Source: Candidatus Aminicenantes bacterium
GTDB taxonomy: Bacteria; Acidobacteriota; Aminicenantia; Aminicenantales; Aminicenantaceae
Direction: 5' to 3'
Length of the DNA stretch: 64,000 nucleotides
Assembly: GCA_014727835.1 (NCBI GenBank)
Contig: WJMT01000102.1
Location: forward strand, 660 to 64,659
Of this stretch, positions 1 through 64,000 are shown in pieces. Within the stretch, counting starts at the first letter, position 1, and every line of letters begins with the position of its first letter. Made by a program: the position numbers and the translations under genes. Below the pieces are notes generated by a model. That model was given only the letters and a program-made list of their open reading frames with translations, was not told where the DNA came from and did no database searches.

Positions 1-1071
1 AAATTAAAATCCGCAGAAAAGATCAAATGTGATTTGGAACTGTCTGAATGGGTCACAGATTTGGATTCTCAGGAAATGACTATCCATTATCAACTGGAAA
101 GCGCTTTGTTGGAAGGATATGATATCAGTTCCCTTCTTGATTCCAAACATAAGAGTTTCCCAGATTTGCTAACTGAATTGATCTCAATAAACAATCAAAT
201 GAACATGAATGCCAAAGGATTTTCTATGAATTTCTCCGGTCAGGGGGAACAGTCAGGAACGGTCGATTTTTTTCTGAAAAGCATGGAATCCTCTTTCCAA
301 GCAGAACCAGAACTGGTGACCGCATTTTTAAAAAAAGAGGATGTGGATGGGATTTTATCAGGACTTGTGGATAAAAAAGTGCCTTTAATCGATCTTGAAA
401 CCAGTTTTGAGGGAATGGATTTTGTGTTTGATTCTCCTGAAAAAAAATTAAAAGCAGGTTTTCAAGAGGGGGGATTTTCTTATTCTCTAGTGCCGTCCCA
501 GGATGAAGATGTTTTTGATTTTTCAAGCCGATGGAAGATGAAAGGCGTGACCACAGAAGGAATGCCTGAACAAATTGAAATTTTTTCCAGATTGAATGAA
601 TTGAACATTGAATTTTCCATAGACAGCCTATCTTCAGGATTTGTGAGGGCCTATTTTGATTTGATCAAAACAGCTCAATCCATGAAAAAGGCCAAGGATG
701 AGGAGGCTCAGCAGGAGATGATGATGAAAGGGCCAGTCCTGGCTAGTGAATTCATCAAGTCCAAGCCCGTGCTTAAAATTTCACTTTCTCCCCTAGATCA
801 TGATTTGGGAAAAATCGAAGCCCAGGGAGAGTTTCAGTTTGTACGGATGGGTCCTCCCACAGGAAAAGCAGAGGCGACCATACAGGATATGAGAGAGACG
901 GAACAAATCATTCGGAAAACTCTTGCTCCGGAGAGAGCCCAGGCTTTTATCAAATGGATCAAACAGATGTTCCAGGTTGATGACAGCGGACAGGGGAGAA
1001 TGGTCTTTGAACTCAAGAAAGAGGATCCGGCACACTTTTATCTGAACGGGGAACAACATCTCTTAAAATAG
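1..1071 (+). CDS. hypothetical protein, 5' end cut by window edge
   Basis: Frame 1 is open from nt 1, with no stop before the TTG at 34 that the ORF track uses as a start. Stop is TAG at 1069-1071. Protein-like composition, no family motif recognised. Confidence 0.6.
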   Translation, partial: KLKSAEKIKCDLELSEWVTDLDSQEMTIHYQLESALLEGYDISSLLDSKHKSFPDLLTELISINNQMNMNAKGFSMNFSGQGEQSGTVDFFLKSMESSFQAEPELVTAFLKKEDVDGILSGLVDKKVPLIDLETSFEGMDFVFDSPEKKLKAGFQEGGFSYSLVPSQDEDVFDFSSRWKMKGVTTEGMPEQIEIFSRLNELNIEFSIDSLSSGFVRAYFDLIKTAQSMKKAKDEEAQQEMMMKGPVLASEFIKSKPVLKISLSPLDHDLGKIEAQGEFQFVRMGPPTGKAEATIQDMRETEQIIRKTLAPERAQAFIKWIKQMFQVDDSGQGRMVFELKKEDPAHFYLNGEQHLLK

Positions 1072-1196
1072 GATCTTTCCCCAAACCGTATCAATTGAAA
1101 TGGAATCCAGTATTCGGCTGGATACAGAACTCCAAGCTTACGCTCACTTGCCCATGGATTCATATTGAGTTATATTATTCATAGAGGAGAGCAAAC

Positions 1197-2315
1197 ATGA
1201 AAGTATCAAGCTTTGTAGTGATTATATTTGTTCTGTTTTCAGCAGGGTGCATCATTTACGTTCCTTCTGATTTTGCGGATGATACCTATTATAGCTCATA
1301 TGGTTCAGACTGGGACATGAATCAGATTTATGATTACCTGTCTCCCCATGGATACTGGACCCGCATGGCACCTTATGGTTATGTTTGGGTTCCCACAGGA
1401 GTCCGCTATCACTGGCGTCCTTACACAGACGGACGCTGGGTGTGGTCAGATTATGGATGGATGTGGATATCCAATTACACGTGGGGATGGATTCCTTTTC
1501 ATTACGGACGCTGGGGGTATGACCAAGGATTCGGCTGGTTTTGGGTTCCTGGAGACATCTGGTCCCCGGCATGGGTTTCCTGGAGGTACAGCAGCCTTTA
1601 TATCGGCTGGGCTCCTATTCCGCCAGACCTTTCCTTTTCTCCCGGTATAGGAGTGATCTTTCGCGGGAGGACCATTCCTCACCGCTACTGGGTTTTTACT
1701 CAGGGCCGCTATTTCAATCAATACAACATCAACACCTATATCCTTCCTTATGAAAGAAACTTAACTATCATGAACATGACGGTTCAAAAAACTTCTCTTC
1801 AGATGCAGGACAACCGAGTTATCAATAAGGGATTGGATGTCAATTTTGTGGAAAAGGTCACCAAAAGCCGTATCCGCAAGTATGATGTGGTCAACAGCGG
1901 CCGAGCTGAGTCTGCTAAAATTGAGGGAGACCGCATCACTGTCTTCAATCCCAAGTTCTCGAAAGAGGAATCAGGACGTCCCGAGAAACTGCTGAATGAA
2001 CGGGAGGTCGAAGAGCGCGTGGAACGCCGGATAAACAGCCGGATAAGCGATTTGAAAGAAGCTGAGATCAAGAGACGGCAGAATCAAGAGATACAACGGA
2101 TTGAATCCACACAGCAAAAAGAAGTCATTGAGATGAGAAGGAAGATGGAACAAGAAGAAGCGGAAGTGCGGAGCAAAGCTCAAAAAGCACGCATCGAGAG
2201 AGAGTACAAACAAAAGATCAAAAAGCTGAAGGAAAGCCACACCAAGGAAAAAAAGAGTGTCAAACAAAGACACGAGACCGAGACAAAAAAGGTTAAAAAG
2301 AAAAAGAAAAAATAG
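1197..2315 (+). CDS. Trp/Tyr/Gly-rich repeat lipoprotein with a Lys/Glu-rich C-terminal tail
   Basis: GAGGAG lies 7 nt upstream of the ATG. Signal peptide plus lipobox: MKVSSFVVIIFVLFSAGC. Repeated W motifs: YGYVWVP, GRWVWSDYGWMWIS, WGWIPFHYGRWGY, GFGWFWVPG. C-terminal roughly 120 aa is E/K/R-rich and ends KKVKKKKKK. Confidence 0.75.
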   Translation: MKVSSFVVIIFVLFSAGCIIYVPSDFADDTYYSSYGSDWDMNQIYDYLSPHGYWTRMAPYGYVWVPTGVRYHWRPYTDGRWVWSDYGWMWISNYTWGWIPFHYGRWGYDQGFGWFWVPGDIWSPAWVSWRYSSLYIGWAPIPPDLSFSPGIGVIFRGRTIPHRYWVFTQGRYFNQYNINTYILPYERNLTIMNMTVQKTSLQMQDNRVINKGLDVNFVEKVTKSRIRKYDVVNSGRAESAKIEGDRITVFNPKFSKEESGRPEKLLNEREVEERVERRINSRISDLKEAEIKRRQNQEIQRIESTQQKEVIEMRRKMEQEEAEVRSKAQKARIEREYKQKIKKLKESHTKEKKSVKQRHETETKKVKKKKKK

Positions 2316-2687
2316 TCAAACTTCAAGTCTGTCAAAATTCTTCTTGGTGATGTCAGATTTCACAGAACCGGTATGTTCTGTTTCTGCAGGTTCAAACAAC
2401 AACAGCTTCACAGGCCCCTGTGGGACCACTCGATGTTCTGTACCTCTTGGGACAATATAAAATTCTCCTGGATTTACAGTCACCTTTTTTTCTTTTTCCA
2501 CAATGTCTAAGGTGCCTTTGATCACAAAAAACATCTCATCTTCATTATCATGAGTATGCCAGGGGACTTTGTCTCCTTGGCATTTCACCGCTAAGATATA
2601 TTGTCCGTTCAGCTCCCCGATGATTTTTGGCGAATAGGTATCATTAAACTTGTCAAAACTCTGGTTTATATTCACAACTTTTCCCAT
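2316..2687 (-). CDS. cupin-domain protein
   Basis: Two-motif cupin pattern (WHTHDNEDEMFFVIKG ... PRGTEHR). AGGAG lies 8 nt upstream of the ATG. The stop abuts the stop of the convergent gene, 2315/2316. Confidence 0.8.
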   Translation of the reverse strand: MGKVVNINQSFDKFNDTYSPKIIGELNGQYILAVKCQGDKVPWHTHDNEDEMFFVIKGTLDIVEKEKKVTVNPGEFYIVPRGTEHRVVPQGPVKLLLFEPAETEHTGSVKSDITKKNFDRLEV

Positions 2688-2703
2688 TGCCTAATCTCCT
2701 CTG

Positions 2704-2719
2704 ATGGTGTCTACACCAT
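2704..2719. promoter_or_regulatory. 16-bp inverted repeat ATGGTGT-CT-ACACCAT just upstream of the cupin gene (possible operator)
   Basis: Perfect 7-bp arms with a 2-nt spacer, 17 nt from the cupin start codon, in the divergent cupin/M48 intergenic region. Confidence 0.25.
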
Positions 2720-2820
2720 TTACTTTACATGAATTTCGTTAAAAAGGACATCGTGCAGATCTCCTGTATTTTTTATATCAAAATCCGGAGTCTTTTTTTC
2801 TGCTTTTTGTTTAAAAAAAA

Positions 2821-2849
2821 TTGAATATCCCTTATTTTTTTAATAGTAT
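2821..2849 (+). promoter_or_regulatory. sigma70-like promoter for the M48 gene
   Basis: TTGAAT (2821-2826), 17-nt spacer, TAGTAT (2844-2849). The ATG at 2869 is about 13 nt past the expected TSS. Confidence 0.35.
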
Positions 2850-2868
2850 TGATGTTGAATTATTCAAG

Positions 2869-4587
2869 ATGAAACCGAAAAGGAAATTCACTAAAGACTT
2901 TTATGAGATCCAGCGCCAACAATGGCAGAAAAGCCTTTTTTTGCTCCTGATCCTGTTTGTGTTCTATTTTTTTTTGGCAGGATTTGTGGCTTTTGTTTTT
3001 TTGGTCAGTATTGGGATGTTGGTGCCGGGATTCTCTCTTTTCACCGGAGGCACCTGGAATGATTTTTTGCTGGTAAACCTGATTGTTTCCCTGAGCATCG
3101 CCGCTTTCCACTTTTATGATGCCCGTTATCACGGGGCTCGGTTTATTCGAAAAAGGCTTTCGGCTGAATCCCCGGATACAGATGATGTCTATCACAAAAG
3201 GTTCATCAACACTGTGGATGAAATGCGGATTGCAGCAGGACTTCCAAAGGTCACTCCTTATATCATATCTGCTTTTGCCATCAATTCCATGGCTCTTATG
3301 GAAGCGGATAAGAGTCCCAGCATCATTGTCACAGAAGGGCTTCTGGCTGAATTCACCAGAGAGGAACTCCAAGCTGTGATTGCCCATGAACTGGCACACA
3401 TCATCCGGGGGGATACTTTTTACATCACGCTGGTGTGCTCTTTGGCGAATTCTTTTGAGCGTCTGCGTCAAATGTCTGAACCGCAGGAGGCAACCCAGGG
3501 CCAGATCGGAGAGGTTCAGGAATCTGCAGGAGGGAACCCTTTGGTTTATGCGGCGACTTCTATCTCCTCTGTTTTAATGCATCTATTAAGCACTCTCATC
3601 AGCCGGCAGAGAGAACTCATGGCTGATGCCACAGCTGTTGAGCTCAACCGGAATCCTTCGGCCTTAGCACGTGCTGTGTATAAGGCCCATGTGAGCAATT
3701 CATTTATCGGAGACTTTAGTCTTTCCTACAGCCCTCTTTTTATTGTGCCTCCCCGGTCAAAAAACATCTCTGATGGTTTGCTCAGCCGGATCTTTAATTC
3801 CCATCCTCCGCTCATGAAAAGAGTCCGGCATCTGGCAGAAATGGTCCCGGCATCCCCGAAAAAAATCATTGATGATGTCTTGGAAATCCGCAAAAAAAGG
3901 GAAAAGGCCAGGTTTGTTCTCCATTCCAAGGAAGAAACAACCACAGGAGAGAAAAAAGCTGTGGATTCACGAGATGCTGTTCAGCCCAAAGAAGAGGGCG
4001 TCTGGTGTGTCCGTAATCCTAAAGGCAAGTGGATAGGGCCTTTCACTCTGGAAAAACTTCTGTCTCTGCGTTTTTTCACTTCACGAATCTGGACCAAAAA
4101 CATTCAGGAGGGAATCGAGGCAACAGCCGGAGAGTTTCCTCAAATCCGCACAGGACTCCGAAATCTCTACCAAAAAAAACCGGTCAATCCCAAAAGATAC
4201 AACAAATGTCCCCGCTGCCGGACTTTGCTTATTGACATTTTTTATGAAGGAGTGGCCATAAAGTCATGCCCTTCATGTGGGGGCAAGCTTGTGGACTCGG
4301 CTCTCATCGGCCGGATCATTGCTCGGAGAGAAGTGGCTTTCTCTGATTATCTGGTCGAAAAAGCGGCTGGTTTTAGAGAGAATTTTTTAGAGAATCCGGC
4401 GGGCATGAGGAAGATCAACAAGGAAAAGTCTCAGGACATCTATTGTCCTCTTTGCGGCTCGAGAATGCAGCCCAGACCCTTCACCTATCATTATATAGTC
4501 CCTATAAACAAATGTTTTTGGTGCCATAAGACATGGTTTGACACGGATGAGCTGGAAGTCCTGCAGCTTCTGATTGAACTGCGCTGA
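2869..4587 (+). CDS. membrane M48-family Zn-metalloprotease fused to a GYF_2-like domain and two zinc-ribbon (zf-TFIIB-like) domains
   Basis: N-terminal hydrophobic helices; HEXXH motif HELAHIIRGD. GYF-like segment: WCVRNPKGKWIGPFTLEKLL...TKNIQEGIEATAGEFPQI. Two CxxC...CxxC units: CPRCRTLL..CPSCGGKLVD and CPLCGSRM..CFWCHKTWFDTDELE. Start moved from the track's TTG at 2821 to the ATG at 2869, because that TTG is the -35 box of a plausible promoter. Confidence 0.85.
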   Translation: MKPKRKFTKDFYEIQRQQWQKSLFLLLILFVFYFFLAGFVAFVFLVSIGMLVPGFSLFTGGTWNDFLLVNLIVSLSIAAFHFYDARYHGARFIRKRLSAESPDTDDVYHKRFINTVDEMRIAAGLPKVTPYIISAFAINSMALMEADKSPSIIVTEGLLAEFTREELQAVIAHELAHIIRGDTFYITLVCSLANSFERLRQMSEPQEATQGQIGEVQESAGGNPLVYAATSISSVLMHLLSTLISRQRELMADATAVELNRNPSALARAVYKAHVSNSFIGDFSLSYSPLFIVPPRSKNISDGLLSRIFNSHPPLMKRVRHLAEMVPASPKKIIDDVLEIRKKREKARFVLHSKEETTTGEKKAVDSRDAVQPKEEGVWCVRNPKGKWIGPFTLEKLLSLRFFTSRIWTKNIQEGIEATAGEFPQIRTGLRNLYQKKPVNPKRYNKCPRCRTLLIDIFYEGVAIKSCPSCGGKLVDSALIGRIIARREVAFSDYLVEKAAGFRENFLENPAGMRKINKEKSQDIYCPLCGSRMQPRPFTYHYIVPINKCFWCHKTWFDTDELEVLQLLIELR

Positions 4588-4700
4588 ATTGTTGTACAAA
4601 GTCCTTGTCTTGTTTAGAAAAAGCTCCCCCAATTTGATGCAATAATCCGTCCAGTTTCTCGTCTATAGAAGTGAAAATGTTTTTTGAAAGGAGAACAAAG

Positions 4701-4901
4701 ATGTTCGAGAGATGCATGTTGAAAATGTTCAACCAAAGAGCCGGAGCCAAAGAAAGCAAGCCAGATGAGATCCTCAAACACCTCAACATTGAGTCAGGTG
4801 AAAGCATCGCGGATATCGGTTCCGGGGGCGGCTATTATACTTACCGGTTTGCCGAAAAAGCAGGAGAAGAGGGCCGTGTCTATGCTGTTAATCTCATTTG
4901 A
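4701..4901 (+). pseudogene. remnant (N-terminal about 66 aa) of a class I SAM-dependent methyltransferase
   Basis: AGGAG precedes the ATG at 4701. SAM-binding motif I plus post-I (IADIGSGGGYYTYRFAEKAGEEGRVYAVNLI) is followed immediately by TGA. None of the three downstream frames continues a methyltransferase fold. Confidence 0.5.
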
Positions 4902-5025
4902 GATAGGGAGACGCCCTTTTTTATTTCAAGGATATTTTTCAGAACAGTTTTCAAAACCCATAACACTTTGTTAAAATAGAGCTCTGAAATGAATGTGCGT
5001 TTTGGATTGTGGCGGAGACAAAGAC

Positions 5026-7716
5026 ATGTCTGATCATTCAGCAGACCAATGGTGGGCCCGTTCCTCTCAAGAGGCCCTCAAACAATTTGATGTCTCTCAG
5101 GAAAATGGGCTCAAAGCAGAGCAAGTCAAAAAAAGAAAAATAAAGTATGGGCTCAACCAGCTCAGAGAAACCAAAAAGAAGAGTGTATGGGTGATCTGGG
5201 CAAATCAGTTCAAGAGCCTCATTATCGGACTGCTGCTCGCAGCTGCAGTGCTGTCTTTTGCTTTTCATGAAATTGTGGAAGGGATCGCTATATCTGCTGT
5301 GATCATTATCAATGCGCTGATGGGCTTTTTTACAGAATGGAAAGCAGTCCGCTCCATGGAAGCACTGCAAAAATTAGGAGGAGTGACCGCAAGAGTCCGC
5401 CGTCACGGAGAGATACAGGAGATCCAGGCCGAAGAGATCGTGCCCGGTGACATTGTGATCGTAGAGGGGGGAGATGTGGTGACTGCGGATGTCCGTTTGT
5501 TTGAAGCTTCCAAGCTTCAAGCAGATGAATCCCCACTCACCGGTGAATCTGTTCCGGTGAGCAAAACCGTAGAACCTGTGAGCAAGGAAGCCACCTTAGC
5601 GGAAAGACCAAACATGCTCTTCAAAGGGACTGCTGTAACCAGAGGGTCAGGGGAAGGACTGGTAGTTAGCACAGGAATGGAGACAGAGTTGGGACAGATC
5701 TCAGCTCTGGTTGAAGAGGCCGGAGAAGAGACCACTCTGCTGGAAAAACAGCTCAACAAACTGGGACACAAACTGATCTGGATCACTCTCGCTATCGCAT
5801 TATTGGTCGCGGCCAGCGGCATCATGGCGGGGAAGGCCACCTTTTTGATGGTTGAGACAGCGATTGCTTTGGCTATTGCCGCCATTCCTGAAGGACTGCC
5901 CATAGTGGCGACCATTGCTCTGGCCAGGGGCATGTGGCGAATGGCTAAGAGAAATGCTTTGATCAACCGGCTTTCCGCAGTGGAAACACTGGGCTCCACC
6001 AACATCATTTTCACAGACAAGACCGGCACAATGACTGAGAACCGGATGACCTTGACTCAAATGGAATTGGAATCCGGAACTGTCAACATCAATGAACGAT
6101 TTTCCAAACAAGGAGAAAATATTGATCCCTCCGAAGATTCCCTTTTGAAACTGGCTTTGGAAACAGGACTGCTGTGCAACAATGCCTATCTTCCCGAAAA
6201 TAGGACATTTGATGAAGGCCAGGCTGTGGGAGAACCTCTGGAAATCGCCTTATTGGTGGCTGCAGCCAAGGCAGGACTTTCCAGGGATGACATTGTGGAG
6301 AATTTACCAGAAGAGCGGGAGGAAGCCTTTGATTCTGACGTGATGATGATGGCCACTTTTCACAAACAGGAACAAAAGTATCGAGTTGCAGTCAAAGGTG
6401 CGCCAGAAAAGGTCCTGGATGCCTGTTCTTCTATCCATACTCAGGATGGCCCTGTTGAAATGAAGAATGAGGCCTTTGAGCAGTGGGTAAAAAAGAACAA
6501 GAAAATGGCTGAAGAAGGACTTCGGGTTCTGGCTCTAGCCACCAAGACTGTTGACTCAGTAAAGACACCGCCATATCAAGACCTTGTTTTTGTGGGATTG
6601 GTGGGCATGCTGGACCCACCAAGGCCCCAAGTCTCTGAAGCGATCCTGTCTTGTAAAAAGGCTGGGATCAGGACCATTATGGTTACCGGAGATCAGGAAA
6701 TCACAGCCCGAAAGATTGGATTGGAAGTCGGATTAGTGAGCGAGGACAATGCCGAGGTAATTCATGGAAGAGAAATCCAGAGAATGGGAGAATTCAAGAG
6801 TGAAGAACAGATTCAGCCTCTACTTCAGGCATCCATTTTTGCCCGGATCAGTCCCAAGCAGAAGCTCGACCTGATTGATTTGTACCAAAAACAAGGAAAC
6901 ATTGTGGCCATGACAGGCGATGGAGTCAACGATGCCCCTGCTTTGAAAAAAGCGGATATTGGTGTGGCTATGGGAAAGAGAGGGACTCAAGTGGCCCGGG
7001 AAGCCTCGGACATGGTGCTCAAAGATGATGCCTTTTCCACTATTGTATCTGCTGTGGAACAGGGACGGGTCATTTTTAACAATATACGAAGGTTTGTGAT
7101 CTATCTCCTTTCCTGCAACATCAGTGAGATTTTAACAGTCTTTCTGGCTTCTATGGTGAATGCTCCTCTTCCCATTCTGCCTCTGCAGATATTGTTTCTG
7201 AATTTTGTGACAGATGTGTTTCCTGCACTGGCTCTGGGAGCCGGGGAAGGAGATCCTGATATCATGACTCATCCTCCCCGGGACTCAAAGGAACCCATCA
7301 TCACGCGCAGCAGATGGATTATGATAGGGGGATATGGATTCATGATCACGGCTTCAGTTCTCGGGGCGTTGGCTTTAGCCATGGTTTGTTTGGGTATGGC
7401 CCAAGAGCGCGCAGTGACCATTTCTTTTCTGACGCTTGCTTTTGCTCAACTGTGGCATGTTTTTAATATGAGGGACAGGGGTTCAAACTTTTTTGTCAAT
7501 GACATCACCCGCAACCTCTATGTTTGGGGGGCCTTGTTTCTGTGCGTGGCTCTTCTGATCATGGTGGTCTATATTCCTGTGCTGGCAGCGGTTTTAAAGC
7601 TGGTCGATCCTGGATTCAAAGGATGGGCCTTGGTCTTTGGGATGAGTTTACTGCCTTTTTTTATAGGGCAGATTTCCATTGCGGCCCCAAGCATAGAGAA
7701 GCAGAAATCAGGATGA
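5026..7716 (+). CDS. cation-transporting P-type ATPase (P2-type, Ca2+/Mg2+-like)
   Basis: DKTGTMT phosphorylation motif, PEGLP, TGDGVNDAPALKKADIG hinge, cation-ATPase N-terminal segment, about 10 TM helices. Start taken at ATG 5026 (MSDHSADQWW) with GGAGA upstream. Confidence 0.92.
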   Translation: MSDHSADQWWARSSQEALKQFDVSQENGLKAEQVKKRKIKYGLNQLRETKKKSVWVIWANQFKSLIIGLLLAAAVLSFAFHEIVEGIAISAVIIINALMGFFTEWKAVRSMEALQKLGGVTARVRRHGEIQEIQAEEIVPGDIVIVEGGDVVTADVRLFEASKLQADESPLTGESVPVSKTVEPVSKEATLAERPNMLFKGTAVTRGSGEGLVVSTGMETELGQISALVEEAGEETTLLEKQLNKLGHKLIWITLAIALLVAASGIMAGKATFLMVETAIALAIAAIPEGLPIVATIALARGMWRMAKRNALINRLSAVETLGSTNIIFTDKTGTMTENRMTLTQMELESGTVNINERFSKQGENIDPSEDSLLKLALETGLLCNNAYLPENRTFDEGQAVGEPLEIALLVAAAKAGLSRDDIVENLPEEREEAFDSDVMMMATFHKQEQKYRVAVKGAPEKVLDACSSIHTQDGPVEMKNEAFEQWVKKNKKMAEEGLRVLALATKTVDSVKTPPYQDLVFVGLVGMLDPPRPQVSEAILSCKKAGIRTIMVTGDQEITARKIGLEVGLVSEDNAEVIHGREIQRMGEFKSEEQIQPLLQASIFARISPKQKLDLIDLYQKQGNIVAMTGDGVNDAPALKKADIGVAMGKRGTQVAREASDMVLKDDAFSTIVSAVEQGRVIFNNIRRFVIYLLSCNISEILTVFLASMVNAPLPILPLQILFLNFVTDVFPALALGAGEGDPDIMTHPPRDSKEPIITRSRWIMIGGYGFMITASVLGALALAMVCLGMAQERAVTISFLTLAFAQLWHVFNMRDRGSNFFVNDITRNLYVWGALFLCVALLIMVVYIPVLAAVLKLVDPGFKGWALVFGMSLLPFFIGQISIAAPSIEKQKSG

Positions 7717-7734
7717 CAGAGAGAAAAATGGATC

Positions 7735-8547
7735 TCAAATGCCGAAATTTCTGAATTGGAGTCCCGTGTATTCCAGTTCCATTTCAATGTGTTCTTTGTT
7801 TTGATAAAGGTACAAGCAGATCATCGTTTCCCTGGTTTCCCAGCGAGTGGTCTGCAGAAGCTTTTGGGAATTTTCAGGGGGCTCTTTAAAATGTTTTTCC
7901 TCTTTGGGCTCTCCGTATTTTTGTGTCAGCGCCTTTTTTATAGAGATGAGGTCCTCAATGGATTGATTGTGGATTGGATATTTTTTAGAAAAGTCATATT
8001 TGGCTTTGACCAGACGGTCATGTGAAAAAGAATAGATCAAAAGGCACTCCATATCCAAAAGAGTTGATTCATAGGTTAGAGTGGATGACGGATGGTCTTT
8101 TTTTCTGCTCACAGGGCGGCCTTCTGTGAAAACAACTTGAGTCTGGTTCATCCCCCAACGGGTGTTTCTGAAATGGATCTGGCTCTGGTATGGATTTTTT
8201 TGGGGCCTTTCCTCATCAATGTGCAGGACTTTGGTCACCCGGAACAGTTTATTGACTGATGAATCGAGTATGTACCCAGAGGATGTAAAATCTGAATTTG
8301 CCGCACTGAAATAGATATAATACCAGTTTTTTTTGATCTTAATGGAGGAAGCCAAAGCCACGACATCTCCCTTTTTCAGCAATCCGATAGTGGAACTGTT
8401 TACGTCGGGCTTCAGATAGACATGAGCTTTTTCAGCTGTAATTTCAAGTTTCTTTTCGTAGGCGCTGAAAAGAGACAGAACACAAACAAATAATGACAAG
8501 GACAAGATGATGCCTCTGAGTCGTCCTTTTGCTGATCGATTCATCAT
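7735..8547 (-). CDS. secreted hypothetical protein with an SH3b-like N-terminal domain
   Basis: Signal peptide RGIILSLSLFVCVLSLFSA. SH3b-like segment AHVYLKPDVNSSTIGLLKKGDVVALAS. The rest is unrecognised. Confidence 0.6.
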   Translation of the reverse strand: MMNRSAKGRLRGIILSLSLFVCVLSLFSAYEKKLEITAEKAHVYLKPDVNSSTIGLLKKGDVVALASSIKIKKNWYYIYFSAANSDFTSSGYILDSSVNKLFRVTKVLHIDEERPQKNPYQSQIHFRNTRWGMNQTQVVFTEGRPVSRKKDHPSSTLTYESTLLDMECLLIYSFSHDRLVKAKYDFSKKYPIHNQSIEDLISIKKALTQKYGEPKEEKHFKEPPENSQKLLQTTRWETRETMICLYLYQNKEHIEMELEYTGLQFRNFGI

Positions 8548-8693
8548 GGGTTCACACCTTTTATTATCTTAAACGAAATTCACAAAAGAACAATCCCCAT
8601 TAGTGATGATTTTATTGGCAATAATATCCCCTTTAAAGGTGATATACAGATGTGAATCTCACCTTTTATTGTGAGCGGCCCTGTGGCTAGGGA

Positions 8694-10319
8694 CTACCAG
8701 TTGACAATGATCCGGGCCTGCAGTTGAAGAGGTCTCCGGATTTGGGGCTGGGAGTTGGATACGCCACTGAAATATTCTCCGCTGTTTCCGGTGATCTCAG
8801 TGGTCTGAAAAGGATCATAATAGATGGGAAGGTTCGCATAGAGCCCCCACGAAATCCTTCTGCCGATTTGAAATCCAAATGTGCCGCTCATCCATAATTC
8901 TCTTAAAAAGTTCTTCCGGTGAGCTTGTTGCTGGAAACTGTAGATGCCTGATCCGTCGGAACGATTTCTTCCGTAGAATCGGTCTGTGTAATGGAGTGCC
9001 AGATGGGACCAGAAATCAAGCCGGAACGCAAGATGAGGTTTGTCAGCAGCCACGATTTCCAAATTAGCTTCCGAGAAATTGGTGAAGATATAAGAGCGGC
9101 CGTAGCTGGACCTCTCCCACGGTTTTTCCCAATCAAAGGTCGCCCAGCCATGGCTGTAGACTTCCTGGCTTCCCCATATTTCTTTGTAGCTGTAGTTGTT
9201 TGCGATGAGGCTGGCTGAGGTCCCTATTCGGAAAAATCCTCCCCTGGACAAATCAAAATGAACAAAAGGGAGGACTTCTGCTGCATAGGTGTTTTTAATG
9301 AATTGGTCTTCGAGCTTGATATCTTCCCATAAGTAGGGATTTCTTTCGAAATCTGCCTCCACCAGAGCAACCATGTAAAATTGAGCCCCACCGATCTGGA
9401 GGAATTTGAACACATCATAACCCCGAAGCATGGTTTTATTGACTTGGCTTCCCCATTTTTGTTTCAAATAGTCATTCTGAGAGCTGCTGTAGGTGTAATA
9501 ATGGTCTTTGCCAAAATGCCTCCGGATATGAATGGCTGCTTTATGGGTGCCAATATTTCCCCCCAGGGTGAAATCCAAAAGGGAATACCGGGTGTGAGTG
9601 TAGCTGTTCTGCCAAAAGGAATCAATATTGGTGGAGATTCCGAATATATGATTGCATCCAGAGACAGTGGACCATCCCCAATTGTATTGGTTGAGATTTG
9701 TCTCTGAACCGTTGAATGAGTAGCTCAGGTATCCACTGGGGGATTCTTCTTCGAACCGTTGATACACGAATTTGAGCCCGATTGGACTTCCCCCGATTTC
9801 CCCCACCGCGAGAATACCAGCGGAACCGGTGAAGTTTCTTTGAGAAAGCTTTGATTCAAAGGGGATGAGGTAATTATGGTCCTCTTCATGCCCGATCGCC
9901 TCTCCGGAGGAATTGAGCTGGAATTGATCCAGTTCTCCAGAGAAGATAGGGATGACCTTGAATTTGTTCCAAGTGATCACCATAGGAATGGCTTGGACAG
10001 AGGGAGCGAACCAGGTCCCTTTGAACCGGGCTTCTGCGATTTTGGAGCTGTGGTAGTTTTCACTGACAGATTCTTCTGTTGCCACATAGTTAGGACTGGG
10101 AGACATTTCCGGATGGTCCAGGTTTCCCATCCATCCTTGATTGGTCAGATTCAGGAAGAATATGGAGGAACCTGCGTTGAACATCCGGGCGTCTTGGGGA
10201 AAAGTCTGGTATGAAAAGTAAGGATTGGGTCCGATAAACCTCAGATGGGAATCAACGGGTGAGAAGAAAAGAAGAACACAAGCCAATCCGAGATAACAAT
10301 TAATTTTTATTCGTTTCAT
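8694..10319 (-). CDS. putative outer-membrane beta-barrel protein, unknown family
   Basis: AAGGAGG lies 5 nt upstream of the ATG at 10319. Signal peptide MKRIKINCYLGLACVLLFFSPVDS. Aromatic/Gly/Ser/Asn-rich alternating sequence. C-terminus is ...ARIIVNW, an aromatic terminal residue as in beta-barrel OMPs. Confidence 0.6.
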   Translation of the reverse strand: MKRIKINCYLGLACVLLFFSPVDSHLRFIGPNPYFSYQTFPQDARMFNAGSSIFFLNLTNQGWMGNLDHPEMSPSPNYVATEESVSENYHSSKIAEARFKGTWFAPSVQAIPMVITWNKFKVIPIFSGELDQFQLNSSGEAIGHEEDHNYLIPFESKLSQRNFTGSAGILAVGEIGGSPIGLKFVYQRFEEESPSGYLSYSFNGSETNLNQYNWGWSTVSGCNHIFGISTNIDSFWQNSYTHTRYSLLDFTLGGNIGTHKAAIHIRRHFGKDHYYTYSSSQNDYLKQKWGSQVNKTMLRGYDVFKFLQIGGAQFYMVALVEADFERNPYLWEDIKLEDQFIKNTYAAEVLPFVHFDLSRGGFFRIGTSASLIANNYSYKEIWGSQEVYSHGWATFDWEKPWERSSYGRSYIFTNFSEANLEIVAADKPHLAFRLDFWSHLALHYTDRFYGRNRSDGSGIYSFQQQAHRKNFLRELWMSGTFGFQIGRRISWGLYANLPIYYDPFQTTEITGNSGEYFSGVSNSQPQIRRPLQLQARIIVNW

Positions 10320-10441
10320 TTTTTCCTCCTTGGCCCTTTGGAAGGATCTTCTCAATACATTTTGTCGGAGCTTGAGTTTTTTTATTGTAAAATATTCGAA
10401 AAAAATTTAACCTATTCAATGAATAAAGAGAGAGGGAAAAA

Positions 10442-11065
10442 ATGGACTGGAGCAGCATCATACCCGCAGCCATAGCGTTTTTAACCGCTTTTATACTTCC
10501 CATTATTTTTGCCAAAAGAAAAAAAGAAAGTGCAAAGAAGGTCAAAACGTATTCTCAGGAGCTCCTTAAAGCGGGTGTTGATTTTGATAAAATCGATAAA
10601 GATGATGACAGGATTCAATTTGTAAAAAAAATGTCCTGGGGGCAAAAAGCAGAAGGCATTTTTGTCCCAAAAAACAAGAAGATAGATTTCATTTTTCTTA
10701 TCAGTGTGTCCAGCCAGTATGGGGTGAATTATTTTTTGGAATATATTGTTTTGACAACATTTCATCTCAGAGAAGGAACAGTTAAAAACACCGCCATGAA
10801 AGTGAAGAAAGATTCTCTTTTTGGGGGAGAACCACAGGATGTTTTGTGGAAAGGAGATCCCCACCTTGCCCAAAAATTGGATATGGACTATGAATTGAAA
10901 CACCATCTGCTGCACGGCCATTTGAAGCACTCAAAAGTAAACCTAAAGATTATACCTGAACAAAAGCAGGGATATACCAGAATCAAAACAAATTTTATGC
11001 CTCCTTCGCCAGAGTTGATATCATTTATTGATTCTGTGGCAGGGCATATCAAGACAGGGTTTTAA
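10442..11065 (+). CDS. hypothetical single-pass membrane protein
   Basis: GAGGGA-type SD. N-terminal TM helix IIPAAIAFLTAFILPIIFA followed by KRKK. No recognised domain. Confidence 0.55.
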   Translation: MDWSSIIPAAIAFLTAFILPIIFAKRKKESAKKVKTYSQELLKAGVDFDKIDKDDDRIQFVKKMSWGQKAEGIFVPKNKKIDFIFLISVSSQYGVNYFLEYIVLTTFHLREGTVKNTAMKVKKDSLFGGEPQDVLWKGDPHLAQKLDMDYELKHHLLHGHLKHSKVNLKIIPEQKQGYTRIKTNFMPPSPELISFIDSVAGHIKTGF

Positions 11066-11098
11066 TTAGAGCTCAAAAAAATCATCGGTGGTTTGTTT

Positions 11099-12427
11099 AT
11101 GAAGCGGAGACTATGGGAAAAACTCAAGTATCATCTGTGGGGGCGTGCATTATTTTCAAATAAATTTTATCATCTCTTTCTCCGCTCTTTTGATCGGATT
11201 CTTTTTGAGGTCGTTCCGGCTGAAGATTTGATCAAAGAAAGAAAAAGACAAATCCCTTTGAATAAGATCTGTCAGGCAGCTGACCAGCATAATCCGGTAT
11301 GGAGCTGTGTGCTGTCAGAGCTCAAAATGAGGATGGATGAAAAAAGCTTTCACCGAAAGGCCTGGGAACATGTCCAAATCGTGTTCTCTCTTAAAAGGAT
11401 GAAACTTTTGACTCCGGATTCGGTCTGTCTGGCAGTGGGAGCAGGCAGAGAGAATCTGCTTTATTATTTGACTCATAAAGTCAACAAAGTCTGTGGGATC
11501 GACCTTTATGAGGGAGATTATTTCGGAGGAGAAGACGAGGCAGACATTCCTTTGTCTGCAAAAAAATATGCCCCATTCCCCTATCCAGAAGACAAACTGA
11601 ATCTATTGAGGATGAATGCATTGGACCTGGAGTTCAATGACAGGTTTTTTGATTTTATTTTTTCTTCTTCTTCCATAGAACACTTTGGTTCTGAAAAGGA
11701 AATTTTGAAGTCCTTAAAAGAAATGTACCGAGTGCTGAAGCCTGGAGGGGCGGCTCTGCTCACCACAGAACTCAGGCTCAATAAACTGGGGAGCTCTTTA
11801 AAAAACACCCAAGTCTTTCCTTTTCAAGATCTGCTCTCCCTGTTCATGAAGGCTGGATTCATAGTCAGAGAAGATTTTGATTTGAGGATAGAGAACAAAT
11901 ACCTTGATAACTGGATCAAGCTTCCCGATGATGTTTTCAAGAGACCTCATGTGATCCTGAGATACTTCAATACTATTTTAACCTCTATTCATGCAGTCCT
12001 CCTTAAACCAGGCCGTAATGGAAAAAAGGGAAGAGAAATCTTTCCTGTGATCCCTGATTATATTTACAGGGGACACATCCATGTCTCAGTATCCAAAGCA
12101 GCGGTTCATAGAAAAGAGAGCCTAATCCTAAACATCTCGCTAAAAAACAGCAGTAATTTCACTTGGGTCCCAAGCGGTTTTTCCCATAGGATTTCTCTTG
12201 GGGTGAAACTGCTGACAGAAAACAATCAACTGGTGGAAAGGGATTATTTGACTCTAACTCTTCCTAAAGAGATGGCCCCAGAGGAGAGAATCGAATTTTC
12301 AGCACAGGTCAAAGCTCCTCCCCAAAAAGGAAGCTGGATTCTTCGATTTGACCTAAAAAAAGAACTGGTTCTGTGGTTTTCCCAGAAAGGAAACCCCTGT
12401 TTTGACCTGAAGATCAAAGTTTCTTGA
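11099..12427 (+). CDS. SAM-dependent methyltransferase with extra N- and C-terminal domains
   Basis: Motif I (CLAVGAGRENLLYYL..VCGIDL) and post-II/III (VLKPGGAALLTTE). The C-terminal roughly 130 aa is a beta-rich domain (ISLGVKLLTENNQLVERDYLTLTLPKEMAPEERIEFSAQVKAPPQKGSWILRFDLKKELVLWF). ATG 11099 preferred over the TTG at 11093. Confidence 0.75.
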   Translation: MKRRLWEKLKYHLWGRALFSNKFYHLFLRSFDRILFEVVPAEDLIKERKRQIPLNKICQAADQHNPVWSCVLSELKMRMDEKSFHRKAWEHVQIVFSLKRMKLLTPDSVCLAVGAGRENLLYYLTHKVNKVCGIDLYEGDYFGGEDEADIPLSAKKYAPFPYPEDKLNLLRMNALDLEFNDRFFDFIFSSSSIEHFGSEKEILKSLKEMYRVLKPGGAALLTTELRLNKLGSSLKNTQVFPFQDLLSLFMKAGFIVREDFDLRIENKYLDNWIKLPDDVFKRPHVILRYFNTILTSIHAVLLKPGRNGKKGREIFPVIPDYIYRGHIHVSVSKAAVHRKESLILNISLKNSSNFTWVPSGFSHRISLGVKLLTENNQLVERDYLTLTLPKEMAPEERIEFSAQVKAPPQKGSWILRFDLKKELVLWFSQKGNPCFDLKIKVS

Positions 12428-12541
12428 GTTTTGTCCTCTGTTCAAACATGAGCGGTAGCGGACACCATTTGTTGTGACAGCGAACACTTTTCAAGAACGA
12501 AAAACTTTCTTTCTCTTTTCCCTTCCCTAGACTTTCCTAAA

Positions 12542-12556
12542 TGGCATGATTCTTGC
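12542..12556 (+). promoter_or_regulatory. sigma54-type (-24/-12) promoter element
   Basis: TGGCATGATTCTTGC matches TGGCAY-N5-TTGC (GG-N10-GC spacing). It is intergenic and oriented toward the small ORFs at 12585 and 12684. Confidence 0.45.
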
Positions 12557-12584
12557 CTATATTTAGAGATAGAGGAAGCTTGAA

Positions 12585-12683
12585 ATGATAACGACTCAAA
12601 AAAACTTTTCAAAAAAGGACAACTTTTCGGCATCCGGATACGTTTATATAGATGAAAATGAAAACAACGAAAGGAGAACATAA
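12585..12683 (+). CDS. tiny ORF (32 aa) directly abutting the next small ORF
   Basis: AGAGGAAG lies 6 nt upstream of the ATG. Translation is MITTQKNFSKKDNFSASGYVYIDENENNERRT. Its TAA (12681-12683) is followed immediately by the ATG at 12684. Below the ORF-track size cutoff, with no homology evidence. Confidence 0.15.
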   Translation: MITTQKNFSKKDNFSASGYVYIDENENNERRT

Positions 12684-12869
12684 ATGAAATTCAGAACAAA
12701 ATTGGGAATCTTTTTGGTATCGTGTCTGATCACTTTTATTGGATTCAGCTTGCTTGTCCCTGCGGGTGCTGTTGAGATGATAAAGATAGGAAAAACAAAC
12801 GGGTATAAGATCACTTCCGATATGTTGATTGTGGACGTGGTGAAAGATTCACCCCCCATCGTTGGATGA
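12684..12869 (+). CDS. small secreted/membrane peptide (61 aa), unknown function
   Basis: AGGAG lies 7 nt upstream. Signal-like N-terminus KLGIFLVSCLITFIGFSLLVPAGA|VE. Lies downstream of the sigma54-like element. Confidence 0.35.
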   Translation: MKFRTKLGIFLVSCLITFIGFSLLVPAGAVEMIKIGKTNGYKITSDMLIVDVVKDSPPIVG

Positions 12870-12914
12870 ACCATTTCTGTCAAATGTCACGGCAGGCGGT
12901 ATGCAGACACTTAG

Positions 12915-12928
12915 GCTGGGGCCCCAGC
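12915..12928. terminator. 14-bp perfect GC-rich palindrome GCTGGGGCCCCAGC between convergent genes (possible bidirectional terminator or protein site)
   Basis: Lies in the 65-nt gap between the ORF ending at 12869 (+) and the kinase gene ending at 12935 (-). It has no loop and no clear U-tract, so confidence is low. Confidence 0.3.
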
Positions 12929-12934
12929 TGCGAT

Positions 12935-15900
12935 TCAATTCTGTGTTGGTCCGCCTAAAGGAAATTGAATAATCCAAGACGTCCCTTTATCCCTTTCCAA
13001 TTCAATAGCCCCTTTTATTTGTGATATCAATCCATTCACCAGCTGCAGACCTAATGAGGTGGTTTTTCGAAAGTCGATCTTTTCAGGAAATCCGATTCCT
13101 GTGTCTTGGATTTTAAGCCAACAGTTATCCCTGTTGTCTTGATGCATATGAATCAAAATCTTGCCCTGTTTCTGACCAGGAAAAGCATGTTTGAGAGCAT
13201 TGGATACCAATTCATTGATGATTAAGCCGCAGGGAATGGCTTGTTGGATGTCCAGACAAATCTTCTTGACTTCAATAGACAGCTGAATCTGTTCTTTCTG
13301 AACACCATAACTTGACACCAGGTTCTGTGTCAGGTTTTTTATATATTTTGAGAAATCAATTTGGTTTAGGTCTTTGGACTGGTAGAGATTTTCATGAATC
13401 AGTGACATGGACTGGATCCGGGCCTGGCTCTCCGCAAACATGTCCAGCAGTTTCTGGTCTTTGATTTGGGAAGCCTGGAGTCGCAGAAGGCTGGAGATAA
13501 CCTGCATATTGTTTTTTACCCGATGGTGAATCTCTTTGAGAAGGACTTCTTTTTCGGTCAGTGAAGATTCTAGCTTGTCTTCCCTGTCCCTCAAATCCTG
13601 TTCGGCATGCTGTCTCACTTGGATTTCTTGTTTGAGCTCTGTATTGGCTTTCTCTAATTCTGAGGTGCGTTCCCGAACAGTTTTTTGAAGCATTCTGGCC
13701 TGCCGTCTTATATAACGGGTCCGGACAAGAAAAACGAATACAATGGAGCTCAGGATGAAAATGATGAGCAGACCCTGAAACCAGAGTGTTTTCCAGAAAG
13801 GAGGGGAGATGACAATCCGGACGGAAGCTCCCTCTTGGTTCCAAAGCCCGTCATTATTTGAACCCTGGACATGAAAAGTGAAGCGGCCCGGGGTAATATG
13901 GGAGTATGTCGCGTATCTTCTGTTGCCAATGGCATTCCACTCTTTGTCCAGCCCTTTCATGATGTATCTGTACTGATTTTTATCCGGGTTTTGGTAATTG
14001 AGGGCTGCAAATTCAAGCGTTATCAAATTTTCGTCGTGTTTCAAATGAATTTCCTCTGTCATCTCAATGGTTTTTTGGAGAATGACTCTTCCGTTGAATT
14101 TCATTCCTGGTCTTATGTCTTGATTGTACAGTTGGAATTTGACGATAGCCACCGGTGGGATGAAAGAATTGTTTTCAATTTCTTCCGGATAAAAAGAAGT
14201 GAATCCGTTGATCCCCCCAAAAAGCATCTCTCCATCCGGCCTGTTTAGAAAAGCACCGTAATTGAATTCATTGCTCTGGAGTCCATCGCTGGTGTCATAA
14301 TTGCTAAAGCACTGTGTCTGGGGATTGAATTTGGAAATTCCTTTGTTTGTGCTGAGCCAGAGATTTCCTGCGGCATCTTCCAGCACAGCGTAAACCACAT
14401 TGTTGGGAAGGCCGTGTTCTGTGGTGAAAACAGTGAATGAGCCTGTTTTTTTATCCAGGACGTTCAAACCTCCCCCGGCTGTTCCGATCCAGAGTTTTCC
14501 TCTGCCGTCATCATACAAACAGAGGATAAAATTTTGACTGAGACTGTTCGGGTCATGGATTCGTGGAAGATAGTGCTTAAACTGTTTGGTTTTGGGGTCA
14601 TATCGTGAAAGCCCCCCTCCTTGGGTTCCTATCCAGTAATACCCTTCATTCCCCCGGATCAGAGTGCGTATGTTATTTGAACGGAGAGTGTTTTGATCGT
14701 TTGGGTCGTGCTGGAAATGAATAAACTCTCCGGTTTCAGGAATGAAGCGGTTGAGCCCACCTTGAAATGTCCCGATCCACAGAGATCCGTCTGTATCTTT
14801 ATAGAGAAAATGGATAAAGTCATCACTCAAACTGTTGGGATTTCCCGGATCGTGCCGGTAATGAGTGAATTTCATTTTTTCCGGATCATATTTATTGAGT
14901 CCCCCGCCGTATGTGCCGATCCACAGTCCGTGGGGATCTTGTTTCAGCACACTGTATACATTGTTGCTGCTCAAGCTGTTCTTGTTTTCAGGATCATGAG
15001 TGAAAGCAAACACAGACCGTTTTTTCCGGTCGAACCGAAGAAGCCCTCCTCCCCGGGTTCCCAGCCAGAAGAGATCTGAATTTTCATCAGAGATGCTTCG
15101 GATATTTGTATTGGATATACGGTCTGAAAAATCTTCTGGCTTCAGATGAGTGATAAATTGTTTGGACTGGAGATTGATCCGACTAACGCCGCCGCTTTGA
15201 GTACCGATCCATATATCAAAGGACCGGCCGTGGTGCAGGGACATGATCTGATTGCTGCTCAGGCTTTGCTCGTCTCCGGATTGATTGAAATAGCGCTGAC
15301 ATTGATACGTTTGAGTGTTCAAGAGATTGAGCCCGTTGGCAGTGCCAACAAGAAGATGGTCCTCATCATAATATTCAAGTGCACGGATCCTGTTATCACT
15401 CAGACTTTGGGGGTTGCCCTCTTCAGAACACAGGAATGTGATGACATTGGTTTTAAGGTCCCATTTATTCAGGCCGGATTCTGTTCCGATCCAGAGACGA
15501 CCTTTTTTATCCTGATAAAGGGCATTGATTTGATTGTTAGAGAGGCTGTTGGATTCGTCTGGTTGGTGAAAATAACGGCGGAATGTCTGAGATTGGGGAT
15601 CATAGACATTCAATCCCCTTTGGGTTCCCAGCCACAGCTGTCCATCTTTGGCAGCCAGCAGACAATGGATTTGATTGTGGCTCAAGCTCCTTGGATCATT
15701 GTTTTTATGGAGGAATCTTTGGAACATTTCAGTTGCGGGTATAAATCGGGCCAGTCCAACAGAGGTCCCGATCCACAGAGTGTTTGGGGGCATTTCAGTG
15801 ATATCGTTGACCACATTACTGTTCAGACTCTGAGGGTCTTCAGGGTCGTTTTTGTAAGTGACAAAAATATCCTGTGCTTGGTCCAAGCGGCTCAATCCTC

Positions 15901-16216
15901 CTCCATTGGTCCCGATCCATAAAATGTCGTTGTTGTCTTGGTAGAGACAACTCAGGGCGGTATATCCAATACTTTCAGGATTATCAGGATCATAATAATA
16001 AGGTTTGAACTCATACCCGTCGAATCGGCTCAATCCATCCTGGGTTCCGATCCACATAAATCCTCGGGATCCATGGAGCAAGCTCAGAACTGTATTTTGA
16101 GAAAGGCCGTCTTCAATGGTCAGCCGGTGGAATCGGAGTTCGCTCTCTTGTCCGCTGACAGAGACGACCAAGAGGAAGACAGACAACAGCATGGCAAGCC
16201 GACAGGTATTGTTCAT
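12935..16216 (-). CDS. sensor histidine kinase with a periplasmic double beta-propeller (Reg_prop repeats plus Y_Y_Y-like domain), TM helix, coiled coil, HisKA_2-type kinase core
   Basis: Signal peptide. About 14 repeats of the LWIGT..GL..(Y/F) type. TM segment LWFQGLLIIFILSSIVFVFLV. H-box EIHHRVKNNMQVISSLLRLQ. ATPase segment LIINELVSNALKHAF ... DTGIGF. No receiver or HTH domain, and no response regulator gene adjacent. Confidence 0.9.
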   Translation of the reverse strand: MNNTCRLAMLLSVFLLVVSVSGQESELRFHRLTIEDGLSQNTVLSLLHGSRGFMWIGTQDGLSRFDGYEFKPYYYDPDNPESIGYTALSCLYQDNNDILWIGTNGGGLSRLDQAQDIFVTYKNDPEDPQSLNSNVVNDITEMPPNTLWIGTSVGLARFIPATEMFQRFLHKNNDPRSLSHNQIHCLLAAKDGQLWLGTQRGLNVYDPQSQTFRRYFHQPDESNSLSNNQINALYQDKKGRLWIGTESGLNKWDLKTNVITFLCSEEGNPQSLSDNRIRALEYYDEDHLLVGTANGLNLLNTQTYQCQRYFNQSGDEQSLSSNQIMSLHHGRSFDIWIGTQSGGVSRINLQSKQFITHLKPEDFSDRISNTNIRSISDENSDLFWLGTRGGGLLRFDRKKRSVFAFTHDPENKNSLSSNNVYSVLKQDPHGLWIGTYGGGLNKYDPEKMKFTHYRHDPGNPNSLSDDFIHFLYKDTDGSLWIGTFQGGLNRFIPETGEFIHFQHDPNDQNTLRSNNIRTLIRGNEGYYWIGTQGGGLSRYDPKTKQFKHYLPRIHDPNSLSQNFILCLYDDGRGKLWIGTAGGGLNVLDKKTGSFTVFTTEHGLPNNVVYAVLEDAAGNLWLSTNKGISKFNPQTQCFSNYDTSDGLQSNEFNYGAFLNRPDGEMLFGGINGFTSFYPEEIENNSFIPPVAIVKFQLYNQDIRPGMKFNGRVILQKTIEMTEEIHLKHDENLITLEFAALNYQNPDKNQYRYIMKGLDKEWNAIGNRRYATYSHITPGRFTFHVQGSNNDGLWNQEGASVRIVISPPFWKTLWFQGLLIIFILSSIVFVFLVRTRYIRRQARMLQKTVRERTSELEKANTELKQEIQVRQHAEQDLRDREDKLESSLTEKEVLLKEIHHRVKNNMQVISSLLRLQASQIKDQKLLDMFAESQARIQSMSLIHENLYQSKDLNQIDFSKYIKNLTQNLVSSYGVQKEQIQLSIEVKKICLDIQQAIPCGLIINELVSNALKHAFPGQKQGKILIHMHQDNRDNCWLKIQDTGIGFPEKIDFRKTTSLGLQLVNGLISQIKGAIELERDKGTSWIIQFPLGGPTQN

Positions 16217-16354
16217 TTTCAGCAGATTTTAGCTTATCACAAGGGGTGCCGATTTTCAATTTATCTCGGTTATATCAAAACAGTTAATTTTATCTACTTT
16301 GTTCTGGAGTTATCATGTATACTGAGTTTGAACATTTGATTTTAGAGAGGTCTT

Positions 16355-17080
16355 ATGATTCTCACAGCAGCTGTCATCATCCTCATCACATTTGTTGCTG
16401 CGGTGTTTGGGACCATTTCTGGATTCGGGATTTCCACGCTCATGGTCCCGGTTATTTTGTTTTTTTATCCCCTTCCGGTCACCCTTCTTTTTGTTGCCAT
16501 CATCCACTTTGCCGGAGATATCTGGAAGATCATTTTTTTCAAGCGCGGCATCCGGTGGAAGCTGATCCTCAGCTTTGGGATTCCGGGAATCATTGCCAGT
16601 TATGTAGGAGCTTCCGTGGTCCTCAATGTTTCCCCTGATGTGATGAAGAGGATTTTGGGAGTGTTTTTGCTTTCTTATGTCCTTTTCCTTCTCAGCAAAA
16701 AAGAATGGCGAATCCATCCCAGGACAACCACAGGAGTAGTGGGAGGGTCATTGTATGGATTTTCAGCCGGTGTTTTTGGGATTGGTGGAGCTGTCCGGAG
16801 TGCCTTTTTGACCGCTTATAACCTACCTAAGGAAGTCTATATTTTTACAGCTGGGTTCATCGCGCTTTTTGTGGATATCACAAGGATAACCAAGTACATT
16901 TCCGGCGAGCAGTCTCTCCATTCATTCCTTCTGGTCACCCTTGCTGTGTGTGTTCCTGTCTCATTTTTGGGTGCTTATGTGGCCAAAAAAGTAGTGGACA
17001 AAGTCCCCCCAAAAAGATTTCGAATACTGATTGCCCTTTTTATCGGACTCATGGCTTTGAAGCTTCTGGTCATTCCTTGA
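16355..17080 (+). CDS. TauE/SafE (TSUP) family anion exporter
   Basis: About 8 TM helices with the characteristic GTISGFGISTLMVP and GGAVRSAFL segments. Confidence 0.85.
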   Translation: MILTAAVIILITFVAAVFGTISGFGISTLMVPVILFFYPLPVTLLFVAIIHFAGDIWKIIFFKRGIRWKLILSFGIPGIIASYVGASVVLNVSPDVMKRILGVFLLSYVLFLLSKKEWRIHPRTTTGVVGGSLYGFSAGVFGIGGAVRSAFLTAYNLPKEVYIFTAGFIALFVDITRITKYISGEQSLHSFLLVTLAVCVPVSFLGAYVAKKVVDKVPPKRFRILIALFIGLMALKLLVIP

Positions 17081-17135
17081 TTGGCCAAAGAGTGTTATGA
17101 TATAAACAATGGATAGCTTATTAAAGGAGGTTTGT

Positions 17136-19976
17136 ATGCGGAGAATCGGAAAATGTTTTTTGGTGATATGGGCCGTTTTTTTTCTGGTATTGAGTGTCTC
17201 ATGGACTCAGCAGAAAAAGCCCTTAACTCATGAGGTCTATGATTCATGGAAGTCCATTTATGGATCAGAAATATCCGCAGATGGAAACTGGATTTTATAT
17301 TTGGAAACACCCCAGGACGGGGATGCTGAAGTGGTGGTGGTCAAGCTGTCCGGAGTCAAAGAACTGCGTCACACCATCGGCTACTCAGGAGAAGGCACGG
17401 ATTCAGAACGAGCTGCTGATGCTCAGTTCAGTTATGACTCCTCCCATGTGGTGTTTATCATATCTCCCTCTCAGGAAGAAGTGGAAAAAGCAAAAGACAA
17501 GAAGGAGAAGAAAAATAAGAAACCCAAAAAAAGATTGGGGATCCTGGATCTATCAAATGGAGAGACCAAGGTCATTGAAAGGGTCAAAAGCTTTAACCTT
17601 CCCGAGGAAGCCGGAGGATGGGTGGCATATTTGATGGAAGCCCCTGAAGAAAAGGAAGAACAAAAGGAAAAGGAGAAAGGAGAAGAGAAGGAAGAAGAGC
17701 CCCAAGAAGAACAGGAGGAAGAAAAAGAGGACAAAAAGAAAGAATACGGGACTCCCCTGGTGCTGCATTCTCTTGCTGACGGAAGTGAAACCGTTTTGGA
17801 TTCTGTGTTGAATTACCGGTTCACCAAAGACGCAGAATATCTGATTTATTCAGTCTCTAGTGAAGACAAACCGGAAACTGATGGAGTCTATATCCTCAAA
17901 GCAGGGCAGGAAGACAGCATGCCTCTTTTGACCGGAGAAGGAAATTTTAAAAAATGGACTATGGATGAAGAGGAAACTCGCCTGGCTTTCTTGACGGATA
18001 GAGATGACTATGATGCTGAGGAACCCACCTTTAATTTATACGGATGGAATGTGGGGGATGACCAAGCCTCTCTCTGGGTCTCACACACATCCACTCCCGG
18101 CTTTCCGGAAGGAATGGCGGTCAGTGACAAGTCAGATGTTTCTTTCACCAAAGACGGATGGATGGTGATGTTTGGGATCAAAGAGATTCCGGAGCCCAAG
18201 AAAGATGAGGAGAACTCTGAGGAAGAAAAGGCCCAATTTGATCTCTGGCATTGGAATGACCCTCTTCCTCAGCCTCAACAGAAAAAGATGGCAGATGAAG
18301 TGAGAAACAACACCTGGGAATCTGTTTATCATCTCAAAAGCAACAAATTCGTGAAATTGGCAGATGAAGACATCCCGGATGTCCGAATCTCTGAAAACGG
18401 CAAAATCGCTTTTGGACAGACGATCTGGCCCTATGCCAAACGCATCTCTTATTTTGGTTCGTTTTATGATGTGTATGTAGTGGATCCGCACACCGGCGAG
18501 AAGACCCTGGTCAAAGAGGAGCTGTATCACAATGCCCGGCTGTCTCCTGGAGCCAAGTATGTCTACTGGTTTGAGGATAAAGACTGGCACGTCTATGACA
18601 TTGCCTCTGGCAGGACAAAGAATGTGACCAAAGACATTGAGGTGCCTTTTGACAGGCAGGATTGGGATACACCCAGTCCCCCCTATCCTTATGGTGTGGC
18701 TGGTTGGACAGAGGGTGACAGCTCCATCCTGATTTATGACCAGTTTGACATCTGGCAGATCGAGCCGGACAGTACAGAGGTCCGCCTGATCACAGAGGGA
18801 TTCGGGAGGGAAAACAACTTATCTTTCCGTTATGTTCGCTTGGACCCAGAGGAAGAGACCATTGACGCCAAAGAAAAGCTGTTGTTTCGAGTGACCGATG
18901 AAGAGACCATGGCCAGAGGATTTTATTCAGATCGCGTGCAGGGCAAAAAACGGCCTCAAAAATTGATTATGGAAGACAAGTATTTCGGGTATCCTGAAAA
19001 AGCTGAGAATTCAGATACTCTCATGCTCAGTCGGATGGCATTTGATGAGTTTCCCGATGTTTGGATCAGTGATATGAGCTTTTCAAACCTTCAGAAAATC
19101 ACAGACCTTGGCCGTCAGATGGAACCTTATATATGGGGAAAGGCAGAGCTTCGAGATTTTAAAAGTTCAGATGGCATGCCGCTCAAAGGGATCCTTATCA
19201 AACCAGATGATTTTGATCCTGATAAAAAGTATCCCCTCATGGTCTATATCTATGAGACCCTCCACAATGGCATCCATTACTTTCGCAATCCTTCCCCTGG
19301 CACGTCCATAAACATGCCTTACTATGTGAGCAACGGCTATGTCATTTGGATGCCTGATATCGAGTATCATACCGGGTATCCGGGAAAAGATGCGCTGAAA
19401 TGTGTGCTCCCTGGAATCCATATGCTGATCAGGGAAGGATACATTGATCCGGATTCGATCGGGATCCAGGGTCACTCATGGGGTGGGTATCAAATTTCTT
19501 ACATGATCACTCAAACCAACATATTTGCAGCAGCTGAAGGAGGGGCTCCGGTTTCAAACATGGTTTCAGCTTACAACGGAATCCGGTGGGGAAGTGGCAT
19601 GGTCCGTCAGTTTCAGTATGAACACACACAGAGTCGACTGGGAGGTTCATTGTGGGAATATCCTTTCCGCTACATTGAGAATTCCCCTATTTTTTGGGCA
19701 GACAAGATCCAGACTCCCATTATGTTCATGCACAATGACGAGGACGGAGCTGTGCCGTGGTATCAGGGAATCGAGTTCATCATGGCCCTTAGAAGACTTC
19801 AAAAAGAAGCTTATATGTTCAACTACAATGGTGAGCCTCACGGTCTTCGGAAAAGGGTTAATCAAAAGGACTGGACCATCCGGATGCAGCAGTTCTTTGA
19901 TCATTATCTCAAAGACGCTCCCAAGCCGGGCTGGATGAAAAATGGGATCAAAGCCTGGGATAAAGAAAAGGATTGA
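17136..19976 (+). CDS. S9 family serine peptidase (prolyl oligopeptidase/DPP-like) with an N-terminal beta-propeller region
   Basis: AGGAGG precedes the ATG at 17136, followed by a signal peptide. Catalytic GHSWGG, then HNDEDGAVPW and GEPHGL (Ser-Asp-His order). Two K/E-rich low-complexity inserts. Confidence 0.88.
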   Translation: MRRIGKCFLVIWAVFFLVLSVSWTQQKKPLTHEVYDSWKSIYGSEISADGNWILYLETPQDGDAEVVVVKLSGVKELRHTIGYSGEGTDSERAADAQFSYDSSHVVFIISPSQEEVEKAKDKKEKKNKKPKKRLGILDLSNGETKVIERVKSFNLPEEAGGWVAYLMEAPEEKEEQKEKEKGEEKEEEPQEEQEEEKEDKKKEYGTPLVLHSLADGSETVLDSVLNYRFTKDAEYLIYSVSSEDKPETDGVYILKAGQEDSMPLLTGEGNFKKWTMDEEETRLAFLTDRDDYDAEEPTFNLYGWNVGDDQASLWVSHTSTPGFPEGMAVSDKSDVSFTKDGWMVMFGIKEIPEPKKDEENSEEEKAQFDLWHWNDPLPQPQQKKMADEVRNNTWESVYHLKSNKFVKLADEDIPDVRISENGKIAFGQTIWPYAKRISYFGSFYDVYVVDPHTGEKTLVKEELYHNARLSPGAKYVYWFEDKDWHVYDIASGRTKNVTKDIEVPFDRQDWDTPSPPYPYGVAGWTEGDSSILIYDQFDIWQIEPDSTEVRLITEGFGRENNLSFRYVRLDPEEETIDAKEKLLFRVTDEETMARGFYSDRVQGKKRPQKLIMEDKYFGYPEKAENSDTLMLSRMAFDEFPDVWISDMSFSNLQKITDLGRQMEPYIWGKAELRDFKSSDGMPLKGILIKPDDFDPDKKYPLMVYIYETLHNGIHYFRNPSPGTSINMPYYVSNGYVIWMPDIEYHTGYPGKDALKCVLPGIHMLIREGYIDPDSIGIQGHSWGGYQISYMITQTNIFAAAEGGAPVSNMVSAYNGIRWGSGMVRQFQYEHTQSRLGGSLWEYPFRYIENSPIFWADKIQTPIMFMHNDEDGAVPWYQGIEFIMALRRLQKEAYMFNYNGEPHGLRKRVNQKDWTIRMQQFFDHYLKDAPKPGWMKNGIKAWDKEKD

Positions 19977-20000
19977 CCAGGCTTTTATGGAGAGATTCTT

Positions 20001-20708
20001 ATGAACCGTTCAGTGCAGAAAATAGGGGCATTTTTTGTTGGGTTCCTGTTTTTAGTAACCTCTCTTCTGTTCCCAGAAGAAGGTCAGGGGATACAAAAAA
20101 TCGAGAAATCCATACAAGTCCTCCATGAATTGATTGAACTTCCCGAGGAAGGAATTCCTGAAGCTCTTCTGGAAAAAGCATACGGCATCGCTGTTATACC
20201 AGGTGTGTTCAAGGCAGCCTATGTTTTGGGAGGACAGTACGGAAAAGGGATTCTTGTGATCCGCGGCAAAGACGGGACTTGGAGCAATCCCTGTTTTATA
20301 AAGATCATGGGCGGAAGTTATGGATATCAAATAGGAGTCAGCAGATCAGATGTGATACTGGTTTTTAAGAGCAGAGAAAGCATTGAGGGGATCACCGAAG
20401 GCAAATTCACTTTAGGAGCAGACGCCGGAATATCCGCAGGGCCGGTGGGCAGAAGAGCGGAAGGAAGCACTGATTTCAAATTTGAGGCAGAGATCTATTC
20501 CTATTCCAAAAGCAAAGGGATTTTTGCTGGAGTTTCTGTTCAGGGCTCTTCCATTCAGATCGATTATGAAGCCAACGCTGATTTCTATGGAACCTATAAA
20601 TATTCCCCCCTGGATATTTTGGAGAAAAAACACATCCCTGCTCCAGCTATCGCTGGAAAATTGAAAGCAGTCCTGTCCAGTTACACCCGGACTTCTATAT
20701 GGATTTAA
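20001..20708 (+). CDS. SYLF (Ysc84/DUF500) lipid-binding domain protein, secreted
   Basis: Signal peptide. GIAVIPGVFKAAYVLGGQYGKGILVIR..WSNPCFIKIMGGSYGYQIG..GADAGISAGPVGR matches my memory of the SYLF family. Confidence 0.75.
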   Translation: MNRSVQKIGAFFVGFLFLVTSLLFPEEGQGIQKIEKSIQVLHELIELPEEGIPEALLEKAYGIAVIPGVFKAAYVLGGQYGKGILVIRGKDGTWSNPCFIKIMGGSYGYQIGVSRSDVILVFKSRESIEGITEGKFTLGADAGISAGPVGRRAEGSTDFKFEAEIYSYSKSKGIFAGVSVQGSSIQIDYEANADFYGTYKYSPLDILEKKHIPAPAIAGKLKAVLSSYTRTSIWI

Positions 20709-20719
20709 GACTTCTGTGC

Positions 20720-21994
20720 TTAGTTTGATTGTTTATGGCCGGATTTGAGTCTTTGGTATTCTTTTTTCATTTGATCCAGGTCTTGGGCGAGCTCAAAAAA
20801 TCCGTGCCAGTGGGCGTAGTCCTGGCCCATCATAGCTGTCCCCATCCTTGCTCTGCGGCCCTCATGGTGCCACAGGTGATAGAAAATCAACTCGATTTCA
20901 TCGTCCCATGGATTGTCCTTTGTGATGAGATTGAGTTCATAAAGCTCGTCTATCATGGTTTTAGCAGGCTTGTAGTATTTTTCATTATAAGTTTGGATGG
21001 CAAGGTCGTACTGGTTGTAGAATCCATTGACCCATGAAGGGCTGTGGCAGCTCAAACAGACTTTTTTCATCATCAATCGGTTTTTTTCCCAATCAGCAGT
21101 GCGCACACTGAGAGGCCGTTCAGCCTGCCAGGAAAGACGCAGAGAAATGTTATGGGAGGTGGAAAGGTCGCTGATTCCAGACATATGACAGACAGCGCAG
21201 GTGGGAGCGGAATAATCTCCGGGTTCCCAGGCATCTGGGGCGCTGTCCCAGGTCCAGCTGTCTCCCTCAGCACGAGTTCGCTTGCCGTGTTTGGATTCCT
21301 CCCAGATTTCGATTTGGGGATGATCAGGACCCATATGGCAGGCTCCGCAGGTGTCTCCTTTTCTGGCTTCCACTATGCTGAAAAGATGACGGGTGTGACA
21401 GGAGGTGCAGTTTCCCGAAGAACCGTCAGGATTGACTCTGCCGATTCCTTCCTGGGGATAGTGATCTCCTCCAGGACGTCCCTTGTCAAATTCAATGATT
21501 CCGCCGTGGCATTGGACACATCCTGTGGCTTCGGGTGCTGTAGAACCTTTGCCCTCCCAGTCTATGGACATGCTTTTCAGTTTCTTGATGGAATCATATC
21601 CAATGGCATGGTCACTGGCCGCAAACTGTTCTGCCTCAACAGGATGACAGCGTGAGCAGTCCTTTGGAGTGGGTACAGAGGTGATGTGGACTTTTGTGCG
21701 GCGAAGGCCTTGGCACTGAAAGGAGTCTGTTTCATTCTTATCTGCTTGATGGCAGTCTAAACAGGTCACATTAGAGCGGCCATGGAGGCTGTTCTTCCAG
21801 TCAAGCACAATGAGCGGGTTTTGGTCTTGATGGCATGTGATGCAGTCTTTGCTGATTTGGCTGATTCCGCGGTTGACTTCAATGACTTTTTGGTTGAGGG
21901 ATCCCATGGTCTCTTGTTTTGAACTCAATGTCCAACCCATAATACCGAGGGATATGGACAAGATGACTATGAGCACATAATGAATTTGTTTCAT
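20720..21994 (-). CDS. octahaem cytochrome c of the hydroxylamine oxidoreductase (HAO) family, short form
   Basis: Eight CxxCH sites: CITCH, CLDCH, CSRCH, CVQCH, CTSCH, CGACH, CAVCH, CLSCH. HAO-like segments CGACHMGPDHPQIEIWEESKHG and WHHEGRRARMG..DYAHWHG. N-terminal membrane anchor or signal. GAGGAGG SD. Confidence 0.88.
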   Translation of the reverse strand: MKQIHYVLIVILSISLGIMGWTLSSKQETMGSLNQKVIEVNRGISQISKDCITCHQDQNPLIVLDWKNSLHGRSNVTCLDCHQADKNETDSFQCQGLRRTKVHITSVPTPKDCSRCHPVEAEQFAASDHAIGYDSIKKLKSMSIDWEGKGSTAPEATGCVQCHGGIIEFDKGRPGGDHYPQEGIGRVNPDGSSGNCTSCHTRHLFSIVEARKGDTCGACHMGPDHPQIEIWEESKHGKRTRAEGDSWTWDSAPDAWEPGDYSAPTCAVCHMSGISDLSTSHNISLRLSWQAERPLSVRTADWEKNRLMMKKVCLSCHSPSWVNGFYNQYDLAIQTYNEKYYKPAKTMIDELYELNLITKDNPWDDEIELIFYHLWHHEGRRARMGTAMMGQDYAHWHGFFELAQDLDQMKKEYQRLKSGHKQSN

Positions 21995-22029
21995 AGCTCC
22001 TCCTCATTGAAACAAGGAATTTTTTCTAT

Positions 22030-22587
22030 TTATTCATAAGATTTTTTAATGTGTTTGTCTGTGAACAGAATGGGGGTGTTGTAGTGAACCATTTTCTCAT
22101 GACAGTCCCAGCACTTTTTTTGGATTGTGCTGTTCTGCCATTCACGGTGGGCAAGGAAACCTCCACGATTGATACTGGGAGGAGTGAGGTCTTGATGGCA
22201 TGTGATGCAGGCGTCTTCAAAAAGGTAATTCTGTTTGGTGTGGGTTTTTTCTTCCCAACTGATTTTTGAAGGATCTCCAAGATAATGAACCACCACATCT
22301 CGAAGCCCGGAATAGGCTTTGTAGGAATAGCGGGAAAGACCAGAAGCTGGCAGGTGACAGTCCACACAGTCTGCCACCACCCCATAGGGATTGACGGAAT
22401 GGCTTGACATTTCCCAAGTCTTCACCCGCACCTGCATTTCATGGCATCTCCCACAGAATGTGTTGGTCCCGGTGAGATTAAAGCTGAGATGAGTGAAGCC
22501 GATAAAGAACAGAGTCACAAATATCCCCACTAGAAACGTGACCACATACTTCCATTTTTTGATGAGCCAGCGAAAAAAGCGCATCAT
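22030..22587 (-). CDS. NapC/NirT/NrfH-family tetrahaem membrane quinol dehydrogenase
   Basis: N-terminal TM helix plus four CxxCH sites (CGRCH, CVDCH, CITCH, CWDCH). Lies 35 nt upstream of the HAO-like gene on the same strand. Confidence 0.88.
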   Translation of the reverse strand: MMRFFRWLIKKWKYVVTFLVGIFVTLFFIGFTHLSFNLTGTNTFCGRCHEMQVRVKTWEMSSHSVNPYGVVADCVDCHLPASGLSRYSYKAYSGLRDVVVHYLGDPSKISWEEKTHTKQNYLFEDACITCHQDLTPPSINRGGFLAHREWQNSTIQKKCWDCHEKMVHYNTPILFTDKHIKKSYE

Positions 22588-22614
22588 TTTGTTTTATCCG
22601 AAGTTGCTGACATT

Positions 22615-22642
22615 AGTATAGTGAAACGGGAGGGATAGTCAA
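22615..22642 (-). promoter_or_regulatory. sigma70-like promoter for the nrfH-like/HAO-like operon
   Basis: On the minus strand: TTGACT (22642-22637), 16-nt spacer, TATACT (22620-22615), about 28 nt upstream of the start codon. Confidence 0.4.
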
Positions 22643-22736
22643 CAATTAATATCGTCGGAGGGCCTGATGCTTGCATTACAGCAGTTGAATTGATAAAGTG
22701 AATGTCTAATCATTCCTTTTAAATAGGAGGAGTTTT

Positions 22737-23270
22737 ATGAAACCCAGAGGCCCTTTAATGATAGAACACCGTCTTATAGAGAAAATGATATCTTTGATCG
22801 AAAATGAGATCTCCAAAATTGCAGATACTGGAAAAACATACCCTGATTTCATTGATACGGCTGTGGATTTCATCCGCACCTATGCTGACCGCACTCACCA
22901 CGGCAAAGAGGAAGACATCTTGTTTCGCGAATGTAAAAAAAAGACCATGTCCCCACAAGACACCCAGGTTATGAATGAACTCATTGATGAGCATAAATTC
23001 GGAAGAAAAGTGGTGGGTGAACTGGTGAAAGCCAGACAAGAATACGTTAAAGAGGGCCGCAGCCTGGAAACCATTGCAGACAAACTCCAGACTTTGGTTG
23101 ATTTTTATCCCAAACACATCAAAAAAGAGGATGATGTGTTTTTTCCTCATTCTGAAAAGTACTTCTCAGCAGATGAACAGCAGCTCCTGCTCCAAGAGTT
23201 TTGGGAGTTTGACAAAAACATGATCCATGAGAAGTACAAAGCAGTGGTTGAACAGCTTAAAAACAAGTGA
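22737..23270 (+). CDS. hemerythrin-like (HHE cation-binding) domain protein
   Basis: AGGAGG SD. His/Glu/Asp ligand pattern: MIEHRLIE, HHGKEEDILF, DEHKFG, HIKKEDDVFF. Confidence 0.8.
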   Translation: MKPRGPLMIEHRLIEKMISLIENEISKIADTGKTYPDFIDTAVDFIRTYADRTHHGKEEDILFRECKKKTMSPQDTQVMNELIDEHKFGRKVVGELVKARQEYVKEGRSLETIADKLQTLVDFYPKHIKKEDDVFFPHSEKYFSADEQQLLLQEFWEFDKNMIHEKYKAVVEQLKNK

Positions 23271-24394
23271 TTTATAAAAAGCTGGCCCGTCATCTGGATG
23301 ACCTTCCAGGGGGATTTCCGGAAACCAAAAGCGGAGTGGAACTTCGCATTCTGCGCCGGATGTTCACTCCGGAGCAAGCCCGGCTTGCACTCAAACTCAC
23401 TTTAATCCCAGAGCAAACTGACGTGATCGCAAAGCGGGCCAAAATCCCTGTCAAAAAGGCATCGGATCTGCTTGAACAGATGGCTAAAAAAGGCCTCATC
23501 TACCGTTTGAAAAGGAAAGGCCAGCCGGCTCGCTTTATGGCGGTTCAGTTTGTCATCGGGATCTGGGAGCTTCATGTCAATGACCTGGACCCGGATCTGA
23601 TCCGGGATTTCAATGAATACGCACCAACCTTATTCGATTTTGATGAGTGGAAGAAGGCGCCCCAGCTGAGAACCATTCCGGTTGAACAGAGTATCAGGGC
23701 AGATTTGGAGGTCCTCCCCTATGAGGATGCAGCGAAGCTGATCCAAAGCCGGTCCAAATTTTTGGAAGCTCCCTGTATCTGCAGAAAAGAACGCCGTATT
23801 ATGGGGGAAGGATGCGGCAAAACAGAGGGGAACTGTTTGATTATGGGAGTGGGAGTGGAGATATACAAGAATGTGGGGATTGGAAAAGAGATCAGTCAAA
23901 AGCAAGCCCTGGAGCTGATCAAAAAAGCAGATAAAGAAGGATTGGTTCTTCAGGCCAGTTTTTCGAAAAAGATCGCCAATATATGCTGCTGCTGCGGCTG
24001 CTGCTGTCAGGTTCTCAAAAGTTTTAAAAAGCATGCCATGCCTTCCAGTCTGGTAGCATCAGCTTTTGTTGCTCAGTGGGATCCGGATGCGTGCACAGGC
24101 TGCGGAGAGTGTGTGGATCGTTGCCAGATGGATGCAATCCGAATGGATGATGGTATAGCTGTATTGGATGCCGACAAATGCATTGGCTGCGGCTTGTGTG
24201 TTTCTTCCTGCTCCAGCCAGGCTCTCTTTTTAAAAAGAAAGCCCGGCCCTGAGAGTCCCAAAATTCCGGAAAAATTGACCCATGCGGCGGTCAAAAGACT
24301 TCGAGTGAGAGGGAAACTCGGACGGGGAAAAGTCAGTTCGCTGCTTTTGCGCTCCCAGAAAGCCCGGCCCTTTTCAAAGGGGAAAAGGGCCTAA
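23267..24394 (+). CDS. Fe-S protein: N-terminal helical domain, Cys-run region, and a C-terminal 2x[4Fe-4S] ferredoxin domain
   Basis: GTG start overlaps the upstream stop (GTGA). CTGCGECVDRC and CIGCGLCVSSC dicluster motifs. Additional Cys blocks PCICRKERRIMGEGCG..GNC and ICCCCGCCCQ. Confidence 0.8.
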   Translation: MIYKKLARHLDDLPGGFPETKSGVELRILRRMFTPEQARLALKLTLIPEQTDVIAKRAKIPVKKASDLLEQMAKKGLIYRLKRKGQPARFMAVQFVIGIWELHVNDLDPDLIRDFNEYAPTLFDFDEWKKAPQLRTIPVEQSIRADLEVLPYEDAAKLIQSRSKFLEAPCICRKERRIMGEGCGKTEGNCLIMGVGVEIYKNVGIGKEISQKQALELIKKADKEGLVLQASFSKKIANICCCCGCCCQVLKSFKKHAMPSSLVASAFVAQWDPDACTGCGECVDRCQMDAIRMDDGIAVLDADKCIGCGLCVSSCSSQALFLKRKPGPESPKIPEKLTHAAVKRLRVRGKLGRGKVSSLLLRSQKARPFSKGKRA

Positions 24395-24402
24395 GCAAGG
24401 AC

Positions 24403-26379
24403 TCACTTCTTTTCTTTTTTGCTTAAAACAGCAGCCCATCCTCCACCCGAAGCCATTTTTATATGGAGAGGGCTTTCTGCACTCACTTCTTTCTTGGTCT
24501 TTTTGTAATCCTCAGCATGTCTGTGCGCGTTGATGCCGTCTTCCATGATTTCAGCGCTGTAAGTCCCTTGGTCCAAGAAAGAAAGATCCAGTTCAAATTC
24601 ACGTGGGGTCCAGTTGGTAAGAGCCCCAAGATACCACGTCTCTCCCCTTCTTCTTGCCAAAACAATATATTCGGAGACTTCAGCTTTAAGCACAATGGTC
24701 TCATCCCAAACCACAGGAATATTGGAAATGAATCGAGTGCATTCTGTTTCTTGGTCATAATTCGAAGGGGTGTCACAGAGCATCTGAAGGGGGCTCTCAT
24801 AGACAATATACAGGGCGATCTGATGGCACCGGGTCCCCTGACTCATGGGCCTGGTGTAACGGACCGCGAAATTCAATTTTTGGGCGTTGATCATGGCCCC
24901 GGGTGTGTAGTCCATAGGCCCAGCCACCATCCTGATAAAGGGAAGTGTGAGATCATGTTTGGGCGTGATATCCCGGCTCCACTTGCAGTTTTCAAGTCCT
25001 TTCACCCCTTCATAAGTCAGCACATTGGGGTAAGCTCTGCGCAGGCCTGCTGGTTTGAAAGCGCCATGGAAATCAACCACTAATTTGTGCTTGGCTGCTA
25101 TTTCAGCGGTTCGCTGATAAAAATTGACCATGTATTGGTCTGCTCTCTGCATGAAATCCACTTTCACTCCTTCAGCCCCCCACTGGGCATAAGTGGCCAG
25201 TGTGTTGTCCATGTCCCTGTCCAAAGGTTTCCACAAAAGCCAGAGGATGATGCCGACGTTTTTGTCTCGGCCGTAGGATATGAGCTCTTTGACATTGATT
25301 TCAGGATTGGGCTCTTTGACATTTGTGGTGGTTTTGGACCATCCTTCATCCAGGATGATGTATTCCAGTCCGTATTCAGAAGCGAAATCAATGTAATATT
25401 TGTAGGTCTCTGTGTTGATTCCTGACACAAAGTCCACTCCGTAGATATTGAGTGCATTCCACCAGTCCCATGCCACTTTCCCCGGCCGGATCCATTCGGG
25501 ATTCGATATTTTCAAAGGGCTGGCCAACTGAAAAACAAGGCTGCTTTCCACCAGTGTTTTGGGTTTATCAGTGATCAAAAACACTCTCCATGGAAAGTCA
25601 CGTGTCCCTTTTGTTTTGGCAATGTAGCCTGCTTGTTGGGTGATGACTTCGTAGCGGTCAGGGCTTCTCTCTGCTGGTTTTGTTTCCAAAACGACTTGAG
25701 GGAAGAGTCCCTTGAGTGCATTTTTTTGTGTGCCGGAAAGAAACAGACAGGGATAGTCATACAGATCTGACTCGGTCACCAGTAAATAATGAGAATCCTT
25801 GGTTTGGAGGAGAACTGGAAGGGAACAAAATGTATTTTCAGGGATTTCAGACAGATTTTTCTCCAGATATTTGCGTTCATAATGCGAGATGAGGCTTTCC
25901 TCTTCAGGAAAATAGGATTTAATGTCTTCTGGAAGATGGATTTGAAATTCTTCATTCTTGACAGTGATTTCTTGTGGATATCGTGTGGAAAACCGGTAGG
26001 CCACGCCGTCATTATGAGCCCTGAAAGTGAGAGAATAATCCTGTTCAAAGTCCAGTTTGATGGCATTGCATTCATCTATGATTAGGGATGATTTGTTGGG
26101 AACAACCGGCCTGATTTCATTCTGGACTTTATCCCTATGGATTTTTTTCATGACCGGTTCTTTACCCAGGAATCTGTCCCCTTCAAGAACCAGTGAAACC
26201 GGACTTTTATGGATCAATAGCTTGTTTTTATAATCCACAGACCATTTGATCTGCTGGTCTAAATAAATACGGATTTCAATTTGGCTGTCAGGAGAAGACA
26301 GTTGATATTCTTTAGAGGATGCATTTAAGGGAAAGATAATGATGAGAACGGAAAGAGCCAAAACAGTGGAAAATTTCAT
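24403..26379 (-). CDS. glycoside hydrolase family 97 (alpha-glucosidase/alpha-galactosidase-like), secreted
   Basis: Signal peptide. GH97-typical WIRPGKVAWDWWNALNIYGVDF..GINTETYKYYIDFASEYGLEYIILDEGW, at about 650 aa. GGAGG SD. Confidence 0.88.
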   Translation of the reverse strand: MKFSTVLALSVLIIIFPLNASSKEYQLSSPDSQIEIRIYLDQQIKWSVDYKNKLLIHKSPVSLVLEGDRFLGKEPVMKKIHRDKVQNEIRPVVPNKSSLIIDECNAIKLDFEQDYSLTFRAHNDGVAYRFSTRYPQEITVKNEEFQIHLPEDIKSYFPEEESLISHYERKYLEKNLSEIPENTFCSLPVLLQTKDSHYLLVTESDLYDYPCLFLSGTQKNALKGLFPQVVLETKPAERSPDRYEVITQQAGYIAKTKGTRDFPWRVFLITDKPKTLVESSLVFQLASPLKISNPEWIRPGKVAWDWWNALNIYGVDFVSGINTETYKYYIDFASEYGLEYIILDEGWSKTTTNVKEPNPEINVKELISYGRDKNVGIILWLLWKPLDRDMDNTLATYAQWGAEGVKVDFMQRADQYMVNFYQRTAEIAAKHKLVVDFHGAFKPAGLRRAYPNVLTYEGVKGLENCKWSRDITPKHDLTLPFIRMVAGPMDYTPGAMINAQKLNFAVRYTRPMSQGTRCHQIALYIVYESPLQMLCDTPSNYDQETECTRFISNIPVVWDETIVLKAEVSEYIVLARRRGETWYLGALTNWTPREFELDLSFLDQGTYSAEIMEDGINAHRHAEDYKKTKKEVSAESPLHIKMASGGGWAAVLSKKEKK

Positions 26380-26564
26380 TGAAAGCCTCCGGTCTTTGTT
26401 TTCTCAACCTGGATTATATCAAAAAATCGGCTAAAAAAAACAAGGATTATTAGTCATGTAGAAACACCAATGGTTGGCTTGTCTGGATCATTGAAATCAT
26501 ACCATTCCCTATGTAGACTTTTTTTCTCTATCCATATATGATTAAAAATCATGGGAGGAAAGTG

Positions 26565-27785
26565 ATGACATTAAAGAAAACATTTGCTGTTTTCGTCGCA
26601 TTGACAATCTGTACAGGGGTCTTGATTGCACAACAAACAGACCAAACACTGCGGCTTGAGATTGGGAATCCATTGTATAAAAACAAAACGATGATGATAG
26701 AATCCGGGAAGATATATTCTGCCCGAAAAGGAAAAGCAGTGACCTTTGATGAAATGATCGAGGAGATGGCCAACGCCCGGTTTGTTTATGTGGGAGAGAC
26801 TCACAACAGCCTGCCCATGCACGACACTCAGTTTCAAATTGCAGAAGCTCTGTATATGCAGGATAGAAACTTCAGCATGGGGCTGGAGATGTTTGATGTC
26901 AATTGGCAGGAGAAACTCAACCAATGGAGTCATGGACTTCTGTCTCGTGATGAATTCATAGACCAGGCCAAATGGTATGAAAACTGGAATTTCAACTTCA
27001 ATTTTTACCAGAAAATTTTTGAGCTGGCAAAAAAATACCATATTCCTTTATATGCACTGAATGCTCCCAGAGAAATCATTCGTAAAATAAGGATGAGAGG
27101 ATGGGATGCCCTCAGTGATAAAGAGAAAACCATAGTCCCCAAACCTGACCTTTCCAACAAAGATCACCGATTTCTTATGGAGACCATATTTGGCGGGGCA
27201 GAGATGCCGGAGGCCATGAAAGGCCGTCAGCAAATCATGTTTGAAGGGCTGTACAGAGCCCAGTCTGCATGGGATGAAGTGATGGCTTACAACACAGTCC
27301 AAGCAGCCCGGATTGAAAAAAGCAGGGTCCTGGTCCTGGCTGGTTCAGGTCATCTTCTGTACAACCTGGGGATCAACCGCCGGGTCAAGGAAAGGATATC
27401 TGCTCCATTGAAAACAGTCATCTGTATTGAAGTCCCAAAAGGAGAGCAAAGGATTCAAGTCTCCAGAAGTCTTGCGGATTTTATCTGGGGTCTTCCTTTT
27501 GAAGAAAAACCGGCTTTCCCCTCTTTTGGTATTGCTCTCAAGAAAGTTGAAGGTCTGGCCAATCCAGTGATCGAGCGGGATCCCATTTCAGGTGTTGCCC
27601 AAGGGCAGGACTTTAAGAAAGGGGATGTTATTCTCTATATTGACGGAAAACAATTTGCTTCCATCAACGACCTCAGAACGTATCTTTCTCGATTCAATTG
27701 GGGAGATGAGGTTTGTTTCAGAATGCTTCGGGGGGGAGTTGAGATCGAGACCACTTTGACCCTGGAACAGACAAATGTTCGATAG
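26565..27785 (+). CDS. ChaN-like (haem-binding/Tiki-superfamily, DUF399) protein with a C-terminal PDZ domain, secreted
   Basis: GGAGG precedes the ATG at 26565, followed by a signal peptide. FVYVGETHNSLPMH ... VLVLAGSGHLLYNLGI resembles the ChaN family. C-terminal PDZ-like segment GVAQGQDFKKGDVILYIDGKQFASINDL. Confidence 0.75.
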   Translation: MTLKKTFAVFVALTICTGVLIAQQTDQTLRLEIGNPLYKNKTMMIESGKIYSARKGKAVTFDEMIEEMANARFVYVGETHNSLPMHDTQFQIAEALYMQDRNFSMGLEMFDVNWQEKLNQWSHGLLSRDEFIDQAKWYENWNFNFNFYQKIFELAKKYHIPLYALNAPREIIRKIRMRGWDALSDKEKTIVPKPDLSNKDHRFLMETIFGGAEMPEAMKGRQQIMFEGLYRAQSAWDEVMAYNTVQAARIEKSRVLVLAGSGHLLYNLGINRRVKERISAPLKTVICIEVPKGEQRIQVSRSLADFIWGLPFEEKPAFPSFGIALKKVEGLANPVIERDPISGVAQGQDFKKGDVILYIDGKQFASINDLRTYLSRFNWGDEVCFRMLRGGVEIETTLTLEQTNVR

Positions 27786-27810
27786 CCCCTGTATCCATCA
27801 GGGCTTTCTT
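27784..27810 (+). terminator. possible Rho-independent terminator after the ChaN-PDZ gene
   Basis: Stem AGCCC(C)TG / CAGGGCT with loop TATCCAT, followed by TTCTT. It overlaps the stop codon. Confidence 0.4.
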
Positions 27811-27871
27811 GAATTAATTTGGTTAAATAGATAGAATAAACGGATGAAATTAGAGGAATACGGGAAAATTG

Positions 27872-28828
27872 ATGGATAGACATAAAGATTTTTATCAAAT
27901 TGAAAAAAACATCCAAAAACACAAACAAGAGATTGACCGCCTGGAGGAACAAGAACAGGTTGACAAAGAAAGAGTGGGGCAGCTCAGGGAAGCGATCGCA
28001 AAGGAGTGGGAAAAAATCAAACCCGGACTTCTTCCTATCCACTATGTACAGATCGCGCGTCATCCGGACAGACCCTATAGTCTGGATTATATTGAAGCCC
28101 TGACAGACGATTTTTTGGAATTTCACGGGGACAGACGATCAGGTGATGATCCGGCTATTGTGGCTGGTTTTGGATGTTATCGCGGGAAGACAGTTGCTGT
28201 CATCGGCCATCAAAAAGGACGGAAGACCAGAGAGAGAATCGCAAGAAATTTTGGCCAGCCCAATCCTGAAGGATTCCGTAAAGCCCTGAGAATCATGAAG
28301 CTGGCTGAAAAATTTGGGTGTCCTGTTATCACTCTTATTGACACACCAGGGGCTTATCCGGGCCTGGAAGCAGAAGAAAGAGGGCAGGCTGAAGCCATTG
28401 CGTTCAACTTAAAAGAGATTTCAAAACTGAAGGTCCCCATAATCAATGTGGTGATCGGAGAAGGAGGAAGCGGAGGAGCTTTGGGGATTGGAGTGGGAGA
28501 TGTGCTTTTGATGCTCGAGAATTCCTTTTACTCCGTCATATCACCGGAAGGATGTGCAGCCATTCTCTGGAAAGATCAGAGCGCGGTGCAGCAGGCCGCT
28601 GAAAATCTTAGGTTTTTGGCAGATGACCTCATGGAGTTTGGGGTGGCAGATAAAGTCATAAAGGAGCCGCCTGGAGGGGCGCATGTTGACAGGATGAGCG
28701 CATTCAGATACGTGGATATGGAATTGGGAAAAAAGCTTGAGAAGTTTGAAAAAATGTCTGTCGAGGAACGCCTTAATAAAAGATATGACAAATACCGAAA
28801 GATCGGCGTGTTTGGTGAAGAAGAATGA
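27872..28828 (+). CDS. accA: acetyl-CoA carboxylase carboxyltransferase alpha subunit
   Basis: [52 protein letters not shown]; length about 318 aa. Confidence 0.93.
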
Positions 28829-30081
28829 CTGCCCGCAGTCCCAAAGACCTCTCTTCCATTAAAGGAACCCAGGATATCCTGCCAAAAATAGTGTGGAAAT
28901 GGCAGAAGGCCGAAGAGACCGCAAAGAAAATATTCGAACTCTATGGATATAAAGAAATCCGGACACCTGTTTTTGAGGCCACGGAACTGTTTGAAAAAGG
29001 GACCGGGGAGACCTCTGATATTGTGATCAAAGAGATGTACACCTTCACAGATAAAGCAGGGCGGTCTCTGACATTAAGACCTGAATACACTCCCTCTGTA
29101 GTCCGGTCCATTGTCGAAAACAGGCTGTATCTCAGACCTGAACTGATGAGGTATTATTTCATCGGTCCCATGTTTCGCTATGATAAACCCCAGAAAGGAA
29201 GGTACCGGCAGTTTCATCAAGCAGACATTGAAGTGTTTGGAGAGAAGGACCCGGAAGTGGACGCAGAGATTGTGGAGATGGCCCGCACACTGCTTTCCAA
29301 GCTGGGGATTCAGGACATAGACATTCTGGTAAACTCTGTAGGATGTCAAAAATGCCGTCCTTCTTATCATAAAAAACTGAAGCAAGCTGCCAAGACACAT
29401 AGAGAACATCTTTGTGAGGACTGTCAGAGAAAAATCAACACCAATCCTCTCCGTATTTTTGACTGCAAAAAAGATGAGTGCCGTTCTGCAGCAGCTGAAT
29501 TCCCAAAGATCACAGAGTTTTTGTGTCCTGAGTGCAAAAATCATTTTGACCGATTCTGCGAGCTGCTTGATTTTTACAGGATCCCATATCAGGTTGAGCC
29601 GAAATTAGTCCGGGGACTGGATTACTACACAAAGACCACATTTGAAGTCATCTCTTCAAAACTGGGTGCTCAGGATGCAATTTTAGGAGGGGGCCGATAT
29701 GATGACATGATGAAGGATTTTGGAGGCCCTGATATCTGCGGTATTGGATTTGCCATGGGCATGGAAAGGCTTGTTTCTGTTATGCCAGACAAGAAAGATT
29801 CGGAGAAGTTTCTGTATATAGTGCACATGGGAGAGAAGTCCAAAAAAGTGGCACTGGAGCTGGCAAAGTATTTTCGGGACAACGGAGTGGAATGTGTGCT
29901 GGAGTATAAAGAAAGAAAACTGAGAAAGCAAATGAGCCGGGCAGATAAGCTGAATGCGGCCTGGAGTTTGGTGGTAGGAGAGGAAGAGATCAAAAAAAAG
30001 AAATACCAGCTTAAAGATATGAAGACCGGAAACCAGATAGAAGTCACAAAACAAGAGGCACTGAAAAGGATGACTTCATAG
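28825..30081 (+). CDS. hisS: histidine--tRNA ligase
   Basis: Class II motifs [11 protein letters not shown] and GGGRYDDMM. Start overlaps the accA stop (ATGA). Confidence 0.95.
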
Positions 30082-30117
30082 AGCAAGGACATCATTTTCC
30101 ATTGTACAGGAGAGAGA

Positions 30118-31911
30118 ATGGAATCCAATAAAACATTCAAAGACCGACGGACCCACTATTGCGGAGAGCTTCGCAGAAAGCATATCGGTGAAAAAGTCGT
30201 TTTGTTCGGATGGGTGAATAAGGTCAGGGATATCGGAAGCCTGGTTTTTATCGATTTGAGGGACAGGGAAGGCCTTGTTCAGGTGGTGGTATCCAAAGAG
30301 CAGAAACAACTCATCAAACAAGCCAAACAAATCCGAATGGAGAATGTGCTGGGAGTCAAAGGTGTGGTTCAATCGAGAAAAGAGGACATGAAAAATCCGG
30401 GACTGTCAACAGGAGACATCGAAGTCCAGGCTGATGAGATGACACTTTTCAGTGAGAGCGCGACACCTCCTTTTGTCATCTCTGATGACGTGAAAGCCAC
30501 TGAAGAGATGCGCCTCAAATACAGATATCTGGACCTGAGAAAGCCTTCAATGCAGAAAAACATCAAGCTCCGTCACAAAGCAGCGCTCAAGGTCCGAAAT
30601 TTCCTAGACCAAAAGGGCTTTTTTGAAATCGAAACACCCTTTTTAACCAAATCCACGCCTGAAGGGGCCAGGGATTATTTGGTGGCCAGCCGGGAGTACA
30701 AGGGCCGATTTTTTGCCCTTCCCCAGTCTCCACAGATTTTCAAACAGATCTTCATGATCTCCGGATTTGACCGGTATTTTCAAGTCGTCAGATGCTTTAG
30801 AGATGAAGACCTTCGAGCAGACCGGCAGCCTGAATTCACCCAGATCGATATGGAAATGAGTTTTGCTGAGCAGGAGGATGTGCTCTCCATCACAGAAGAG
30901 ATGATGGTCTCCCTATTTGAACTCATTGGAATCAAGCCAAAGCGTCCGTTTCCCCGGCTGACTTACAAGGAGAGCATGGAAAAATACGGAACGGACCGGC
31001 CGGACCTGAGAAACGAAATGGAGATCAAAGACCTGACAGATACGGGATCAAAGATCGATTCAAATATCATCAAAGCCGCTCTTGAGGCAGGAGGAGAACT
31101 CAAAGGACTGGTGGTCCCAAACAAAGGAGATCTGTCCCGGAGCCAGTTGGATAAAGCCGGTGAAAAAGCACGGAAAGCAGGGGCCAAAGGGATCATCTGG
31201 ATCAAAAAAGAAGACCGATTCAAGTCCCCCTTAAAACTCAAACTGGAAGATTTCGCTCACTTGTGGAAAGAATCAGGGGCCCAGCAAAAGGATTTGCTTC
31301 TCCTGATTGCGGATAAAAGCGAGACAGCCCTTCGGATTCTGGGAGAGCTGAGGATGGATTTTTATGATTCAAAGAAATCTGAAAACAGAGACATTGAATT
31401 TGTCTGGGTCACTGATTTTCCGCTTTTTGAATGGAGTGAGGATGAGAATAAACTGGTCTCTATGCACCATCCTTTCACTTCTCCGAGAAAAGAAGATTTA
31501 TCGAGGTTGGAAAAGGAACCCTTAAAGGTCAGGTCAAATGCCTATGATTTGGTGGTCAACGGAGTGGAATTGGGAGGAGGTTCCATCCGGATACAGGATA
31601 TGGAGACGCAGAAAAGGATTTTTAAAGTGCTTGATCTGGGCCAAGAAGAGATGAAGAAGAAATTCGGGTTTTTTTTAGAGGCATTGACCTATGGAACACC
31701 GCCCCACGGAGGGATCGCTCTGGGATTTGACCGGACAGTGATGATTTTAGCCGGAGAACAATCCATTCGGGATGTGATTCCTTTTCCCAAGACCACTAGC
31801 TCACTCTGCCTTATGACCGAGTCTCCTTCTGAAGTGGATTCTAAAAGAATTGACGAACTGGGGATTAAAATCATAGATAAATATAAAGGGAGGAATCATG
31901 ATGAAAAATAA
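30118..31911 (+). CDS. aspS: aspartate--tRNA ligase
   Basis: OB-fold N-terminus, FRDEDLRADRQPEFTQIDMEMSF, GGGSIRI, GIALGFDR. Confidence 0.95.
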   Translation: MESNKTFKDRRTHYCGELRRKHIGEKVVLFGWVNKVRDIGSLVFIDLRDREGLVQVVVSKEQKQLIKQAKQIRMENVLGVKGVVQSRKEDMKNPGLSTGDIEVQADEMTLFSESATPPFVISDDVKATEEMRLKYRYLDLRKPSMQKNIKLRHKAALKVRNFLDQKGFFEIETPFLTKSTPEGARDYLVASREYKGRFFALPQSPQIFKQIFMISGFDRYFQVVRCFRDEDLRADRQPEFTQIDMEMSFAEQEDVLSITEEMMVSLFELIGIKPKRPFPRLTYKESMEKYGTDRPDLRNEMEIKDLTDTGSKIDSNIIKAALEAGGELKGLVVPNKGDLSRSQLDKAGEKARKAGAKGIIWIKKEDRFKSPLKLKLEDFAHLWKESGAQQKDLLLLIADKSETALRILGELRMDFYDSKKSENRDIEFVWVTDFPLFEWSEDENKLVSMHHPFTSPRKEDLSRLEKEPLKVRSNAYDLVVNGVELGGGSIRIQDMETQKRIFKVLDLGQEEMKKKFGFFLEALTYGTPPHGGIALGFDRTVMILAGEQSIRDVIPFPKTTSSLCLMTESPSEVDSKRIDELGIKIIDKYKGRNHDEK

Positions 31912-33172
31912 AAATCTATCCACCAATCATTATCAAAAAGCTTTGCAATCCGGTCGACCGCCTAATATCCGAAAACTCTTTCCCCATTCCAAGGCTCTGA
32001 TCGTGAGCGGTAAATTCATTGACAGAGCCGTGCTCAAAAAGAGGAAGGCCATCTGCATGGCGGCCAATGGACGGAATCATTTTGTCATTCGTGGGGCTTT
32101 GCGGGCAGCCCAGAAAGCGAATTCCGTTATCATCATCGAGATTGCCAAATCTGAGGGCGGGGCAGACGCTTACTGTGCCGTCAATTACTGGAACATCGCC
32201 CGCCAGGTGGATGCCTTGTGCAATGAGATGAACATCACTGTACCGGTGGCCATTCATGCAGACCATTACACCATCAAAAAGAAAGAGGATATTGAACCGG
32301 CCCGCACAGAGATCCCCACTCTGTTTGAAGCCGGGATGACCTCCATTGCCATTGATGCATCTCACCTTGCAGAAGATGAAAACCTGTTGGCTAACCTGGA
32401 ACTCACCCCCTTAATCCCTGACTGGGCTGCACTGGAGACAGAAGTGGGTGAGATCAAAGGAAAAGAGGGCCTGTCTACAGAGGAAGAAGCTCTCTTCCAG
32501 ATCCAGGGGCTCAATGCCCACGGGATTTTCCCGGATTGGATCGCTCTCAATAACGGCACCACCCACGGGATCGAAAAAAGCGACAAAGGGATCCAGGTCG
32601 GGCTGACGTCCCGAATCCACAAGGCTGTTGAAAAATATCAGGTTTCTGGAGCCCAGCACGGGACTTCAGGAAACAGTTCTGAGAGACTGAGAAATATCGC
32701 CCAGAAAACCCGGACCACCAAAGCCAATGTGGCCACTGCGCTTCAGATGATATCCTGGGGCATTGAAGTGAATGACTACGGGAATGCCAGCCAGGATGAA
32801 GAGGGAAATTTCATTAAAGTCAAGGGACAAGGCGTTACAGAAGAGATGTGGGAGAAGATGAAAGCCTATGCTGATGAGAAAGGACTCAAAGGAGGAAATT
32901 ACAAAAAGCTGAACCGCCCCTTTGAGAACAAGCTTTTGGGACAGCCAAGAGAGATCAGAGAGCGGATGATACAAGGTGTGGAGGTTTTTGTCTACAACAT
33001 GCTGGTGAACGTGTTCAACGCCCAAGACACAGCGCCCATTGCCTTGGACATGATATTGGAAGCCGGATCATTCGACCCGGGGCCAAAGGTCGGGAAAATG
33101 GAAGACCCTCAGGAATGGACTCCTGAAAAAATCAGAGAAAAAGCCAAAGCATTTCCCAGAAGGAAGAGTTAA
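31898..33172 (+). CDS. class II (metal-dependent) fructose/ketose-bisphosphate aldolase family protein, long form
   Basis: PVAIHADH, IAIDASH..EN, ETEVGEIKG, NGTTHG and AQHGTSG align with class II FBA landmarks (HTDH, IDLS..EN, E.E.G, GNVHG, FHGGSG). GGGAGG SD. Overlaps the aspS end by 14 nt. Confidence 0.7.
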   Translation: MMKNKNLSTNHYQKALQSGRPPNIRKLFPHSKALIVSGKFIDRAVLKKRKAICMAANGRNHFVIRGALRAAQKANSVIIIEIAKSEGGADAYCAVNYWNIARQVDALCNEMNITVPVAIHADHYTIKKKEDIEPARTEIPTLFEAGMTSIAIDASHLAEDENLLANLELTPLIPDWAALETEVGEIKGKEGLSTEEEALFQIQGLNAHGIFPDWIALNNGTTHGIEKSDKGIQVGLTSRIHKAVEKYQVSGAQHGTSGNSSERLRNIAQKTRTTKANVATALQMISWGIEVNDYGNASQDEEGNFIKVKGQGVTEEMWEKMKAYADEKGLKGGNYKKLNRPFENKLLGQPREIRERMIQGVEVFVYNMLVNVFNAQDTAPIALDMILEAGSFDPGPKVGKMEDPQEWTPEKIREKAKAFPRRKS

Positions 33173-33266
33173 ACAGCATCCTTTCTCTCTTCTTCCGCAC
33201 TTTATGTTGACTTGGTCTTTTTTATGTATGACTGTTTACCATTGACAGCCATTCTATGAGTGAGAT

Positions 33267-33548
33267 ATGTTTTCTAGGTCCCTCAGCTTAAATTCCGGGG
33301 ACCTGAAAGTGCTCAAAGGAGAACTCTCTGTTCTCGGCTTTGCGTTTTCCGAGGAGGGGAACACAAAAGTTGGATCAGGTCCAGATATGACCATCATTAT
33401 CGATGTTATCGAGAAGAGACAAGGGAAAATAACTGGGATCAAAATGAGCTGCTGCCTTAACCAGCATGAAGAAAAAACTTTTGTGTTTGGCAAAAAATCC
33501 CGTCTGGTTCTGCACGCGGACAACACCGCCACCTGGACGTTTGAATAA
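33267..33548 (+). CDS. hypothetical small protein (93 aa), weak call
   Basis: Only protein-like ORF in a 452-nt gap between convergent genes. No SD, no recognisable family. The competing antisense ORF looks like junk. Confidence 0.3.
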   Translation: MFSRSLSLNSGDLKVLKGELSVLGFAFSEEGNTKVGSGPDMTIIIDVIEKRQGKITGIKMSCCLNQHEEKTFVFGKKSRLVLHADNTATWTFE

Positions 33549-33624
33549 GATCTTTTTTGTTTTCTCTATCATAACTTAATAGTCTTAGATAAAAGGGATG
33601 ATATTCATTGGGTGATTGATTTGA

Positions 33625-35556
33625 TTAAGGTTCCTCAAAGCGGGACACAATGGTCCTGTTTTGATGGTTGAGGATGTCTTTTCCTTCCGGAGAATACAAA
33701 AAATCGATCCTGTTTTTGTAAAACTCCGCGATCTTGCGCCGCACCATCTTTAAAGTGGAGTTGAGCATTTGGTTTTCTTCTGTAAACGGCTCTCCCAGAA
33801 CAGCCACTGCAGAGGGCAGCCATCTCTGGGGGAACATGCCTTCATGTTCACCGCCAGTGGTGAAAGCATTGATCTGTTCCTGGATCAGGTTCAGGACCGC
33901 TTGCTGTCCTTGTTCAGTTTTGGAGGACAAGTTTTGCTTGTTCAGCCAATTGAGTAAAGCTGGCTTATTGGGAACAATAAGGGCGACTGTGTAAGCACAT
34001 TGGTTGTTGTAGAGCATCATCTGGTCAATGAATTCGGAGTTGTCTGTGATGGCTTCCTCGATTCCTTCAGGGCTGTATTTTTCCGCATCGTTTCCGATCA
34101 ATAGGCTCTTTTTTCGTCCCAAAACATACAGGAAGCCGTCTTCATCCATGTAGCCCAAATCTCCGGTGTGAAGCCATCCGTCTTTTAGGACCTCTTGGGT
34201 GGCTTTTTCGTTTTTCCAGTAGCCGGCCATCACGTTTTCCCCTTTGACCGTGATCTCTCCCTTTTCTCCTGTGACAACCGGGCTATCACTGTCGTCTCTG
34301 ATTTCCAATTCAAGATTTTCAGCCACTCTACCTGAAGAACCGAGTTTGTGTGATTCCGGGCAGTTGGATGAGATCACTGGTGCGGCTTCTGTGAGGCCGT
34401 AACCCTGGAACATAGGAATCCCTATAGCATAGAAGAATTTTTGGAGTTCGATATCAAGCAAAGCTCCGCCCCCCACAAAAAATTCCAGTCTCCCTCCAAA
34501 GTTCTGCTGGATTTTTTCAAAAATGAGTTTGGAAAAGAGCAAAAGCAGAGGCTTTTTAACCTTTCGTTTGATTCCTTTGCCTCTGTTCCATCCTTTGGCG
34601 TTGTAGTCATAAGCTGTTTTCAATGCTTTGCGGAAAAGGGCTTCAGTCTTAGCACCTTTTTTCTTTATGGCGTTTTCAATATTGCGGCGGAAATTTTTAG
34701 CCAAAGCCGGTACACTCAGCATGATGGTGGGCCGGAGTTCTTGGATGTTTTTTGGAATGTTCTTGAGGGTTTCCAAGGCACTTTTCCCCATCTCCACAGA
34801 AGCCATGCTGGCGCCGTTTTTCATCATGGTGTAAATGCCGCAGGTATGAGCAAAGGCATGGTCCCACGGCAGGATGAGCAGTGTGACATACCAATCCGGA
34901 CAAGGAACCAGGGAATTCGATTGCTCGATATTGGAGGTGTAGTTTCTATGAGTCAGGAGGATTCCTTTGGGATCTGCAGTGGTCCCCGAGGTGTAGCAGA
35001 TATTGGCATAATCGGTTTCCTTTATGCTCTGCCATAGAGATTCAAAACCGGTTCTCCGGGATTCCAGATATTTTTTCCCCAGAGAGATCACCTCATCTTT
35101 ATAAATTTCTTCAGGTTCCCAGTGGTCCATCTGGTCAAGAACAATGATTTTTTCAAGGTCAGGGAGGTCTTTTTTGATATCCCGGATTTTTTTAGCTTGA
35201 GACTCTGAAACGGTGACCATTTTGCATCCGGAATGAGCCAGTCTGAATTTGAGGTCTGCCAGGGCATTGATTTTTACAGAAATGGGGACATTGACGGCTC
35301 CTGCAAACAGGATCCCCAGTTCACTCATCACCCAGTCGTTTCTCCCCTCTGAGATCAGAGCCACGCGGTCTCCTTTGTTCAATCCCAGACTGATCAAACC
35401 TGCAGAAAAATCATCCACCTGATTTTTCATCTCTGAATAGGTGGTGCCTTTATAGTGGTCCCCTTTTTTTTCCCACAGAAAGACGTTGGCTCCGAACTTC
35501 TGAACGCTGTTTCTAAACAGTCCCGGGAGTGTTCTCTGTTCCAATTCGAGTGTCAT
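33625..35556 (-). CDS. long-chain fatty acid--CoA ligase (AMP-forming)
   Basis: AMP-binding motifs YTSGTTADPKG, GYGLTE, TGDLGYMDEDGFLYVLGRKK. Confidence 0.9.
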   Translation of the reverse strand: MTLELEQRTLPGLFRNSVQKFGANVFLWEKKGDHYKGTTYSEMKNQVDDFSAGLISLGLNKGDRVALISEGRNDWVMSELGILFAGAVNVPISVKINALADLKFRLAHSGCKMVTVSESQAKKIRDIKKDLPDLEKIIVLDQMDHWEPEEIYKDEVISLGKKYLESRRTGFESLWQSIKETDYANICYTSGTTADPKGILLTHRNYTSNIEQSNSLVPCPDWYVTLLILPWDHAFAHTCGIYTMMKNGASMASVEMGKSALETLKNIPKNIQELRPTIMLSVPALAKNFRRNIENAIKKKGAKTEALFRKALKTAYDYNAKGWNRGKGIKRKVKKPLLLLFSKLIFEKIQQNFGGRLEFFVGGGALLDIELQKFFYAIGIPMFQGYGLTEAAPVISSNCPESHKLGSSGRVAENLELEIRDDSDSPVVTGEKGEITVKGENVMAGYWKNEKATQEVLKDGWLHTGDLGYMDEDGFLYVLGRKKSLLIGNDAEKYSPEGIEEAITDNSEFIDQMMLYNNQCAYTVALIVPNKPALLNWLNKQNLSSKTEQGQQAVLNLIQEQINAFTTGGEHEGMFPQRWLPSAVAVLGEPFTEENQMLNSTLKMVRRKIAEFYKNRIDFLYSPEGKDILNHQNRTIVSRFEEP

Positions 35557-35571
35557 TTCAATTTGCTGAGT

Positions 35572-37236
35572 TTATGACTCGGAGGCGCGCTCCAGTTTCT
35601 TCATCACAGAGAAAATGAGGGTAGCTGAGATCAGACACATCACGATCAACAACAGGAAAAACTGCCAAACTTCCCATCTGTCCCAGAAGTATCCGATGAA
35701 TCCAGCCAAAGCATTTCCTATGGCTGTGGCAGCCAGCCAACCGCCCTGCATCGTGCCTTTGTATTTGGGGGGGCTGACTTTGGAAACAAAAGAGATCCCC
35801 ATAGGGGAAAGACAGAGTTCCGCGATGGTGACCGAAAAATAGGTGGCGATCAACCAGTAAGGAGAAATGAGCATGGGAGAAACACTTCCCTGCAGTTCAG
35901 CTGGTGCAGGCAGATTTCGAGAAGCCACCAGCATGATGCCGAATGAGAATGCGGTAAGGATCATCCCAATCCCGATTTTTTTAGGGGTGCTGGGTTCTTT
36001 CCCCCTTTTTTGGAGGAAACTGAAAAAACCGATCACAACCGGGGTCAGAAACACAATAAAGATAGGATTGAAATGCTGGAACAGCTGAGGGCTGATAGAC
36101 ATGGTCGGATCAAACCCATTGACTACAAAATAAGTCAACAAGCCTCCTCCGACTAGAAGCGCAAAACCGATACCTTTGGTTGACAGCTTGCTTTTTTTCC
36201 GAATCAGAAGGACCAGCCCGATGATAGCAGCAAGAAAGGGCAGAAACGATCCGAGGTTAAAAAAGGTGTATGTAACGTTGCTGACCTCGCTGACTGTGTA
36301 GTCTCTGGCAAACATACTGAGGGTGAAGCCGTTCTGGTGAAAGCTCATCCAGAAGAAAATGACCACGAAGAACACAAAGAAAAGGGCAAACAGACGGTCT
36401 CTTGTCTGCTGTTTGGTCAATATGATCATCTTGTCTTTGTGCTCCACAGAAGCCTCTTTTTGTTTTTCGGTCAAATCAGCATGTTTGTAGTATTTTTTAA
36501 ATCCGACAAAGATCAAAAAAGACGCCACAATACTCAGTGCTGTGATGGCAAAAGCCGCATTGTAAGATTTGCTCAGAGTTTCAATATACATTTGCGAAAA
36601 GGAAGTCAGGTCTGTAAAGCTGCTTCCCAGTTGAGCTTTGGCCAGAGAAATGAGCTCTGATGTATCTGTGAGGGCTCCGTCAAGAAACTGATGGGCCAGA
36701 GCAGGTATCCGTGCATTATAAGTGAGACCTGAATTCTCCAAAATCAAATTACTGATTCCAGTGGCAGCATGAGGAGCAAAAAAAGCGCCCACATTGATGC
36801 CCATATAGAAGATGTTAAAGGCAAAGTCACGGTTTTTCTCGTATTTGGGATCATCATAGAGATTACCCACCAGAGCTTGGAGGTTTCCTTTAAAAAATCC
36901 GGTCCCCATGCAAATGATACCAAGGGCAACAAAAAGAACCACCTGACCGAATCCGGGCAGAGCCATGAGCCCATAACCCAGGAACATTAAAACCGTTCCC
37001 AGCGTGATGGTCTTTCCGTATCCGATGACCCGGTCAGCCAGCCAGCCGCCTAATAAGGGGAAGAAATAGATGCCGAACAGAAATGTCCCGTAGACAGCTC
37101 CTGCTTGAGTGGCTGTATAACCAAATTTTGCCTGAATATAATAAACGAAAATGGCCAACATGGTGTAGAAACCAAACCGTTCCCCCATGTTGGTGAAAAA
37201 GGCAACAAACAGACCTTTAGGATGATCTTTTAACAC
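35572..37236 (-). CDS. POT/PTR2-family proton-dependent di/tripeptide transporter
   Basis: GERFGFYTM and FFPLLGGWLADR PTR2 signatures; about 14 TM helices. GTG start with AAGGAGG 4 nt upstream. Confidence 0.9.
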   Translation of the reverse strand: MLKDHPKGLFVAFFTNMGERFGFYTMLAIFVYYIQAKFGYTATQAGAVYGTFLFGIYFFPLLGGWLADRVIGYGKTITLGTVLMFLGYGLMALPGFGQVVLFVALGIICMGTGFFKGNLQALVGNLYDDPKYEKNRDFAFNIFYMGINVGAFFAPHAATGISNLILENSGLTYNARIPALAHQFLDGALTDTSELISLAKAQLGSSFTDLTSFSQMYIETLSKSYNAAFAITALSIVASFLIFVGFKKYYKHADLTEKQKEASVEHKDKMIILTKQQTRDRLFALFFVFFVVIFFWMSFHQNGFTLSMFARDYTVSEVSNVTYTFFNLGSFLPFLAAIIGLVLLIRKKSKLSTKGIGFALLVGGGLLTYFVVNGFDPTMSISPQLFQHFNPIFIVFLTPVVIGFFSFLQKRGKEPSTPKKIGIGMILTAFSFGIMLVASRNLPAPAELQGSVSPMLISPYWLIATYFSVTIAELCLSPMGISFVSKVSPPKYKGTMQGGWLAATAIGNALAGFIGYFWDRWEVWQFFLLLIVMCLISATLIFSVMKKLERASES

Positions 37237-37362
37237 GGTTCCTCCTTTTCTTGCCAGTTTTTCTGGTCATTTTTCTTATTTGCTATTTTTTGAGCGACTT
37301 TAATGACCATATTACATTTATAAAATGCATTCCGTCAATTAAAAATTTAGGACAACAGGTTT

Positions 37363-37686
37363 CTAACCTGGATTGACCAAAATATCACGGTATTTTTTAT
37401 GTTTCCTTACATACATGGCCACATAAGAACAACTGGGGATCACAGAAAAATTGTTTTCCCGGGCATAGTCCAGTGCGGTTTGAGTGAGTTTGTCGGCGAT
37501 GCCTTTATTGCGGAATTCCGGAGGCACATACACATGAGCATAGTCCAATATTCTTGGTTCTGGTTTTTCATAGGAAAGATAACCGATTTTTTTGTCCAGC
37601 CTCACGGCAAACCGCCTTGCCGTACGTTCATGACGCACAATCATTGACTGGAGATCAAAATGCATCATTTTAGAGTCACGATTCAT
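37363..37686 (-). CDS. small GNAT-like acetyltransferase (YjdJ-type single domain)
   Basis: HVYVPPEFRNKGIADKLTQTALDYARENNFSVIPSCSYV matches the short GNAT_acetyltran family pattern. Start overlaps the sdhB end by 11 nt. Confidence 0.75.
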   Translation of the reverse strand: MNRDSKMMHFDLQSMIVRHERTARRFAVRLDKKIGYLSYEKPEPRILDYAHVYVPPEFRNKGIADKLTQTALDYARENNFSVIPSCSYVAMYVRKHKKYRDILVNPG

Positions 37687-38395
37687 GTTTTTTGATGTCC
37701 TTTTTGGTGAGATTGATGAGTTTTGTGACTTTTATATTCCGAGGGCAGACCTGAGTGCAGTTGAAATAATTTTGGCAGGACCAAACACCGTTCGGAGAAT
37801 TCAGTTCAGAAAGTCTTTGTTCAAAACCGTCATCTCTGGAATCAAACAGAAAACGGGCAGCCTGGACAATGGAGGCCGGCCCGATGTATTGAGGATTTTC
37901 CTTTTGGATAACAGGGCAAGCAGAATAACAGGAAGCACAGAGAATGCATTTGGTGGCATCATCTATTTTTTTTCTTTGTTCAGGACTCTGCACGCTTTCC
38001 TTTGAGACGGCCTTTTTTTTGGTGATGAAAAAAGGTTTGACCTGCCGGTAGCTGTTGATAAATTTCTTTTGGTCCACCATGAGGTCTCTTTGAACTGGCA
38101 GGGTGCGCAGAGGTTCGATCCGAATGCAAGCACCTTCCTTGTCTGCAATGGTTTTGATCAGAGTTTTGCAGGCAAGTCTCTCCTTTCCGTTCACTACAAT
38201 GGCATCTGATCCGCATACTCCGTGGCCGCAGCTTTTTCTGAAGCTGAGAGAAGGATCGAACTTTCTTTTGATATCCATAAGCACATCAAGAAGCCGGTCG
38301 TTTGGATCACCATTGACTTTGTATTTTTGGTAAAAAGGTTTTTTATTTTTTTCTGGATTGGAGCGTTTGATCTCAATGTTGAGTTTCATAATCAA
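37676..38395 (-). CDS. sdhB: succinate dehydrogenase/fumarate reductase iron-sulfur subunit
   Basis: 2Fe-2S CGHGVCGSD..C, 4Fe-4S CILCASCYSACP, 3Fe-4S C..CTQVCP. Confidence 0.92.
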   Translation of the reverse strand: MIMKLNIEIKRSNPEKNKKPFYQKYKVNGDPNDRLLDVLMDIKRKFDPSLSFRKSCGHGVCGSDAIVVNGKERLACKTLIKTIADKEGACIRIEPLRTLPVQRDLMVDQKKFINSYRQVKPFFITKKKAVSKESVQSPEQRKKIDDATKCILCASCYSACPVIQKENPQYIGPASIVQAARFLFDSRDDGFEQRLSELNSPNGVWSCQNYFNCTQVCPRNIKVTKLINLTKKDIKKHES

Positions 38396-38410
38396 TGATA
38401 AACATCCTTC

Positions 38411-40147
38411 CTAATACACACGGGGCTTGGGTTTCCATTTGTCGATATCAACGGATTTGGCCCCAAACGAGACCCGGTCATCTTTGAGCCAGGACAAGGT
38501 GTGTTTGAGCCAATTCTCGTCATCCCTCTCCGGATGATCCTCCCGGGCATGAGCTCCTCTGGATTCTTTTCTTTCTAAAGCGCAGGATACAGACAAATAA
38601 GCAAGATCAAGGAGGTTGCCTAGTTCTAATATCTCGAGCAGATGCGTGTTGAACGGCTTGCTGTCATCCTGGAGCTGTACTTTTTTATAGTCCTCCCTGA
38701 GATCTTGAATCAGGGCCAGGGCTTTTTCCATATGTTTTCCGTTTCGGAAAACACCCGCGTTTTGGGTCATGGTTTTCTGTAATTTCAAACGAATTTCTTC
38801 AGGACAAGCTCCTTTCCCTCTTTGTTTGAGTTTTTCGATCTGCGCTTCAATTTGCTTGGCTCTTTTTTTTGGAAAATCAGCAAAATCAGCATCTTTGACA
38901 AACTCTGCCATCTCAATGCCGGCTCGTTTCCCGAACACAATCAAGTCCACCAGACTATTTGTGCCCAGACGATTGGCCCCATGGACTGATACACAGGCGC
39001 ATTCCCCTGCTGCATACAGTCCTTCATAAAAAGACCCTTTTCCATCTGCGGCTACCTTTCCGTTTTGGTCAGTAGGGATCCCTCCCATAGCATAATGGGC
39101 TGTAGGCTGGACAGGAATGGGTTTTTCCGCTGGATCGATCCCCAGATAAGTCCTGCTGAAATCCGCAATTTCCGGCAGTTTCTCTTCAATGACATCTTTT
39201 CCTAAATGAGTGGCATCGAGATGAACAAAGTCATCAATAGAGCGGTCCCCTTTGATTCCTTTTCCCCTTCGGATCTCTTTCATGATAGCCCGGGCCACCA
39301 TATCACGAGGAGCCAGGTCGAGAAGCTTGGGTGCGTACTTCTCCATAAACCGGTCTCCATCCTGGTTTCTAAGGATGCCTCCTTCTCCTCTCACTCCTTC
39401 GGTGATCAGGATGCCCATTCCATAGATTCCGGTGGGATGAAATTGAAAAAATTCCAGGTCTTCCAGAGGCACCCCTTTTCTCAGGCAAAGGGCGGGACCG
39501 TCTCCGGTGTTGGCATAAGCATTGGATGTGATGCGGAACATGCGTCCGAATCCTCCGGTGGCAAACAAAATAGCTTTAGCTTTGAAGGTGTGGACTTCTC
39601 CTGTGGCCAGCTCCAGGGCTAGGATTCCTCCGCACTTTTTTTGATCAAAAACCAGGTCAACAACCTGGAATTCATTAAAAAAGGACACCTGGTTTTTAAT
39701 GCACTGCTGATAAAGGGTTTGAAGGATCATATGTCCTGTTCTGTCTGCTGCATAACAAGCTCTGCGGACTGGGGCTTCCCCGAAATTCCGGGTGTGGCCT
39801 CCGAATCGTCTCTGATCGATCAAGCCCTCAGGAGTTCGATTGAACGGGAGGCCCCGGTTTTCAAGGTCATAGACCGCTTGCACAGCTGTTTCGGCCAGGA
39901 TGCTGGCCGCCTTCTGGTCCACCAGATAGTCTCCCCCTTTGACTGTATCAAAAGCATGCCACTCAGGTTTGTCTTCCTCCACATTCCCCAGTGCTGCGCT
40001 GATGCCCCCCTGTGCAGCTCCTGTATGAGAGCGGATGGGATAGAGCTTGGAGAGAACCGCTGTTTTGGCTTTTTTGCTGGCTTCCAGAGCCGCATACAGT
40101 CCGGCTCCCCCGGCTCCGATGATGATGACTTCATATTCGTGGATCAA
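38411..40147 (-). CDS. sdhA: succinate dehydrogenase/fumarate reductase flavoprotein subunit
   Basis: FAD fold IIIGAGGAGLYAA, plus HPTG, RGEGG and HYAMGG. The track ORF begins at a GTG at 40204. I prefer the TTG at 40147 because AGAAGG lies 6 nt upstream and a promoter-like element sits inside the longer version. Confidence 0.92.
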   Translation of the reverse strand: MIHEYEVIIIGAGGAGLYAALEASKKAKTAVLSKLYPIRSHTGAAQGGISAALGNVEEDKPEWHAFDTVKGGDYLVDQKAASILAETAVQAVYDLENRGLPFNRTPEGLIDQRRFGGHTRNFGEAPVRRACYAADRTGHMILQTLYQQCIKNQVSFFNEFQVVDLVFDQKKCGGILALELATGEVHTFKAKAILFATGGFGRMFRITSNAYANTGDGPALCLRKGVPLEDLEFFQFHPTGIYGMGILITEGVRGEGGILRNQDGDRFMEKYAPKLLDLAPRDMVARAIMKEIRRGKGIKGDRSIDDFVHLDATHLGKDVIEEKLPEIADFSRTYLGIDPAEKPIPVQPTAHYAMGGIPTDQNGKVAADGKGSFYEGLYAAGECACVSVHGANRLGTNSLVDLIVFGKRAGIEMAEFVKDADFADFPKKRAKQIEAQIEKLKQRGKGACPEEIRLKLQKTMTQNAGVFRNGKHMEKALALIQDLREDYKKVQLQDDSKPFNTHLLEILELGNLLDLAYLSVSCALERKESRGAHAREDHPERDDENWLKHTLSWLKDDRVSFGAKSVDIDKWKPKPRVY

Positions 40148-40172
40148 TGTCAGCCTTCTTAAGAATGCTTCC

Positions 40173-40201
40173 ACTCTAGAGGCATCTGCTGTTTTTGTCA
40201 A
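40173..40201 (-). promoter_or_regulatory. sigma70-like promoter for sdhAB
   Basis: Minus strand: TTGACA (40201-40196), 17-nt spacer, TAGAGT (40178-40173). Confidence 0.35.
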
Positions 40202-40350
40202 CACCTATTCGGTTGACCTCAAGACAATCCTCTGGGCTTGACTTTTGATTGTTTTGCATTTAATCTTCCAGCGGGGATAGGCAAAAACATTCCCGATTGA
40301 GGACAAAACCTGATTTCTTTAAAAACAACTGTGTCATAGAGGATTGCACC

Positions 40351-41766
40351 ATGAGAACAGAAAAAGACTCCCTTGGGGAGAAGAAGGTTCCCCAGGAGGT
40401 GTATTATGGAATACAAACACAGCGGGCTCTGGATAATTTTCCCATCAGCGGATTGAAACCGCATTCCGCGATGGTGAAAAGTATGGTTCTGATCAAAAAA
40501 GCAGCTGCACTGAGCCATTATGAGCTGGCAAGGATGGGTCAGACCAAAAAAGAAGCGATTGTCAAAGCCTGTGATGAAATTCTTGAGGGAAAGTTGAGAG
40601 ACCAGTTTGTGGTAGATGTGTTTCAGATGGGAGCTGGCACCTCTTTCCATATGAACTGTAATGAAGTTATTGCCAACCGGGCAGAGGAGATTTTGGGAGG
40701 AAACAAGGGGGAATACCGGATGATTCATCCTAACGACCATGTGAACATGGGGCAGAGCACCAATGATGTGTTTCCCACTACCATGCGTTTGGCTGCTCTT
40801 TTTCTGCTCAAAAGCAAGCTGTGGGATTCCCTTGAGGACTTAATCCAATCTTTTTACCGGAAAGCAGATGAATTTGACCGCATTTTGAAATCAGGAAGGA
40901 CTCATCTTCAGGATGCAGCACCTGTAAGACTGGGACAGGAGTTTATGGCCTATGGGAAGGCGATGGAAAAGACAAAAAATTTCCTTAAATATGCGTCTGA
41001 ATCCCTGTTAGAACTCGGGATCGGAGGAAGTGCTGTGGGCACGGGACTGAACACATTACTGGGATACAGGGAAAAAGTGGTGAAAACATTATCAGATTTA
41101 ACAGGTTTTCCTTTGGTCCAGTCAGAGGATCTCTGTGAAGCCATGCAGAGCATGAGGCCTCTGACAGAAATATCTTCGGCTCTCCGGAATGTGGGAATTG
41201 AAATGATAAGAATATCCAATGACCTGCGTCTGCTTTCTTCAGGGCCTCAAACATGTATAGCAGAAATAAAACTTCCTGCTGTGGCACCCGGGTCTTCCAT
41301 CATGCCCGGTAAAGTGAATCCTTCCATACTGGAGATGATGAACATGGTTGGATTTCAGGTCATGGGATGTGACACAGTTGTCATCACCGCAGCACAAGCA
41401 GGTCAGCTAGAGGTCAATGTGATGATGCCGGTGATCGCATTCAATGTGAATTTTATGATCGAGATTCTGGGGAATGCTCTCAGGCAGGTTAAGGGCAGAT
41501 GCGTGGATGGGATTAAAGCAGACCCGGAGACATGCAGAGCTTATGCGGAAAAAAGCATGGGAATGGCCACAGCTCTGTCTCCTTACATCGGTTATCAGAA
41601 AGCAGCAGAGATTGCAAAGGAGGCTTTGTCTCAAAAAAAGACATTGATACAGGTGGTTGAAGAGAAAAACCTGCTGAGCAGGGAACAGATCAAACGAATT
41701 TTAGATCCGGAGAACATGACGAAACCGGGGGTGGCGGGCCAGAAAAAAGAAGATGAAAATTCATAG
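40351..41766 (+). CDS. aspA: aspartate ammonia-lyase-like enzyme (class II fumarase/aspartase superfamily)
   Basis: GSSIMPGKVNP signature. KGEYRMIHPNDHVNMGQSTND, SNDLRLLSSGP and AAQAGQLEVNVMMPVI resemble E. coli AspA more than FumC, from my recollection of both sequences. ATG 40351 has GAGGA upstream; the track's TTG at 40297 is rejected. Confidence 0.8.
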   Translation: MRTEKDSLGEKKVPQEVYYGIQTQRALDNFPISGLKPHSAMVKSMVLIKKAAALSHYELARMGQTKKEAIVKACDEILEGKLRDQFVVDVFQMGAGTSFHMNCNEVIANRAEEILGGNKGEYRMIHPNDHVNMGQSTNDVFPTTMRLAALFLLKSKLWDSLEDLIQSFYRKADEFDRILKSGRTHLQDAAPVRLGQEFMAYGKAMEKTKNFLKYASESLLELGIGGSAVGTGLNTLLGYREKVVKTLSDLTGFPLVQSEDLCEAMQSMRPLTEISSALRNVGIEMIRISNDLRLLSSGPQTCIAEIKLPAVAPGSSIMPGKVNPSILEMMNMVGFQVMGCDTVVITAAQAGQLEVNVMMPVIAFNVNFMIEILGNALRQVKGRCVDGIKADPETCRAYAEKSMGMATALSPYIGYQKAAEIAKEALSQKKTLIQVVEEKNLLSREQIKRILDPENMTKPGVAGQKKEDENS

Positions 41767-41804
41767 GCCTATTTCTATAAATATTGATTGAGGAGAGATC
41801 AAAC

Positions 41805-43580
41805 ATGAAAAAATGGAAGTGTACAGTCTGTGGGTACATATATGATGAGGCCAAAGAAAAAACTCCTTTTGAAGAGCTTCCGGATGACTGGACATGCCCT
41901 CAATGCGGGGCGCCGAAATCAGCATTTATCCCAATAGAGGGAACAAAAAAAGAAGACAAAGCAGAGGCCAGCGTGGCTGAGAAAATCGTGGAACAGCTGA
42001 TCGCCTATGGAGTGAGCCGTGTGTTCGGGATCCCGGGACATTCAAACTTGCCTTTAACAGAGGCTATACGGAAAAATCCGGATATGGACTTGATCTTAAC
42101 CCGTCATGAAGAATCCGCTGCATTCATGGCATCTGCACATGCCAAGCTCACGGGTGAACTCGGAGTCTGCATGTCCATTGCAGGGCCTGGAGCCACTAAT
42201 CTCATAACCGGTATTGTGGATGCAGCAACAGACAGGGCTCCTGTTCTAGCCTTGCTGGGACAGGTCCCCAAAGTATTTCTGGGAAGTGAATCACTTCAGG
42301 AGATTGCAGAAGTGGATATTTTCAAAACCTTTTGTGTTTATGCAGAGCTGATATCCAATCCGGGTCAGGCCTTGAAAGTATTGAACCAGGGGATTAAAAA
42401 AGCTTATGCAGCTCCTGGCCCTTCTGCTTTGAGCCTCCCCACGGATGTTCTGGAGGAATCGCTGGGGGAAAAGATTTGGGAACCCAAGCATCATCTGTTT
42501 TGTCCGGACCTCTCTCCCGGAGACGAGGTAAAAAAAGCAGCTGAATTGATAAAAAAAAGCAAGCGGCCCCTTCTTTTTGCCGGATGGGGAGCCCGTGGTT
42601 GCGGTTCAGAACTCATAAAGCTAGCCAGACATATAGGGGCACCTATTGCCACCACATCAAGAGCAAAAGGAGTGGTTCCAGAATCCGATGAACTTGTTTT
42701 GGGAGTGCTGGGTTCCATCGGGAACAGTTTTGCTCCAAGAATCGTGGCCCGATCTGACTTGATCATCATCTTGGGCAGCGGATTCAGGCAGCGTCAGCTG
42801 GTCCCGGATGTGGATGTGATCCAGGTTGATATCGATGCCACCAGGGTGGGCAAGACATTTCCTGTGAAGCTGGGCATAGTGGGAGATGCCTCGCGGGTGG
42901 TAAAAATGCTGAACCGGGAAACTGAAGAAAGAAAGATGGAGGAGGAATTTAGAAAGGCAGTGAATAAAGCAAACAAGGACTATCAGGCGGTTCTCAAAAA
43001 AGATGCTGAAAACAAACAAAAACCCATTTATCCCGGTGCTGTAGTCCAAGCTCTGAAAAGACAGCTGGCAGACGATGCGCTCATCTGTTCCGATGTGGGA
43101 GATCACACCTACTGGTTCTACAAAAGATTTGTCTGTGAAGCCCAGCAAACACTTTTTTGTGCCAATATGGCGGGAATGGGCTTTGGGATCCCAGCTGCCA
43201 TTGCCTGTCAGATGGAACAACCCAATCGCCAGGTGGTGGCTTATGCAGGAGACGGAGGATTTGGTATGGTGGGGATGGAATTCACCACAGCTGTGCACAA
43301 CAGACTTCCTCTCACGGTGGTGGTCCTCAATGATGGGAAACTGAAAAACATCAAAAAAGAACAGGAGGAATACGGGTATCCTGAATATAGAGTCAGTTTT
43401 CCCAATCCAAACCTGGCGGATATGGCCTCCTCGTGTGGAGGTTTGGGGATCAGGGTGAAAGAGCCTCAACAACTGGATAAGGCGTTGAGAGAAGCTCTGG
43501 ATTCGTCCTTGACTGCTTTAGTGGAAGTCATTGTTGATCCGAATGAATACATTTCAGCGGTCCGCCGGCAAGAGATGTGA
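41805..43580 (+). CDS. rubredoxin domain fused to a pyruvate oxidase/acetolactate synthase-family TPP enzyme
   Basis: GAGGAG SD. N-terminus [12 protein letters not shown]...[12 protein letters not shown] is a rubredoxin CxxCG...CPxCG motif. Then [33 protein letters not shown] and GDGGFGM...LNDG (TPP-binding motif). Lies 38 nt after the aspA-like gene. Confidence 0.88.
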
Positions 43581-43584
43581 AGGG

Positions 43585-43613
43585 TTGACAGCTGGGAAAA
43601 CAGTTAGTATTCT
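43585..43613 (+). promoter_or_regulatory. sigma70-like promoter for the DUF2769-like/cytochrome operon
   Basis: TTGACA (43585-43590), 17-nt spacer, TATTCT (43608-43613). Confidence 0.4.
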
Positions 43614-43694
43614 TATAGGAAAAGTTAAGAAAAAAAAAGTTTGCATAAATTGAAAAAACAGGTAACATAATGACAAAGAGAGGGAGGGAATAGC

Positions 43695-43919
43695 ATGCCT
43701 CAAGTCAATGACACCCAAGAAAATTTGCAGAAATGCATTTGTGGTCAGTGTCCTTCATACAATCAATGTATGGGAGATAAGACCGAAGGACTGTATTGTG
43801 CAAGAGGAAAAAGCTCTTGTGAATTTGAAAAGAACGGTTGTGTGTGTGGAGCCTGTCCCCTGACTTCAGAATATGGACTTGAACAGCTGTATTACTGCGA
43901 GATCGGAAGAGACGAATAA
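43695..43919 (+). CDS. small cytoplasmic Cys-rich protein, DUF2769-like
   Basis: GAGGGAGGG SD. 74 aa with no signal peptide. Cys skeleton CICGQCPSY..C..YC..C..GCVCGACP..YYC. Confidence 0.7.
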   Translation: MPQVNDTQENLQKCICGQCPSYNQCMGDKTEGLYCARGKSSCEFEKNGCVCGACPLTSEYGLEQLYYCEIGRDE

Positions 43920-43931
43920 ATCCAAATCAAC

Positions 43932-44648
43932 ATGAGTCTGTTTCTTTTTAAATCCATGCTGGCTGTTGTTTTTTTTGCCGCAGCTGTAACTGCTGTCATA
44001 AGTATGCTGACCCTAATGGGAAGGCAGGAAAAAAAGATCAGCTCAAAAGGATTGAGACAAATCCATAGAGCTGCAGGCTACACCTTTTTCATCTTTTTGA
44101 TAGGGATTTCCATCATTTGCATTCATTATGTGGCCAAAGTGGGGGATGCCCTTTCATTCAGGGCTTTCACACACAGTGTATTAGCGCTGGCTCTTTTTGT
44201 CATTTTAGTGCTCAAGATGTCTATTGTGCGGTTCTTTAAAGGATTTCTCAAAATCGCTCCTCAATTGGGGATGATGGTTTTTGTGTTGGCCTTTTTGGTT
44301 TTTTCCACTTCAGCCGGATTTTTTTTCCTCATGACCTTCAGTTCTGTCAAGAGTCAAGAGGAGACATCAATGCAGACACCGGTTTCTGAGAATGGCCCTA
44401 TAGAGAGAGGCACCACCCTGTTCCAGAATAAATGTATGTCCTGTCACTATCCGGATAAGGAAAAAAACAAATCAGGCCCCGGGCTCAAGAATCTATTTCA
44501 AAAAGAAAAACTTCCTTTCAGCAACAAACCTGTTACAGAAGCGAACGTACTCGGTCAGCTGCAGAGGCCTGCTCTGGTCATGCCTTCCTTCCCTTCTCTT
44601 TCAGAGCAGGAACAGGCCGACCTGATTGCTTATTTAAAGACACTTTAA
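43932..44648 (+). CDS. four-TM membrane protein fused to a C-terminal monohaem class I-like cytochrome c domain
   Basis: Four hydrophobic helices carry His residues (QIHRAAGY, CIHYVA, FTHSVLA). C-terminal domain has CMSCH, GPGLKN and LVMPSF. Starts 12 nt after the upstream gene. Confidence 0.75.
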   Translation: MSLFLFKSMLAVVFFAAAVTAVISMLTLMGRQEKKISSKGLRQIHRAAGYTFFIFLIGISIICIHYVAKVGDALSFRAFTHSVLALALFVILVLKMSIVRFFKGFLKIAPQLGMMVFVLAFLVFSTSAGFFFLMTFSSVKSQEETSMQTPVSENGPIERGTTLFQNKCMSCHYPDKEKNKSGPGLKNLFQKEKLPFSNKPVTEANVLGQLQRPALVMPSFPSLSEQEQADLIAYLKTL

Positions 44649-44694
44649 AAATATCATAACTTTGCATTCAAATATGAATAAAAATGGAGGCAAC

Positions 44695-45120
44695 ATGAAA
44701 AGAAGGGAATTTTTTGAAAAAAGTGCTTGTAGCGTGGCGGCTCTGGTCTTAGCCAAGTTCGGGCTGTCTGCATCCGGCTTGTCAGATGAAGAAATGAGCA
44801 GAGAAGAATATGTGAAGAAACTGTTGATGGACAAAATGGGAATGTCTGAAGAGGAAGCTAAAAAAGAAATTGAAAAGATGAAGGAAAAGCTCCCCAAAGT
44901 CAAGGAAATGTGCATTTGTAAGGACTGTCCTACTTATGTGGGTGAGGAGACCGAAGTGGGTTTTTGTCACCCACTGATCGGAAAGAGCAAGGTCATTACC
45001 AAAGAAAACGGCTGCAACTGCCCCACATGCCCTGTGTATAAGAAGATGGAGCTTAAAAACGGTTACTACTGCACCCGGAAGTCTGAGATGGAACAGGAAA
45101 TGGCCAAAAAGGAAAAATAG
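44695..45120 (+). CDS. Tat-signal-bearing DUF2769-like Cys-rich protein
   Basis: GGAGG lies 4 nt before the ATG at 44695. MKRREFFEKSACSVAALVLAKFGLSASG carries a twin-arginine motif. An E/K-rich linker follows, then CICKDCPTY..FC..GCNCPTCP..YYC. Confidence 0.7.
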   Translation: MKRREFFEKSACSVAALVLAKFGLSASGLSDEEMSREEYVKKLLMDKMGMSEEEAKKEIEKMKEKLPKVKEMCICKDCPTYVGEETEVGFCHPLIGKSKVITKENGCNCPTCPVYKKMELKNGYYCTRKSEMEQEMAKKEK

Positions 45121-45322
45121 AAATCCACCACTCAAGATTAAAAACCAATAAAACGGACTCCAGCAGCACCAGTCTGTGTGAATCCTTTAAAATCATTGCT
45201 CAAAATGGGTTGGTGATGTCTATTTGCACTTCAGACATTTCAATGCAGAAATGTTGATGTCAGTCAAATGGAATTCGTTTTGCTGAAGACTCCCAATCTA
45301 TTTGAACATAGGAGATGCTTGA

Positions 45323-45961
45323 ATGGCCCAAGATGACAAACCCATTATCAAGCCCACTCGAAACGGCCCTTTTCTGGTGAAAAATGTAAAGCAATTTGAA
45401 AATTCGAAAGGTGAGGATTTGAAGCCTCCTTCAAACATGATGCTCTGCCGGTGTGGAGGTTCCAAGAACAAGCCTTTTTGTGACGGGGCTCATTTGAAAA
45501 ACGGATTTGAAGATAAAAAGGACCCCAGAAGAGTCAAAGATAAAAAGGATGATTATGTGGGCAGAGATATCACCATCCATGATAACCGCGGTGTATGCTC
45601 TCACAGGGAGCACTGCATCAATCATGCACCCAAAGTTTTCCGCAGAAGAGGAAAACCGTGGATCGACCCGGATGCTCAGGATGCGGAAGAGACAGCAAGA
45701 GTTATTGAGATGTGTCCTTCAGGAGCCCTGAGCTACACCAAAGACGGGGTCCTTCATGAGGATTGGAAACAAAAGCCAGCTATCCTCATTTCCAAAGATG
45801 GGCCTTACGATGTCCATGGTTGTGTCGAGCTGGATGATCCGGAGGGAAACAAACCTGAGGCTGAGGACCACTACACGCTCTGCCGGTGCGGCCATTCCAA
45901 GAACAAGCCGTTTTGTGACGGCCGCCATTGGCGAGTCCGGTTTAAAGACCCCAAGAACTAA
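45323..45961 (+). CDS. iron-sulfur protein: CDGSH domain, divergent mono-cluster ferredoxin-like domain, CDGSH domain
   Basis: CRCGGSKNKPFCDGAH and CRCGHSKNKPFCDGRH (CDGSH 2Fe-2S motifs). The central segment GVCSHREHCINHAP...MCPSGAL resembles the divergent 4Fe-4S mono-cluster family. AGGAGA SD. Confidence 0.85.
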   Translation: MAQDDKPIIKPTRNGPFLVKNVKQFENSKGEDLKPPSNMMLCRCGGSKNKPFCDGAHLKNGFEDKKDPRRVKDKKDDYVGRDITIHDNRGVCSHREHCINHAPKVFRRRGKPWIDPDAQDAEETARVIEMCPSGALSYTKDGVLHEDWKQKPAILISKDGPYDVHGCVELDDPEGNKPEAEDHYTLCRCGHSKNKPFCDGRHWRVRFKDPKN

Positions 45962-45990
45962 TTATTTTCTATTTCCTGGCTTGGGTGTCT

Positions 45991-47067
45991 TTACAGATAT
46001 TTCTTTTGTCCTTTTTTCTGAAGGGTGGCCACAACCTGTTTGACTTTTTGGTCCTGGTTCTTGCGGCATATAAGAAGCGCGTCTTCTGTGTTGACGATCA
46101 CCAGATCTTTCACTCCGATCAAAGCCGTGAGTTTATCAGGATTGTGAACCAAGCAGTTTTCAGTATCAATAGTGATGGCCTCTCCTCTGAGAGCATTCTG
46201 GTTTTGGTCCTTGTCCCAGATATCAAGCAGAGAAGACCAGGAGCCCACATCTGACCATCCAAAATCGCCGGGACTCATGAGGACCTCTTGTGTCTTTTCC
46301 ATAAGCGCATAGTCAATGGATATGGAAGGAATCTCATGGAAAATGTCATTCAATTGATTTGATTTCCTGTTTTTAAGAGCCTCCAGAATTTGCTGCCAGT
46401 AGGAAAACATTTCCGGAGCATATCTCTTGAGGTTTTCAGCAAAGACCCGGGCTTTCCAGATAAACATGCCCGAGTTCCAAAAATAGGTTCCTGACTTTAG
46501 GAAACGCAGCGCTGTTTTTTGGTCAGGTTTTTCTTTGAACTCCTTGACTCGGAAAAAGTTTTCACCTGAATAGGAAGAGGGGCTTTTCCTGGAAAACCGG
46601 ATGTACCCGTATCCTGTTGCGGGAAAGGACGGAGGGATTCCAAATGTAATCAGGTGATTGCTTTTATCAGCTGCTGCGGCCGCAGATTCCAGTTTCTTTA
46701 AAAAATGGGAATGGTCTCTGATCAGATGATCAGCAGGAAGAACAGCGATGACAGATTCAGGATCTTTCAAATAGATAAATCCGGTGGCCAAAAGAAGACA
46801 GGGAGCTGTGTTTTTTCCCTGAGGTTCTATGAGAAGATTTTTGGCAGGGAGTTGGGGAACAAGCTCTGTCAGCATATGGGTCTGCTGTCTGTTGGCGATG
46901 GTGTGTATCTGTGAAGGGGGGATTTTTGGTGAGATTCTCTGGATGGTCTCCTCAATCATGGTCTGTTTGCTGATGATGGGGAGAAACTGTTTGGGTCTTT
47001 GTTTCCGGCTTAAGGGCCAAAACCGGCTTCCAATACCGCCAGCAATGATCACTGCGTTCAAATTCAT
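45991..47067 (-). CDS. mannose-1-phosphate guanylyltransferase (no isomerase domain)
   Basis: IIAGGIGSRFWPLSR nucleotidyltransferase motif; 358 aa. AGGAGG SD. Confidence 0.88.
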   Translation of the reverse strand: MNLNAVIIAGGIGSRFWPLSRKQRPKQFLPIISKQTMIEETIQRISPKIPPSQIHTIANRQQTHMLTELVPQLPAKNLLIEPQGKNTAPCLLLATGFIYLKDPESVIAVLPADHLIRDHSHFLKKLESAAAAADKSNHLITFGIPPSFPATGYGYIRFSRKSPSSYSGENFFRVKEFKEKPDQKTALRFLKSGTYFWNSGMFIWKARVFAENLKRYAPEMFSYWQQILEALKNRKSNQLNDIFHEIPSISIDYALMEKTQEVLMSPGDFGWSDVGSWSSLLDIWDKDQNQNALRGEAITIDTENCLVHNPDKLTALIGVKDLVIVNTEDALLICRKNQDQKVKQVVATLQKKGQKKYL

Positions 47068-47092
47068 TGTTTCCTCCTATTCAATGTCTGTT

Positions 47093-47881
47093 TCACATGG
47101 TAAAAATGATTCCTAAAACAGCCGCAGCTGCACAGTAATAAGAAAACAGAAAAAATTGTCCTCGATTGATGACCTTTACAAGAAAAACAAGGGATAAATA
47201 CCCTGTCAGTGCTGCGATGATCACTCCTAAGATAATGAGGCCCCATGGCTGTGCTGAGATCTCTGATTTTTGCAGCTGAAAAAATGAAGCGCCCAAAATG
47301 GCAGGGATGGAAAGCAGAAATGAGAAACGGGCTGCTTTTTGCCTTTTCCAGCCGAGAAGCAGCGCTCCTCCAATGGTCAAACCAGAGCGGGAGAAACCCG
47401 GGACAATGGCGGCTCCCTGAAGAACTCCGATGATAAAGGGATGAATCGGAATCCGGACCTTTCTTTGTTTGGCGTATCGAGTCAGAAACAGAAATACAGC
47501 AGTGATGAACAGTGCCGCAGAAACGGCACGGGGAGAGCTGAATAAGGATTCAAAGAAAGGACTGAAAAAATAGCCCATCAAAAAGGTTGGAATAGAGGCT
47601 ATCAATAGGGAGCAGACCAATCTCAAGCTTGGATCATCATTTTTGAAAGACGGTTTTTTAAGGAACCGGAAAAGACCGGTGATGATCTCTTTGATTTCTT
47701 TCCGCAGAAAAAGCAACAGAGAAATCACTGTGCCCAGGTGAAGCATCACATCAACCAATAGCTGAGGTTCTTTAAGCCCCAGGAGATTCTGTATGAGGAC
47801 CAAATGCCCTGAACTGCTAACCGGGAAAAATTCTGTAATACCCTGAATAAAACCGAGGAAAATTATTTTGATTAAACTCAA
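47093..47881 (-). CDS. uppP: undecaprenyl-diphosphate phosphatase
   Basis: GITEFFPVSSSGHL and PGFSRSG motifs; 8 TM helices. Confidence 0.92.
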   Translation of the reverse strand: MSLIKIIFLGFIQGITEFFPVSSSGHLVLIQNLLGLKEPQLLVDVMLHLGTVISLLLFLRKEIKEIITGLFRFLKKPSFKNDDPSLRLVCSLLIASIPTFLMGYFFSPFFESLFSSPRAVSAALFITAVFLFLTRYAKQRKVRIPIHPFIIGVLQGAAIVPGFSRSGLTIGGALLLGWKRQKAARFSFLLSIPAILGASFFQLQKSEISAQPWGLIILGVIIAALTGYLSLVFLVKVINRGQFFLFSYYCAAAAVLGIIFTM

Positions 47882-49248
47882 GACTCACTGATTCTCCGGA
47901 TCGCGTTTTCGACTGTTTTTTCCACTTCTGTTTGGATGGAGTCCAGGTCCTCTTTTGTATCAGCTTCAAAACGGAGCACCAAGGCGCCCTGAGTATTGGA
48001 GGCCCGGACCAGTCCCCACCCTTTTGGGAACAGGGCTCTCACGCCATCTATATCAATGACTTTGTATTTCTTGGAGAGCTCTTTTTTGACTTCTTCCACG
48101 ATTTTAAATTTGACTTTGTCTGAGGAATAAATTCTGATTTCAGGTGTGGTGTAAGTCTGAGGAAGGTCGGAAAGCATTTCGGAAAGCTTTTGATCGCTTT
48201 TGGATATGATTTCAGCGACTCGAGCCGAGGCATATATGGCATCATCATATCCAAAGAAACGGTCGGCAAAGAAGATATGGCCGCTCATCTCACCAGCAAG
48301 GATAGCATTTTCCTCCTTGATTTTTTTCTTGATGAGAGAATGACCTGTCTTCCACATGATGGGCCGTCCTCCTAATCTTTCGATTTCTTCATACAGAAGT
48401 TTGGATGCCTTGACTTCAGAAATGACCGGAGCCCCGGGATGTGAAGGAAGAATATCCCGACTGAGCAGGATCATCAGCTTGTCCCCCCAAATGATCCCGC
48501 CTTGGTCATCAATCACTCCGATTCGATCACTATCTCCGTCATAAGATATTCCTAGGTCAGCCCGGGTTTGACTGACTGTTTCGATGAGGTCTTCCAATGC
48601 TTCAGGTACTGTGGGGTCCGGATGATGGTTTGGAAAATGGCCATCCATGTCACAGTTGAGTTCAATGACCTCACATCCCAGCCTCTTGAAAATGGGGACA
48701 GCGACAGGTCCTCCTGTTCCATTGCCTGGGTCTATCACCACTTTGATTTTGTTTTTTATGTTGATATTGTCGACCACAAAGTCTTTATATTCTTGAATCA
48801 CATCCAGATGGCTCTGTTTGCCGGAGCTTTGTTTGACAAAGTCCTTATTTTGTACCAGTTCATAGAGTTGAGTGATGTCATCCCCGTATAAAGTCTTTTT
48901 TCCCAACATGACCTTAAAGCCATTGTATTCCGGTGGATTATGAGATCCGGTGATCATCACTCCTGCATCCAGATTTTTTCTGAAGATACTGAAATACAAA
49001 AGAGGAGTGGGAATAGTGCCTAATGAGATCACATGGCATCCTGTGGATTGAAGGCCTTCTGAGAGATAATCAAAAAAAGAAGGAGAACTCAGCCGGCAGT
49101 CTCTTCCCACAGCCACATCTGTTTTTTTGTCTCTCCTGAACAGCGTTCCCATGGCTTTTCCCAGAAGCGTGACTGTTTCCGGGGTGAGGTCTTCATTGAC
49201 CACTCCTCTGATATCGTACTGTCTGAATATCTCGGGTTTTATGTCCAT
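47878..49248 (-). CDS. phosphomannomutase/phosphoglucomutase
   Basis: TGSHNPPEYNGFK active-site loop, DGDSDR metal loop, GEMSGH. ATG 49248 chosen, preceded by GAGGAGGG. Confidence 0.9.
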   Translation of the reverse strand: MDIKPEIFRQYDIRGVVNEDLTPETVTLLGKAMGTLFRRDKKTDVAVGRDCRLSSPSFFDYLSEGLQSTGCHVISLGTIPTPLLYFSIFRKNLDAGVMITGSHNPPEYNGFKVMLGKKTLYGDDITQLYELVQNKDFVKQSSGKQSHLDVIQEYKDFVVDNINIKNKIKVVIDPGNGTGGPVAVPIFKRLGCEVIELNCDMDGHFPNHHPDPTVPEALEDLIETVSQTRADLGISYDGDSDRIGVIDDQGGIIWGDKLMILLSRDILPSHPGAPVISEVKASKLLYEEIERLGGRPIMWKTGHSLIKKKIKEENAILAGEMSGHIFFADRFFGYDDAIYASARVAEIISKSDQKLSEMLSDLPQTYTTPEIRIYSSDKVKFKIVEEVKKELSKKYKVIDIDGVRALFPKGWGLVRASNTQGALVLRFEADTKEDLDSIQTEVEKTVENAIRRISES

Positions 49249-49278
49249 CTCGCCCTCCTCTCGTCGAAAAAACAATTC

Positions 49279-49827
49279 TTATTTCAGGTTTTTGACTTTC
49301 TCTTTGATCTCATCCCATTTGTTTTGAGCGTTGAAGATGAATTCAATGAATTCTCTGACCGCTCCAAAACCTCCCTTCTGATTACACACATAATCAGCAT
49401 TCTGTTGGATCAACAGATGGGCATCTGCAACAGCTCCGGAAAATCCTGCGCTCTTTATCACATCCAGATCTCCCAGATCATCACCGATATAAGCGATTTC
49501 TTCGGATTTGAGTTTGTGTCTGTCTCTGATCTCTAAAAAGATTTTCTTCTTGTGCAAAACACCTTGGTGGAGTTCTGACATCCGGAGTCTCTTGGCTCTT
49601 TGTTCCAATGCCTTTGAACTTTTTCCAGTGATGATCCCGGTTTCAAATCCAACCAGATGGGCTAAAATGATACCCAGACCATCCCTTACATGATAGGACT
49701 TGACCTCTTCACCGTTTTGAAGGACATGGAGAGTACCGTTGGTCAATGTTCCGTCCACATCCATGAGGATCATTTTGATTTTTTTTGCTTTTTCTTCTGC
49801 ATTCACTAGAACATCTCCGTTCGCCAT
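49279..49827 (-). CDS. kdsC: 3-deoxy-D-manno-octulosonate 8-phosphate phosphatase (HAD-IIIA)
   Basis: ILMDVDGTLTNG, GIITGKSS, GDDLGD; context is next to kdsD/kdsA. Confidence 0.85.
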   Translation of the reverse strand: MANGDVLVNAEEKAKKIKMILMDVDGTLTNGTLHVLQNGEEVKSYHVRDGLGIILAHLVGFETGIITGKSSKALEQRAKRLRMSELHQGVLHKKKIFLEIRDRHKLKSEEIAYIGDDLGDLDVIKSAGFSGAVADAHLLIQQNADYVCNQKGGFGAVREFIEFIFNAQNKWDEIKEKVKNLK

Positions 49828-50777
49828 AGGTCATGAAGGTGGATAACCCCTTGGATTCGGTCGCTCTGATCTTTAATGATGAGAGAGGTGATTTTATTTT
49901 TTTCCATGATATTGAGTGCTTCAGTTGCCAGAGCTTCCTTGCTCACAGCCATGGCACCAGAAGTCATGCAGTCCTTGGCTTTTTTATTGAGGATCTGGTT
50001 GCCAAAATCCTGGAGCTTTCTTCTCAGGTCACCGTCTGTGATGATTCCTCTCAGATGTCCTTTGGCATCTATCACACAGGTGACACCCAACTGTTTCTCT
50101 GTCATTTCTTTAAGAACTTGGGGCATAGGGGTGTCCTGCTTAACAAAAGGGATCTGCTGTCCTTTGTGCATCAGATTTTTAACTTTCAACAGTTTTTTCC
50201 CTAATTCTCCCCTGGGATGAAAGGATGCAAAATCTTGTCTGGTGAATTTTTTGATTTTCATGAGAGTGATGGCCAAAGCATCCCCAATAGCCAGGGCAGC
50301 GGTGGAGCTTGAAGTTGGGACCACATTGTCTGGTTCAGCTTCCTTTTCCACTTTCGCTTCCAGCACCACATCACTGTACTTTGCCAGTTTGGAATGTTTG
50401 TTTCCTGTGATGCCGATGAGCTGAATGCCGATTCTTTTGACGAAATCAAGAATAGGAACGATTTCTTTAGTGTTTCCGCTGTAAGAAATAGCAATAATGA
50501 TGTCATTGCTGACAATCATACCCAGATCCCCATGTCCGGCTTCCACAGGGTGAATGAACATAGAAGGAGTTCCGCAGCTGGAAAAAGTGGCTGCGATTTT
50601 TCGTCCCACCAAGCCGGACTTGCCCACTCCGGTGACAATGGCTCTTCCTTTGATCTCGGATAGAAGATGGACAGCTTTGACAAAATTTTCGTCAATGGAA
50701 GAAGCCAGTTCTTCTAGAGCAAGGGATTCGCTTTGGATGACCTTTTTTCCGGTTTCAATGATTTTGTTTTTATTCAT
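49806..50777 (-). CDS. kdsD: arabinose-5-phosphate isomerase (SIS plus 2 CBS domains)
   Basis: GRAIVTGVGKSG SIS motif, tandem CBS C-terminus, Kdo context. Confidence 0.9.
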   Translation of the reverse strand: MNKNKIIETGKKVIQSESLALEELASSIDENFVKAVHLLSEIKGRAIVTGVGKSGLVGRKIAATFSSCGTPSMFIHPVEAGHGDLGMIVSNDIIIAISYSGNTKEIVPILDFVKRIGIQLIGITGNKHSKLAKYSDVVLEAKVEKEAEPDNVVPTSSSTAALAIGDALAITLMKIKKFTRQDFASFHPRGELGKKLLKVKNLMHKGQQIPFVKQDTPMPQVLKEMTEKQLGVTCVIDAKGHLRGIITDGDLRRKLQDFGNQILNKKAKDCMTSGAMAVSKEALATEALNIMEKNKITSLIIKDQSDRIQGVIHLHDLWRTEMF

Positions 50778-50784
50778 AATCGCC

Positions 50785-51642
50785 TCAGTCTTTTGACCAG
50801 ATATTGTCTTTGTGAATCACCGCACGTCTGATTCTAAGAACAGACCCCAAAAAACCTTTTAAGTCTTTTAATAACAACGAGTTATGAGAATCTGAGCGGG
50901 CTTTCTCAGGATGGTCATGGACTTCAATGAACACCCCGTCAGCGCCCACGCTGACTCCGGCTTGGGCAATATAGGGAATGAAATCAGCTTCTCCACCTGA
51001 AGAGGTTCCTTTTCCCCCTGGCTTTTGGACTGTGTGGGAGGCATCTATGACCACAGGGAATCCCCATCTTCTCATGATTGGAATGGCCCGGACATCCAGA
51101 ACAAGATTGTTATACCCGAAACATGTGCCGCGTTCTGTCAATATGATGTCCTTGTTTTGTTGCTGGAGGGCCTTCTCTATGATATTTTTCATTTCCGGGG
51201 GGGAGAGAAACTGTCCTTTTTTTATATTCAAAGGCCGACCTGTTTTGGCGGCTTCCACAACCAAATCAGTCTGCCGGCACAGAAATGCCGGGATTTGGAT
51301 GATGTTCAGTACGTCTGCTGCTTTTTCGGCCTGCCAGGGTTCATGAATATCTGACAGAACAGGGATATGGAGCTCTGTCTTGATTCCCTTAAGAATTTTC
51401 AGTCCTTGTTCCAGCCCAGGGCCCCGGTATGAATGGATGGAGGAGCGGTTGGCTTTATCAAATGAAGACTTGAAGATATAGGGGCATTTCAATTCCTGAC
51501 AGATGCGGTTGATTTCCGCCGCCATGTGAAAAGCGTGTTCTTCGCTCTCAATCACACAGGGTCCGGCAACGAGAAAAAGCGGATTGAATCCGCCGATCTG
51601 AATTTCTTTATTGACTTTGATTTCTCTGGGTATGGTAGGCAT
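50785..51642 (-). CDS. kdsA: 3-deoxy-8-phosphooctulonate synthase
   Basis: LVAGPCVIESEEHA, FKSSFDKANRSS, DASHTVQKPGG. ATG 51642 (GGAG 6 nt upstream) chosen instead of the track start at 51750. It overlaps the pyrG 3' end by 35 nt. Confidence 0.92.
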   Translation of the reverse strand: MPTIPREIKVNKEIQIGGFNPLFLVAGPCVIESEEHAFHMAAEINRICQELKCPYIFKSSFDKANRSSIHSYRGPGLEQGLKILKGIKTELHIPVLSDIHEPWQAEKAADVLNIIQIPAFLCRQTDLVVEAAKTGRPLNIKKGQFLSPPEMKNIIEKALQQQNKDIILTERGTCFGYNNLVLDVRAIPIMRRWGFPVVIDASHTVQKPGGKGTSSGGEADFIPYIAQAGVSVGADGVFIEVHDHPEKARSDSHNSLLLKDLKGFLGSVLRIRRAVIHKDNIWSKD

Positions 51643-53221
51643 GACATGCTCCAATAAAAGATTTAAAGATGGGATGCGGTTTGAGAGGTTTGGATTTGAA
51701 TTCCGGATGAAACTGGCAACCAAGAAACCATGGATGATCTTTGTTTTCAATCACTTCCACAAGTCGGTGTTCTGGGTTTTTTCCGGAAATGACAAGGCCT
51801 TTGTCTGCTAAGATTCTTTCATATTTGGGATTGAATTCATACCGGTGGCGGTGGCGTTCAAAAACAGTGGTTTTTTGATAGGCTTTAAAGGCAAGAGAAT
51901 GTTTTTGGAGACGGCAGAGAAATTTCCCCAGCCTCATGGTCCCTCCCAGATCACTGATTTCTTTCAGCTCCCTCCATTTGAAAAAGATTTTATGGGGAGT
52001 TTCAGGATCGAACTCTGTGCTGTTGGCTTTGTTCAATCCAGCGATGTTTCGGGCAAATTCAATAGTGGCGCACTGCATCCCCAGGCAGATTCCAAAGTAA
52101 GGTATATGTTGTGTTCGGGCATAAGTGACTGCTTTGATCTTTCCTTCAATGCCCCTCAATCCGAATCCTCCGGGAACAAGGATCCCATCTATGTCTCTGA
52201 GCAAAGATTCCGGATTGCTCTTTTCAATATCTTCAGCTTCGATCCAGGAAATATTGGTTTTGAGTTGATGGGCGGTTCCTGCATGATACAGAGCTTGATT
52301 GAGACTTATGTAAGAGTCAGGAAGACCGGAGTATTTTCCCACTAAGGCAATATGGACATGACCTTTGGGGGACTTCATCCTTTCCACCATTTTCTCCCAT
52401 TCGTCCAGTTCGAGTTGATTGCAAGGCATTTTGAGTTTGTTCAATATGATTTTATCGAGTTTTTCTTTGGCGTAAAACAAGGGGATTTCATAAATGATAT
52501 CAGCATCTTTAGCTGTGATCACCGCTTCATAAGGCACATTGGTGAACAGAGAAATCTTGTTCTTGATTTTTTGGCTCAAGTTTCGGTCTGTTCTGCAGAG
52601 AAGCATATCTGGCTGGATACCGATCGCCCTCAGTTCACGCACGCTGTGCTGGGTGGGCTTTGTTTTCAACTCCTTTGATGTTTTCAAATAGGGGACCAGA
52701 GTCAAGTGGATAAAGAGAGTGTCTTCCTTTCCGTATTCCAATCTCATTTGACGTGTGGCTTCCAGAAAGGGCTGACTCTCAATATCTCCGACGGTTCCTC
52801 CGATTTCGATGATCACAATGTCGTTTTTTTCAGCAGCTGCTCGAAAAGCCATTTTGATTTCATCAGTCATGTGAGGGATGACCTGGACTGTTTTTCCTAG
52901 GTATTCTCCCTGCCGTTCCTTTTTGAGAATCGACTCATAGATGCGGCCAGCTGTCCAATTGTGTGCCTGTGTGGTGTTGGTGGAGGTGAAACGTTCATAA
53001 TGCCCTAAATCAAGGTCGGTCTCTGCTCCATCATCTGTCACATAGACCTCTCCGTGTTGGAAAGGATTCATGGTCCCCGGATCTACATTTAAGTAAGGAT
53101 CAAATTTCTTGATGGTGATGTTGTATCCATGGCTCTCCAGGAGTCTTCCTATGGAAGCCGCTGCGATCCCTTTGCCTAAAGCAGAAAGAACTCCTCCGGT
53201 AATAAAAATAAATTTACTCAT
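51608..53221 (-). CDS. pyrG: CTP synthase
   Basis: KFIFITGGVLSALGKGI N-terminus, GICLGMQ glutaminase Cys, HRHRYE. ATG 53221 overlaps the kdsB stop (ATGAGTAA). Confidence 0.96.
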   Translation of the reverse strand: MSKFIFITGGVLSALGKGIAAASIGRLLESHGYNITIKKFDPYLNVDPGTMNPFQHGEVYVTDDGAETDLDLGHYERFTSTNTTQAHNWTAGRIYESILKKERQGEYLGKTVQVIPHMTDEIKMAFRAAAEKNDIVIIEIGGTVGDIESQPFLEATRQMRLEYGKEDTLFIHLTLVPYLKTSKELKTKPTQHSVRELRAIGIQPDMLLCRTDRNLSQKIKNKISLFTNVPYEAVITAKDADIIYEIPLFYAKEKLDKIILNKLKMPCNQLELDEWEKMVERMKSPKGHVHIALVGKYSGLPDSYISLNQALYHAGTAHQLKTNISWIEAEDIEKSNPESLLRDIDGILVPGGFGLRGIEGKIKAVTYARTQHIPYFGICLGMQCATIEFARNIAGLNKANSTEFDPETPHKIFFKWRELKEISDLGGTMRLGKFLCRLQKHSLAFKAYQKTTVFERHRHRYEFNPKYERILADKGLVISGKNPEHRLVEVIENKDHPWFLGCQFHPEFKSKPLKPHPIFKSFIGACHAYHTQRNQSQ

Positions 53222-53945
53222 GTTTTTCTCGCAAGCTGTGGATCGACTTTTCCACTTTTGCGATGTCTTCAGGTTGATTGACACTCAAAGTGGAATGAGT
53301 TGTTTCCACGGTTTTGATTTTGTATCCGTTTTCCAAAACACGGAGCTGTTCGAGTTTTTCTGCTTTTTCTAATGGGGAAACAGGTAAATTTTTGTATTTT
53401 GTTAAAAAGTCATTTTGAAATCCATACACGCCGATGTGTTTCCAAAAAAAAGAGGGGGGAGAAAACGGAATCGGAGAGCGTGAGAAATATAGGGCATTAT
53501 CTTTACCGTCAATGACCAGCTTCACAACGTTTGGGTCGTTCAATGATTCCAAATCATTGCTTTTTTCACGGAGAGTGGCCATGTGAACACTCTTGTCCTG
53601 GAGGATTTGGACCAGGCTCTCGATCATATCAGCTTTGATAAGAGGCTCATCTCCCTGAATGCTGATCACAACAGCGAAATCCAGCCCTTCGGCCACTTCC
53701 GCAACCCTTTCGGTTCCTGTTCGATGCTCGGGTGAGGTCATAAGGACATCTGCTCCGAAAGATTGGCTTTTTTGATAAATTCTTTCATCATCAGTGGCGA
53801 TAAGGACCCGGTCAAGACAATCCATATTTTGGGCCCTCTTATAGACATGCTCGATGAGGGGTTTGTCATGGATCAGAGCGAGAGCCTTCCCCGGGAATCG
53901 TTTGGAACTGAACCGGGCCGGAATGACGCCTAGAACTGCTCTCAA
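53214..53945 (-). CDS. kdsB: 3-deoxy-manno-octulosonate cytidylyltransferase
   Basis: VIPARFSSKRFPGKAL, IQGDEPL. Confidence 0.92.
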   Translation of the reverse strand: MRAVLGVIPARFSSKRFPGKALALIHDKPLIEHVYKRAQNMDCLDRVLIATDDERIYQKSQSFGADVLMTSPEHRTGTERVAEVAEGLDFAVVISIQGDEPLIKADMIESLVQILQDKSVHMATLREKSNDLESLNDPNVVKLVIDGKDNALYFSRSPIPFSPPSFFWKHIGVYGFQNDFLTKYKNLPVSPLEKAEKLEQLRVLENGYKIKTVETTHSTLSVNQPEDIAKVEKSIHSLREKHE

Positions 53946-54379
53946 GTCTTTGGTTCCTCCTTTTTTCCTGGTTTTGTGTCTTTGCTCTCAGGTCTGACCT
54001 GTTTCAGTTCTGAAGGAGGGGATTGAGGCATTTTATCAGTGGTCTGGCAGTTGGCTTCCAGAAAAGCGCCTTCTTCCACGATGAGTTTTGGCGTAATGAT
54101 AGTACCGATGACCTTTCCGCTTGAATGAACTTCTACTTTGTCTTTGGCTTGTATGGTTCCCTTCACTTCTCCGCTGACCAACACAGAACCGATTTTGATA
54201 TCTGCTTCCACTTTTCCATTGTCTCCGATCACTAAGCTGGATTCGGAATTTATGTTGCCTTTGAATCTTCCGTCCACTCGGAAAGATCCTTTAAATTCCA
54301 ATTCTCCGTTGAATTTTGTGTTTTTGTCAAAAAATCCTGTGATTTTTGTTTCATCAAATGATTGTTTTTTATCTTTCAT
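53942..54379 (-). CDS. bactofilin-family cytoskeletal protein
   Basis: Beta-helical DUF583 pattern (F.G.L.F.GSFRVDGRFKGNI.S.SSLVIGDNGKVEADIKIGSVLVSGEVKGTI) plus a Pro/Lys/Glu-rich tail. 4-nt overlaps with parB and kdsB. Confidence 0.85.
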   Translation of the reverse strand: MKDKKQSFDETKITGFFDKNTKFNGELEFKGSFRVDGRFKGNINSESSLVIGDNGKVEADIKIGSVLVSGEVKGTIQAKDKVEVHSSGKVIGTIITPKLIVEEGAFLEANCQTTDKMPQSPPSELKQVRPESKDTKPGKKEEPKT

Positions 54380-55224
54380 TGATAATCTCCTTTTATGATT
54401 TCGTATATTCTATTGAGTTCATCCAAAGAGTAATATCTGATCTTCAGAGTCCCTTTGTCGGAATTGCCGGATATGTTGACTTTGGTGCCTAAGATCTCAA
54501 TCAGTTCATCTCTCAAGGCCATCAAGTCAGGATCCATGGATTTGGTTGTTTTATTATCTTTTTGATTTTTGGATTGAGAGACGAGTTTTTCAATTTTTCG
54601 CACAGTCAATTTTTTAGAAATGATCTTTTTGGCCAGATTCTCTTGGCGCTCTGGGTTGTCAATAGAGATAATAGCCCTGGCATGCCCCATGGTGAGGTCT
54701 CCATTAGAAATCATTTTTTGGACACTGGGGGGAAGCTTTAAAAGCCGCATGTAATTGGCGACTGAAGCACGGTCTTTTCCGACTTTTTCCGCGATCTGTT
54801 CCTGAGTGAGCTCGAGTTCTTCAGCTAAGCGGTGGTATGCGGAAGCGATTTCCATGGGATTCAGATCTTCTCTCTGAAGATTTTCGACCAGTGAAGCTTC
54901 AATCTGCTGTTCCTCTTCCATAGCCCTTATCAGCACGGGAACCTTTTCCAGCCCTGCTTTTTGGGCGGCCCTCCATCTCCGTTCTCCCACGATGATTTTA
55001 AAATGATCTTGTTCCGGGACCGCCACAATGGGCTGAAGGATCCCTGTTTTCTTGATGGAATCAGCCAACTCCTGTATGGACTTGGAGTCAAAGTGTTTTC
55101 GAGGCTGATCAAAATTGGGCTTCAGCTTTTCTATGTCCAGGTCCAGAAATTTTTCCTCTTTGAGAATACCGTAGTCTTCGGGCAAGAAGGCCTTAAGTCC
55201 TTTTCCCAGTGCTTTCTTTTTCAT
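54376..55224 (-). CDS. parB: chromosome partitioning protein ParB
   Basis: ParB-box GERRWRAAQKAG, an HTH region, position after parA. Confidence 0.93.
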   Translation of the reverse strand: MKKKALGKGLKAFLPEDYGILKEEKFLDLDIEKLKPNFDQPRKHFDSKSIQELADSIKKTGILQPIVAVPEQDHFKIIVGERRWRAAQKAGLEKVPVLIRAMEEEQQIEASLVENLQREDLNPMEIASAYHRLAEELELTQEQIAEKVGKDRASVANYMRLLKLPPSVQKMISNGDLTMGHARAIISIDNPERQENLAKKIISKKLTVRKIEKLVSQSKNQKDNKTTKSMDPDLMALRDELIEILGTKVNISGNSDKGTLKIRYYSLDELNRIYEIIKGDYQ

Positions 55225-55976
55225 TTTTTAAGCATCTCCTGAGCCAAATTCAGATATGATTGGGCTCCTTTGGATTTGATATCATAAAGAAGAACCGGTT
55301 TTCCAAAACTGGGGGCTTCGGCGAGTTTCACTGTCCTGGGGATGATCACTTCGTAAACGATTTCTCCAAGGGTGTCTCGCATCTCATTAGCCACTTGTTT
55401 GGAAAGATTGGTCCTTTCATCATACATGGTCAGCACGATTCCTTCTATACTTAAGCAAGGATTCAGATAGGAGCGGACATCATCTAAGGTCTTTAAAAGC
55501 TCGGGCATCCCTTCCATACAAAAGAATTCAGTCTGCACAGGAATCAATATGGAGTCAGCTGCCGTGAGTGCATTGATAGTCAAAAATCCCAGGGAGGGAG
55601 GGCAGTCGATGAGGATGTAATTGAATCGGTTCCTTATTTTTTTGAGCGCTTCCAAGAGTCTCTTTTCCCGGTTGGTTTCCGAATGGATTTCAGCCTCAAA
55701 TCCAGATAATTCGGGAGAGCTGGGACAGATGTAAAAATTATCCAGCTCACAAGGAAGGATCTGATCCAAAAGCTCTTTGCCGTTCATCAGGGCTGGATAG
55801 ATTCCCCTGTTCCCCTGTTTATCAATACCCATTCCTGCAGTGGCCATACCCTGAGGATCAAAGTCAATAACCAGTATGCGCTTGTTTTTCAGGGCGAGGG
55901 AGGCTCCCAAGTTGATGGCTGTGGTGGTTTTGCCTACGCCTCCTTTTTGGTTGGCAACGGCTATGACTTTACTCAT
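55221..55976 (-). CDS. parA: chromosome partitioning ATPase ParA/Soj
   Basis: Deviant Walker A: IAVANQKGGVGKTTTAINL. Confidence 0.93.
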   Translation of the reverse strand: MSKVIAVANQKGGVGKTTTAINLGASLALKNKRILVIDFDPQGMATAGMGIDKQGNRGIYPALMNGKELLDQILPCELDNFYICPSSPELSGFEAEIHSETNREKRLLEALKKIRNRFNYILIDCPPSLGFLTINALTAADSILIPVQTEFFCMEGMPELLKTLDDVRSYLNPCLSIEGIVLTMYDERTNLSKQVANEMRDTLGEIVYEVIIPRTVKLAEAPSFGKPVLLYDIKSKGAQSYLNLAQEMLKK

Positions 55977-55984
55977 TGTTTTTT

Positions 55985-56000
55985 TGTTCCACGTGAAACA
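55985..56000. other. parS centromere-like site
   Basis: TGTTCCACGTGAAACA is 15/16 identical to the consensus parS palindrome TGTTTCACGTGAAACA. It sits 9 nt upstream of the parA start. Confidence 0.75.
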
Positions 56001-56076
56001 TGATAACCTGTGCTATTCACAAAAATTCATGAATAATCCAGGTTTCTAATTTATCATAATTGCGTTTCAATTACAC

Positions 56077-57927
56077 TCATATTTCGCTTTTTTTCTTTTT
56101 TTTTGCTTGAATTTGAATATAAATGTGGATATTGAGCACAGCTGCCGGAGTCATTCCCGGTATTTGTTTTGCTTCTCCGATGGTTTTTGGATGAAATCTT
56201 TGGAGTTTTTCAATCACTTCTGCAGTCAGCCCTGGGATGGTTTCAAAATCAAGGTCTGGAGGAATTTTTTGGGGATTGATTTTCTTTATTTTTTGGATTT
56301 CTTTGTCTTGCTTTTTGATGTATCCTTCGTATTTGATTTCAGATTCGATATATCTCATCTCTTCATCGGATAAGTTTTCAAGACCGGTTTGGTTTCTTGT
56401 GATATCCTTTAATGTCACTTCTGGTTTCTTAAGGTATTGTTTTAAGGAAAGGGATTCACCGCTTTCTGTCTTTGTTTTCCGGGAGTTCAAGAAAGAAAGG
56501 GCCTTGTTGATCCGTTTGTTTTTTTCCAAAAAGGCTTTGTATTCCTTTTCAGAGATCAACCCAAGCTGTTTTCCTTGATGAATGAGCCGTTGGTCTGCAT
56601 TATCGATCCGTAACTGCAGCCTGTACTCTGCTCTGGACGTGAACAGCCTGTAGGGTTCTTCCACTCCTTTGGTGATGAGGTCGTCAATGAGAACACCGAT
56701 ATAGGCTTCATGCCTCTGCAGTACAAACGGCTCTTGGTCTTTGATCTTTAGGGCCGCGTTGATTCCGGCCATCAGTCCTTGAGCTGCGGCCTCTTCATAT
56801 CCAGAGGTGCCGTTGATTTGGCCTGCCAGAAAGAGGTTTTCAATGTTTTTGGTCTCTAATGTGGGGTACAGATGGGTGGGCGAAACTGCATCATACTCAA
56901 TGGCGTAGGCGGGCCTCAATATGGTCGCTTGATCAAGCCCTGGTATGCTCTCTAACAATTGGGTCTGAGCTTCCAGGGGAAGACTGGTTGATATCCCATT
57001 GATATACACCTCTGCTGTATCCAGGCCTTCGGGTTCCAGAAAAAATTGATGTCGCTCGTGATGTGGGAATTGGATGACTTTGACTTCAATGGAAGGGCAG
57101 TACCTGGGACCGATCCCAGTGATTTTTCCGCTGTAAAGAGGGGATTGGTCCAAATATTGATGGATGATCTCATGAGTTCTGGTGTTGGTGTGGCCAATAT
57201 GGCATTTGATTTTGTTTTGGAGGTTTTTTTGGGTGCGAAACGAAAAAGGAACTGGATTTTTGTCACCGGCCTGAGGTTTGAACTGATCCCAAGCGATCGT
57301 ATCTCTGTGGAGTCTCATGGGAGTGCCGGTTTTTAAGCGAAAGGTCTTGAGTCCGATTTGTTTCAGATGCTCGGCCAGTTTACAGGAGGCTGGCTCATTG
57401 GCCCTTCCTGATGGGTAATGGGTGAGGCCGATGTGGACCCGTCCATTAAGAAAGGTTCCTGGTGTGAGCACAACCGTTCTGGCATTGATGGTGTGGCCTT
57501 CTTTGGTGGTGATTCCACAGACTCTGTTTTTTTGGATTTTTATTTCATCTGCGATTCCCTGAAACAGGGATAGATTTGTCGTGTTTTCCAGCCAGGATTT
57601 CATAGTTGTCCTGTAAAGCATTTTATCAGACTGAGCTCTGGGAGCATGGACAGCTCCTCCCCTGCTTTTATTCAGCAGTCTGAACTGGATTCCGGTCTCG
57701 TCTGCTAACAAACCCATGATCCCGCCCAGAGAATCAATCTCTCTGACCAGATGGCCTTTGGCCAGTCCTCCTATTGCTGGATTGCAGGACATCTGAGCAA
57801 TGGTCTCAAGATTGATGGTGATGAGACAGGTTTTCATGCCCATTTGACTGGCTGCATGAGCTGCTTCGCATCCGGCATGCCCTCCGCCGATGACAACAAC
57901 GTCAAATGAAGTTTTGGCGTTCATCAT
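56077..57927 (-). CDS. mnmG: tRNA uridine 5-carboxymethylaminomethyl modification enzyme MnmG (GidA)
   Basis: [16 protein letters not shown], long GidA core and C-terminal domain. Start is one of the ATGs at 57927/57924, preceded by AGGAG; the track start at 57948 is less likely. Confidence 0.95.
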
Positions 57928-57932
57928 CACTC

Positions 57933-59300
57933 CTATTTGCCAATACAAAAACGGCTGAATATTTTTTTGATGATATCATCACTGCGGATATCTCCGGTGA
58001 GCTGATTGAGAAGAGGGATGGACCCGCGAATTTCTTCAGCACAGATTTCTTCTGGATGGCCTTGCCCAAGCATATCTTTTCCGGACCTCAGTGCTTTGAG
58101 AATATCTTCAAGCAGGAGTTTTTGATGCAGATGGAGGATGGTCTCTTGGTCTGTTTCCGCTTTTTTGGCGAATTCAGAATAAATCGTTTCCCTGAGTTTA
58201 TTGATATTGGATTTTTTGAGGGCAGATACTCGGACGGCTGTCCGGTTTGGAGCTAGGGAACTCATCTTTTCTATATTCATTTTCACTGGAAGGTCTGTTT
58301 TGTTGAAGATCAGGATTGTTTTCTTTGTGTTGTGTGTTGTTACTAGCCGGAAGTCTTCCTGTGTCTCCTTTTGGGAGCAGTCAAACACCAGAAGGATGGC
58401 ATCCGATTTTCTGGCGAGCTGTTTGCTTTTTTTTATTCCTTCTTTTTCTATGGGGTGTTTTGGTTTATCCCGGCCGGCCAAATCAAGCAAAGTGAAAATA
58501 GAATCTTTGATCTTGATGGGTTCTGAAAGGTAATCTCTGGTTGTTCCGGGAAAGGGTGTGACAATGGCTCTTTTACTCTGGAGAAGGGCATTGAATAGAG
58601 TTGACTTCCCCACATTTGTTCTTCCGACAATGGCTATTTTTAAGCCTTCAGACAAGGATTTTCCCAAATCATAGCTTTGAATCAGTTTTTTTACGGAATC
58701 AATGGTTTTTTGGAGGGAGAGGGATATGGATTTCAAAGAAAGATTTAAGTTTTCATCCGGGAATTCAATACGGGCTTCTATTTGGGAGAGTGTATCAATG
58801 AGGCGGCTTCTGATTGCATTTAATTTCGCTGATAGAATGCCGTCCATCTGTTGGTAAGAAATTTTAGCCTGCTTCAAGGAGGAGGCACGAATAAAGTCAT
58901 TGATGGCTTCGGCCTGTATGATGTCGATTCTTCCATTCAGATAAGCTCTCAGTGTGAATTCTCCGGGTTTTGCATGCGTTGCTCCGTGTTTGATTCCAAT
59001 GCGTACGATCTCTTCCAGAACCACAGGACTTCCATGACAGCTGATTTCCACCATATCCTCAGTGGTGTAGGAGAAAGGAGAAGGGAAATAGGTCAAAAAA
59101 GCTTGTTCAAAGCTCTCGTCATCTTCAGGGTCACAAATGGTCCCTAACAGAGCTGTTCTTGGTTTTATGTCATTGTTTTTGCCTAAGGGTGTGAATATTT
59201 TTTGTGCGATTTCCAGTGATTTTTTTCCGCTCAGACGAACCACACCAATCCCACCAAATCCAAACGGAGTTGATATGGCGATGATGGTGTGTTCAAACAT
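57933..59300 (-). CDS. mnmE: tRNA modification GTPase MnmE (TrmE)
   Basis: G1 motif [27 protein letters not shown]-terminal CIGK. Confidence 0.94.
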
Positions 59301-59385
59301 TCTTCTATTTTAGAATGGAAAATAAAAACATTCAACTTGAGTTCGAATTGTTGCAGCGGCAAAAATAGGGATTCAGAGGAAAAGG

Positions 59386-60015
59386 CTATTTTTTCTTTTG
59401 ATAGACTTTGATTTTTTTCATAAAGCCGTTGCCCAGGCTTTCAGTAGATAAGCCGGGGATTTGGTTGACGGTTATATGCACAAGTCTTCTTTTATACGGA
59501 TTCATAGGATCCAGGATTTCATTTCTTCCGGATTCTTTGACTTTGCGGGCCACATGATGAACATAATCTTTCAGCTCCCTTTCCTTCCTTTTTTTGAAAT
59601 GATTGCAGTCTGTCTGGACCTTTTCCGGAGAGACCTTGTTGAGAATGTGCTGAAGCGCTAATAAAAGAGCTCCGTCTTTTTGAAGAAGAAAATGTTTGTC
59701 CGGACCTTCAAATATAAAGTACCGGATGTTGTGGTTTTTCTTTGTTTTGTATTTGATGTCCAGAGGAAGAGAAGACAGCAATTGATCCAAAAATTCATTT
59801 GTTTGGGAGGGTTTCTTTGATTTCGGGGCTTTGGGCCACGCCTTTATGACAATTTCTTTGGTTTTGATTCCAAAGAGCTTTGTCTTTTCCGCCACAATTT
59901 CATAATTGAATTGGGACCGGGGAATTTTAAGCACATGCTCGGCATGGCTGATCACATCTTCCAGGTTTCTTCCCTTAAATTCCTTTTTTTGATTATTTTT
60001 TTCTTCGTTTGCCAT
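59386..60015 (-). CDS. Jag/KhpB-like RNA-binding protein (KH plus R3H domains)
   Basis: Position after yidC. C-terminal R3H-like segment LDPMNPYKRRLVHITV. Confidence 0.85.
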   Translation of the reverse strand: MANEEKNNQKKEFKGRNLEDVISHAEHVLKIPRSQFNYEIVAEKTKLFGIKTKEIVIKAWPKAPKSKKPSQTNEFLDQLLSSLPLDIKYKTKKNHNIRYFIFEGPDKHFLLQKDGALLLALQHILNKVSPEKVQTDCNHFKKRKERELKDYVHHVARKVKESGRNEILDPMNPYKRRLVHITVNQIPGLSTESLGNGFMKKIKVYQKKK

Positions 60016-61624
60016 CTGATTCCTTCTTTTTCGTAAGTCGGTTTGTAATGTATTGCTGTCCTATCTGGAGGATATTATTGGTCAGCCAGTAGAGAACAAG
60101 TCCGCTTTGGAAATTCATAAAAAATATGGTCATGATGACCGGCATGATGAGCATCATCTTTTTTTGAGTGGGATCACCCGCGGTAGGCGTCATCTTCTGG
60201 CTGATGAATTGAGTGATCCCCATCAAAATGGGTGTGATGTAATAAGGGTCTTTGACAGAAAGGTCTTGAATCCAGAAAATGAACGGACTGTGTCTGAATT
60301 CTATGGCCACCACTAAGAGGCGGAAAAATCCCCAAAAAATAGGAAGTTGAATCAGGATGGGGAGGCATCCTCCGGCAGGATTGACTCCATGTTCTTTGTA
60401 CAGTTTCATGGTCTCTTCATTGAGCTTTCGCCTCTGGTCAATATCTTTTTTTGCTTTTTTGTATTTGGACCGGATGGCCTTTATTTTTGGCTGGAGTTCC
60501 TGCATCTTAGCCATGGACTTCGTGCTGCTATATGTGAGAGGGAAAAATAAAATTTTTATGACTAGAGTGAGGATGATGATGCTGAATCCCCAGTTCGGAA
60601 CAGCTTGATGCACGATTTTTATGGCTTTATATAAAATCTCTGATATAAATCCGAAGAGGCCGAACTTGATCAGTTTTTTGCTGTCATGGCCTAACTCCGA
60701 AAGGATATCATATCTTTTGGGTCCTATATATGCTTTTTGGACATGATCAGCTGTGAGAAAGAAATAAGGATTTTCATTGACTTCCTGTTTGATGAATGCG
60801 GCGCTGGTCTTCTGAGGGTTGGTAATAAAGATGGACGTGAAATACTGACTATCATAGCCAGCCCATTGGACAAAGTTATATGTGCTTTTTTCTTCATCAA
60901 ACTTCTCTTCCTGGTTCCGGTTCACTTTTCCTCCGGCATACACAGCCACTCCCTTTTGTTGGCCGAATCTCTTTTGTTTGGCTTGTGTGGTCAAATTGCC
61001 AAAAGAGGGGCCCCAGACAAGGTCGGGTTCGATTTTCTGGTTGTTTTTCCACAGGTTTATCTGGATATCAATGAGATAGCTTCCATCATGAAAAGTTAAA
61101 ATCTTTTCTACTTTGTTGCCTTGCTCATCTGCAAAGGTCAATCGGAGTTCCTGGGACTCTCCATTAGCGAGTCGGACTTGAGTGGTGGAAGTTTTGAATA
61201 AAGCCCTGTTGATCAAATCATCAAAAGCAGAGTCTTCTGTTTTCAGGGAAAAGGGATACCGATTGATTTCTTTGGCTTTGTCTGATATCAGCTCCACCTG
61301 GCTTCCCAACTCGTTTTTATATTCCATCAACGTCCATTTCTTGAGAACCGCTCCTTTGGTACTCCATACTGAGGTGTAAAGAGACGTCTGGATGATGACT
61401 TCTTTTTCTCTCTCCCCTGAAACAGGACGGATGTCTTGTTTTTGAACAGGTTTGATTTGGAGAGACTTCTCTTTTTCAGGAGGTGTCTCAATGACTTCAG
61501 GTTCTTTTTGAGTGATTGTTTTCTGAGGCGTTTCTGTTTGAGGCCCTTGTTTGACAAAAATAGCTTGATAGAGGAATAAAATCAAAAACGAGATGACAAT
61601 GGCGATGAGTAGTCTTTTTTCCAT
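59993..61624 (-). CDS. yidC: membrane protein insertase YidC
   Basis: N-terminal TM, large periplasmic domain, and a conserved C-terminal 5-TM core (PLTYSSTKSMAKMQELQPK, GCLPILIQLPIFWGFF). Confidence 0.93.
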   Translation of the reverse strand: MEKRLLIAIVISFLILFLYQAIFVKQGPQTETPQKTITQKEPEVIETPPEKEKSLQIKPVQKQDIRPVSGEREKEVIIQTSLYTSVWSTKGAVLKKWTLMEYKNELGSQVELISDKAKEINRYPFSLKTEDSAFDDLINRALFKTSTTQVRLANGESQELRLTFADEQGNKVEKILTFHDGSYLIDIQINLWKNNQKIEPDLVWGPSFGNLTTQAKQKRFGQQKGVAVYAGGKVNRNQEEKFDEEKSTYNFVQWAGYDSQYFTSIFITNPQKTSAAFIKQEVNENPYFFLTADHVQKAYIGPKRYDILSELGHDSKKLIKFGLFGFISEILYKAIKIVHQAVPNWGFSIIILTLVIKILFFPLTYSSTKSMAKMQELQPKIKAIRSKYKKAKKDIDQRRKLNEETMKLYKEHGVNPAGGCLPILIQLPIFWGFFRLLVVAIEFRHSPFIFWIQDLSVKDPYYITPILMGITQFISQKMTPTAGDPTQKKMMLIMPVIMTIFFMNFQSGLVLYWLTNNILQIGQQYITNRLTKKKESDGKRRKK

Positions 61625-61636
61625 GTTTATATCCTT

Positions 61637-61846
61637 TTAAGGGACAGGATCCACTCCTCCATCATGAAAAGGGTGGCATTTGAGGAGTCGTTTGATACCT
61701 AAAAAAATCCCTTTTGTGGGTCCGTATTTTTCTATGGCCTGATAGGTATATGAGGAGCAAGAGGGGTAAAACCGGCAGTGATTTCCTAAAAACGGAGAGA
61801 CAAAACGTTTGTATTGACGGAGAACACATAAGATCGCTTTTTTCAT
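61637..61846 (-). CDS. yidD: membrane protein insertion efficiency factor YidD
   Basis: [19 protein letters not shown]; 69 aa. Confidence 0.9.
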
Positions 61847-62199
61847 TGCATCAATGACTTTTGGTTTATATGTTTTATGGCTTTGGTATAATCTTTTTCA
61901 AGGATTTTCCAGGAAGCATTAAAAATGCTTTCCCTTGCAATAATGATGAGATCTGTAGATCTTTTCAACAGTCCTTTGTTTCTCCGGAAGAGATCTCTGA
62001 TCCATCTTTTGGCTTTATTCCTCTTTACAGCACTTCCGATTCTTTTACCAGCCACTGCAGCCAATCTTGAGTGTTTGTATTCATTTGCCAGATAGATGAT
62101 TCTGAAGTGTTTTCCTGTGTATCGATTTCCATTTTTATAGAGAAATGAAAACTCCCTTTTTTTTTTGATCCTTTCTTTAGAACTGATGGACTCGTCCAT
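61843..62199 (-). CDS. rnpA: ribonuclease P protein component
   Basis: Basic 118-aa protein immediately after rpmH, with [18 protein letters not shown] (RNR-like motif). Confidence 0.88.
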
Positions 62200-62333
62200 T
62201 AAACAGAAAGTTTCTTTCTGCCTTTTTTCCGTCTATTATTTATGACGTTGCGTCCACTTTTTTTCTTCATCCTGGTAAGGAATCCGTGTTTTTTCTTTCT
62301 TTTTCTTTTGTTGGGTTGATATGTTCTCTTCAT
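62199..62333 (-). CDS. rpmH: 50S ribosomal protein L34
   Basis: [44 protein letters not shown], 44 aa. The track ORF is extended upstream artificially. Its stop overlaps the rnpA ATG by 1 nt. Confidence 0.93.
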
Positions 62334-62373
62334 CTTCTTTATCTTCTGTTCTTGATTGTTGGTTTGGATAAGT

Positions 62374-62402
62374 ATGTTAATAAACAATACCATATCTGTC
62401 AA
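62374..62402 (-). promoter_or_regulatory. possible sigma70-like promoter for rpmH
   Basis: Minus strand: TTGACA (62402-62397), 17-nt spacer, TAACAT (62379-62374). The -10 box is weak. Confidence 0.3.
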
Positions 62403-62428
62403 GCTTGTTTTCAGACCGGATATTTCAT

Positions 62429-62457
62429 TTGACTCCAATAAGAGGATTTATTATAAT
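62429..62457 (+). promoter_or_regulatory. strong sigma70-like promoter for carD
   Basis: TTGACT (62429-62434), 17-nt spacer, TATAAT (62452-62457). The ATG at 62469 is only 11 nt past the -10 box. Confidence 0.5.
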
Positions 62458-62468
62458 TTTTACTAAAT

Positions 62469-62987
62469 ATGTACTACTTATCGATAGGAGATAAAGTCAT
62501 ATATCCCAACCAGGGGATTGGGATCGTGGAAGACATACAGAAGCAAGAATTGTACGGCGTGGAATCCCGAGTTTGCCGCGTGCGGATCGTTTCCAATGAT
62601 ACACTTGTCTTGATACCGTATTCAAGTATTGAAGAGATGGGCATTCGAAAACTGGTGAGTGAAGAGAAAGTGGAAAAAATTTATGACTTCATGAAAAACG
62701 GGATCATTGATGTGAGTAAAAATTGGAAAGGAAGGCACAAAGAACATGAAGACCTGATGAAAACAGGTTCTCTGCGGGATCTCGCTTGTGTTTTGAAAAG
62801 TCTGTATTATTTGAATCTCACCAAACCCTTATCTTTCCGAGAGAAAAAAATGATGGAAAAGGCCAAGGGACTGCTTGTCTCTGAGATTTCAGAAGTCAGT
62901 GAGGAGACAAGAGAAGAGGTTGAAGAAAAAGTTTTCAGGAATCTATCGATTTGTTTTAAAGATATCACTCCCCGGATGGATTCCTGA
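62469..62987 (+). CDS. carD: CarD/CdnL-family RNA polymerase-binding transcription factor
   Basis: N-terminal Tudor-like segment GDKVIYPNQGIGIVEDI; length about 170 aa. Confidence 0.88.
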   Translation: MYYLSIGDKVIYPNQGIGIVEDIQKQELYGVESRVCRVRIVSNDTLVLIPYSSIEEMGIRKLVSEEKVEKIYDFMKNGIIDVSKNWKGRHKEHEDLMKTGSLRDLACVLKSLYYLNLTKPLSFREKKMMEKAKGLLVSEISEVSEETREEVEEKVFRNLSICFKDITPRMDS

Positions 62988-63099
62988 ATAAAGAATTATT
63001 AACACCAAACCTGTTTATTTCCGGATCAAAAATTTTTATGTTATAAATGATTGACTTTCAAATCGGTTGATTTGAGGGAGACATCAAAGGCGGTCTCAT

Positions 63100-63552
63100 A
63101 TGAGAGTGGTGGCAAAAAACAAAAAAGCTTTTTTCAATTATGATATTGTTGACACTTATGAGGCAGGGATTTCACTGACAGGGAGTGAGGTTAAGTCTAT
63201 AAGAGAAGGAAAAATCAGCATTAAAGAAAGTTATGTCACCATTAAGGACGGAGAGGTGTTTTTGATCAATTGTCATATCAGTCATTATGAAGCTGCCAAT
63301 CTTCTCAATCACAAAACACGGAGGGACCGAAAACTGCTGCTTCACAGACAGGAAATCAAACGCCTGACCGGAAAGATCAAACAAAAAGGACTGACCATCA
63401 TTCCCACCAAAGTGGTGATCAATGAGAGAGGACTCATCAAGGTCCAAATCTCTTTGGCAAAGGGGAAAAGACTTTATGAAAAAAGAGAGACCATCAAAGA
63501 AAGAGACCGAGAAAGAGATATGAGAGCTCAATTGAAAAGGTACCAAAAATAA
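63100..63552 (+). CDS. smpB: SsrA-binding protein
   Basis: NKKAFFNYDIVDTYEAGISLTGSEVKSIR, with a basic C-terminal tail. Confidence 0.94.
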   Translation: MRVVAKNKKAFFNYDIVDTYEAGISLTGSEVKSIREGKISIKESYVTIKDGEVFLINCHISHYEAANLLNHKTRRDRKLLLHRQEIKRLTGKIKQKGLTIIPTKVVINERGLIKVQISLAKGKRLYEKRETIKERDRERDMRAQLKRYQK

Positions 63553-63578
63553 AAAAATGGCCAGCAAAAGAGGAAAAC

Positions 63579-64000
63579 ATGGCACACATTAAGAAAACAA
63601 AAGGAGTCATCGGAATTCTTACCGGAGGAGGAGATGTGCCTGGATTGAACCCAGCCATCCGGGCCATCACAATCAGAGCACTTCGTGAAGGATATCAGGT
63701 CATTGGAATCCGAAATGGGTGGGCTGGATTGATTGAGATCAACAGAGATGAAAAATCCCCACAAACTCAATATTATCAAGAGCTTACAGAGGATATTGTG
63801 AATAAAGCAGGACGCACAGGAGGCACTTTTTTGCACACCTCCCGGACCCGGCCGAGCCATATTCCTGATGTCAATGTCCCTATTTTCCTGAAAGATAAAT
63901 ATGATCAAGAGATCAATGACCTGACTGAAGAAGTGCTGAAGAATTTGGATTATCTGGGAATCGATTATCTGATCCCCGTGGGGGGAGATGATACCCTGAG
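63579..64000 (+). CDS. 6-phosphofructokinase, probably PPi-dependent type; 3' end cut by window edge
   Basis: My own translation from the ATG at 63579 (AGAGGA SD) gives MAHIKKTKGVIGILTGGGDVPGLNPAIRA...IPVGGDDTL. GGDDT rather than GGDGS is the residue change associated with PPi-PFKs. Confidence 0.88.
   Translation, partial: MAHIKKTKGVIGILTGGGDVPGLNPAIRAITIRALREGYQVIGIRNGWAGLIEINRDEKSPQTQYYQELTEDIVNKAGRTGGTFLHTSRTRPSHIPDVNVPIFLKDKYDQEINDLTEEVLKNLDYLGIDYLIPVGGDDTL

Follow-up and report, generated by a model that had tools for sequence, protein, structure and literature searches.

A locus within a 64,000-nt stretch of DNA from Candidatus Aminicenantes bacterium (the whole stretch is referred to here as the window) raises the question of what an enzyme resembling pyruvate oxidase (POX) does with a rubredoxin (Rd) built into its own N-terminus, and in which direction and between which partners electrons would pass through it. 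An initial annotation, made from the nucleotide sequence, had read the gene as a fusion of rubredoxin to a POX-like ThDP enzyme that might deliver electrons to Cys-rich and cytochrome proteins encoded beside it. We assessed this reading from the gene itself, from the family placement of its domains, and from the gene neighbourhood of its homologues.

The fusion gene and its rubredoxin domain

The gene lies in an open reading frame spanning 41784..43580 (+), within which we take the ATG at 41805 as the actual start because it is preceded, at a distance of 7 nt, by the Shine-Dalgarno-like GAGGAGAG (41790..41797, +; read directly in the sequence) and because the homologues of the protein likewise begin MKKWKC. 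The complete gene (41805..43580, +) thus encodes 591 aa plus stop in one uninterrupted frame, and its product is identical to the NCBI entry 'hypothetical protein GF421_10540, Candidatus Aminicenantes bacterium'. All motifs quoted in the initial annotation, GDGGFGM...LNDG among them, were found in this frame, and the claim of a single gene held, the same fusion being kept in independent assemblies. A frameshift or assembly artefact was ruled out, as the same unbroken ORF was recovered from over 100 clusters and from 80 genome loci. The gene upstream (40351..41766, +), originally described as aspartase-like, encodes an aspartate ammonia-lyase that passed the cut-off of the NCBIfam subfamily model NF008909 (640 vs. 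510), and its stop at 41766 agrees with the reported 38-nt gap to the fusion. Coupling of the two genes was rejected, since same-strand adjacency occurred only in the window and in one other locus (L001); the aspartate ammonia-lyase gene is context and not a conserved partner. Coupling to SdhAB was rejected as well, genes of the Sdh/fumarase type being found nearby in a few Asgard loci, on the other strand and inconsistently. Downstream, the fusion does sit just ahead of the DUF2769/cytochrome genes, as had been noted: a DUF2769 gene begins 115 nt 3' of it and is followed by genes for a membrane cytochrome c, a second DUF2769 protein and a CDGSH protein. A promoter and terminator scan of the interval between the fusion and the DUF2769 gene gave no signal above shuffled expectation.

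The N-terminal domain (aa 1-44; 41805..41936, +) matched the Pfam rubredoxin model PF00301 over aa 3-41 at twice the cut-off score (46 vs. 23 bits; E = 5e-12), and the complete rubredoxin site claimed for the N-terminal residues was recovered, with C6, C9, C31 and C34 as predicted Fe ligands in two CxxC(G) knuckles. The aromatic core is also complete (W4, Y11, Y13, F22, W29 and F41 align with solved rubredoxins), the rubredoxin part alone matched PDB rubredoxins at E = 1e-15, and an 8-residue loop deletion is the same as that in the 45-aa rubredoxins 6rxn and 6nw0. By these sequence features the domain is a genuine short-loop rubredoxin; in the AF2 model it reached a pLDDT of 80-87. The four cysteines were present in 74 of 76 homologous loci, the remaining two being truncated by contig ends, and their spacing was constant at 29 aa in all but one of the 74 four-Cys loci. 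Among 73 homologues, the share of positions conserved to at least 90% was 43% in the rubredoxin and 44% in the catalytic PYR domain, and, judged by this conservation, selection on the rubredoxin domain is as strong as that on the catalytic domain. The K/E-rich linker that follows (aa 45-56; 41937..41972, +) comprises ~12 aa, shorter than the ~20 aa first estimated. It is variable in sequence and fixed in length: no linker position reached 90% conservation in the 73 homologues, and the last Cys lay 40 aa from the G[IV]PG motif in 57 of 74 loci and 37-43 aa from it across the set. The AF2 model had a pLDDT below 50 at linker aa 47-52.

The ThDP enzyme part and its relatives

The initial annotation had described a full three-domain TPP enzyme, and Pfam located the three domains in order, each at an E value of 1e-34 or better: the PYR domain (TPP_enzyme_N, aa 57-169; 41973..42311, +), a presumed FAD-binding middle domain (TPP_enzyme_M, aa 242-369; 42528..42911, +) and the PP domain (TPP_enzyme_C, aa 430-575; 43092..43529, +). 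The catalytic Glu is E102, which stands in RHEE and aligns to PoxB E50, and the LQE motif at 164-166 aligns with F112-Q113-E114 of PoxB; at the F112 position, Leu stands in the aligned Aminicenantes and Eisenbacteria sequences and in a more distant homologue (P0120), and Phe in all three aligned archaeal orthologues. The PP domain carries the ThDP-Mg motif as GDGGF 482-486 ... ND 509-510 (GDG 482-484, N509), with the family signature LKNIKKEQ at 513-520 (near-invariant as LKNI.KEQ). The middle-domain motifs GWGAR (260-264), TTSRAKG (283-289), GVLGSIG (300-306), GSGFRQR (324-330) and QVDID (340-344) show conservation of at least 95% across the family and align with their PoxB and AHAS equivalents. 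Invariant features include the catalytic Glu, GDG...N(D), the POX-type Glu in '..KEQ' and all of the Gly-rich motifs of the middle domain.

Judged from the retention of these motifs, the middle domain is predicted to bind FAD. The check on FAD-binding residues was nevertheless divided: the motifs align with those of PoxB and AHAS, whereas the Phe that we take to be stacked between ThDP and FAD with a role in electron transfer (F465 in PoxB, F479 in Lactobacillus plantarum POX) is replaced, its aligned position being occupied by N515, an Asn that is invariant in the family. E519 occupies the position of PoxB E469, where AHAS and Gcl carry Gln. The protein has no signal peptide and ends 10 aa past the residue aligned to PoxB 531, while PoxB extends for 41 aa; the C-terminal amphipathic lipid-binding peptide of PoxB and PQO, which in PoxB is presumably the membrane anchor, is absent.

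Comparisons of HMMs, sequence and fold support a ThDP part that is nearer to POX, PoxB and PQO than to carboligases. The best NCBIfam model was 'pyruvate oxidase' PRK08611 (439 bits vs. a cut-off of 742), and PRK09124 (PoxB; 348 vs. 792), PRK06546 (364 vs. 893) and spxB (327 vs. 638) likewise scored below their cut-offs; ALS models gave 337-363 bits. Pyruvate oxidase/pyruvate dehydrogenase models led for the window protein, for its Methanococcoides orthologue, which also fell short of the curated POX/PoxB cut-offs, and for the sister clades. A phmmer search of the PDB returned PoxB at 1.6e-79, and Foldseek returned PoxB, Corynebacterium glutamicum PQO and L. plantarum POX with TM scores of up to 0.88, the ThDP carboligase HKA synthase (8x3x) also being among the best matches. 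In BLASTP, PoxB (33% identity, 255 bits) preceded AHAS (239 bits) by a small margin. POX-type models, PDB entries and folds therefore ranked first in every comparison, and the POX-like label given earlier stands as a nearest-relative assignment, although the protein reached none of the curated cut-offs. In an NJ tree the fusion family joined the PoxB-containing group first, but with a bootstrap of only 37%.

Occurrence, gene neighbours and covarying tags

The same architecture was found in more than 100 protein clusters and 154 species-representative genomes, and the fusion is widespread, not rare. Its hosts are anaerobes and include Aminicenantes, WOR-3, Methanococcoides isolates, ANME-2, Bathyarchaeia, Asgard archaea and Thermoplasmata; its occurrence in cultured Methanococcoides makes it experimentally tractable. 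One close homologue seemingly devoid of rubredoxin (P0109) was set aside, the first half of its rubredoxin having been deleted or misassembled against an upstream ZIP gene. A literature search retrieved no description of an Rd-POX fusion and no functional account of DUF2769. The architecture is thus common but appears never to have been studied, in line with the earlier remark that no characterised rubredoxin-POX fusion was known. In metabolic reconstructions of Asgard, Bathyarchaeia, ANME and Aminicenantes genomes, the names now given to it are 'pyruvate oxidase', 'acetolactate synthase-like' and plain 'rubredoxin'.

Immediately downstream in the window, the free-standing 74-aa DUF2769 protein (43695..43919, +; Pfam, 64 bits) is a candidate redox partner. 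It has 10 Cys, of which 8 are invariant in the alignment as two CxCxxCP...C units, and its AF2 model (pLDDT 67) was too low in confidence for a fold search. DUF2769 was encoded no more than 3 kb from the fusion in 27 of 76 loci, bacterial and archaeal, and in unrelated contigs directly follows an FNR-like reductase module. The next gene (43932..44648, +) encodes, by profile match, a membrane protein with DUF6529 helices and a C-terminal cytochrome c (CMSCH); such a gene came after the fusion in 21 of 76 loci, solely Aminicenantes-type bacterial ones. Cytochromes of the c type normally have their haem domain outside the cytoplasm, whereas the fusion has no signal peptide. The suggestion that electrons feed the Cys-rich and cytochrome neighbours is thereby qualified: the link to the presumably extracytoplasmic cytochrome is lineage-specific, and the recurring one is to DUF2769. 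Further downstream are a second DUF2769 protein (152 aa; 44662..45120, +), whose N-terminal MKRREFF is Tat-like by motif, and a 212-aa iron-sulfur protein with the domain order CDGSH - Fer4_19 - CDGSH (45323..45961, +; domain search). A CDGSH protein was encoded near the fusion in 10 of 76 loci, its orthologues lying directly upstream in Methanococcoides (L050, L059, L062, L063 and L066) and Thermoplasmatales (L044).

Other redox genes adjoin the fusion in relatives. An Rd-tagged ferredoxin:thioredoxin-reductase (FTR) catalytic subunit and a thioredoxin-like protein were encoded beside it in 17 of 76 loci, an Rd-tagged glutamate-synthase-like (GltS-like) FMN protein in 9 of 76, OFOR genes in four loci (L041, L042, L071 and L074), and a peroxiredoxin with a DsbH-like thioredoxin in a Dehalococcoidia relative; no GltS-like, Rd-FTR or thioredoxin-like gene was found within the 64,000-nt window. 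In L107, L109 and L116, DUF2769 itself forms the N-terminal domain of the GltS-like partner. The tags covaried with the enzyme: the GltS-like partner bore an Rd or DUF2769 tag beside Rd-fused enzymes and was untagged beside unfused ones, with no mixed pair among 15 adjacent tagged and 3 untagged pairs. One further GltS-like partner, 1.6 kb from the enzyme, carried a ferredoxin tag. The conserved link of the fusion is to DUF2769 and, across the wider clade, to the glutamate-synthase-like FMN protein. This covariation provides a first functional hypothesis for DUF2769 and suggests an electron donor for the orphan archaeal 'FMN-binding glutamate synthase family' proteins.

Proposed function and comparison with known systems

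The account that we favour, with some confidence, is that the fusion is a soluble cytoplasmic ThDP/FAD-dependent 2-oxoacid (probably pyruvate):rubredoxin oxidoreductase of the POX/PQO lineage, for which we infer the substrate, FAD binding, direction of electron flow and identity of the acceptor. The substrate, most likely pyruvate, would add to ThDP activated by Glu102 and lose CO2, after which the two electrons of the hydroxyethyl-ThDP enamine would move to the middle-domain flavin and leave it singly by way of the Fe(Cys)4 rubredoxin at the N-terminus of the same protein. On its short linker of fixed length, the rubredoxin would stand in for the quinone/membrane-anchor exit route of PoxB. 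The reduced domain would then serve soluble partners, for which synteny suggests the Cys-rich DUF2769 and CDGSH proteins encoded nearby; in relatives, the acceptors may be Rd- or DUF2769-tagged reductases, namely the GltS-like FMN/[3Fe-4S] protein and the FTR-like protein with its thioredoxin-like companion. Typical rubredoxin potentials are near 0 mV, and the proposed sinks are uncertain because such a potential is high for driving reductions of the thioredoxin or glutamate synthase type. Several points weigh against this oxidoreductase account: the invariant Asn in place of PoxB F465, the scores below curated cut-offs, the low bootstrap, the small BLAST margin over AHAS, the fold match to HKA synthase 8x3x, the lack of GltS-like, Rd-FTR and thioredoxin-like genes in the window, and the presumably extracytoplasmic location of the cytochrome c domain. 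Enzymes of the POX family are known to discharge their electrons to O2 or quinones; a POX that carries its own rubredoxin would add to these a third outlet, a protein Fe centre, and would offer anaerobes an O2-tolerant, CoA-independent alternative to PFOR.

A more specific proposal, which we regard as tentative and rather doubtful, is that the Rd-POX-like enzyme is the electron-generating half of an undescribed two-component reductase system in which pyruvate or another 2-oxoacid replaces NAD(P)H or ferredoxin as reductant. Electrons may then run from FAD to the fused rubredoxin, on to a DUF2769 or Rd module and into the [3Fe-4S]/FMN centres of the GltS-like protein, the ThDP enzyme playing, by analogy, the part of GltD to GltB; in Aminicenantes the same electron source may serve the Rd-tagged FTR/thioredoxin pair. 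If this proposal were true, DUF2769 would represent a new kind of small metallo-redox carrier or docking domain, able to exchange places with rubredoxin, and methylotrophic methanogens, ANME, Bathyarchaeia and Asgard archaea would widely possess the system.

The closeness of the BLASTP scores of AHAS and PoxB (239 vs. 255 bits) and of the ALS and POX models (337-363 vs. 439 bits), the high rank of HKA synthase and AHAS among the Foldseek matches, and the loss of the electron-transfer Phe could also mean that the ThDP part does no redox chemistry and acts as a carboligase or decarboxylase similar to AHAS, HKA synthase or glyoxylate carboligase; any flavin would then be vestigial, and the rubredoxin-like domain would serve structure, oligomerisation or metal sensing. 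Sister clades carry an AHAS-like 'LGM' motif, and DVGDHTYW of the fusion resembles the DVGQHQMW motif of AHAS. We judge this unlikely: the domain possesses the full rubredoxin aromatic core, beyond that of a zinc ribbon, and is conserved like the catalytic domain; the POX-type Glu E519 is retained where AHAS and Gcl have Gln; redox proteins, some of which bear Rd tags, recur beside the fusion; and it is not evident why a carboligase would need to carry single electrons.

The direction of flow could alternatively be reversed, with the rubredoxin taking electrons from DUF2769, CDGSH or ferredoxin proteins and passing them to the flavin, either to keep it reduced or to drive a reductive reaction. 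Fused rubredoxin domains let electrons into other enzymes, the tags of the GltS-like and FTR-like neighbours plausibly do the same for the proteins that bear them, and the position of DUF2769 after an FNR-like reductase module elsewhere implies that it can be a reduced carrier. This is nonetheless quite improbable, as we know of no reductive reaction in the POX/AHAS family, the closest characterised relatives are all oxidative, and reductive carboxylation to pyruvate requires potentials far below that of rubredoxin. We give a slimmer chance still to a pyruvate oxidase linked to O2 or stress, in which the rubredoxin would be a redox sensor or switch, or would feed O2/ROS detoxification when the O2-sensitive PFOR fails; the sinks named for this are rubrerythrin, superoxide reductase, flavodiiron proteins and peroxiredoxin. 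The anaerobic hosts, the Rd-FTR and thioredoxin-like genes (17 of 76 loci), the CDGSH proteins, the peroxiredoxin and DsbH-like thioredoxin of the Dehalococcoidia relative, and the usual role of rubredoxin as donor to such enzymes are all consistent with it. However, none of the 76 loci had a gene for rubrerythrin, superoxide reductase or a flavodiiron protein beside the fusion, the partners found most widely (DUF2769 and GltS-like proteins) are not known stress proteins, and the idea is largely a special case of the 2-oxoacid:rubredoxin oxidoreductase with a particular sink.

Among known systems, the closest to the fusion in sequence and fold (33% identity, TM 0.77-0.88) are Escherichia coli PoxB and C. 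glutamicum PQO (pyruvate:quinone oxidoreductase, EC 1.2.5.1; 3ey9/3eya and 9ev3-9ev6), which have the same three-domain ThDP/FAD fold. PoxB and the fusion have in common the catalytic Glu, GDG...N, the E469-equivalent Glu and the middle-domain Gly motifs, and differ in the exchange of F465 for Asn within the invariant LKNIKKEQ; relative to both PoxB and PQO, the fusion adds an N-terminal rubredoxin, lacks the C-terminal amphipathic membrane peptide, and has as its predicted acceptor a protein-bound Fe centre and not a quinone. The POX enzymes of L. plantarum and Aerococcus (EC 1.2.3.3; 1pox and 1v5e) have the same fold, are soluble and anchor-free like the fusion, and carry a similar 'IK.EQ' motif after the ThDP-binding loop; they are 26% identical to it and differ by its loss of the F479 equivalent and its added rubredoxin, and O2 is an unlikely acceptor for the fusion, unlike for POX, because its hosts are anaerobes. 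AHAS, Gcl and the HKA synthase BbmA match the fusion in fold, domain order and FAD-type middle-domain motifs (identities of 25% for Gcl, 29% for IlvB and 30% for IlvI), but these carboligases lack rubredoxin, score below POX models, and in AHAS have Gln where the fusion and POX have Glu; the AHAS flavin is not redox-active in catalysis. The likeness to PFOR/OFOR is one of function, namely ThDP-dependent 2-oxoacid oxidation in which iron centres of the enzyme pass single electrons on to a soluble carrier, whereas the PFOR architecture is unrelated, with [4Fe-4S] clusters and no flavin, and the enzyme is CoA-dependent, low-potential and reversible. Rubredoxin is fused as a one-electron relay in NorV, in the Rd-bearing ferredoxin:disulfide reductase of Methanosarcina and in Rd-hydroxylamine reductase (7e0l), and the Rd-FTR-like and Rd-GltS-like proteins encoded beside the fusion in relatives resemble such NorV-type relays (Rd plus a flavo- or Fe-S enzyme). 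None of these Rd-fused redox enzymes is a ThDP enzyme, as the fusion is, and in the known cases rubredoxin is the port of electron entry, whereas in the fusion it is proposed to be the exit.

A rubredoxin-ThDP enzyme fusion of wide occurrence

The fusion gene (41805..43580, +) lies in a single uninterrupted ORF at 41784..43580 (+), for which ATG 41805 is the sensible start biologically: GAGGAGAG precedes it at 41790-41797, and homologues share the beginning MKKWKC. Four Pfam families match the 591-aa product, Rubredoxin (Rd) at aa 3-41 (46 bits; cut-off 23), then TPP_enzyme_N at aa 57-169, TPP_enzyme_M at aa 242-369 and TPP_enzyme_C at aa 430-575, in the domain order that the initial annotation had proposed. 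All motifs it quoted were found, and the 38-nt gap to the upstream gene is correct (stop at 41766); that aspartase-like gene scores above the NCBIfam aspartate ammonia-lyase subfamily cut-off. The linker, put at roughly 20 aa, is actually about 12 residues long (45-56). As also described, DUF2769 (start 43695) and membrane cytochrome c (43932) genes lie downstream; beyond them come another DUF2769 gene (44662) and one for a CDGSH/Fer4_19 protein (45323). Because rubredoxin starts the protein, the N-terminus has neither a signal peptide nor a hydrophobic segment.

By themselves, residues 1-56 match solved rubredoxins (E 1e-15) and keep every hallmark residue (W4, C6, C9, G10, Y11, Y13, F22, L25, P26, W29, C31, P32, C34, G35 and F41); the sole departure, an 8-residue loop deletion, is also present in 6rxn and 6nw0, which are genuine rubredoxins of 45 residues. 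Among 73 family members, positions with at least 90% conservation made up 43% of the Rd domain, 44% of the PYR domain (TPP_enzyme_N), 24% of the middle domain, 35% of the PP domain (TPP_enzyme_C) and 0% of the linker. Spacing between the last Cys and G[IV]PG was nonetheless 40 residues in 57 of 74 loci (range 37-43); a linker of variable sequence yet constant length suggests that the Rd domain has to be brought to one particular position.

The exact protein is recorded at NCBI as a 'hypothetical protein' of a Candidatus Aminicenantes MAG, and the architecture is common to >100 clusters (clustered at 90% identity; 55-90% identity). Public names range over 'pyruvate oxidase', 'thiamine pyrophosphate-binding protein', 'rubredoxin' and 'hypothetical protein'. 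When each GTDB species was scanned through a single genome, 154 relatives came up, with 80 retained loci, which match query residues 1 to about 588 except where a contig end cuts. Bacterial records (~36/80) come from Aminicenantes/Acidobacteriota, Eisenbacteria, WOR-3 and a few others. Archaeal records (~44/80; identity 51-56%) include cultured Methanococcoides (vulcani, alaskense, seepicolus and sp. FTZ1), Methanohalophilus, ANME-2, Methanoperedens, Bathyarchaeia, Thermoplasmata, Nitrososphaeria and the Asgard-type Thor-, Heimdall-, Hod- and Promethearchaeota. In our own ORF calls the four Rd Cys were present in 74 of 76 loci, the other two being cut by contig ends; in all but one of the 74 (73) the Cys motif is exactly 29 residues long. 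An assembly or frameshift artefact, which the initial annotation had allowed for, is ruled out by the single ORF and the >100 clusters.

Some relatives depart from this layout. P0109 was rejected as an Rd-less close homologue: at L100:2780-3010 it keeps only the second rubredoxin half, joined to the end of an upstream ZIP transporter gene, through either natural deletion or misassembly. In the isolate genome of Methanohalophilus sp. RSK (L069:9965-11770) our ORF caller split the fusion into a 397-aa and then a 202-aa ORF, which may reflect a frameshift or pseudogene. Ten proteins of ~1080-1190 aa (P0126, P0142, P0148, P0154, P0159, P0165, P0173, P0178, P0180 and P0186), each matching the query in two to four distinct segments, have the appearance of ThDP-enzyme fusions in tandem or doubled form.

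Affinity of the ThDP part

No NCBIfam model claims the fusion family, every score falling below its own cut-off: PRK08611 'pyruvate oxidase' ranked first (439 bits), followed by the archaeal and actinobacterial 'pyruvate dehydrogenase' models (385 and 364), PoxB (348) and AHAS (about 337), a ranking repeated for the Methanococcoides orthologue and the sister clades. BLASTP gave PoxB (33%, 255 bits), IlvI (30%, 239 bits), IlvB (29%), Gcl (25%) and Oxc (23%), and phmmer against the PDB placed PoxB first (1.6e-79), with HKA synthase BbmA, C. glutamicum PQO and L. plantarum POX next and AHAS after these. For the AF2 model (pLDDT 81 overall, 80-87 in the Rd domain and below 50 in the linker; pTM 0.80) the closest superpositions were with PoxB, PQO and the POX of L. 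plantarum (TM 0.77-0.88). In an NJ tree (147 sequences, 200 bootstraps) bacterial and archaeal fusions formed one clade (100%), with a sister group (67%) mixing Rd-fused P0123 (Dehalococcoidia type), P0125 (Methanomicrobiales type), P0131 and P0155 with unfused P0124, P0127 and others; the whole set joined the PoxB-containing group ahead of AHAS, Gcl and Oxc, with support of only 37%. An affinity with POX and PQO is thus consistent but not decisive.

Catalytic Glu E102 (PoxB E50), the LQE motif (FQE in PoxB) and GDGGF...ND are kept, and E519, equivalent to PoxB E469, is again Glu, whereas IlvB, IlvI and Gcl carry Gln there. The middle-domain Gly-rich motifs GWGAR, TTSRAKG, GVLGSIG, GSGFRQR and QVDID, each at least 95% conserved, align with the cofactor-domain motifs of PoxB and AHAS; the middle domain, whose FAD-binding residues the initial annotation proposed to check, is presumed to bind FAD. 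PoxB F465 (L. plantarum POX F479), which lies between ThDP and FAD, is replaced by Asn within a near-invariant LKNI.KEQ signature.

Redox neighbours and tag pairing

ORFs were called in 76 loci and clustered, recurrent clusters were annotated and re-scanned with HMMs, and neighbours were counted within 3 kb. DUF2769 occurred in 27 of 76 loci, bacterial and archaeal, mostly directly adjacent on the same strand. Membrane cytochrome c (21/76) and a protein joining a rubrerythrin-type Rd to an FTR-catalytic part, with a CPHC thioredoxin-like protein after it (17/76), were confined to Aminicenantes-type bacterial loci; a CDGSH-Fer4_19-CDGSH protein (10/76) was seen in Methanococcoides, Thermoplasmatales and the window. 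A 495-aa GltS-like protein with full rubredoxin and Glu_synthase FMN domains (9/76; seven counted, plus L072 and L076, in both of which it overlaps the fusion stop) contains C-x5-C-x4-C, presumably the [3Fe-4S] motif of glutamate synthase; records in which it adjoins the fusion are archaeal or from WOR-3 and Actinomycetes. Some archaeal fusions are flanked by OFOR genes, and a peroxiredoxin gene follows the Dehalococcoidia-type relative. GltS-like, Rd-FTR and Trx-like ORFs were absent from the window's full 64 kb.

The window also encodes SdhA and SdhB (37676-40204, -), both above NCBIfam cut-offs and with no adjoining SdhC/D membrane-anchor gene, followed on the same strand by a GNAT acetyltransferase and a POT-family transporter; SdhAB-like genes lie near some Asgard fusions too (L070, L074). 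CxxCH haem-binding motifs (CITCH, CGRCH) in ORFs at 20720-22587 (-) suggest multihaem cytochromes, and a Cys-rich ORF at 23267-24394 (+) contains a CCCCGCCC run.

Among relatives without the fusion the nearest is P0124 (41% identity), whose gene comes immediately downstream of one for a 411-aa protein with a Glu_synthase domain. This neighbour lacks ~100 N-terminal residues and shares 45% identity with the Rd-tagged form. This untagged pairing occurs at L086:4485-7641 and in L087, L101 and L102; Amt and P-II genes near the L086 pair hint at a link to nitrogen assimilation. In metagenomes scanned with the sister clades as seeds, unfused P0124-type enzymes were paired with untagged partners (L101, L102), Rd-fused P0125-type enzymes with Rd-tagged partners (L124, L125, L129), and Rd-fused P0123-type enzymes with partners carrying a 2x[4Fe-4S] ferredoxin (L115) or, in place of rubredoxin, an N-terminal DUF2769 domain (L107:5664-7157, L109:3926-5491, L116:5660-7174; HMM E about 1e-15), whose orthologues elsewhere begin with rubredoxin or nothing. 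No tagged-untagged pair was found among those examined, so the association of the ThDP enzyme with the GltS-like protein spans four subfamilies, and DUF2769 behaves as a module that can be exchanged for rubredoxin.

Eight Cys of DUF2769 are invariant (2x CxCxxCP...C), and elsewhere the domain directly follows an FNR-like NAD_binding_1 module or precedes a CDGSH protein. Because such modules (225 aa, ending 22 nt before DUF2769; L097-L099, about 4302-5225) neighbour it in unrelated contigs, it appears to pair with different flavoprotein reductases. A role as a small metal-binding redox carrier or domain would fit; the AF2 model of DUF2769 reached a pLDDT of only 67. In the window the cytochrome c gene stands between a 74-aa copy without a signal (43695-43919, +) and a 152-aa copy (44662-45120, +) whose Tat-like 'MKRREFF...' N-terminus suggests export with bound cofactor.

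A proposed soluble 2-oxoacid:rubredoxin oxidoreductase

The best-supported reading is a soluble 2-oxoacid:rubredoxin oxidoreductase, the type of activity that the initial annotation had suggested, with pyruvate as the most likely substrate. Architecture, conservation, POX/PQO affinity, loss of the membrane anchor, redox-protein synteny and tag co-variation are observed; we infer the substrate, the presence of bound FAD, the acceptor and the direction in which electrons flow. Electrons would pass from ThDP chemistry to flavin, the fused Fe(Cys)4 centre and soluble partner(s). That pyruvate might thereby drive a reductase system, mediated by rubredoxin and DUF2769 and feeding GltS-like and FTR-like enzymes, is a tentative extension.

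Weak points of the oxidoreductase reading are the loss of the Phe, the low support in the tree, a margin over AHAS that is small, and an expected rubredoxin potential that is relatively high for the proposed sinks. Among rival readings, a non-redox carboligase with a structural rubredoxin-like domain is unlikely, reversed electron flow seems quite improbable, and a stress- or O2-linked or sensor role slightly more so.

We regard the family as a widespread, uncharacterised variant among POX/PQO-type ThDP flavoenzymes; it occurs in cultured methanogens. The initial annotation knew of no characterised rubredoxin-POX fusion, and our full-text literature search found no description of an Rd-ThDP enzyme fusion, but the architecture is far from rare. 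Compared with PoxB, the fusion ends 10 residues past the position aligned to PoxB 531, having lost the membrane anchor (no counterpart of the 41-residue C-terminal region with its membrane-binding peptide), and rubredoxin would replace the quinone/membrane outlet of PoxB and PQO.

What the first reader, a model, noticed from the sequence alone, without database searches (positions are those of the whole stretch)
43585..45120. Three-gene operon pairs a cytoplasmic and a Tat-exported DUF2769-like Cys-rich protein around a 4-TM::cytochrome c fusion (candidate transmembrane electron-transfer module)
**Seen in sequence**
- A TTGACA-N17-TATTCT promoter (43585-43613) is followed by three ORFs separated by only 12 and 46 nt.
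- ORF1 (74 aa, no signal peptide) and the last roughly 60 aa of ORF3 share one cysteine skeleton: C-I-C-x2-C-P-[ST]-Y ... [YF]-C ... G-C-x-C-x2-C-P ... Y-Y-C.
- ORF3 begins MKRREFFEKSACSVAALVLA, which is RRxFF plus a hydrophobic region. An E/K-rich linker follows.
- ORF2, between them, has four hydrophobic helices carrying His residues (QIHRAAGY, CIHYVA, FTHSVLA).
- ORF2 also has a C-terminal soluble domain with a single CMSCH site, GPGLKN, and a candidate distal Met (LVMPSF).
- The basic loops RQEKKISSKGLRQIHR and RFFKGFLK, read with the positive-inside rule, place the haem-c domain outside the cytoplasmic membrane.

**Established knowledge**
- CxxCH marks covalent haem c, which is matured outside the cytoplasm.
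- RRxF(F/L) leaders route pre-folded cofactor proteins through the Tat pathway.
- The Cys pattern is the one I remember for the uncharacterised DUF2769 family.

**Inference**
- One metal/Fe-S-type paralog on each face of the membrane, bracketing a possibly b-haem-binding membrane domain with a c-haem head, looks like a dedicated transmembrane electron conduit. I know of no characterised example.
- A rubredoxin-TPP oxidoreductase fusion immediately upstream and a CDGSH protein downstream reinforce the redox context.
Basis: partly seen in the sequence, partly recalled or inferred. Interest (0 to 1): 0.8.

Follow-up and report, generated by a model that had tools for sequence, protein, structure and literature searches.

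The report
Membrane cytochrome flanked by DUF2769 proteins
In an uncultured Aminicenantes bacterium, a membrane cytochrome gene sits between two small cysteine-rich genes, one product staying inside the cell and one apparently exported; together they look like an undescribed route for moving electrons across the cell membrane, but no experiment has tested this.

Summary
Three same-strand genes lie 12 and 46 nt apart.
- **ORF1** (43695-43919) is a 74-aa DUF2769 protein.
- **ORF2** (43932-44648) is a four-helix DUF6529 membrane domain fused to a class I cytochrome c.
- **ORF3** (44695-45120) has an MKRREFF signal-type leader, a helical hairpin and a second DUF2769 domain.

All Pfam hits pass their gathering cut-offs. 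Eight Cys are conserved across both DUF2769 types. The positive-inside rule puts the haem-c domain outside the cytoplasm.

The leader's RR-[DE]-F-F motif is present in 119 of 120 homologs. It is followed by a lipobox in about half of them and by an AxA-like site in many of the rest, though the Tat-signal HMMs do not fire.

Synteny is real but looser than proposed. Of 38 related loci, 30 have at least one adjacent DUF2769 gene and only 8 have the full trio. The wider conserved unit is cytoplasmic DUF2769 plus DUF6529::cyt c. Most Aminicenantes loci also carry a rubredoxin::FTR-like gene and a thioredoxin-like gene, which this window lacks.

DUF6529 has two invariant His, one near each membrane face, and weak recurrent similarity to cytochrome b561 families. 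DUF2769 has no solved structural relative, and its cofactor is unknown.

A transmembrane electron-transfer module is the best reading, but it is unproven. I found no literature on either DUF family's function.

The parts
43585..43613 (+). Sigma-70-like promoter match, TTGACA-17-TATTCT, upstream of ORF1.
   Evidence: One search gives 10 of 12 consensus matches. The region has 5 such sites against 3.6 expected in shuffles, so this is not evidence on its own.
43695..43919 (+). ORF1: a 74-aa cytoplasmic DUF2769 protein (NCBI MBD3414854.1). It has no signal peptide or hydrophobic segment. The 8-Cys skeleton is C14, C16, C19, C35, C49, C51, C54, C68.
   Evidence: - Pfam PF10967, E = 1.6e-17.
- 37 homologs were found; 34 are exactly 74 aa and the rest 72-88 aa.
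- Maximum hydropathy over an 11-residue window is 1.2.
- Exact sequence found in NCBI.
43932..44342 (+). ORF2 residues 1-137: DUF6529 four-helix membrane domain. H45 (44064-44066) and H81 (44172-44174) are invariant; K95, G30, G49 and G113 are near-invariant; M25 and R77 are about 90% conserved.
   Evidence: - Pfam PF20139, E = 1e-8.
- The AlphaFold2 model has four long helices.
- Conservation was measured in 132 diverse relatives.
- Sub-threshold Ni_hydr_CYTB, DUF4079, DUF4405 and Cytochrom_B561 hits occur in relatives.
44400..44648 (+). ORF2 residues 157-238: class I cytochrome c domain. CMSCH is at 44433-44447, and the candidate distal Met217 at 44580-44582. The domain is predicted to be periplasmic.
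   Evidence: - PF00034, E = 2.5e-13.
- Mitochondrial-type cytochrome c hits in PDB.
- Foldseek hit to the caa3 subunit II cytochrome c domain, 2yev_B.
- C168, C171, H172, M217 and P218 are invariant.
- Loop charge bias supports an outside location.
44695..44775 (+). ORF3 residues 1-27: twin-arginine-type signal peptide, MKRREFFEKSACSVAALVLAKFGLSAS. There is no lipobox Cys in this copy; SPase I cleavage after SAS or LSA is likely.
   Evidence: - 119 of 120 homologs have RR-[DE]-F-F-E-K.
- About half have an L[TSN]SC lipobox. Many of the rest have AxA-like sites at the same position.
- The Pfam and NCBIfam scans returned no Tat-signal hit.
44800..44910 (+). ORF3 residues 36-72: conserved helical hairpin that precedes the DUF2769 domain. 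It is specific to the exported type.
   Evidence: AlphaFold2 predicts helices 36-48 and 52-72 with pLDDT 79-96. The region is conserved in alignment A2.
44911..45075 (+). ORF3 residues 73-127: DUF2769 domain. The Cys are C73, C75, C78, C91, C107, C109, C112, C126, with H92 next to C91.
   Evidence: - PF10967, E = 3.7e-16.
- Invariant Cys shown.
- The model has pLDDT above 90 but is mostly coil, with no PDB fold match.
41784..43580 (+). Upstream neighbour: rubredoxin fused to a pyruvate-oxidase/acetolactate-synthase-type TPP enzyme. The true start is probably the MKKWKC Met near 41805.
   Evidence: - Pfam Rubredoxin plus TPP_enzyme_N, M and C domains.
- Best NCBIfam hit is pyruvate oxidase, below its cut-off.
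- Found in the same position in 14 of 38 related loci.
45323..45961 (+). Downstream neighbour: CDGSH-Fer4_19-CDGSH iron-sulfur protein.
   Evidence: Pfam hits. The same 212-aa architecture directly follows an ORF1-type DUF2769 gene in L055.

Best explanation
The three genes encode a membrane-spanning redox module.

**ORF2** is a bc-type membrane cytochrome. Its DUF6529 four-helix bundle is a remote relative of cytochrome b561-type bundles. It has one invariant His near the cytoplasmic face (H45) and one near the periplasmic face (H81). This bundle is fused to a periplasmic class I haem-c domain.

**ORF1** is a small cytoplasmic DUF2769 protein with eight conserved Cys arranged as an internal duplication, 2 x (C-x-C-x2-C-P ... 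aromatic-C). It most likely carries metal or Fe-S centres and docks on the cytoplasmic face.

**ORF3** is its paralog. It is folded and loaded in the cytoplasm, then exported by a twin-arginine-type signal peptide. About half of the orthologs are lipid-anchored; this copy is not. It serves as the periplasmic partner of the haem-c domain.

Electrons would then pass between cytoplasmic low-potential donors and periplasmic partners without necessarily using the quinone pool. Candidate donors are the adjacent rubredoxin::pyruvate-oxidase-like enzyme and, in other genomes, rubredoxin::FTR-like or FNR-like proteins.

**Shown**
- Domain identities, Cys, His and haem-motif conservation.
- Predicted topology and signal-peptide architecture.
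- Gene linkage across several lineages.

**Inferred**
- Haem b in the bundle and Fe-S in DUF2769.
- Tat dependence, physical contacts between the proteins, and the direction of electron flow.
For: **Domain identities**
- Domain calls are above curated cut-offs.

**ORF2**
- H45 is conserved in 131/132, H81 in 132/132 and K95 in 130/132 DUF6529 relatives down to about 27% identity. Most of these relatives are fused to 1-3 CxxCH domains.
- Of 36 diverse relatives, 20 give sub-threshold Ni_hydr_CYTB hits. Others hit DUF4079, DUF4405 and Cytochrom_B561.
- Foldseek's best matches to the bundle are haem-binding four-helix proteins, although all have E > 0.4.
- Charge bias places the haem-c domain outside.

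**DUF2769 and the ORF3 leader**
- Eight Cys are conserved across both DUF2769 types, and a half-domain self-match supports an internal repeat.
- The ORF3 leader has RR-[DE]-F-F in 119/120 homologs, with lipobox or AxA-like alternatives at the same position.

**Gene linkage**
- 30 of 38 loci have at least one adjacent DUF2769 gene.
- The ORF1-type/cytochrome pair stands alone in MAGs labelled Zixibacteria and Ignavibacteria, with unrelated neighbours. MAGs labelled Krumholzibacteriota and further Zixibacteria/Ignavibacteria also carry only the pair, with no other cluster gene detected.
- A DUF2769 gene lies about 2 kb downstream in 9 of 29 loci of a clade only about 30% identical to ORF2.

**Redox context**
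- ORF1-type genes sit beside redox proteins elsewhere: FNR-like, CDGSH, Pyr_redox_2.
- The organism makes periplasmic c-type cytochromes: NapC/NirT plus a multihaem protein at 20720-22587.
Against: - Only two invariant His lie in the bundle, about a membrane width apart. That is too few for two bis-His haems in a monomer.
- Every cytochrome b family hit is below its cut-off, and the PDB profile search finds nothing.
- The Pfam and NCBIfam scans gave no Tat-signal hit in any of 24 ORF3-type proteins. I could not check whether the genome has Tat machinery.
- The DUF2769 cofactor is unknown. There is no PDB sequence or fold match.
- The HPAD small-subunit and HiPIP similarity is sub-threshold and fails hhalign, with probability 0.3%.
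- The trio is present in only 8 of 38 loci, and 8 loci have no DUF2769 gene at all.
- ORF1-type genes also occur with no cytochrome nearby, so the partnership is not obligate.
Confidence: 0.5

Rival explanations
1. ORF2 is an ordinary quinol-linked bc-type cytochrome: a menaquinol:cytochrome c oxidoreductase in the manner of CbcL or cytochrome b561. The DUF2769 proteins are general small redox carriers that serve neighbouring enzymes such as the rubredoxin::TPP enzyme, FTR-like and CDGSH proteins. On this reading the cluster is a redox island, not a dedicated conduit with a partner on each face.
For: - A membrane b-type domain fused to a periplasmic c-type domain is a known quinol oxidase layout (CbcL, PMC9129911).
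- ORF1-type DUF2769 occurs without any cytochrome, next to FNR-like or CDGSH genes.
- 8 of 38 cytochrome loci lack DUF2769.
- Cluster composition varies.
Against: - DUF2769 adjacency recurs in several lineages, including a clade only about 30% identical to ORF2. A family this rare would not be expected to recur there by chance.
- An exported DUF2769 paralog directly downstream of the cytochrome in 23 of 38 loci needs a periplasmic role.
- No quinone-site signature could be identified.
Confidence: 0.2
2. The DUF2769 proteins are not electron carriers. They are Cys-rich metal-binding proteins for Zn, Cu or Fe, of metallothionein, zinc-ribbon or metallochaperone type. They would handle or buffer a metal on both sides of the membrane, and the conserved His, Met and Lys of the DUF6529 bundle would bind or pass a metal ion rather than haem.
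For: - C-x-C-x2-C motifs and a coil-rich fold without regular secondary structure are typical of metal-thiolate proteins.
- There is no significant match to any Fe-S fold.
- Weak zinc-finger HMM hits (zf-Paramyx-P) occur in 11 of 24 homologs.
Against: - Relatives of the bundle are nearly always fused to haem-c domains, and their weak family hits are to cytochrome b families, not transporters.
- The neighbours are redox enzymes, not metal pumps or regulators.
- A twin-arginine-type leader suggests export of a pre-loaded cofactor protein.
Confidence: 0.15
3. The module is a thiol-disulfide relay analogous in function to DsbD/CcdA. Reducing power from the cytoplasmic FTR-like/thioredoxin-like pair would be passed to the exported Cys-rich DUF2769, whose Cys would be redox-active disulfides.
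For: A rubredoxin::FeThRed_B gene and a 92-aa CPHC thioredoxin-like gene follow the cytochrome and DUF2769 genes in 27 of 38 loci.
Against: - The ORF2 membrane domain has no conserved Cys, so it cannot run a DsbD-type cascade.
- This window lacks the FTR-like/thioredoxin-like pair entirely.
- The non-Aminicenantes-labelled pairs lack it too.
- The haem-c fusion points to one-electron chemistry.
Confidence: 0.08

Closest known systems
Geobacter CbcL / Cbc-type inner-membrane bc cytochromes
   Same: A transmembrane b-type cytochrome domain is fused to a periplasmic c-type cytochrome domain and passes electrons from the membrane to periplasmic carriers (PMC9129911).
   Different: - CbcL has a six-helix di-haem HydC/FdnI-type domain and nine c-haems, and it oxidises menaquinol.
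- ORF2 has a four-helix DUF6529 domain with only two invariant His and one c-haem.
- ORF2 is genetically linked to soluble Cys-rich proteins on both sides of the membrane.
- There is no family-level hit to Ni_hydr_CYTB: 12.5 bits against a cut-off of 30.1.
Cytochrome b561 / NOX / STEAP / MsrQ-type transmembrane electron shuttles
   Same: - These are helical bundles with haems stacked near each membrane face that carry electrons from a cytoplasmic donor to an extracytoplasmic acceptor.
- The weak Foldseek hits (4o6y, 5o0t, 6y9b) and sub-threshold Pfam hits (Cytochrom_B561, DUF4079, DUF4405) are to this group.
   Different: - Those families use four His to hold two haems within one subunit. DUF6529 conserves only two.
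- All matches are below significance.
- In those families the donor is NAD(P)H/flavin or ascorbate. Here it would be a small Cys-rich protein.
HiPIP and the glycyl-radical-enzyme small subunits (HPAD gamma)
   Same: - These are small, coil-rich Cys proteins. HPAD gamma binds two [4Fe-4S] clusters and resembles HiPIP (PMC13450708).
- From my own knowledge, HiPIPs are Tat-exported periplasmic electron carriers that partner with cytochromes.
- 11 of 24 ORF3-type proteins hit the HPAD small-subunit model (best E = 8e-5), and 9 of 24 hit HIPIP weakly.
   Different: - All hits are below curated cut-offs.
- hhalign against 2y8n_B gives 0.3% probability.
- Foldseek does not recover either fold.
- The C-x-C-x2-C-P spacing is different.
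E. coli PoxB (pyruvate:quinone oxidoreductase), compared with the upstream gene
   Same: It is a TPP/FAD pyruvate-oxidase-type enzyme that delivers electrons from pyruvate to the membrane. The best NCBIfam matches are pyruvate oxidase and pyruvate dehydrogenase.
   Different: - The enzyme here carries an N-terminal rubredoxin domain and scores below every equivalog cut-off.
- Its acceptor would be a protein, not a quinone.
DsbD/CcdA
   Same: It transfers reducing power from the cytoplasm to the periplasm, and thioredoxin-like genes are linked to it.
   Different: DsbD uses Cys pairs in its membrane domain. ORF2 has none conserved and carries haem instead.

Membership tests
DUF2769 (PF10967) | Pfam HMM score above the gathering threshold. 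| tested here: met
   ORF1 scores 64.2 bits and ORF3 59.9 bits against a cut-off of 22.8. All 24 ORF3-type homologs also hit.
DUF2769 (PF10967) | Conserved Cys skeleton, C-x-C-x2-C-P ... C ... C-x-C-x2-C-P ... Y-Y-C. | tested here: met
   C73, C75, C78, P79, C107, C109, C112 and C126 are invariant, and C91 is at least 90% conserved, in 150 sequences of both types.
Class I cytochrome c (PF00034) | HMM above threshold, one CxxCH, and a distal Met. | tested here: met
   - 51.6 bits against a cut-off of 21.3.
- C168, C171, H172 and M217-P218 are invariant in 120 homologs.
- The Met assignment rests on conservation. The pairwise alignment to horse cytochrome c is ambiguous at that loop.
Class I cytochrome c (PF00034) | Domain located outside the cytoplasm, where haem c is attached. 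| tested here: met
   - The positive-inside rule was applied to 120 homologs. Mean K+R is 6.3 in loop 1 and 2.5 in loop 3.
- By contrast, mean K+R is 1.0 at the N-terminus and 1.3 in loop 2, and the net charge after TM4 is -0.9.
- This is a prediction only. DeepTMHMM was not available.
DUF6529 (PF20139) | Pfam HMM score above the gathering threshold. | tested here: met
   35.4 bits against a cut-off of 23.3. 30 of 36 diverse relatives also hit.
Di-haem cytochrome b (Ni_hydr_CYTB / cytochrome b561 group) | Family HMM above threshold. | tested here: not met
   - ORF2 scores 12.5 bits against a cut-off of 30.1.
- 20 of 36 relatives hit only below threshold, best E = 5e-4.
- The PDB profile search finds no cytochrome b.
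Di-haem cytochrome b (Ni_hydr_CYTB / cytochrome b561 group) | Four conserved His that ligate two haems within the bundle. | tested here: not met
   Only H45 and H81 are invariant. Haems at a dimer interface, or His/Met ligation (M25 in 119/132), would be needed.
Di-haem cytochrome b (Ni_hydr_CYTB / cytochrome b561 group) | Four-helix (or larger) haem-binding bundle fold. | tested here: inconclusive
   AlphaFold2 gives four long helices. Foldseek hits to the designed di-haem protein 4D2, HyaC, cytochrome b561, STEAP1 and NOX5 all have E > 0.4.
Twin-arginine (Tat) signal peptide | RR motif, then a moderately hydrophobic h-region, then a signal-peptidase site. | tested here: met
   - M-K-R-R-[DE]-F-F-E-K occurs in 119 of 120 homologs.
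- An h-region of about 15 residues follows, with hydropathy 1.8 over 15 aa.
- A lipobox occurs in about 62 of 120 homologs. Many of the rest have AxA-like sites.
- The consensus SRRxFLK is taken from PMC3712460 (abstract listed).
Twin-arginine (Tat) signal peptide | Detection by curated Tat-signal HMMs (Pfam TAT_signal, TIGR01409). | tested here: not met
   No such hit appeared in any of 24 homologs at E up to 10. These are short models, and HMMER's filters drop weak hits.
Twin-arginine (Tat) signal peptide | TatA/TatC present in the genome, and export dependent on RR. | not testable with these tools
   No TatA-like ORF was found in the window or the fetched loci. Whole genomes could not be searched, and export needs an experiment.
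Bacterial lipoprotein | Lipobox [LVI][ASTG][GAS]C at the end of the signal peptide. | tested here: not met
   The window's ORF3 reads FGLSASG, with no Cys. About half of the orthologs have L[TSN]SC.
HiPIP / HPAD gamma [4Fe-4S] proteins | Family HMM above threshold, or a significant profile or fold match. | tested here: not met
   - NF033716 gives a best E of 8e-5, below its 50-bit cut-off, and HIPIP gives E = 0.12.
- hhalign against 2y8n_B gives 0.3% probability.
- Foldseek gives no match.
Single operon | Same strand, short gaps, no internal terminator, shared promoter. | tested here: inconclusive
   - Gaps of 12 and 46 nt on the same strand.
- Two weak terminator-like hairpins lie inside ORF2, at chance frequency.
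- The promoter match is not above chance.
- No transcript data are available.

The most novel reading that the evidence does not exclude
DUF2769 is a previously unrecognised class of small two-centre Fe-S electron carrier that works on both faces of the cytoplasmic membrane. DUF6529::cytochrome c is its dedicated, quinone-independent transmembrane wire, possibly with haems b held at a dimer interface by one His per leaflet. This would let largely fermentative Aminicenantes move electrons from pyruvate oxidation directly to periplasmic or extracellular acceptors, or take them up in the reverse direction.
Probability: 0.22. Interest if true: 0.75.

Novelty: new variant of a known kind. Interest (0 to 1): 0.55.

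Why it matters
- Aminicenantes are abundant, uncultured sediment and subsurface bacteria that are usually described as fermenters.
- A conserved route that carries electrons across the cytoplasmic membrane from soluble cytoplasmic redox proteins would change how their energy metabolism is modelled.
- It would also give first functional hypotheses to two families with no described function. Searches for DUF2769 found only two passing mentions, and DUF6529 and both Pfam accessions gave none.
- The hypothesis is directly testable, because the proteins are small and the predictions are specific: cofactor content, His mutants, and RR-dependent export.

Tried and rejected
- **Solved structures for DUF2769.**
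  - PDB sequence searches with ORF1 alone and with a 150-sequence profile found nothing relevant.
  - Foldseek with a confident AlphaFold2 model also found nothing, best E = 2.
- **Kinship to HPAD gamma and HiPIP.**
  - I recovered the 2y8n_B sequence and ran hhalign. The probability was 0.3%.
  - I keep this only as a weak lead.
- **Solved relatives of the DUF6529 bundle.**
  - A profile search against PDB found no cytochrome b.
- **Tat-signal HMMs.**
  - There were no hits.
- **Tat components.**
  - A TatA pattern scan of the window and loci found none, which is uninformative given how little sequence was covered.
- **Metagenome scans.**
  - The narrower alignment A7 worked.
- **Literature.**
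  - Searches for PF10967 and PF20139, and for Aminicenantes with cytochrome or Tat terms, gave nothing relevant.
- **Model coordinates.**
- **Chance adjacency.**
  - I rejected this because the linkage recurs in several lineages.
Full report
**What is there**

The window comes from a Candidatus Aminicenantes MAG contig. ORF1 is identical to MBD3414854.1 ('DUF2769 domain-containing protein') and ORF2 to MBD3414855.1 ('c-type cytochrome'). Three same-strand ORFs lie at 43695-43919, 43932-44648 and 44695-45120, with gaps of 12 and 46 nt.

- ORF1 matches DUF2769 at 64.2 bits.
- ORF3 residues 72-126 match DUF2769 at 59.9 bits.
- ORF2 residues 157-238 match Cytochrom_C.

ORF1 and ORF3 are paralogs, 36% identical with E = 4e-10. 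A secondary match of the first half of ORF1 to the second half of ORF3 shows that the domain is an internal duplication of C-x-C-x2-C-P...aromatic-C. The promoter-like hexamers exist but are no more frequent than in shuffled sequence.

**ORF2**

I found 177 close homologs. Of the 120 listed, 101 are exactly 238 aa (range 210-257), and the named ones are labelled Aminicenantes. In 120 of them, C168, C171, H172 and M217-P218 are invariant. The domain aligns to mitochondrial-type cytochrome c and to the cytochrome c domain of caa3 subunit II.

AlphaFold2 (mean pLDDT 82) gives four long helices, a disordered linker and the cytochrome c fold. Loop charges follow the positive-inside rule. Mean K+R is 6.3 and 2.5 in loops 1 and 3, against about 1 at the N-terminus and in loop 2, and the segment after TM4 is net negative. 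This gives an N-out/C-out topology with the haem-c domain outside.

A full HMMER scan with the membrane domain alone found 260 cluster representatives. In 132 of them, down to about 27% identity, conservation is as follows:

| Residue | Conserved in |
|---|---|
| H45 | 131/132 |
| H81 | 132/132 |
| K95 | 130/132 |
| M25 | 119/132 |
| R77 | 120/132 |

Most of these relatives carry one to three CxxCH motifs after the bundle.

H45 sits at the cytoplasmic end of TM2 and H81 at the periplasmic end of TM3. Of 36 diverse membrane domains, 20 give sub-threshold hits to Ni_hydr_CYTB. Others hit DUF4079, DUF4405 and eukaryotic Cytochrom_B561. Foldseek's best bundle matches are haem-binding four-helix proteins, but all have E > 0.4.

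So a b-type haem domain is plausible but not established. Two His cannot make two bis-His sites in a monomer. Dimer-interface haems or His/Met ligation would have to be assumed.

**ORF3 and the leader**

I found 296 homologs, each of 140-170 aa; every one that carries a source name is labelled Aminicenantes or Acidobacteriota. The N-terminus is unusually conserved: M-K-R-R-[DE]-F-F-E-K-[ST]-G-C-G in 119 of 120. After an h-region of about 15 residues, about half of the homologs have a lipobox (mostly LTSC). Many of the rest have AxA-like sites such as KAYA|K or FASG|Q. The window's copy reads FGLSASG.

Two alternative signal-peptidase motifs at one position are strong evidence for a cleaved export signal. 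The RR-x-F-F core fits the Tat consensus (PMC3712460, PMC7317946). However, the Pfam and NCBIfam scans returned no Tat-signal hit for any of 24 homologs, and I could not check for tatAC.

The 'E/K-rich linker' is in fact a conserved, confidently predicted helical hairpin (residues 36-72), followed by a coil-rich DUF2769 domain with pLDDT above 90.

**What DUF2769 binds is unknown**

Seven Cys are invariant and an eighth is at least 90% conserved across both types. No PDB sequence or fold relative exists.

Eleven of 24 ORF3-type proteins hit the HPAD small-subunit model (best E = 8e-5), and nine hit HIPIP weakly. HPAD gamma binds two [4Fe-4S] clusters and resembles HiPIP (PMC13450708). But hhalign against the solved chain 2y8n_B gives only 0.3% probability. 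Fe-S is therefore an inference, drawn from the Cys pattern, the twin-arginine-type export signal and the redox neighbourhood.

**Synteny**

A scan of GTDB species genomes gave 48 loci. A phmmer census of their ORFs shows this consensus order:

IMPDH - [rubredoxin::TPP enzyme] - [ORF1-type] - DUF6529::cyt c - [ORF3-type] - rubredoxin::FeThRed_B - 92-aa CPHC thioredoxin-like protein - [fumC]

Among 38 loci with adequate flanks (with L022 corrected by hand):

| Arrangement | Loci |
|---|---|
| Both DUF2769 types | 8 |
| ORF3-type only | 15 |
| ORF1-type only | 7 |
| Neither | 8 |
| FTR-like gene present | 27 |
| Rubredoxin::TPP gene present | 14 |

- The window has the full trio but lacks the FTR-like/thioredoxin-like pair.
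- MAGs labelled Zixibacteria and Ignavibacteria carry just the ORF1-type/cytochrome pair among unrelated genes. MAGs labelled Krumholzibacteriota and further Zixibacteria/Ignavibacteria also show only the pair in the census.
- In a clade only about 30% identical to ORF2, 9 of 29 loci with enough downstream sequence have an ORF1-type gene about 2 kb downstream on the same strand. It follows a GH15 gene, and a soluble SoxA/TsdA-like cytochrome c lies upstream.
- ORF1-type genes also occur without any cytochrome: fumC - DUF2769 - CDGSH in L055, an FNR-like gene followed by DUF2769 in L056/L057, and next to Pyr_redox_2 and TauE in L054.

The robust unit is therefore cytoplasmic DUF2769 plus the membrane cytochrome. 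The exported paralog was found only in Aminicenantes/Acidobacteriota-labelled sequences. DUF2769 behaves like a small carrier with several partners.

**Interpretation**

It is a membrane bc-type cytochrome with a Cys-rich partner on the cytoplasmic face and, in Aminicenantes, a second exported partner on the periplasmic face. It would carry electrons across the membrane between soluble redox proteins.

Rivals are:
- an ordinary quinol-linked cytochrome sitting in a redox island (0.2);
- DUF2769 as a non-redox metal-binding protein (0.15);
- a thiol-disulfide relay tied to the FTR-like/thioredoxin-like pair (0.08), which is weakened by the absence of conserved Cys in the membrane domain.

The organism does make periplasmic c-type cytochromes, as shown by the NapC/NirT and multihaem genes at 20720-22587.

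**Novelty**

Fused b/c membrane cytochromes are known, for example CbcL (PMC9129911). The DUF6529 bundle, the DUF2769 partners and the two-sided arrangement are not described in the searchable literature. I rate this a new variant of a known kind. It is of moderate to good interest and is entirely a prediction.

Noticed in passing
L003:6802-7507; also L007, L008, L010 and others (27 of 38 related loci): A rubredoxin::FeThRed_B (FTR catalytic-subunit-like) gene and a 92-aa CPHC thioredoxin-like gene directly follow the cytochrome and DUF2769 genes in most Aminicenantes relatives. Both are absent from this 64-kb window.
   Followed up: partly
window 44722-44733 (ORF3 residues 10-13) and homologs P0121-P0240: A Cys within the h-region of the signal peptide (K-[ST]-G-C-G) is conserved in 115 of 119 homologs. 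That is unusual for a signal peptide. It might be a chaperone-binding site or a transient ligand.
   Followed up: no
L055:1-2085: The order here is fumC - ORF1-type DUF2769 - CDGSH/Fer4_19/CDGSH. These are the window's flanking genes with the rubredoxin::TPP enzyme, the cytochrome and the exported paralog missing.
   Followed up: partly
L056:5295-6219 and L057:3044-3968: An FNR-like flavoprotein gene (FAD_binding_6/NAD_binding_1, 225 aa) lies 28 nt upstream of a 72-aa DUF2769 gene. This fits a ferredoxin-like role for DUF2769.
   Followed up: no
L004:6825-8012; L017 and L027 (downstream of the cytochrome): A DUF5777 'membrane bound beta barrel' protein with an N-terminal C-A-V-T-G-C-H stretch takes the place of the exported DUF2769 gene in some loci.
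   Followed up: no
window 20720-24394: On the minus strand are a NapC/NirT-type tetrahaem cytochrome (22030-22587) and a multihaem cytochrome (20720-21994). On the plus strand are a hemerythrin-domain protein (22737-23270) and a TrmB plus 2x[4Fe-4S] protein (23267-24394).
   Followed up: partly
window 41784-43580: A pyruvate-oxidase/acetolactate-synthase-type TPP enzyme carries an N-terminal rubredoxin domain. The fusion is conserved in 14 of 38 related loci, and I found no literature on it.
   Followed up: partly
window 37676-40204 (minus strand): Succinate dehydrogenase/fumarate reductase flavoprotein-like and Fe-S subunit genes have no adjacent membrane-anchor gene; the next gene is a GNAT acetyltransferase. 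A class II fumarase-like gene lies on the other side. Only the Fe-S subunit and the acetyltransferase were scanned against Pfam. The flavoprotein and fumarase labels come from reading their sequences.
   Followed up: no
L067:4366-8048, L079:2382-6179, L111:4549-8403: In a distant DUF6529::cyt c clade the order is: soluble SoxA/TsdA-like monohaem cytochrome c, DUF6529::cyt c, a GH15 glycoside hydrolase, then a 73-74 aa DUF2769 gene.
   Followed up: partly
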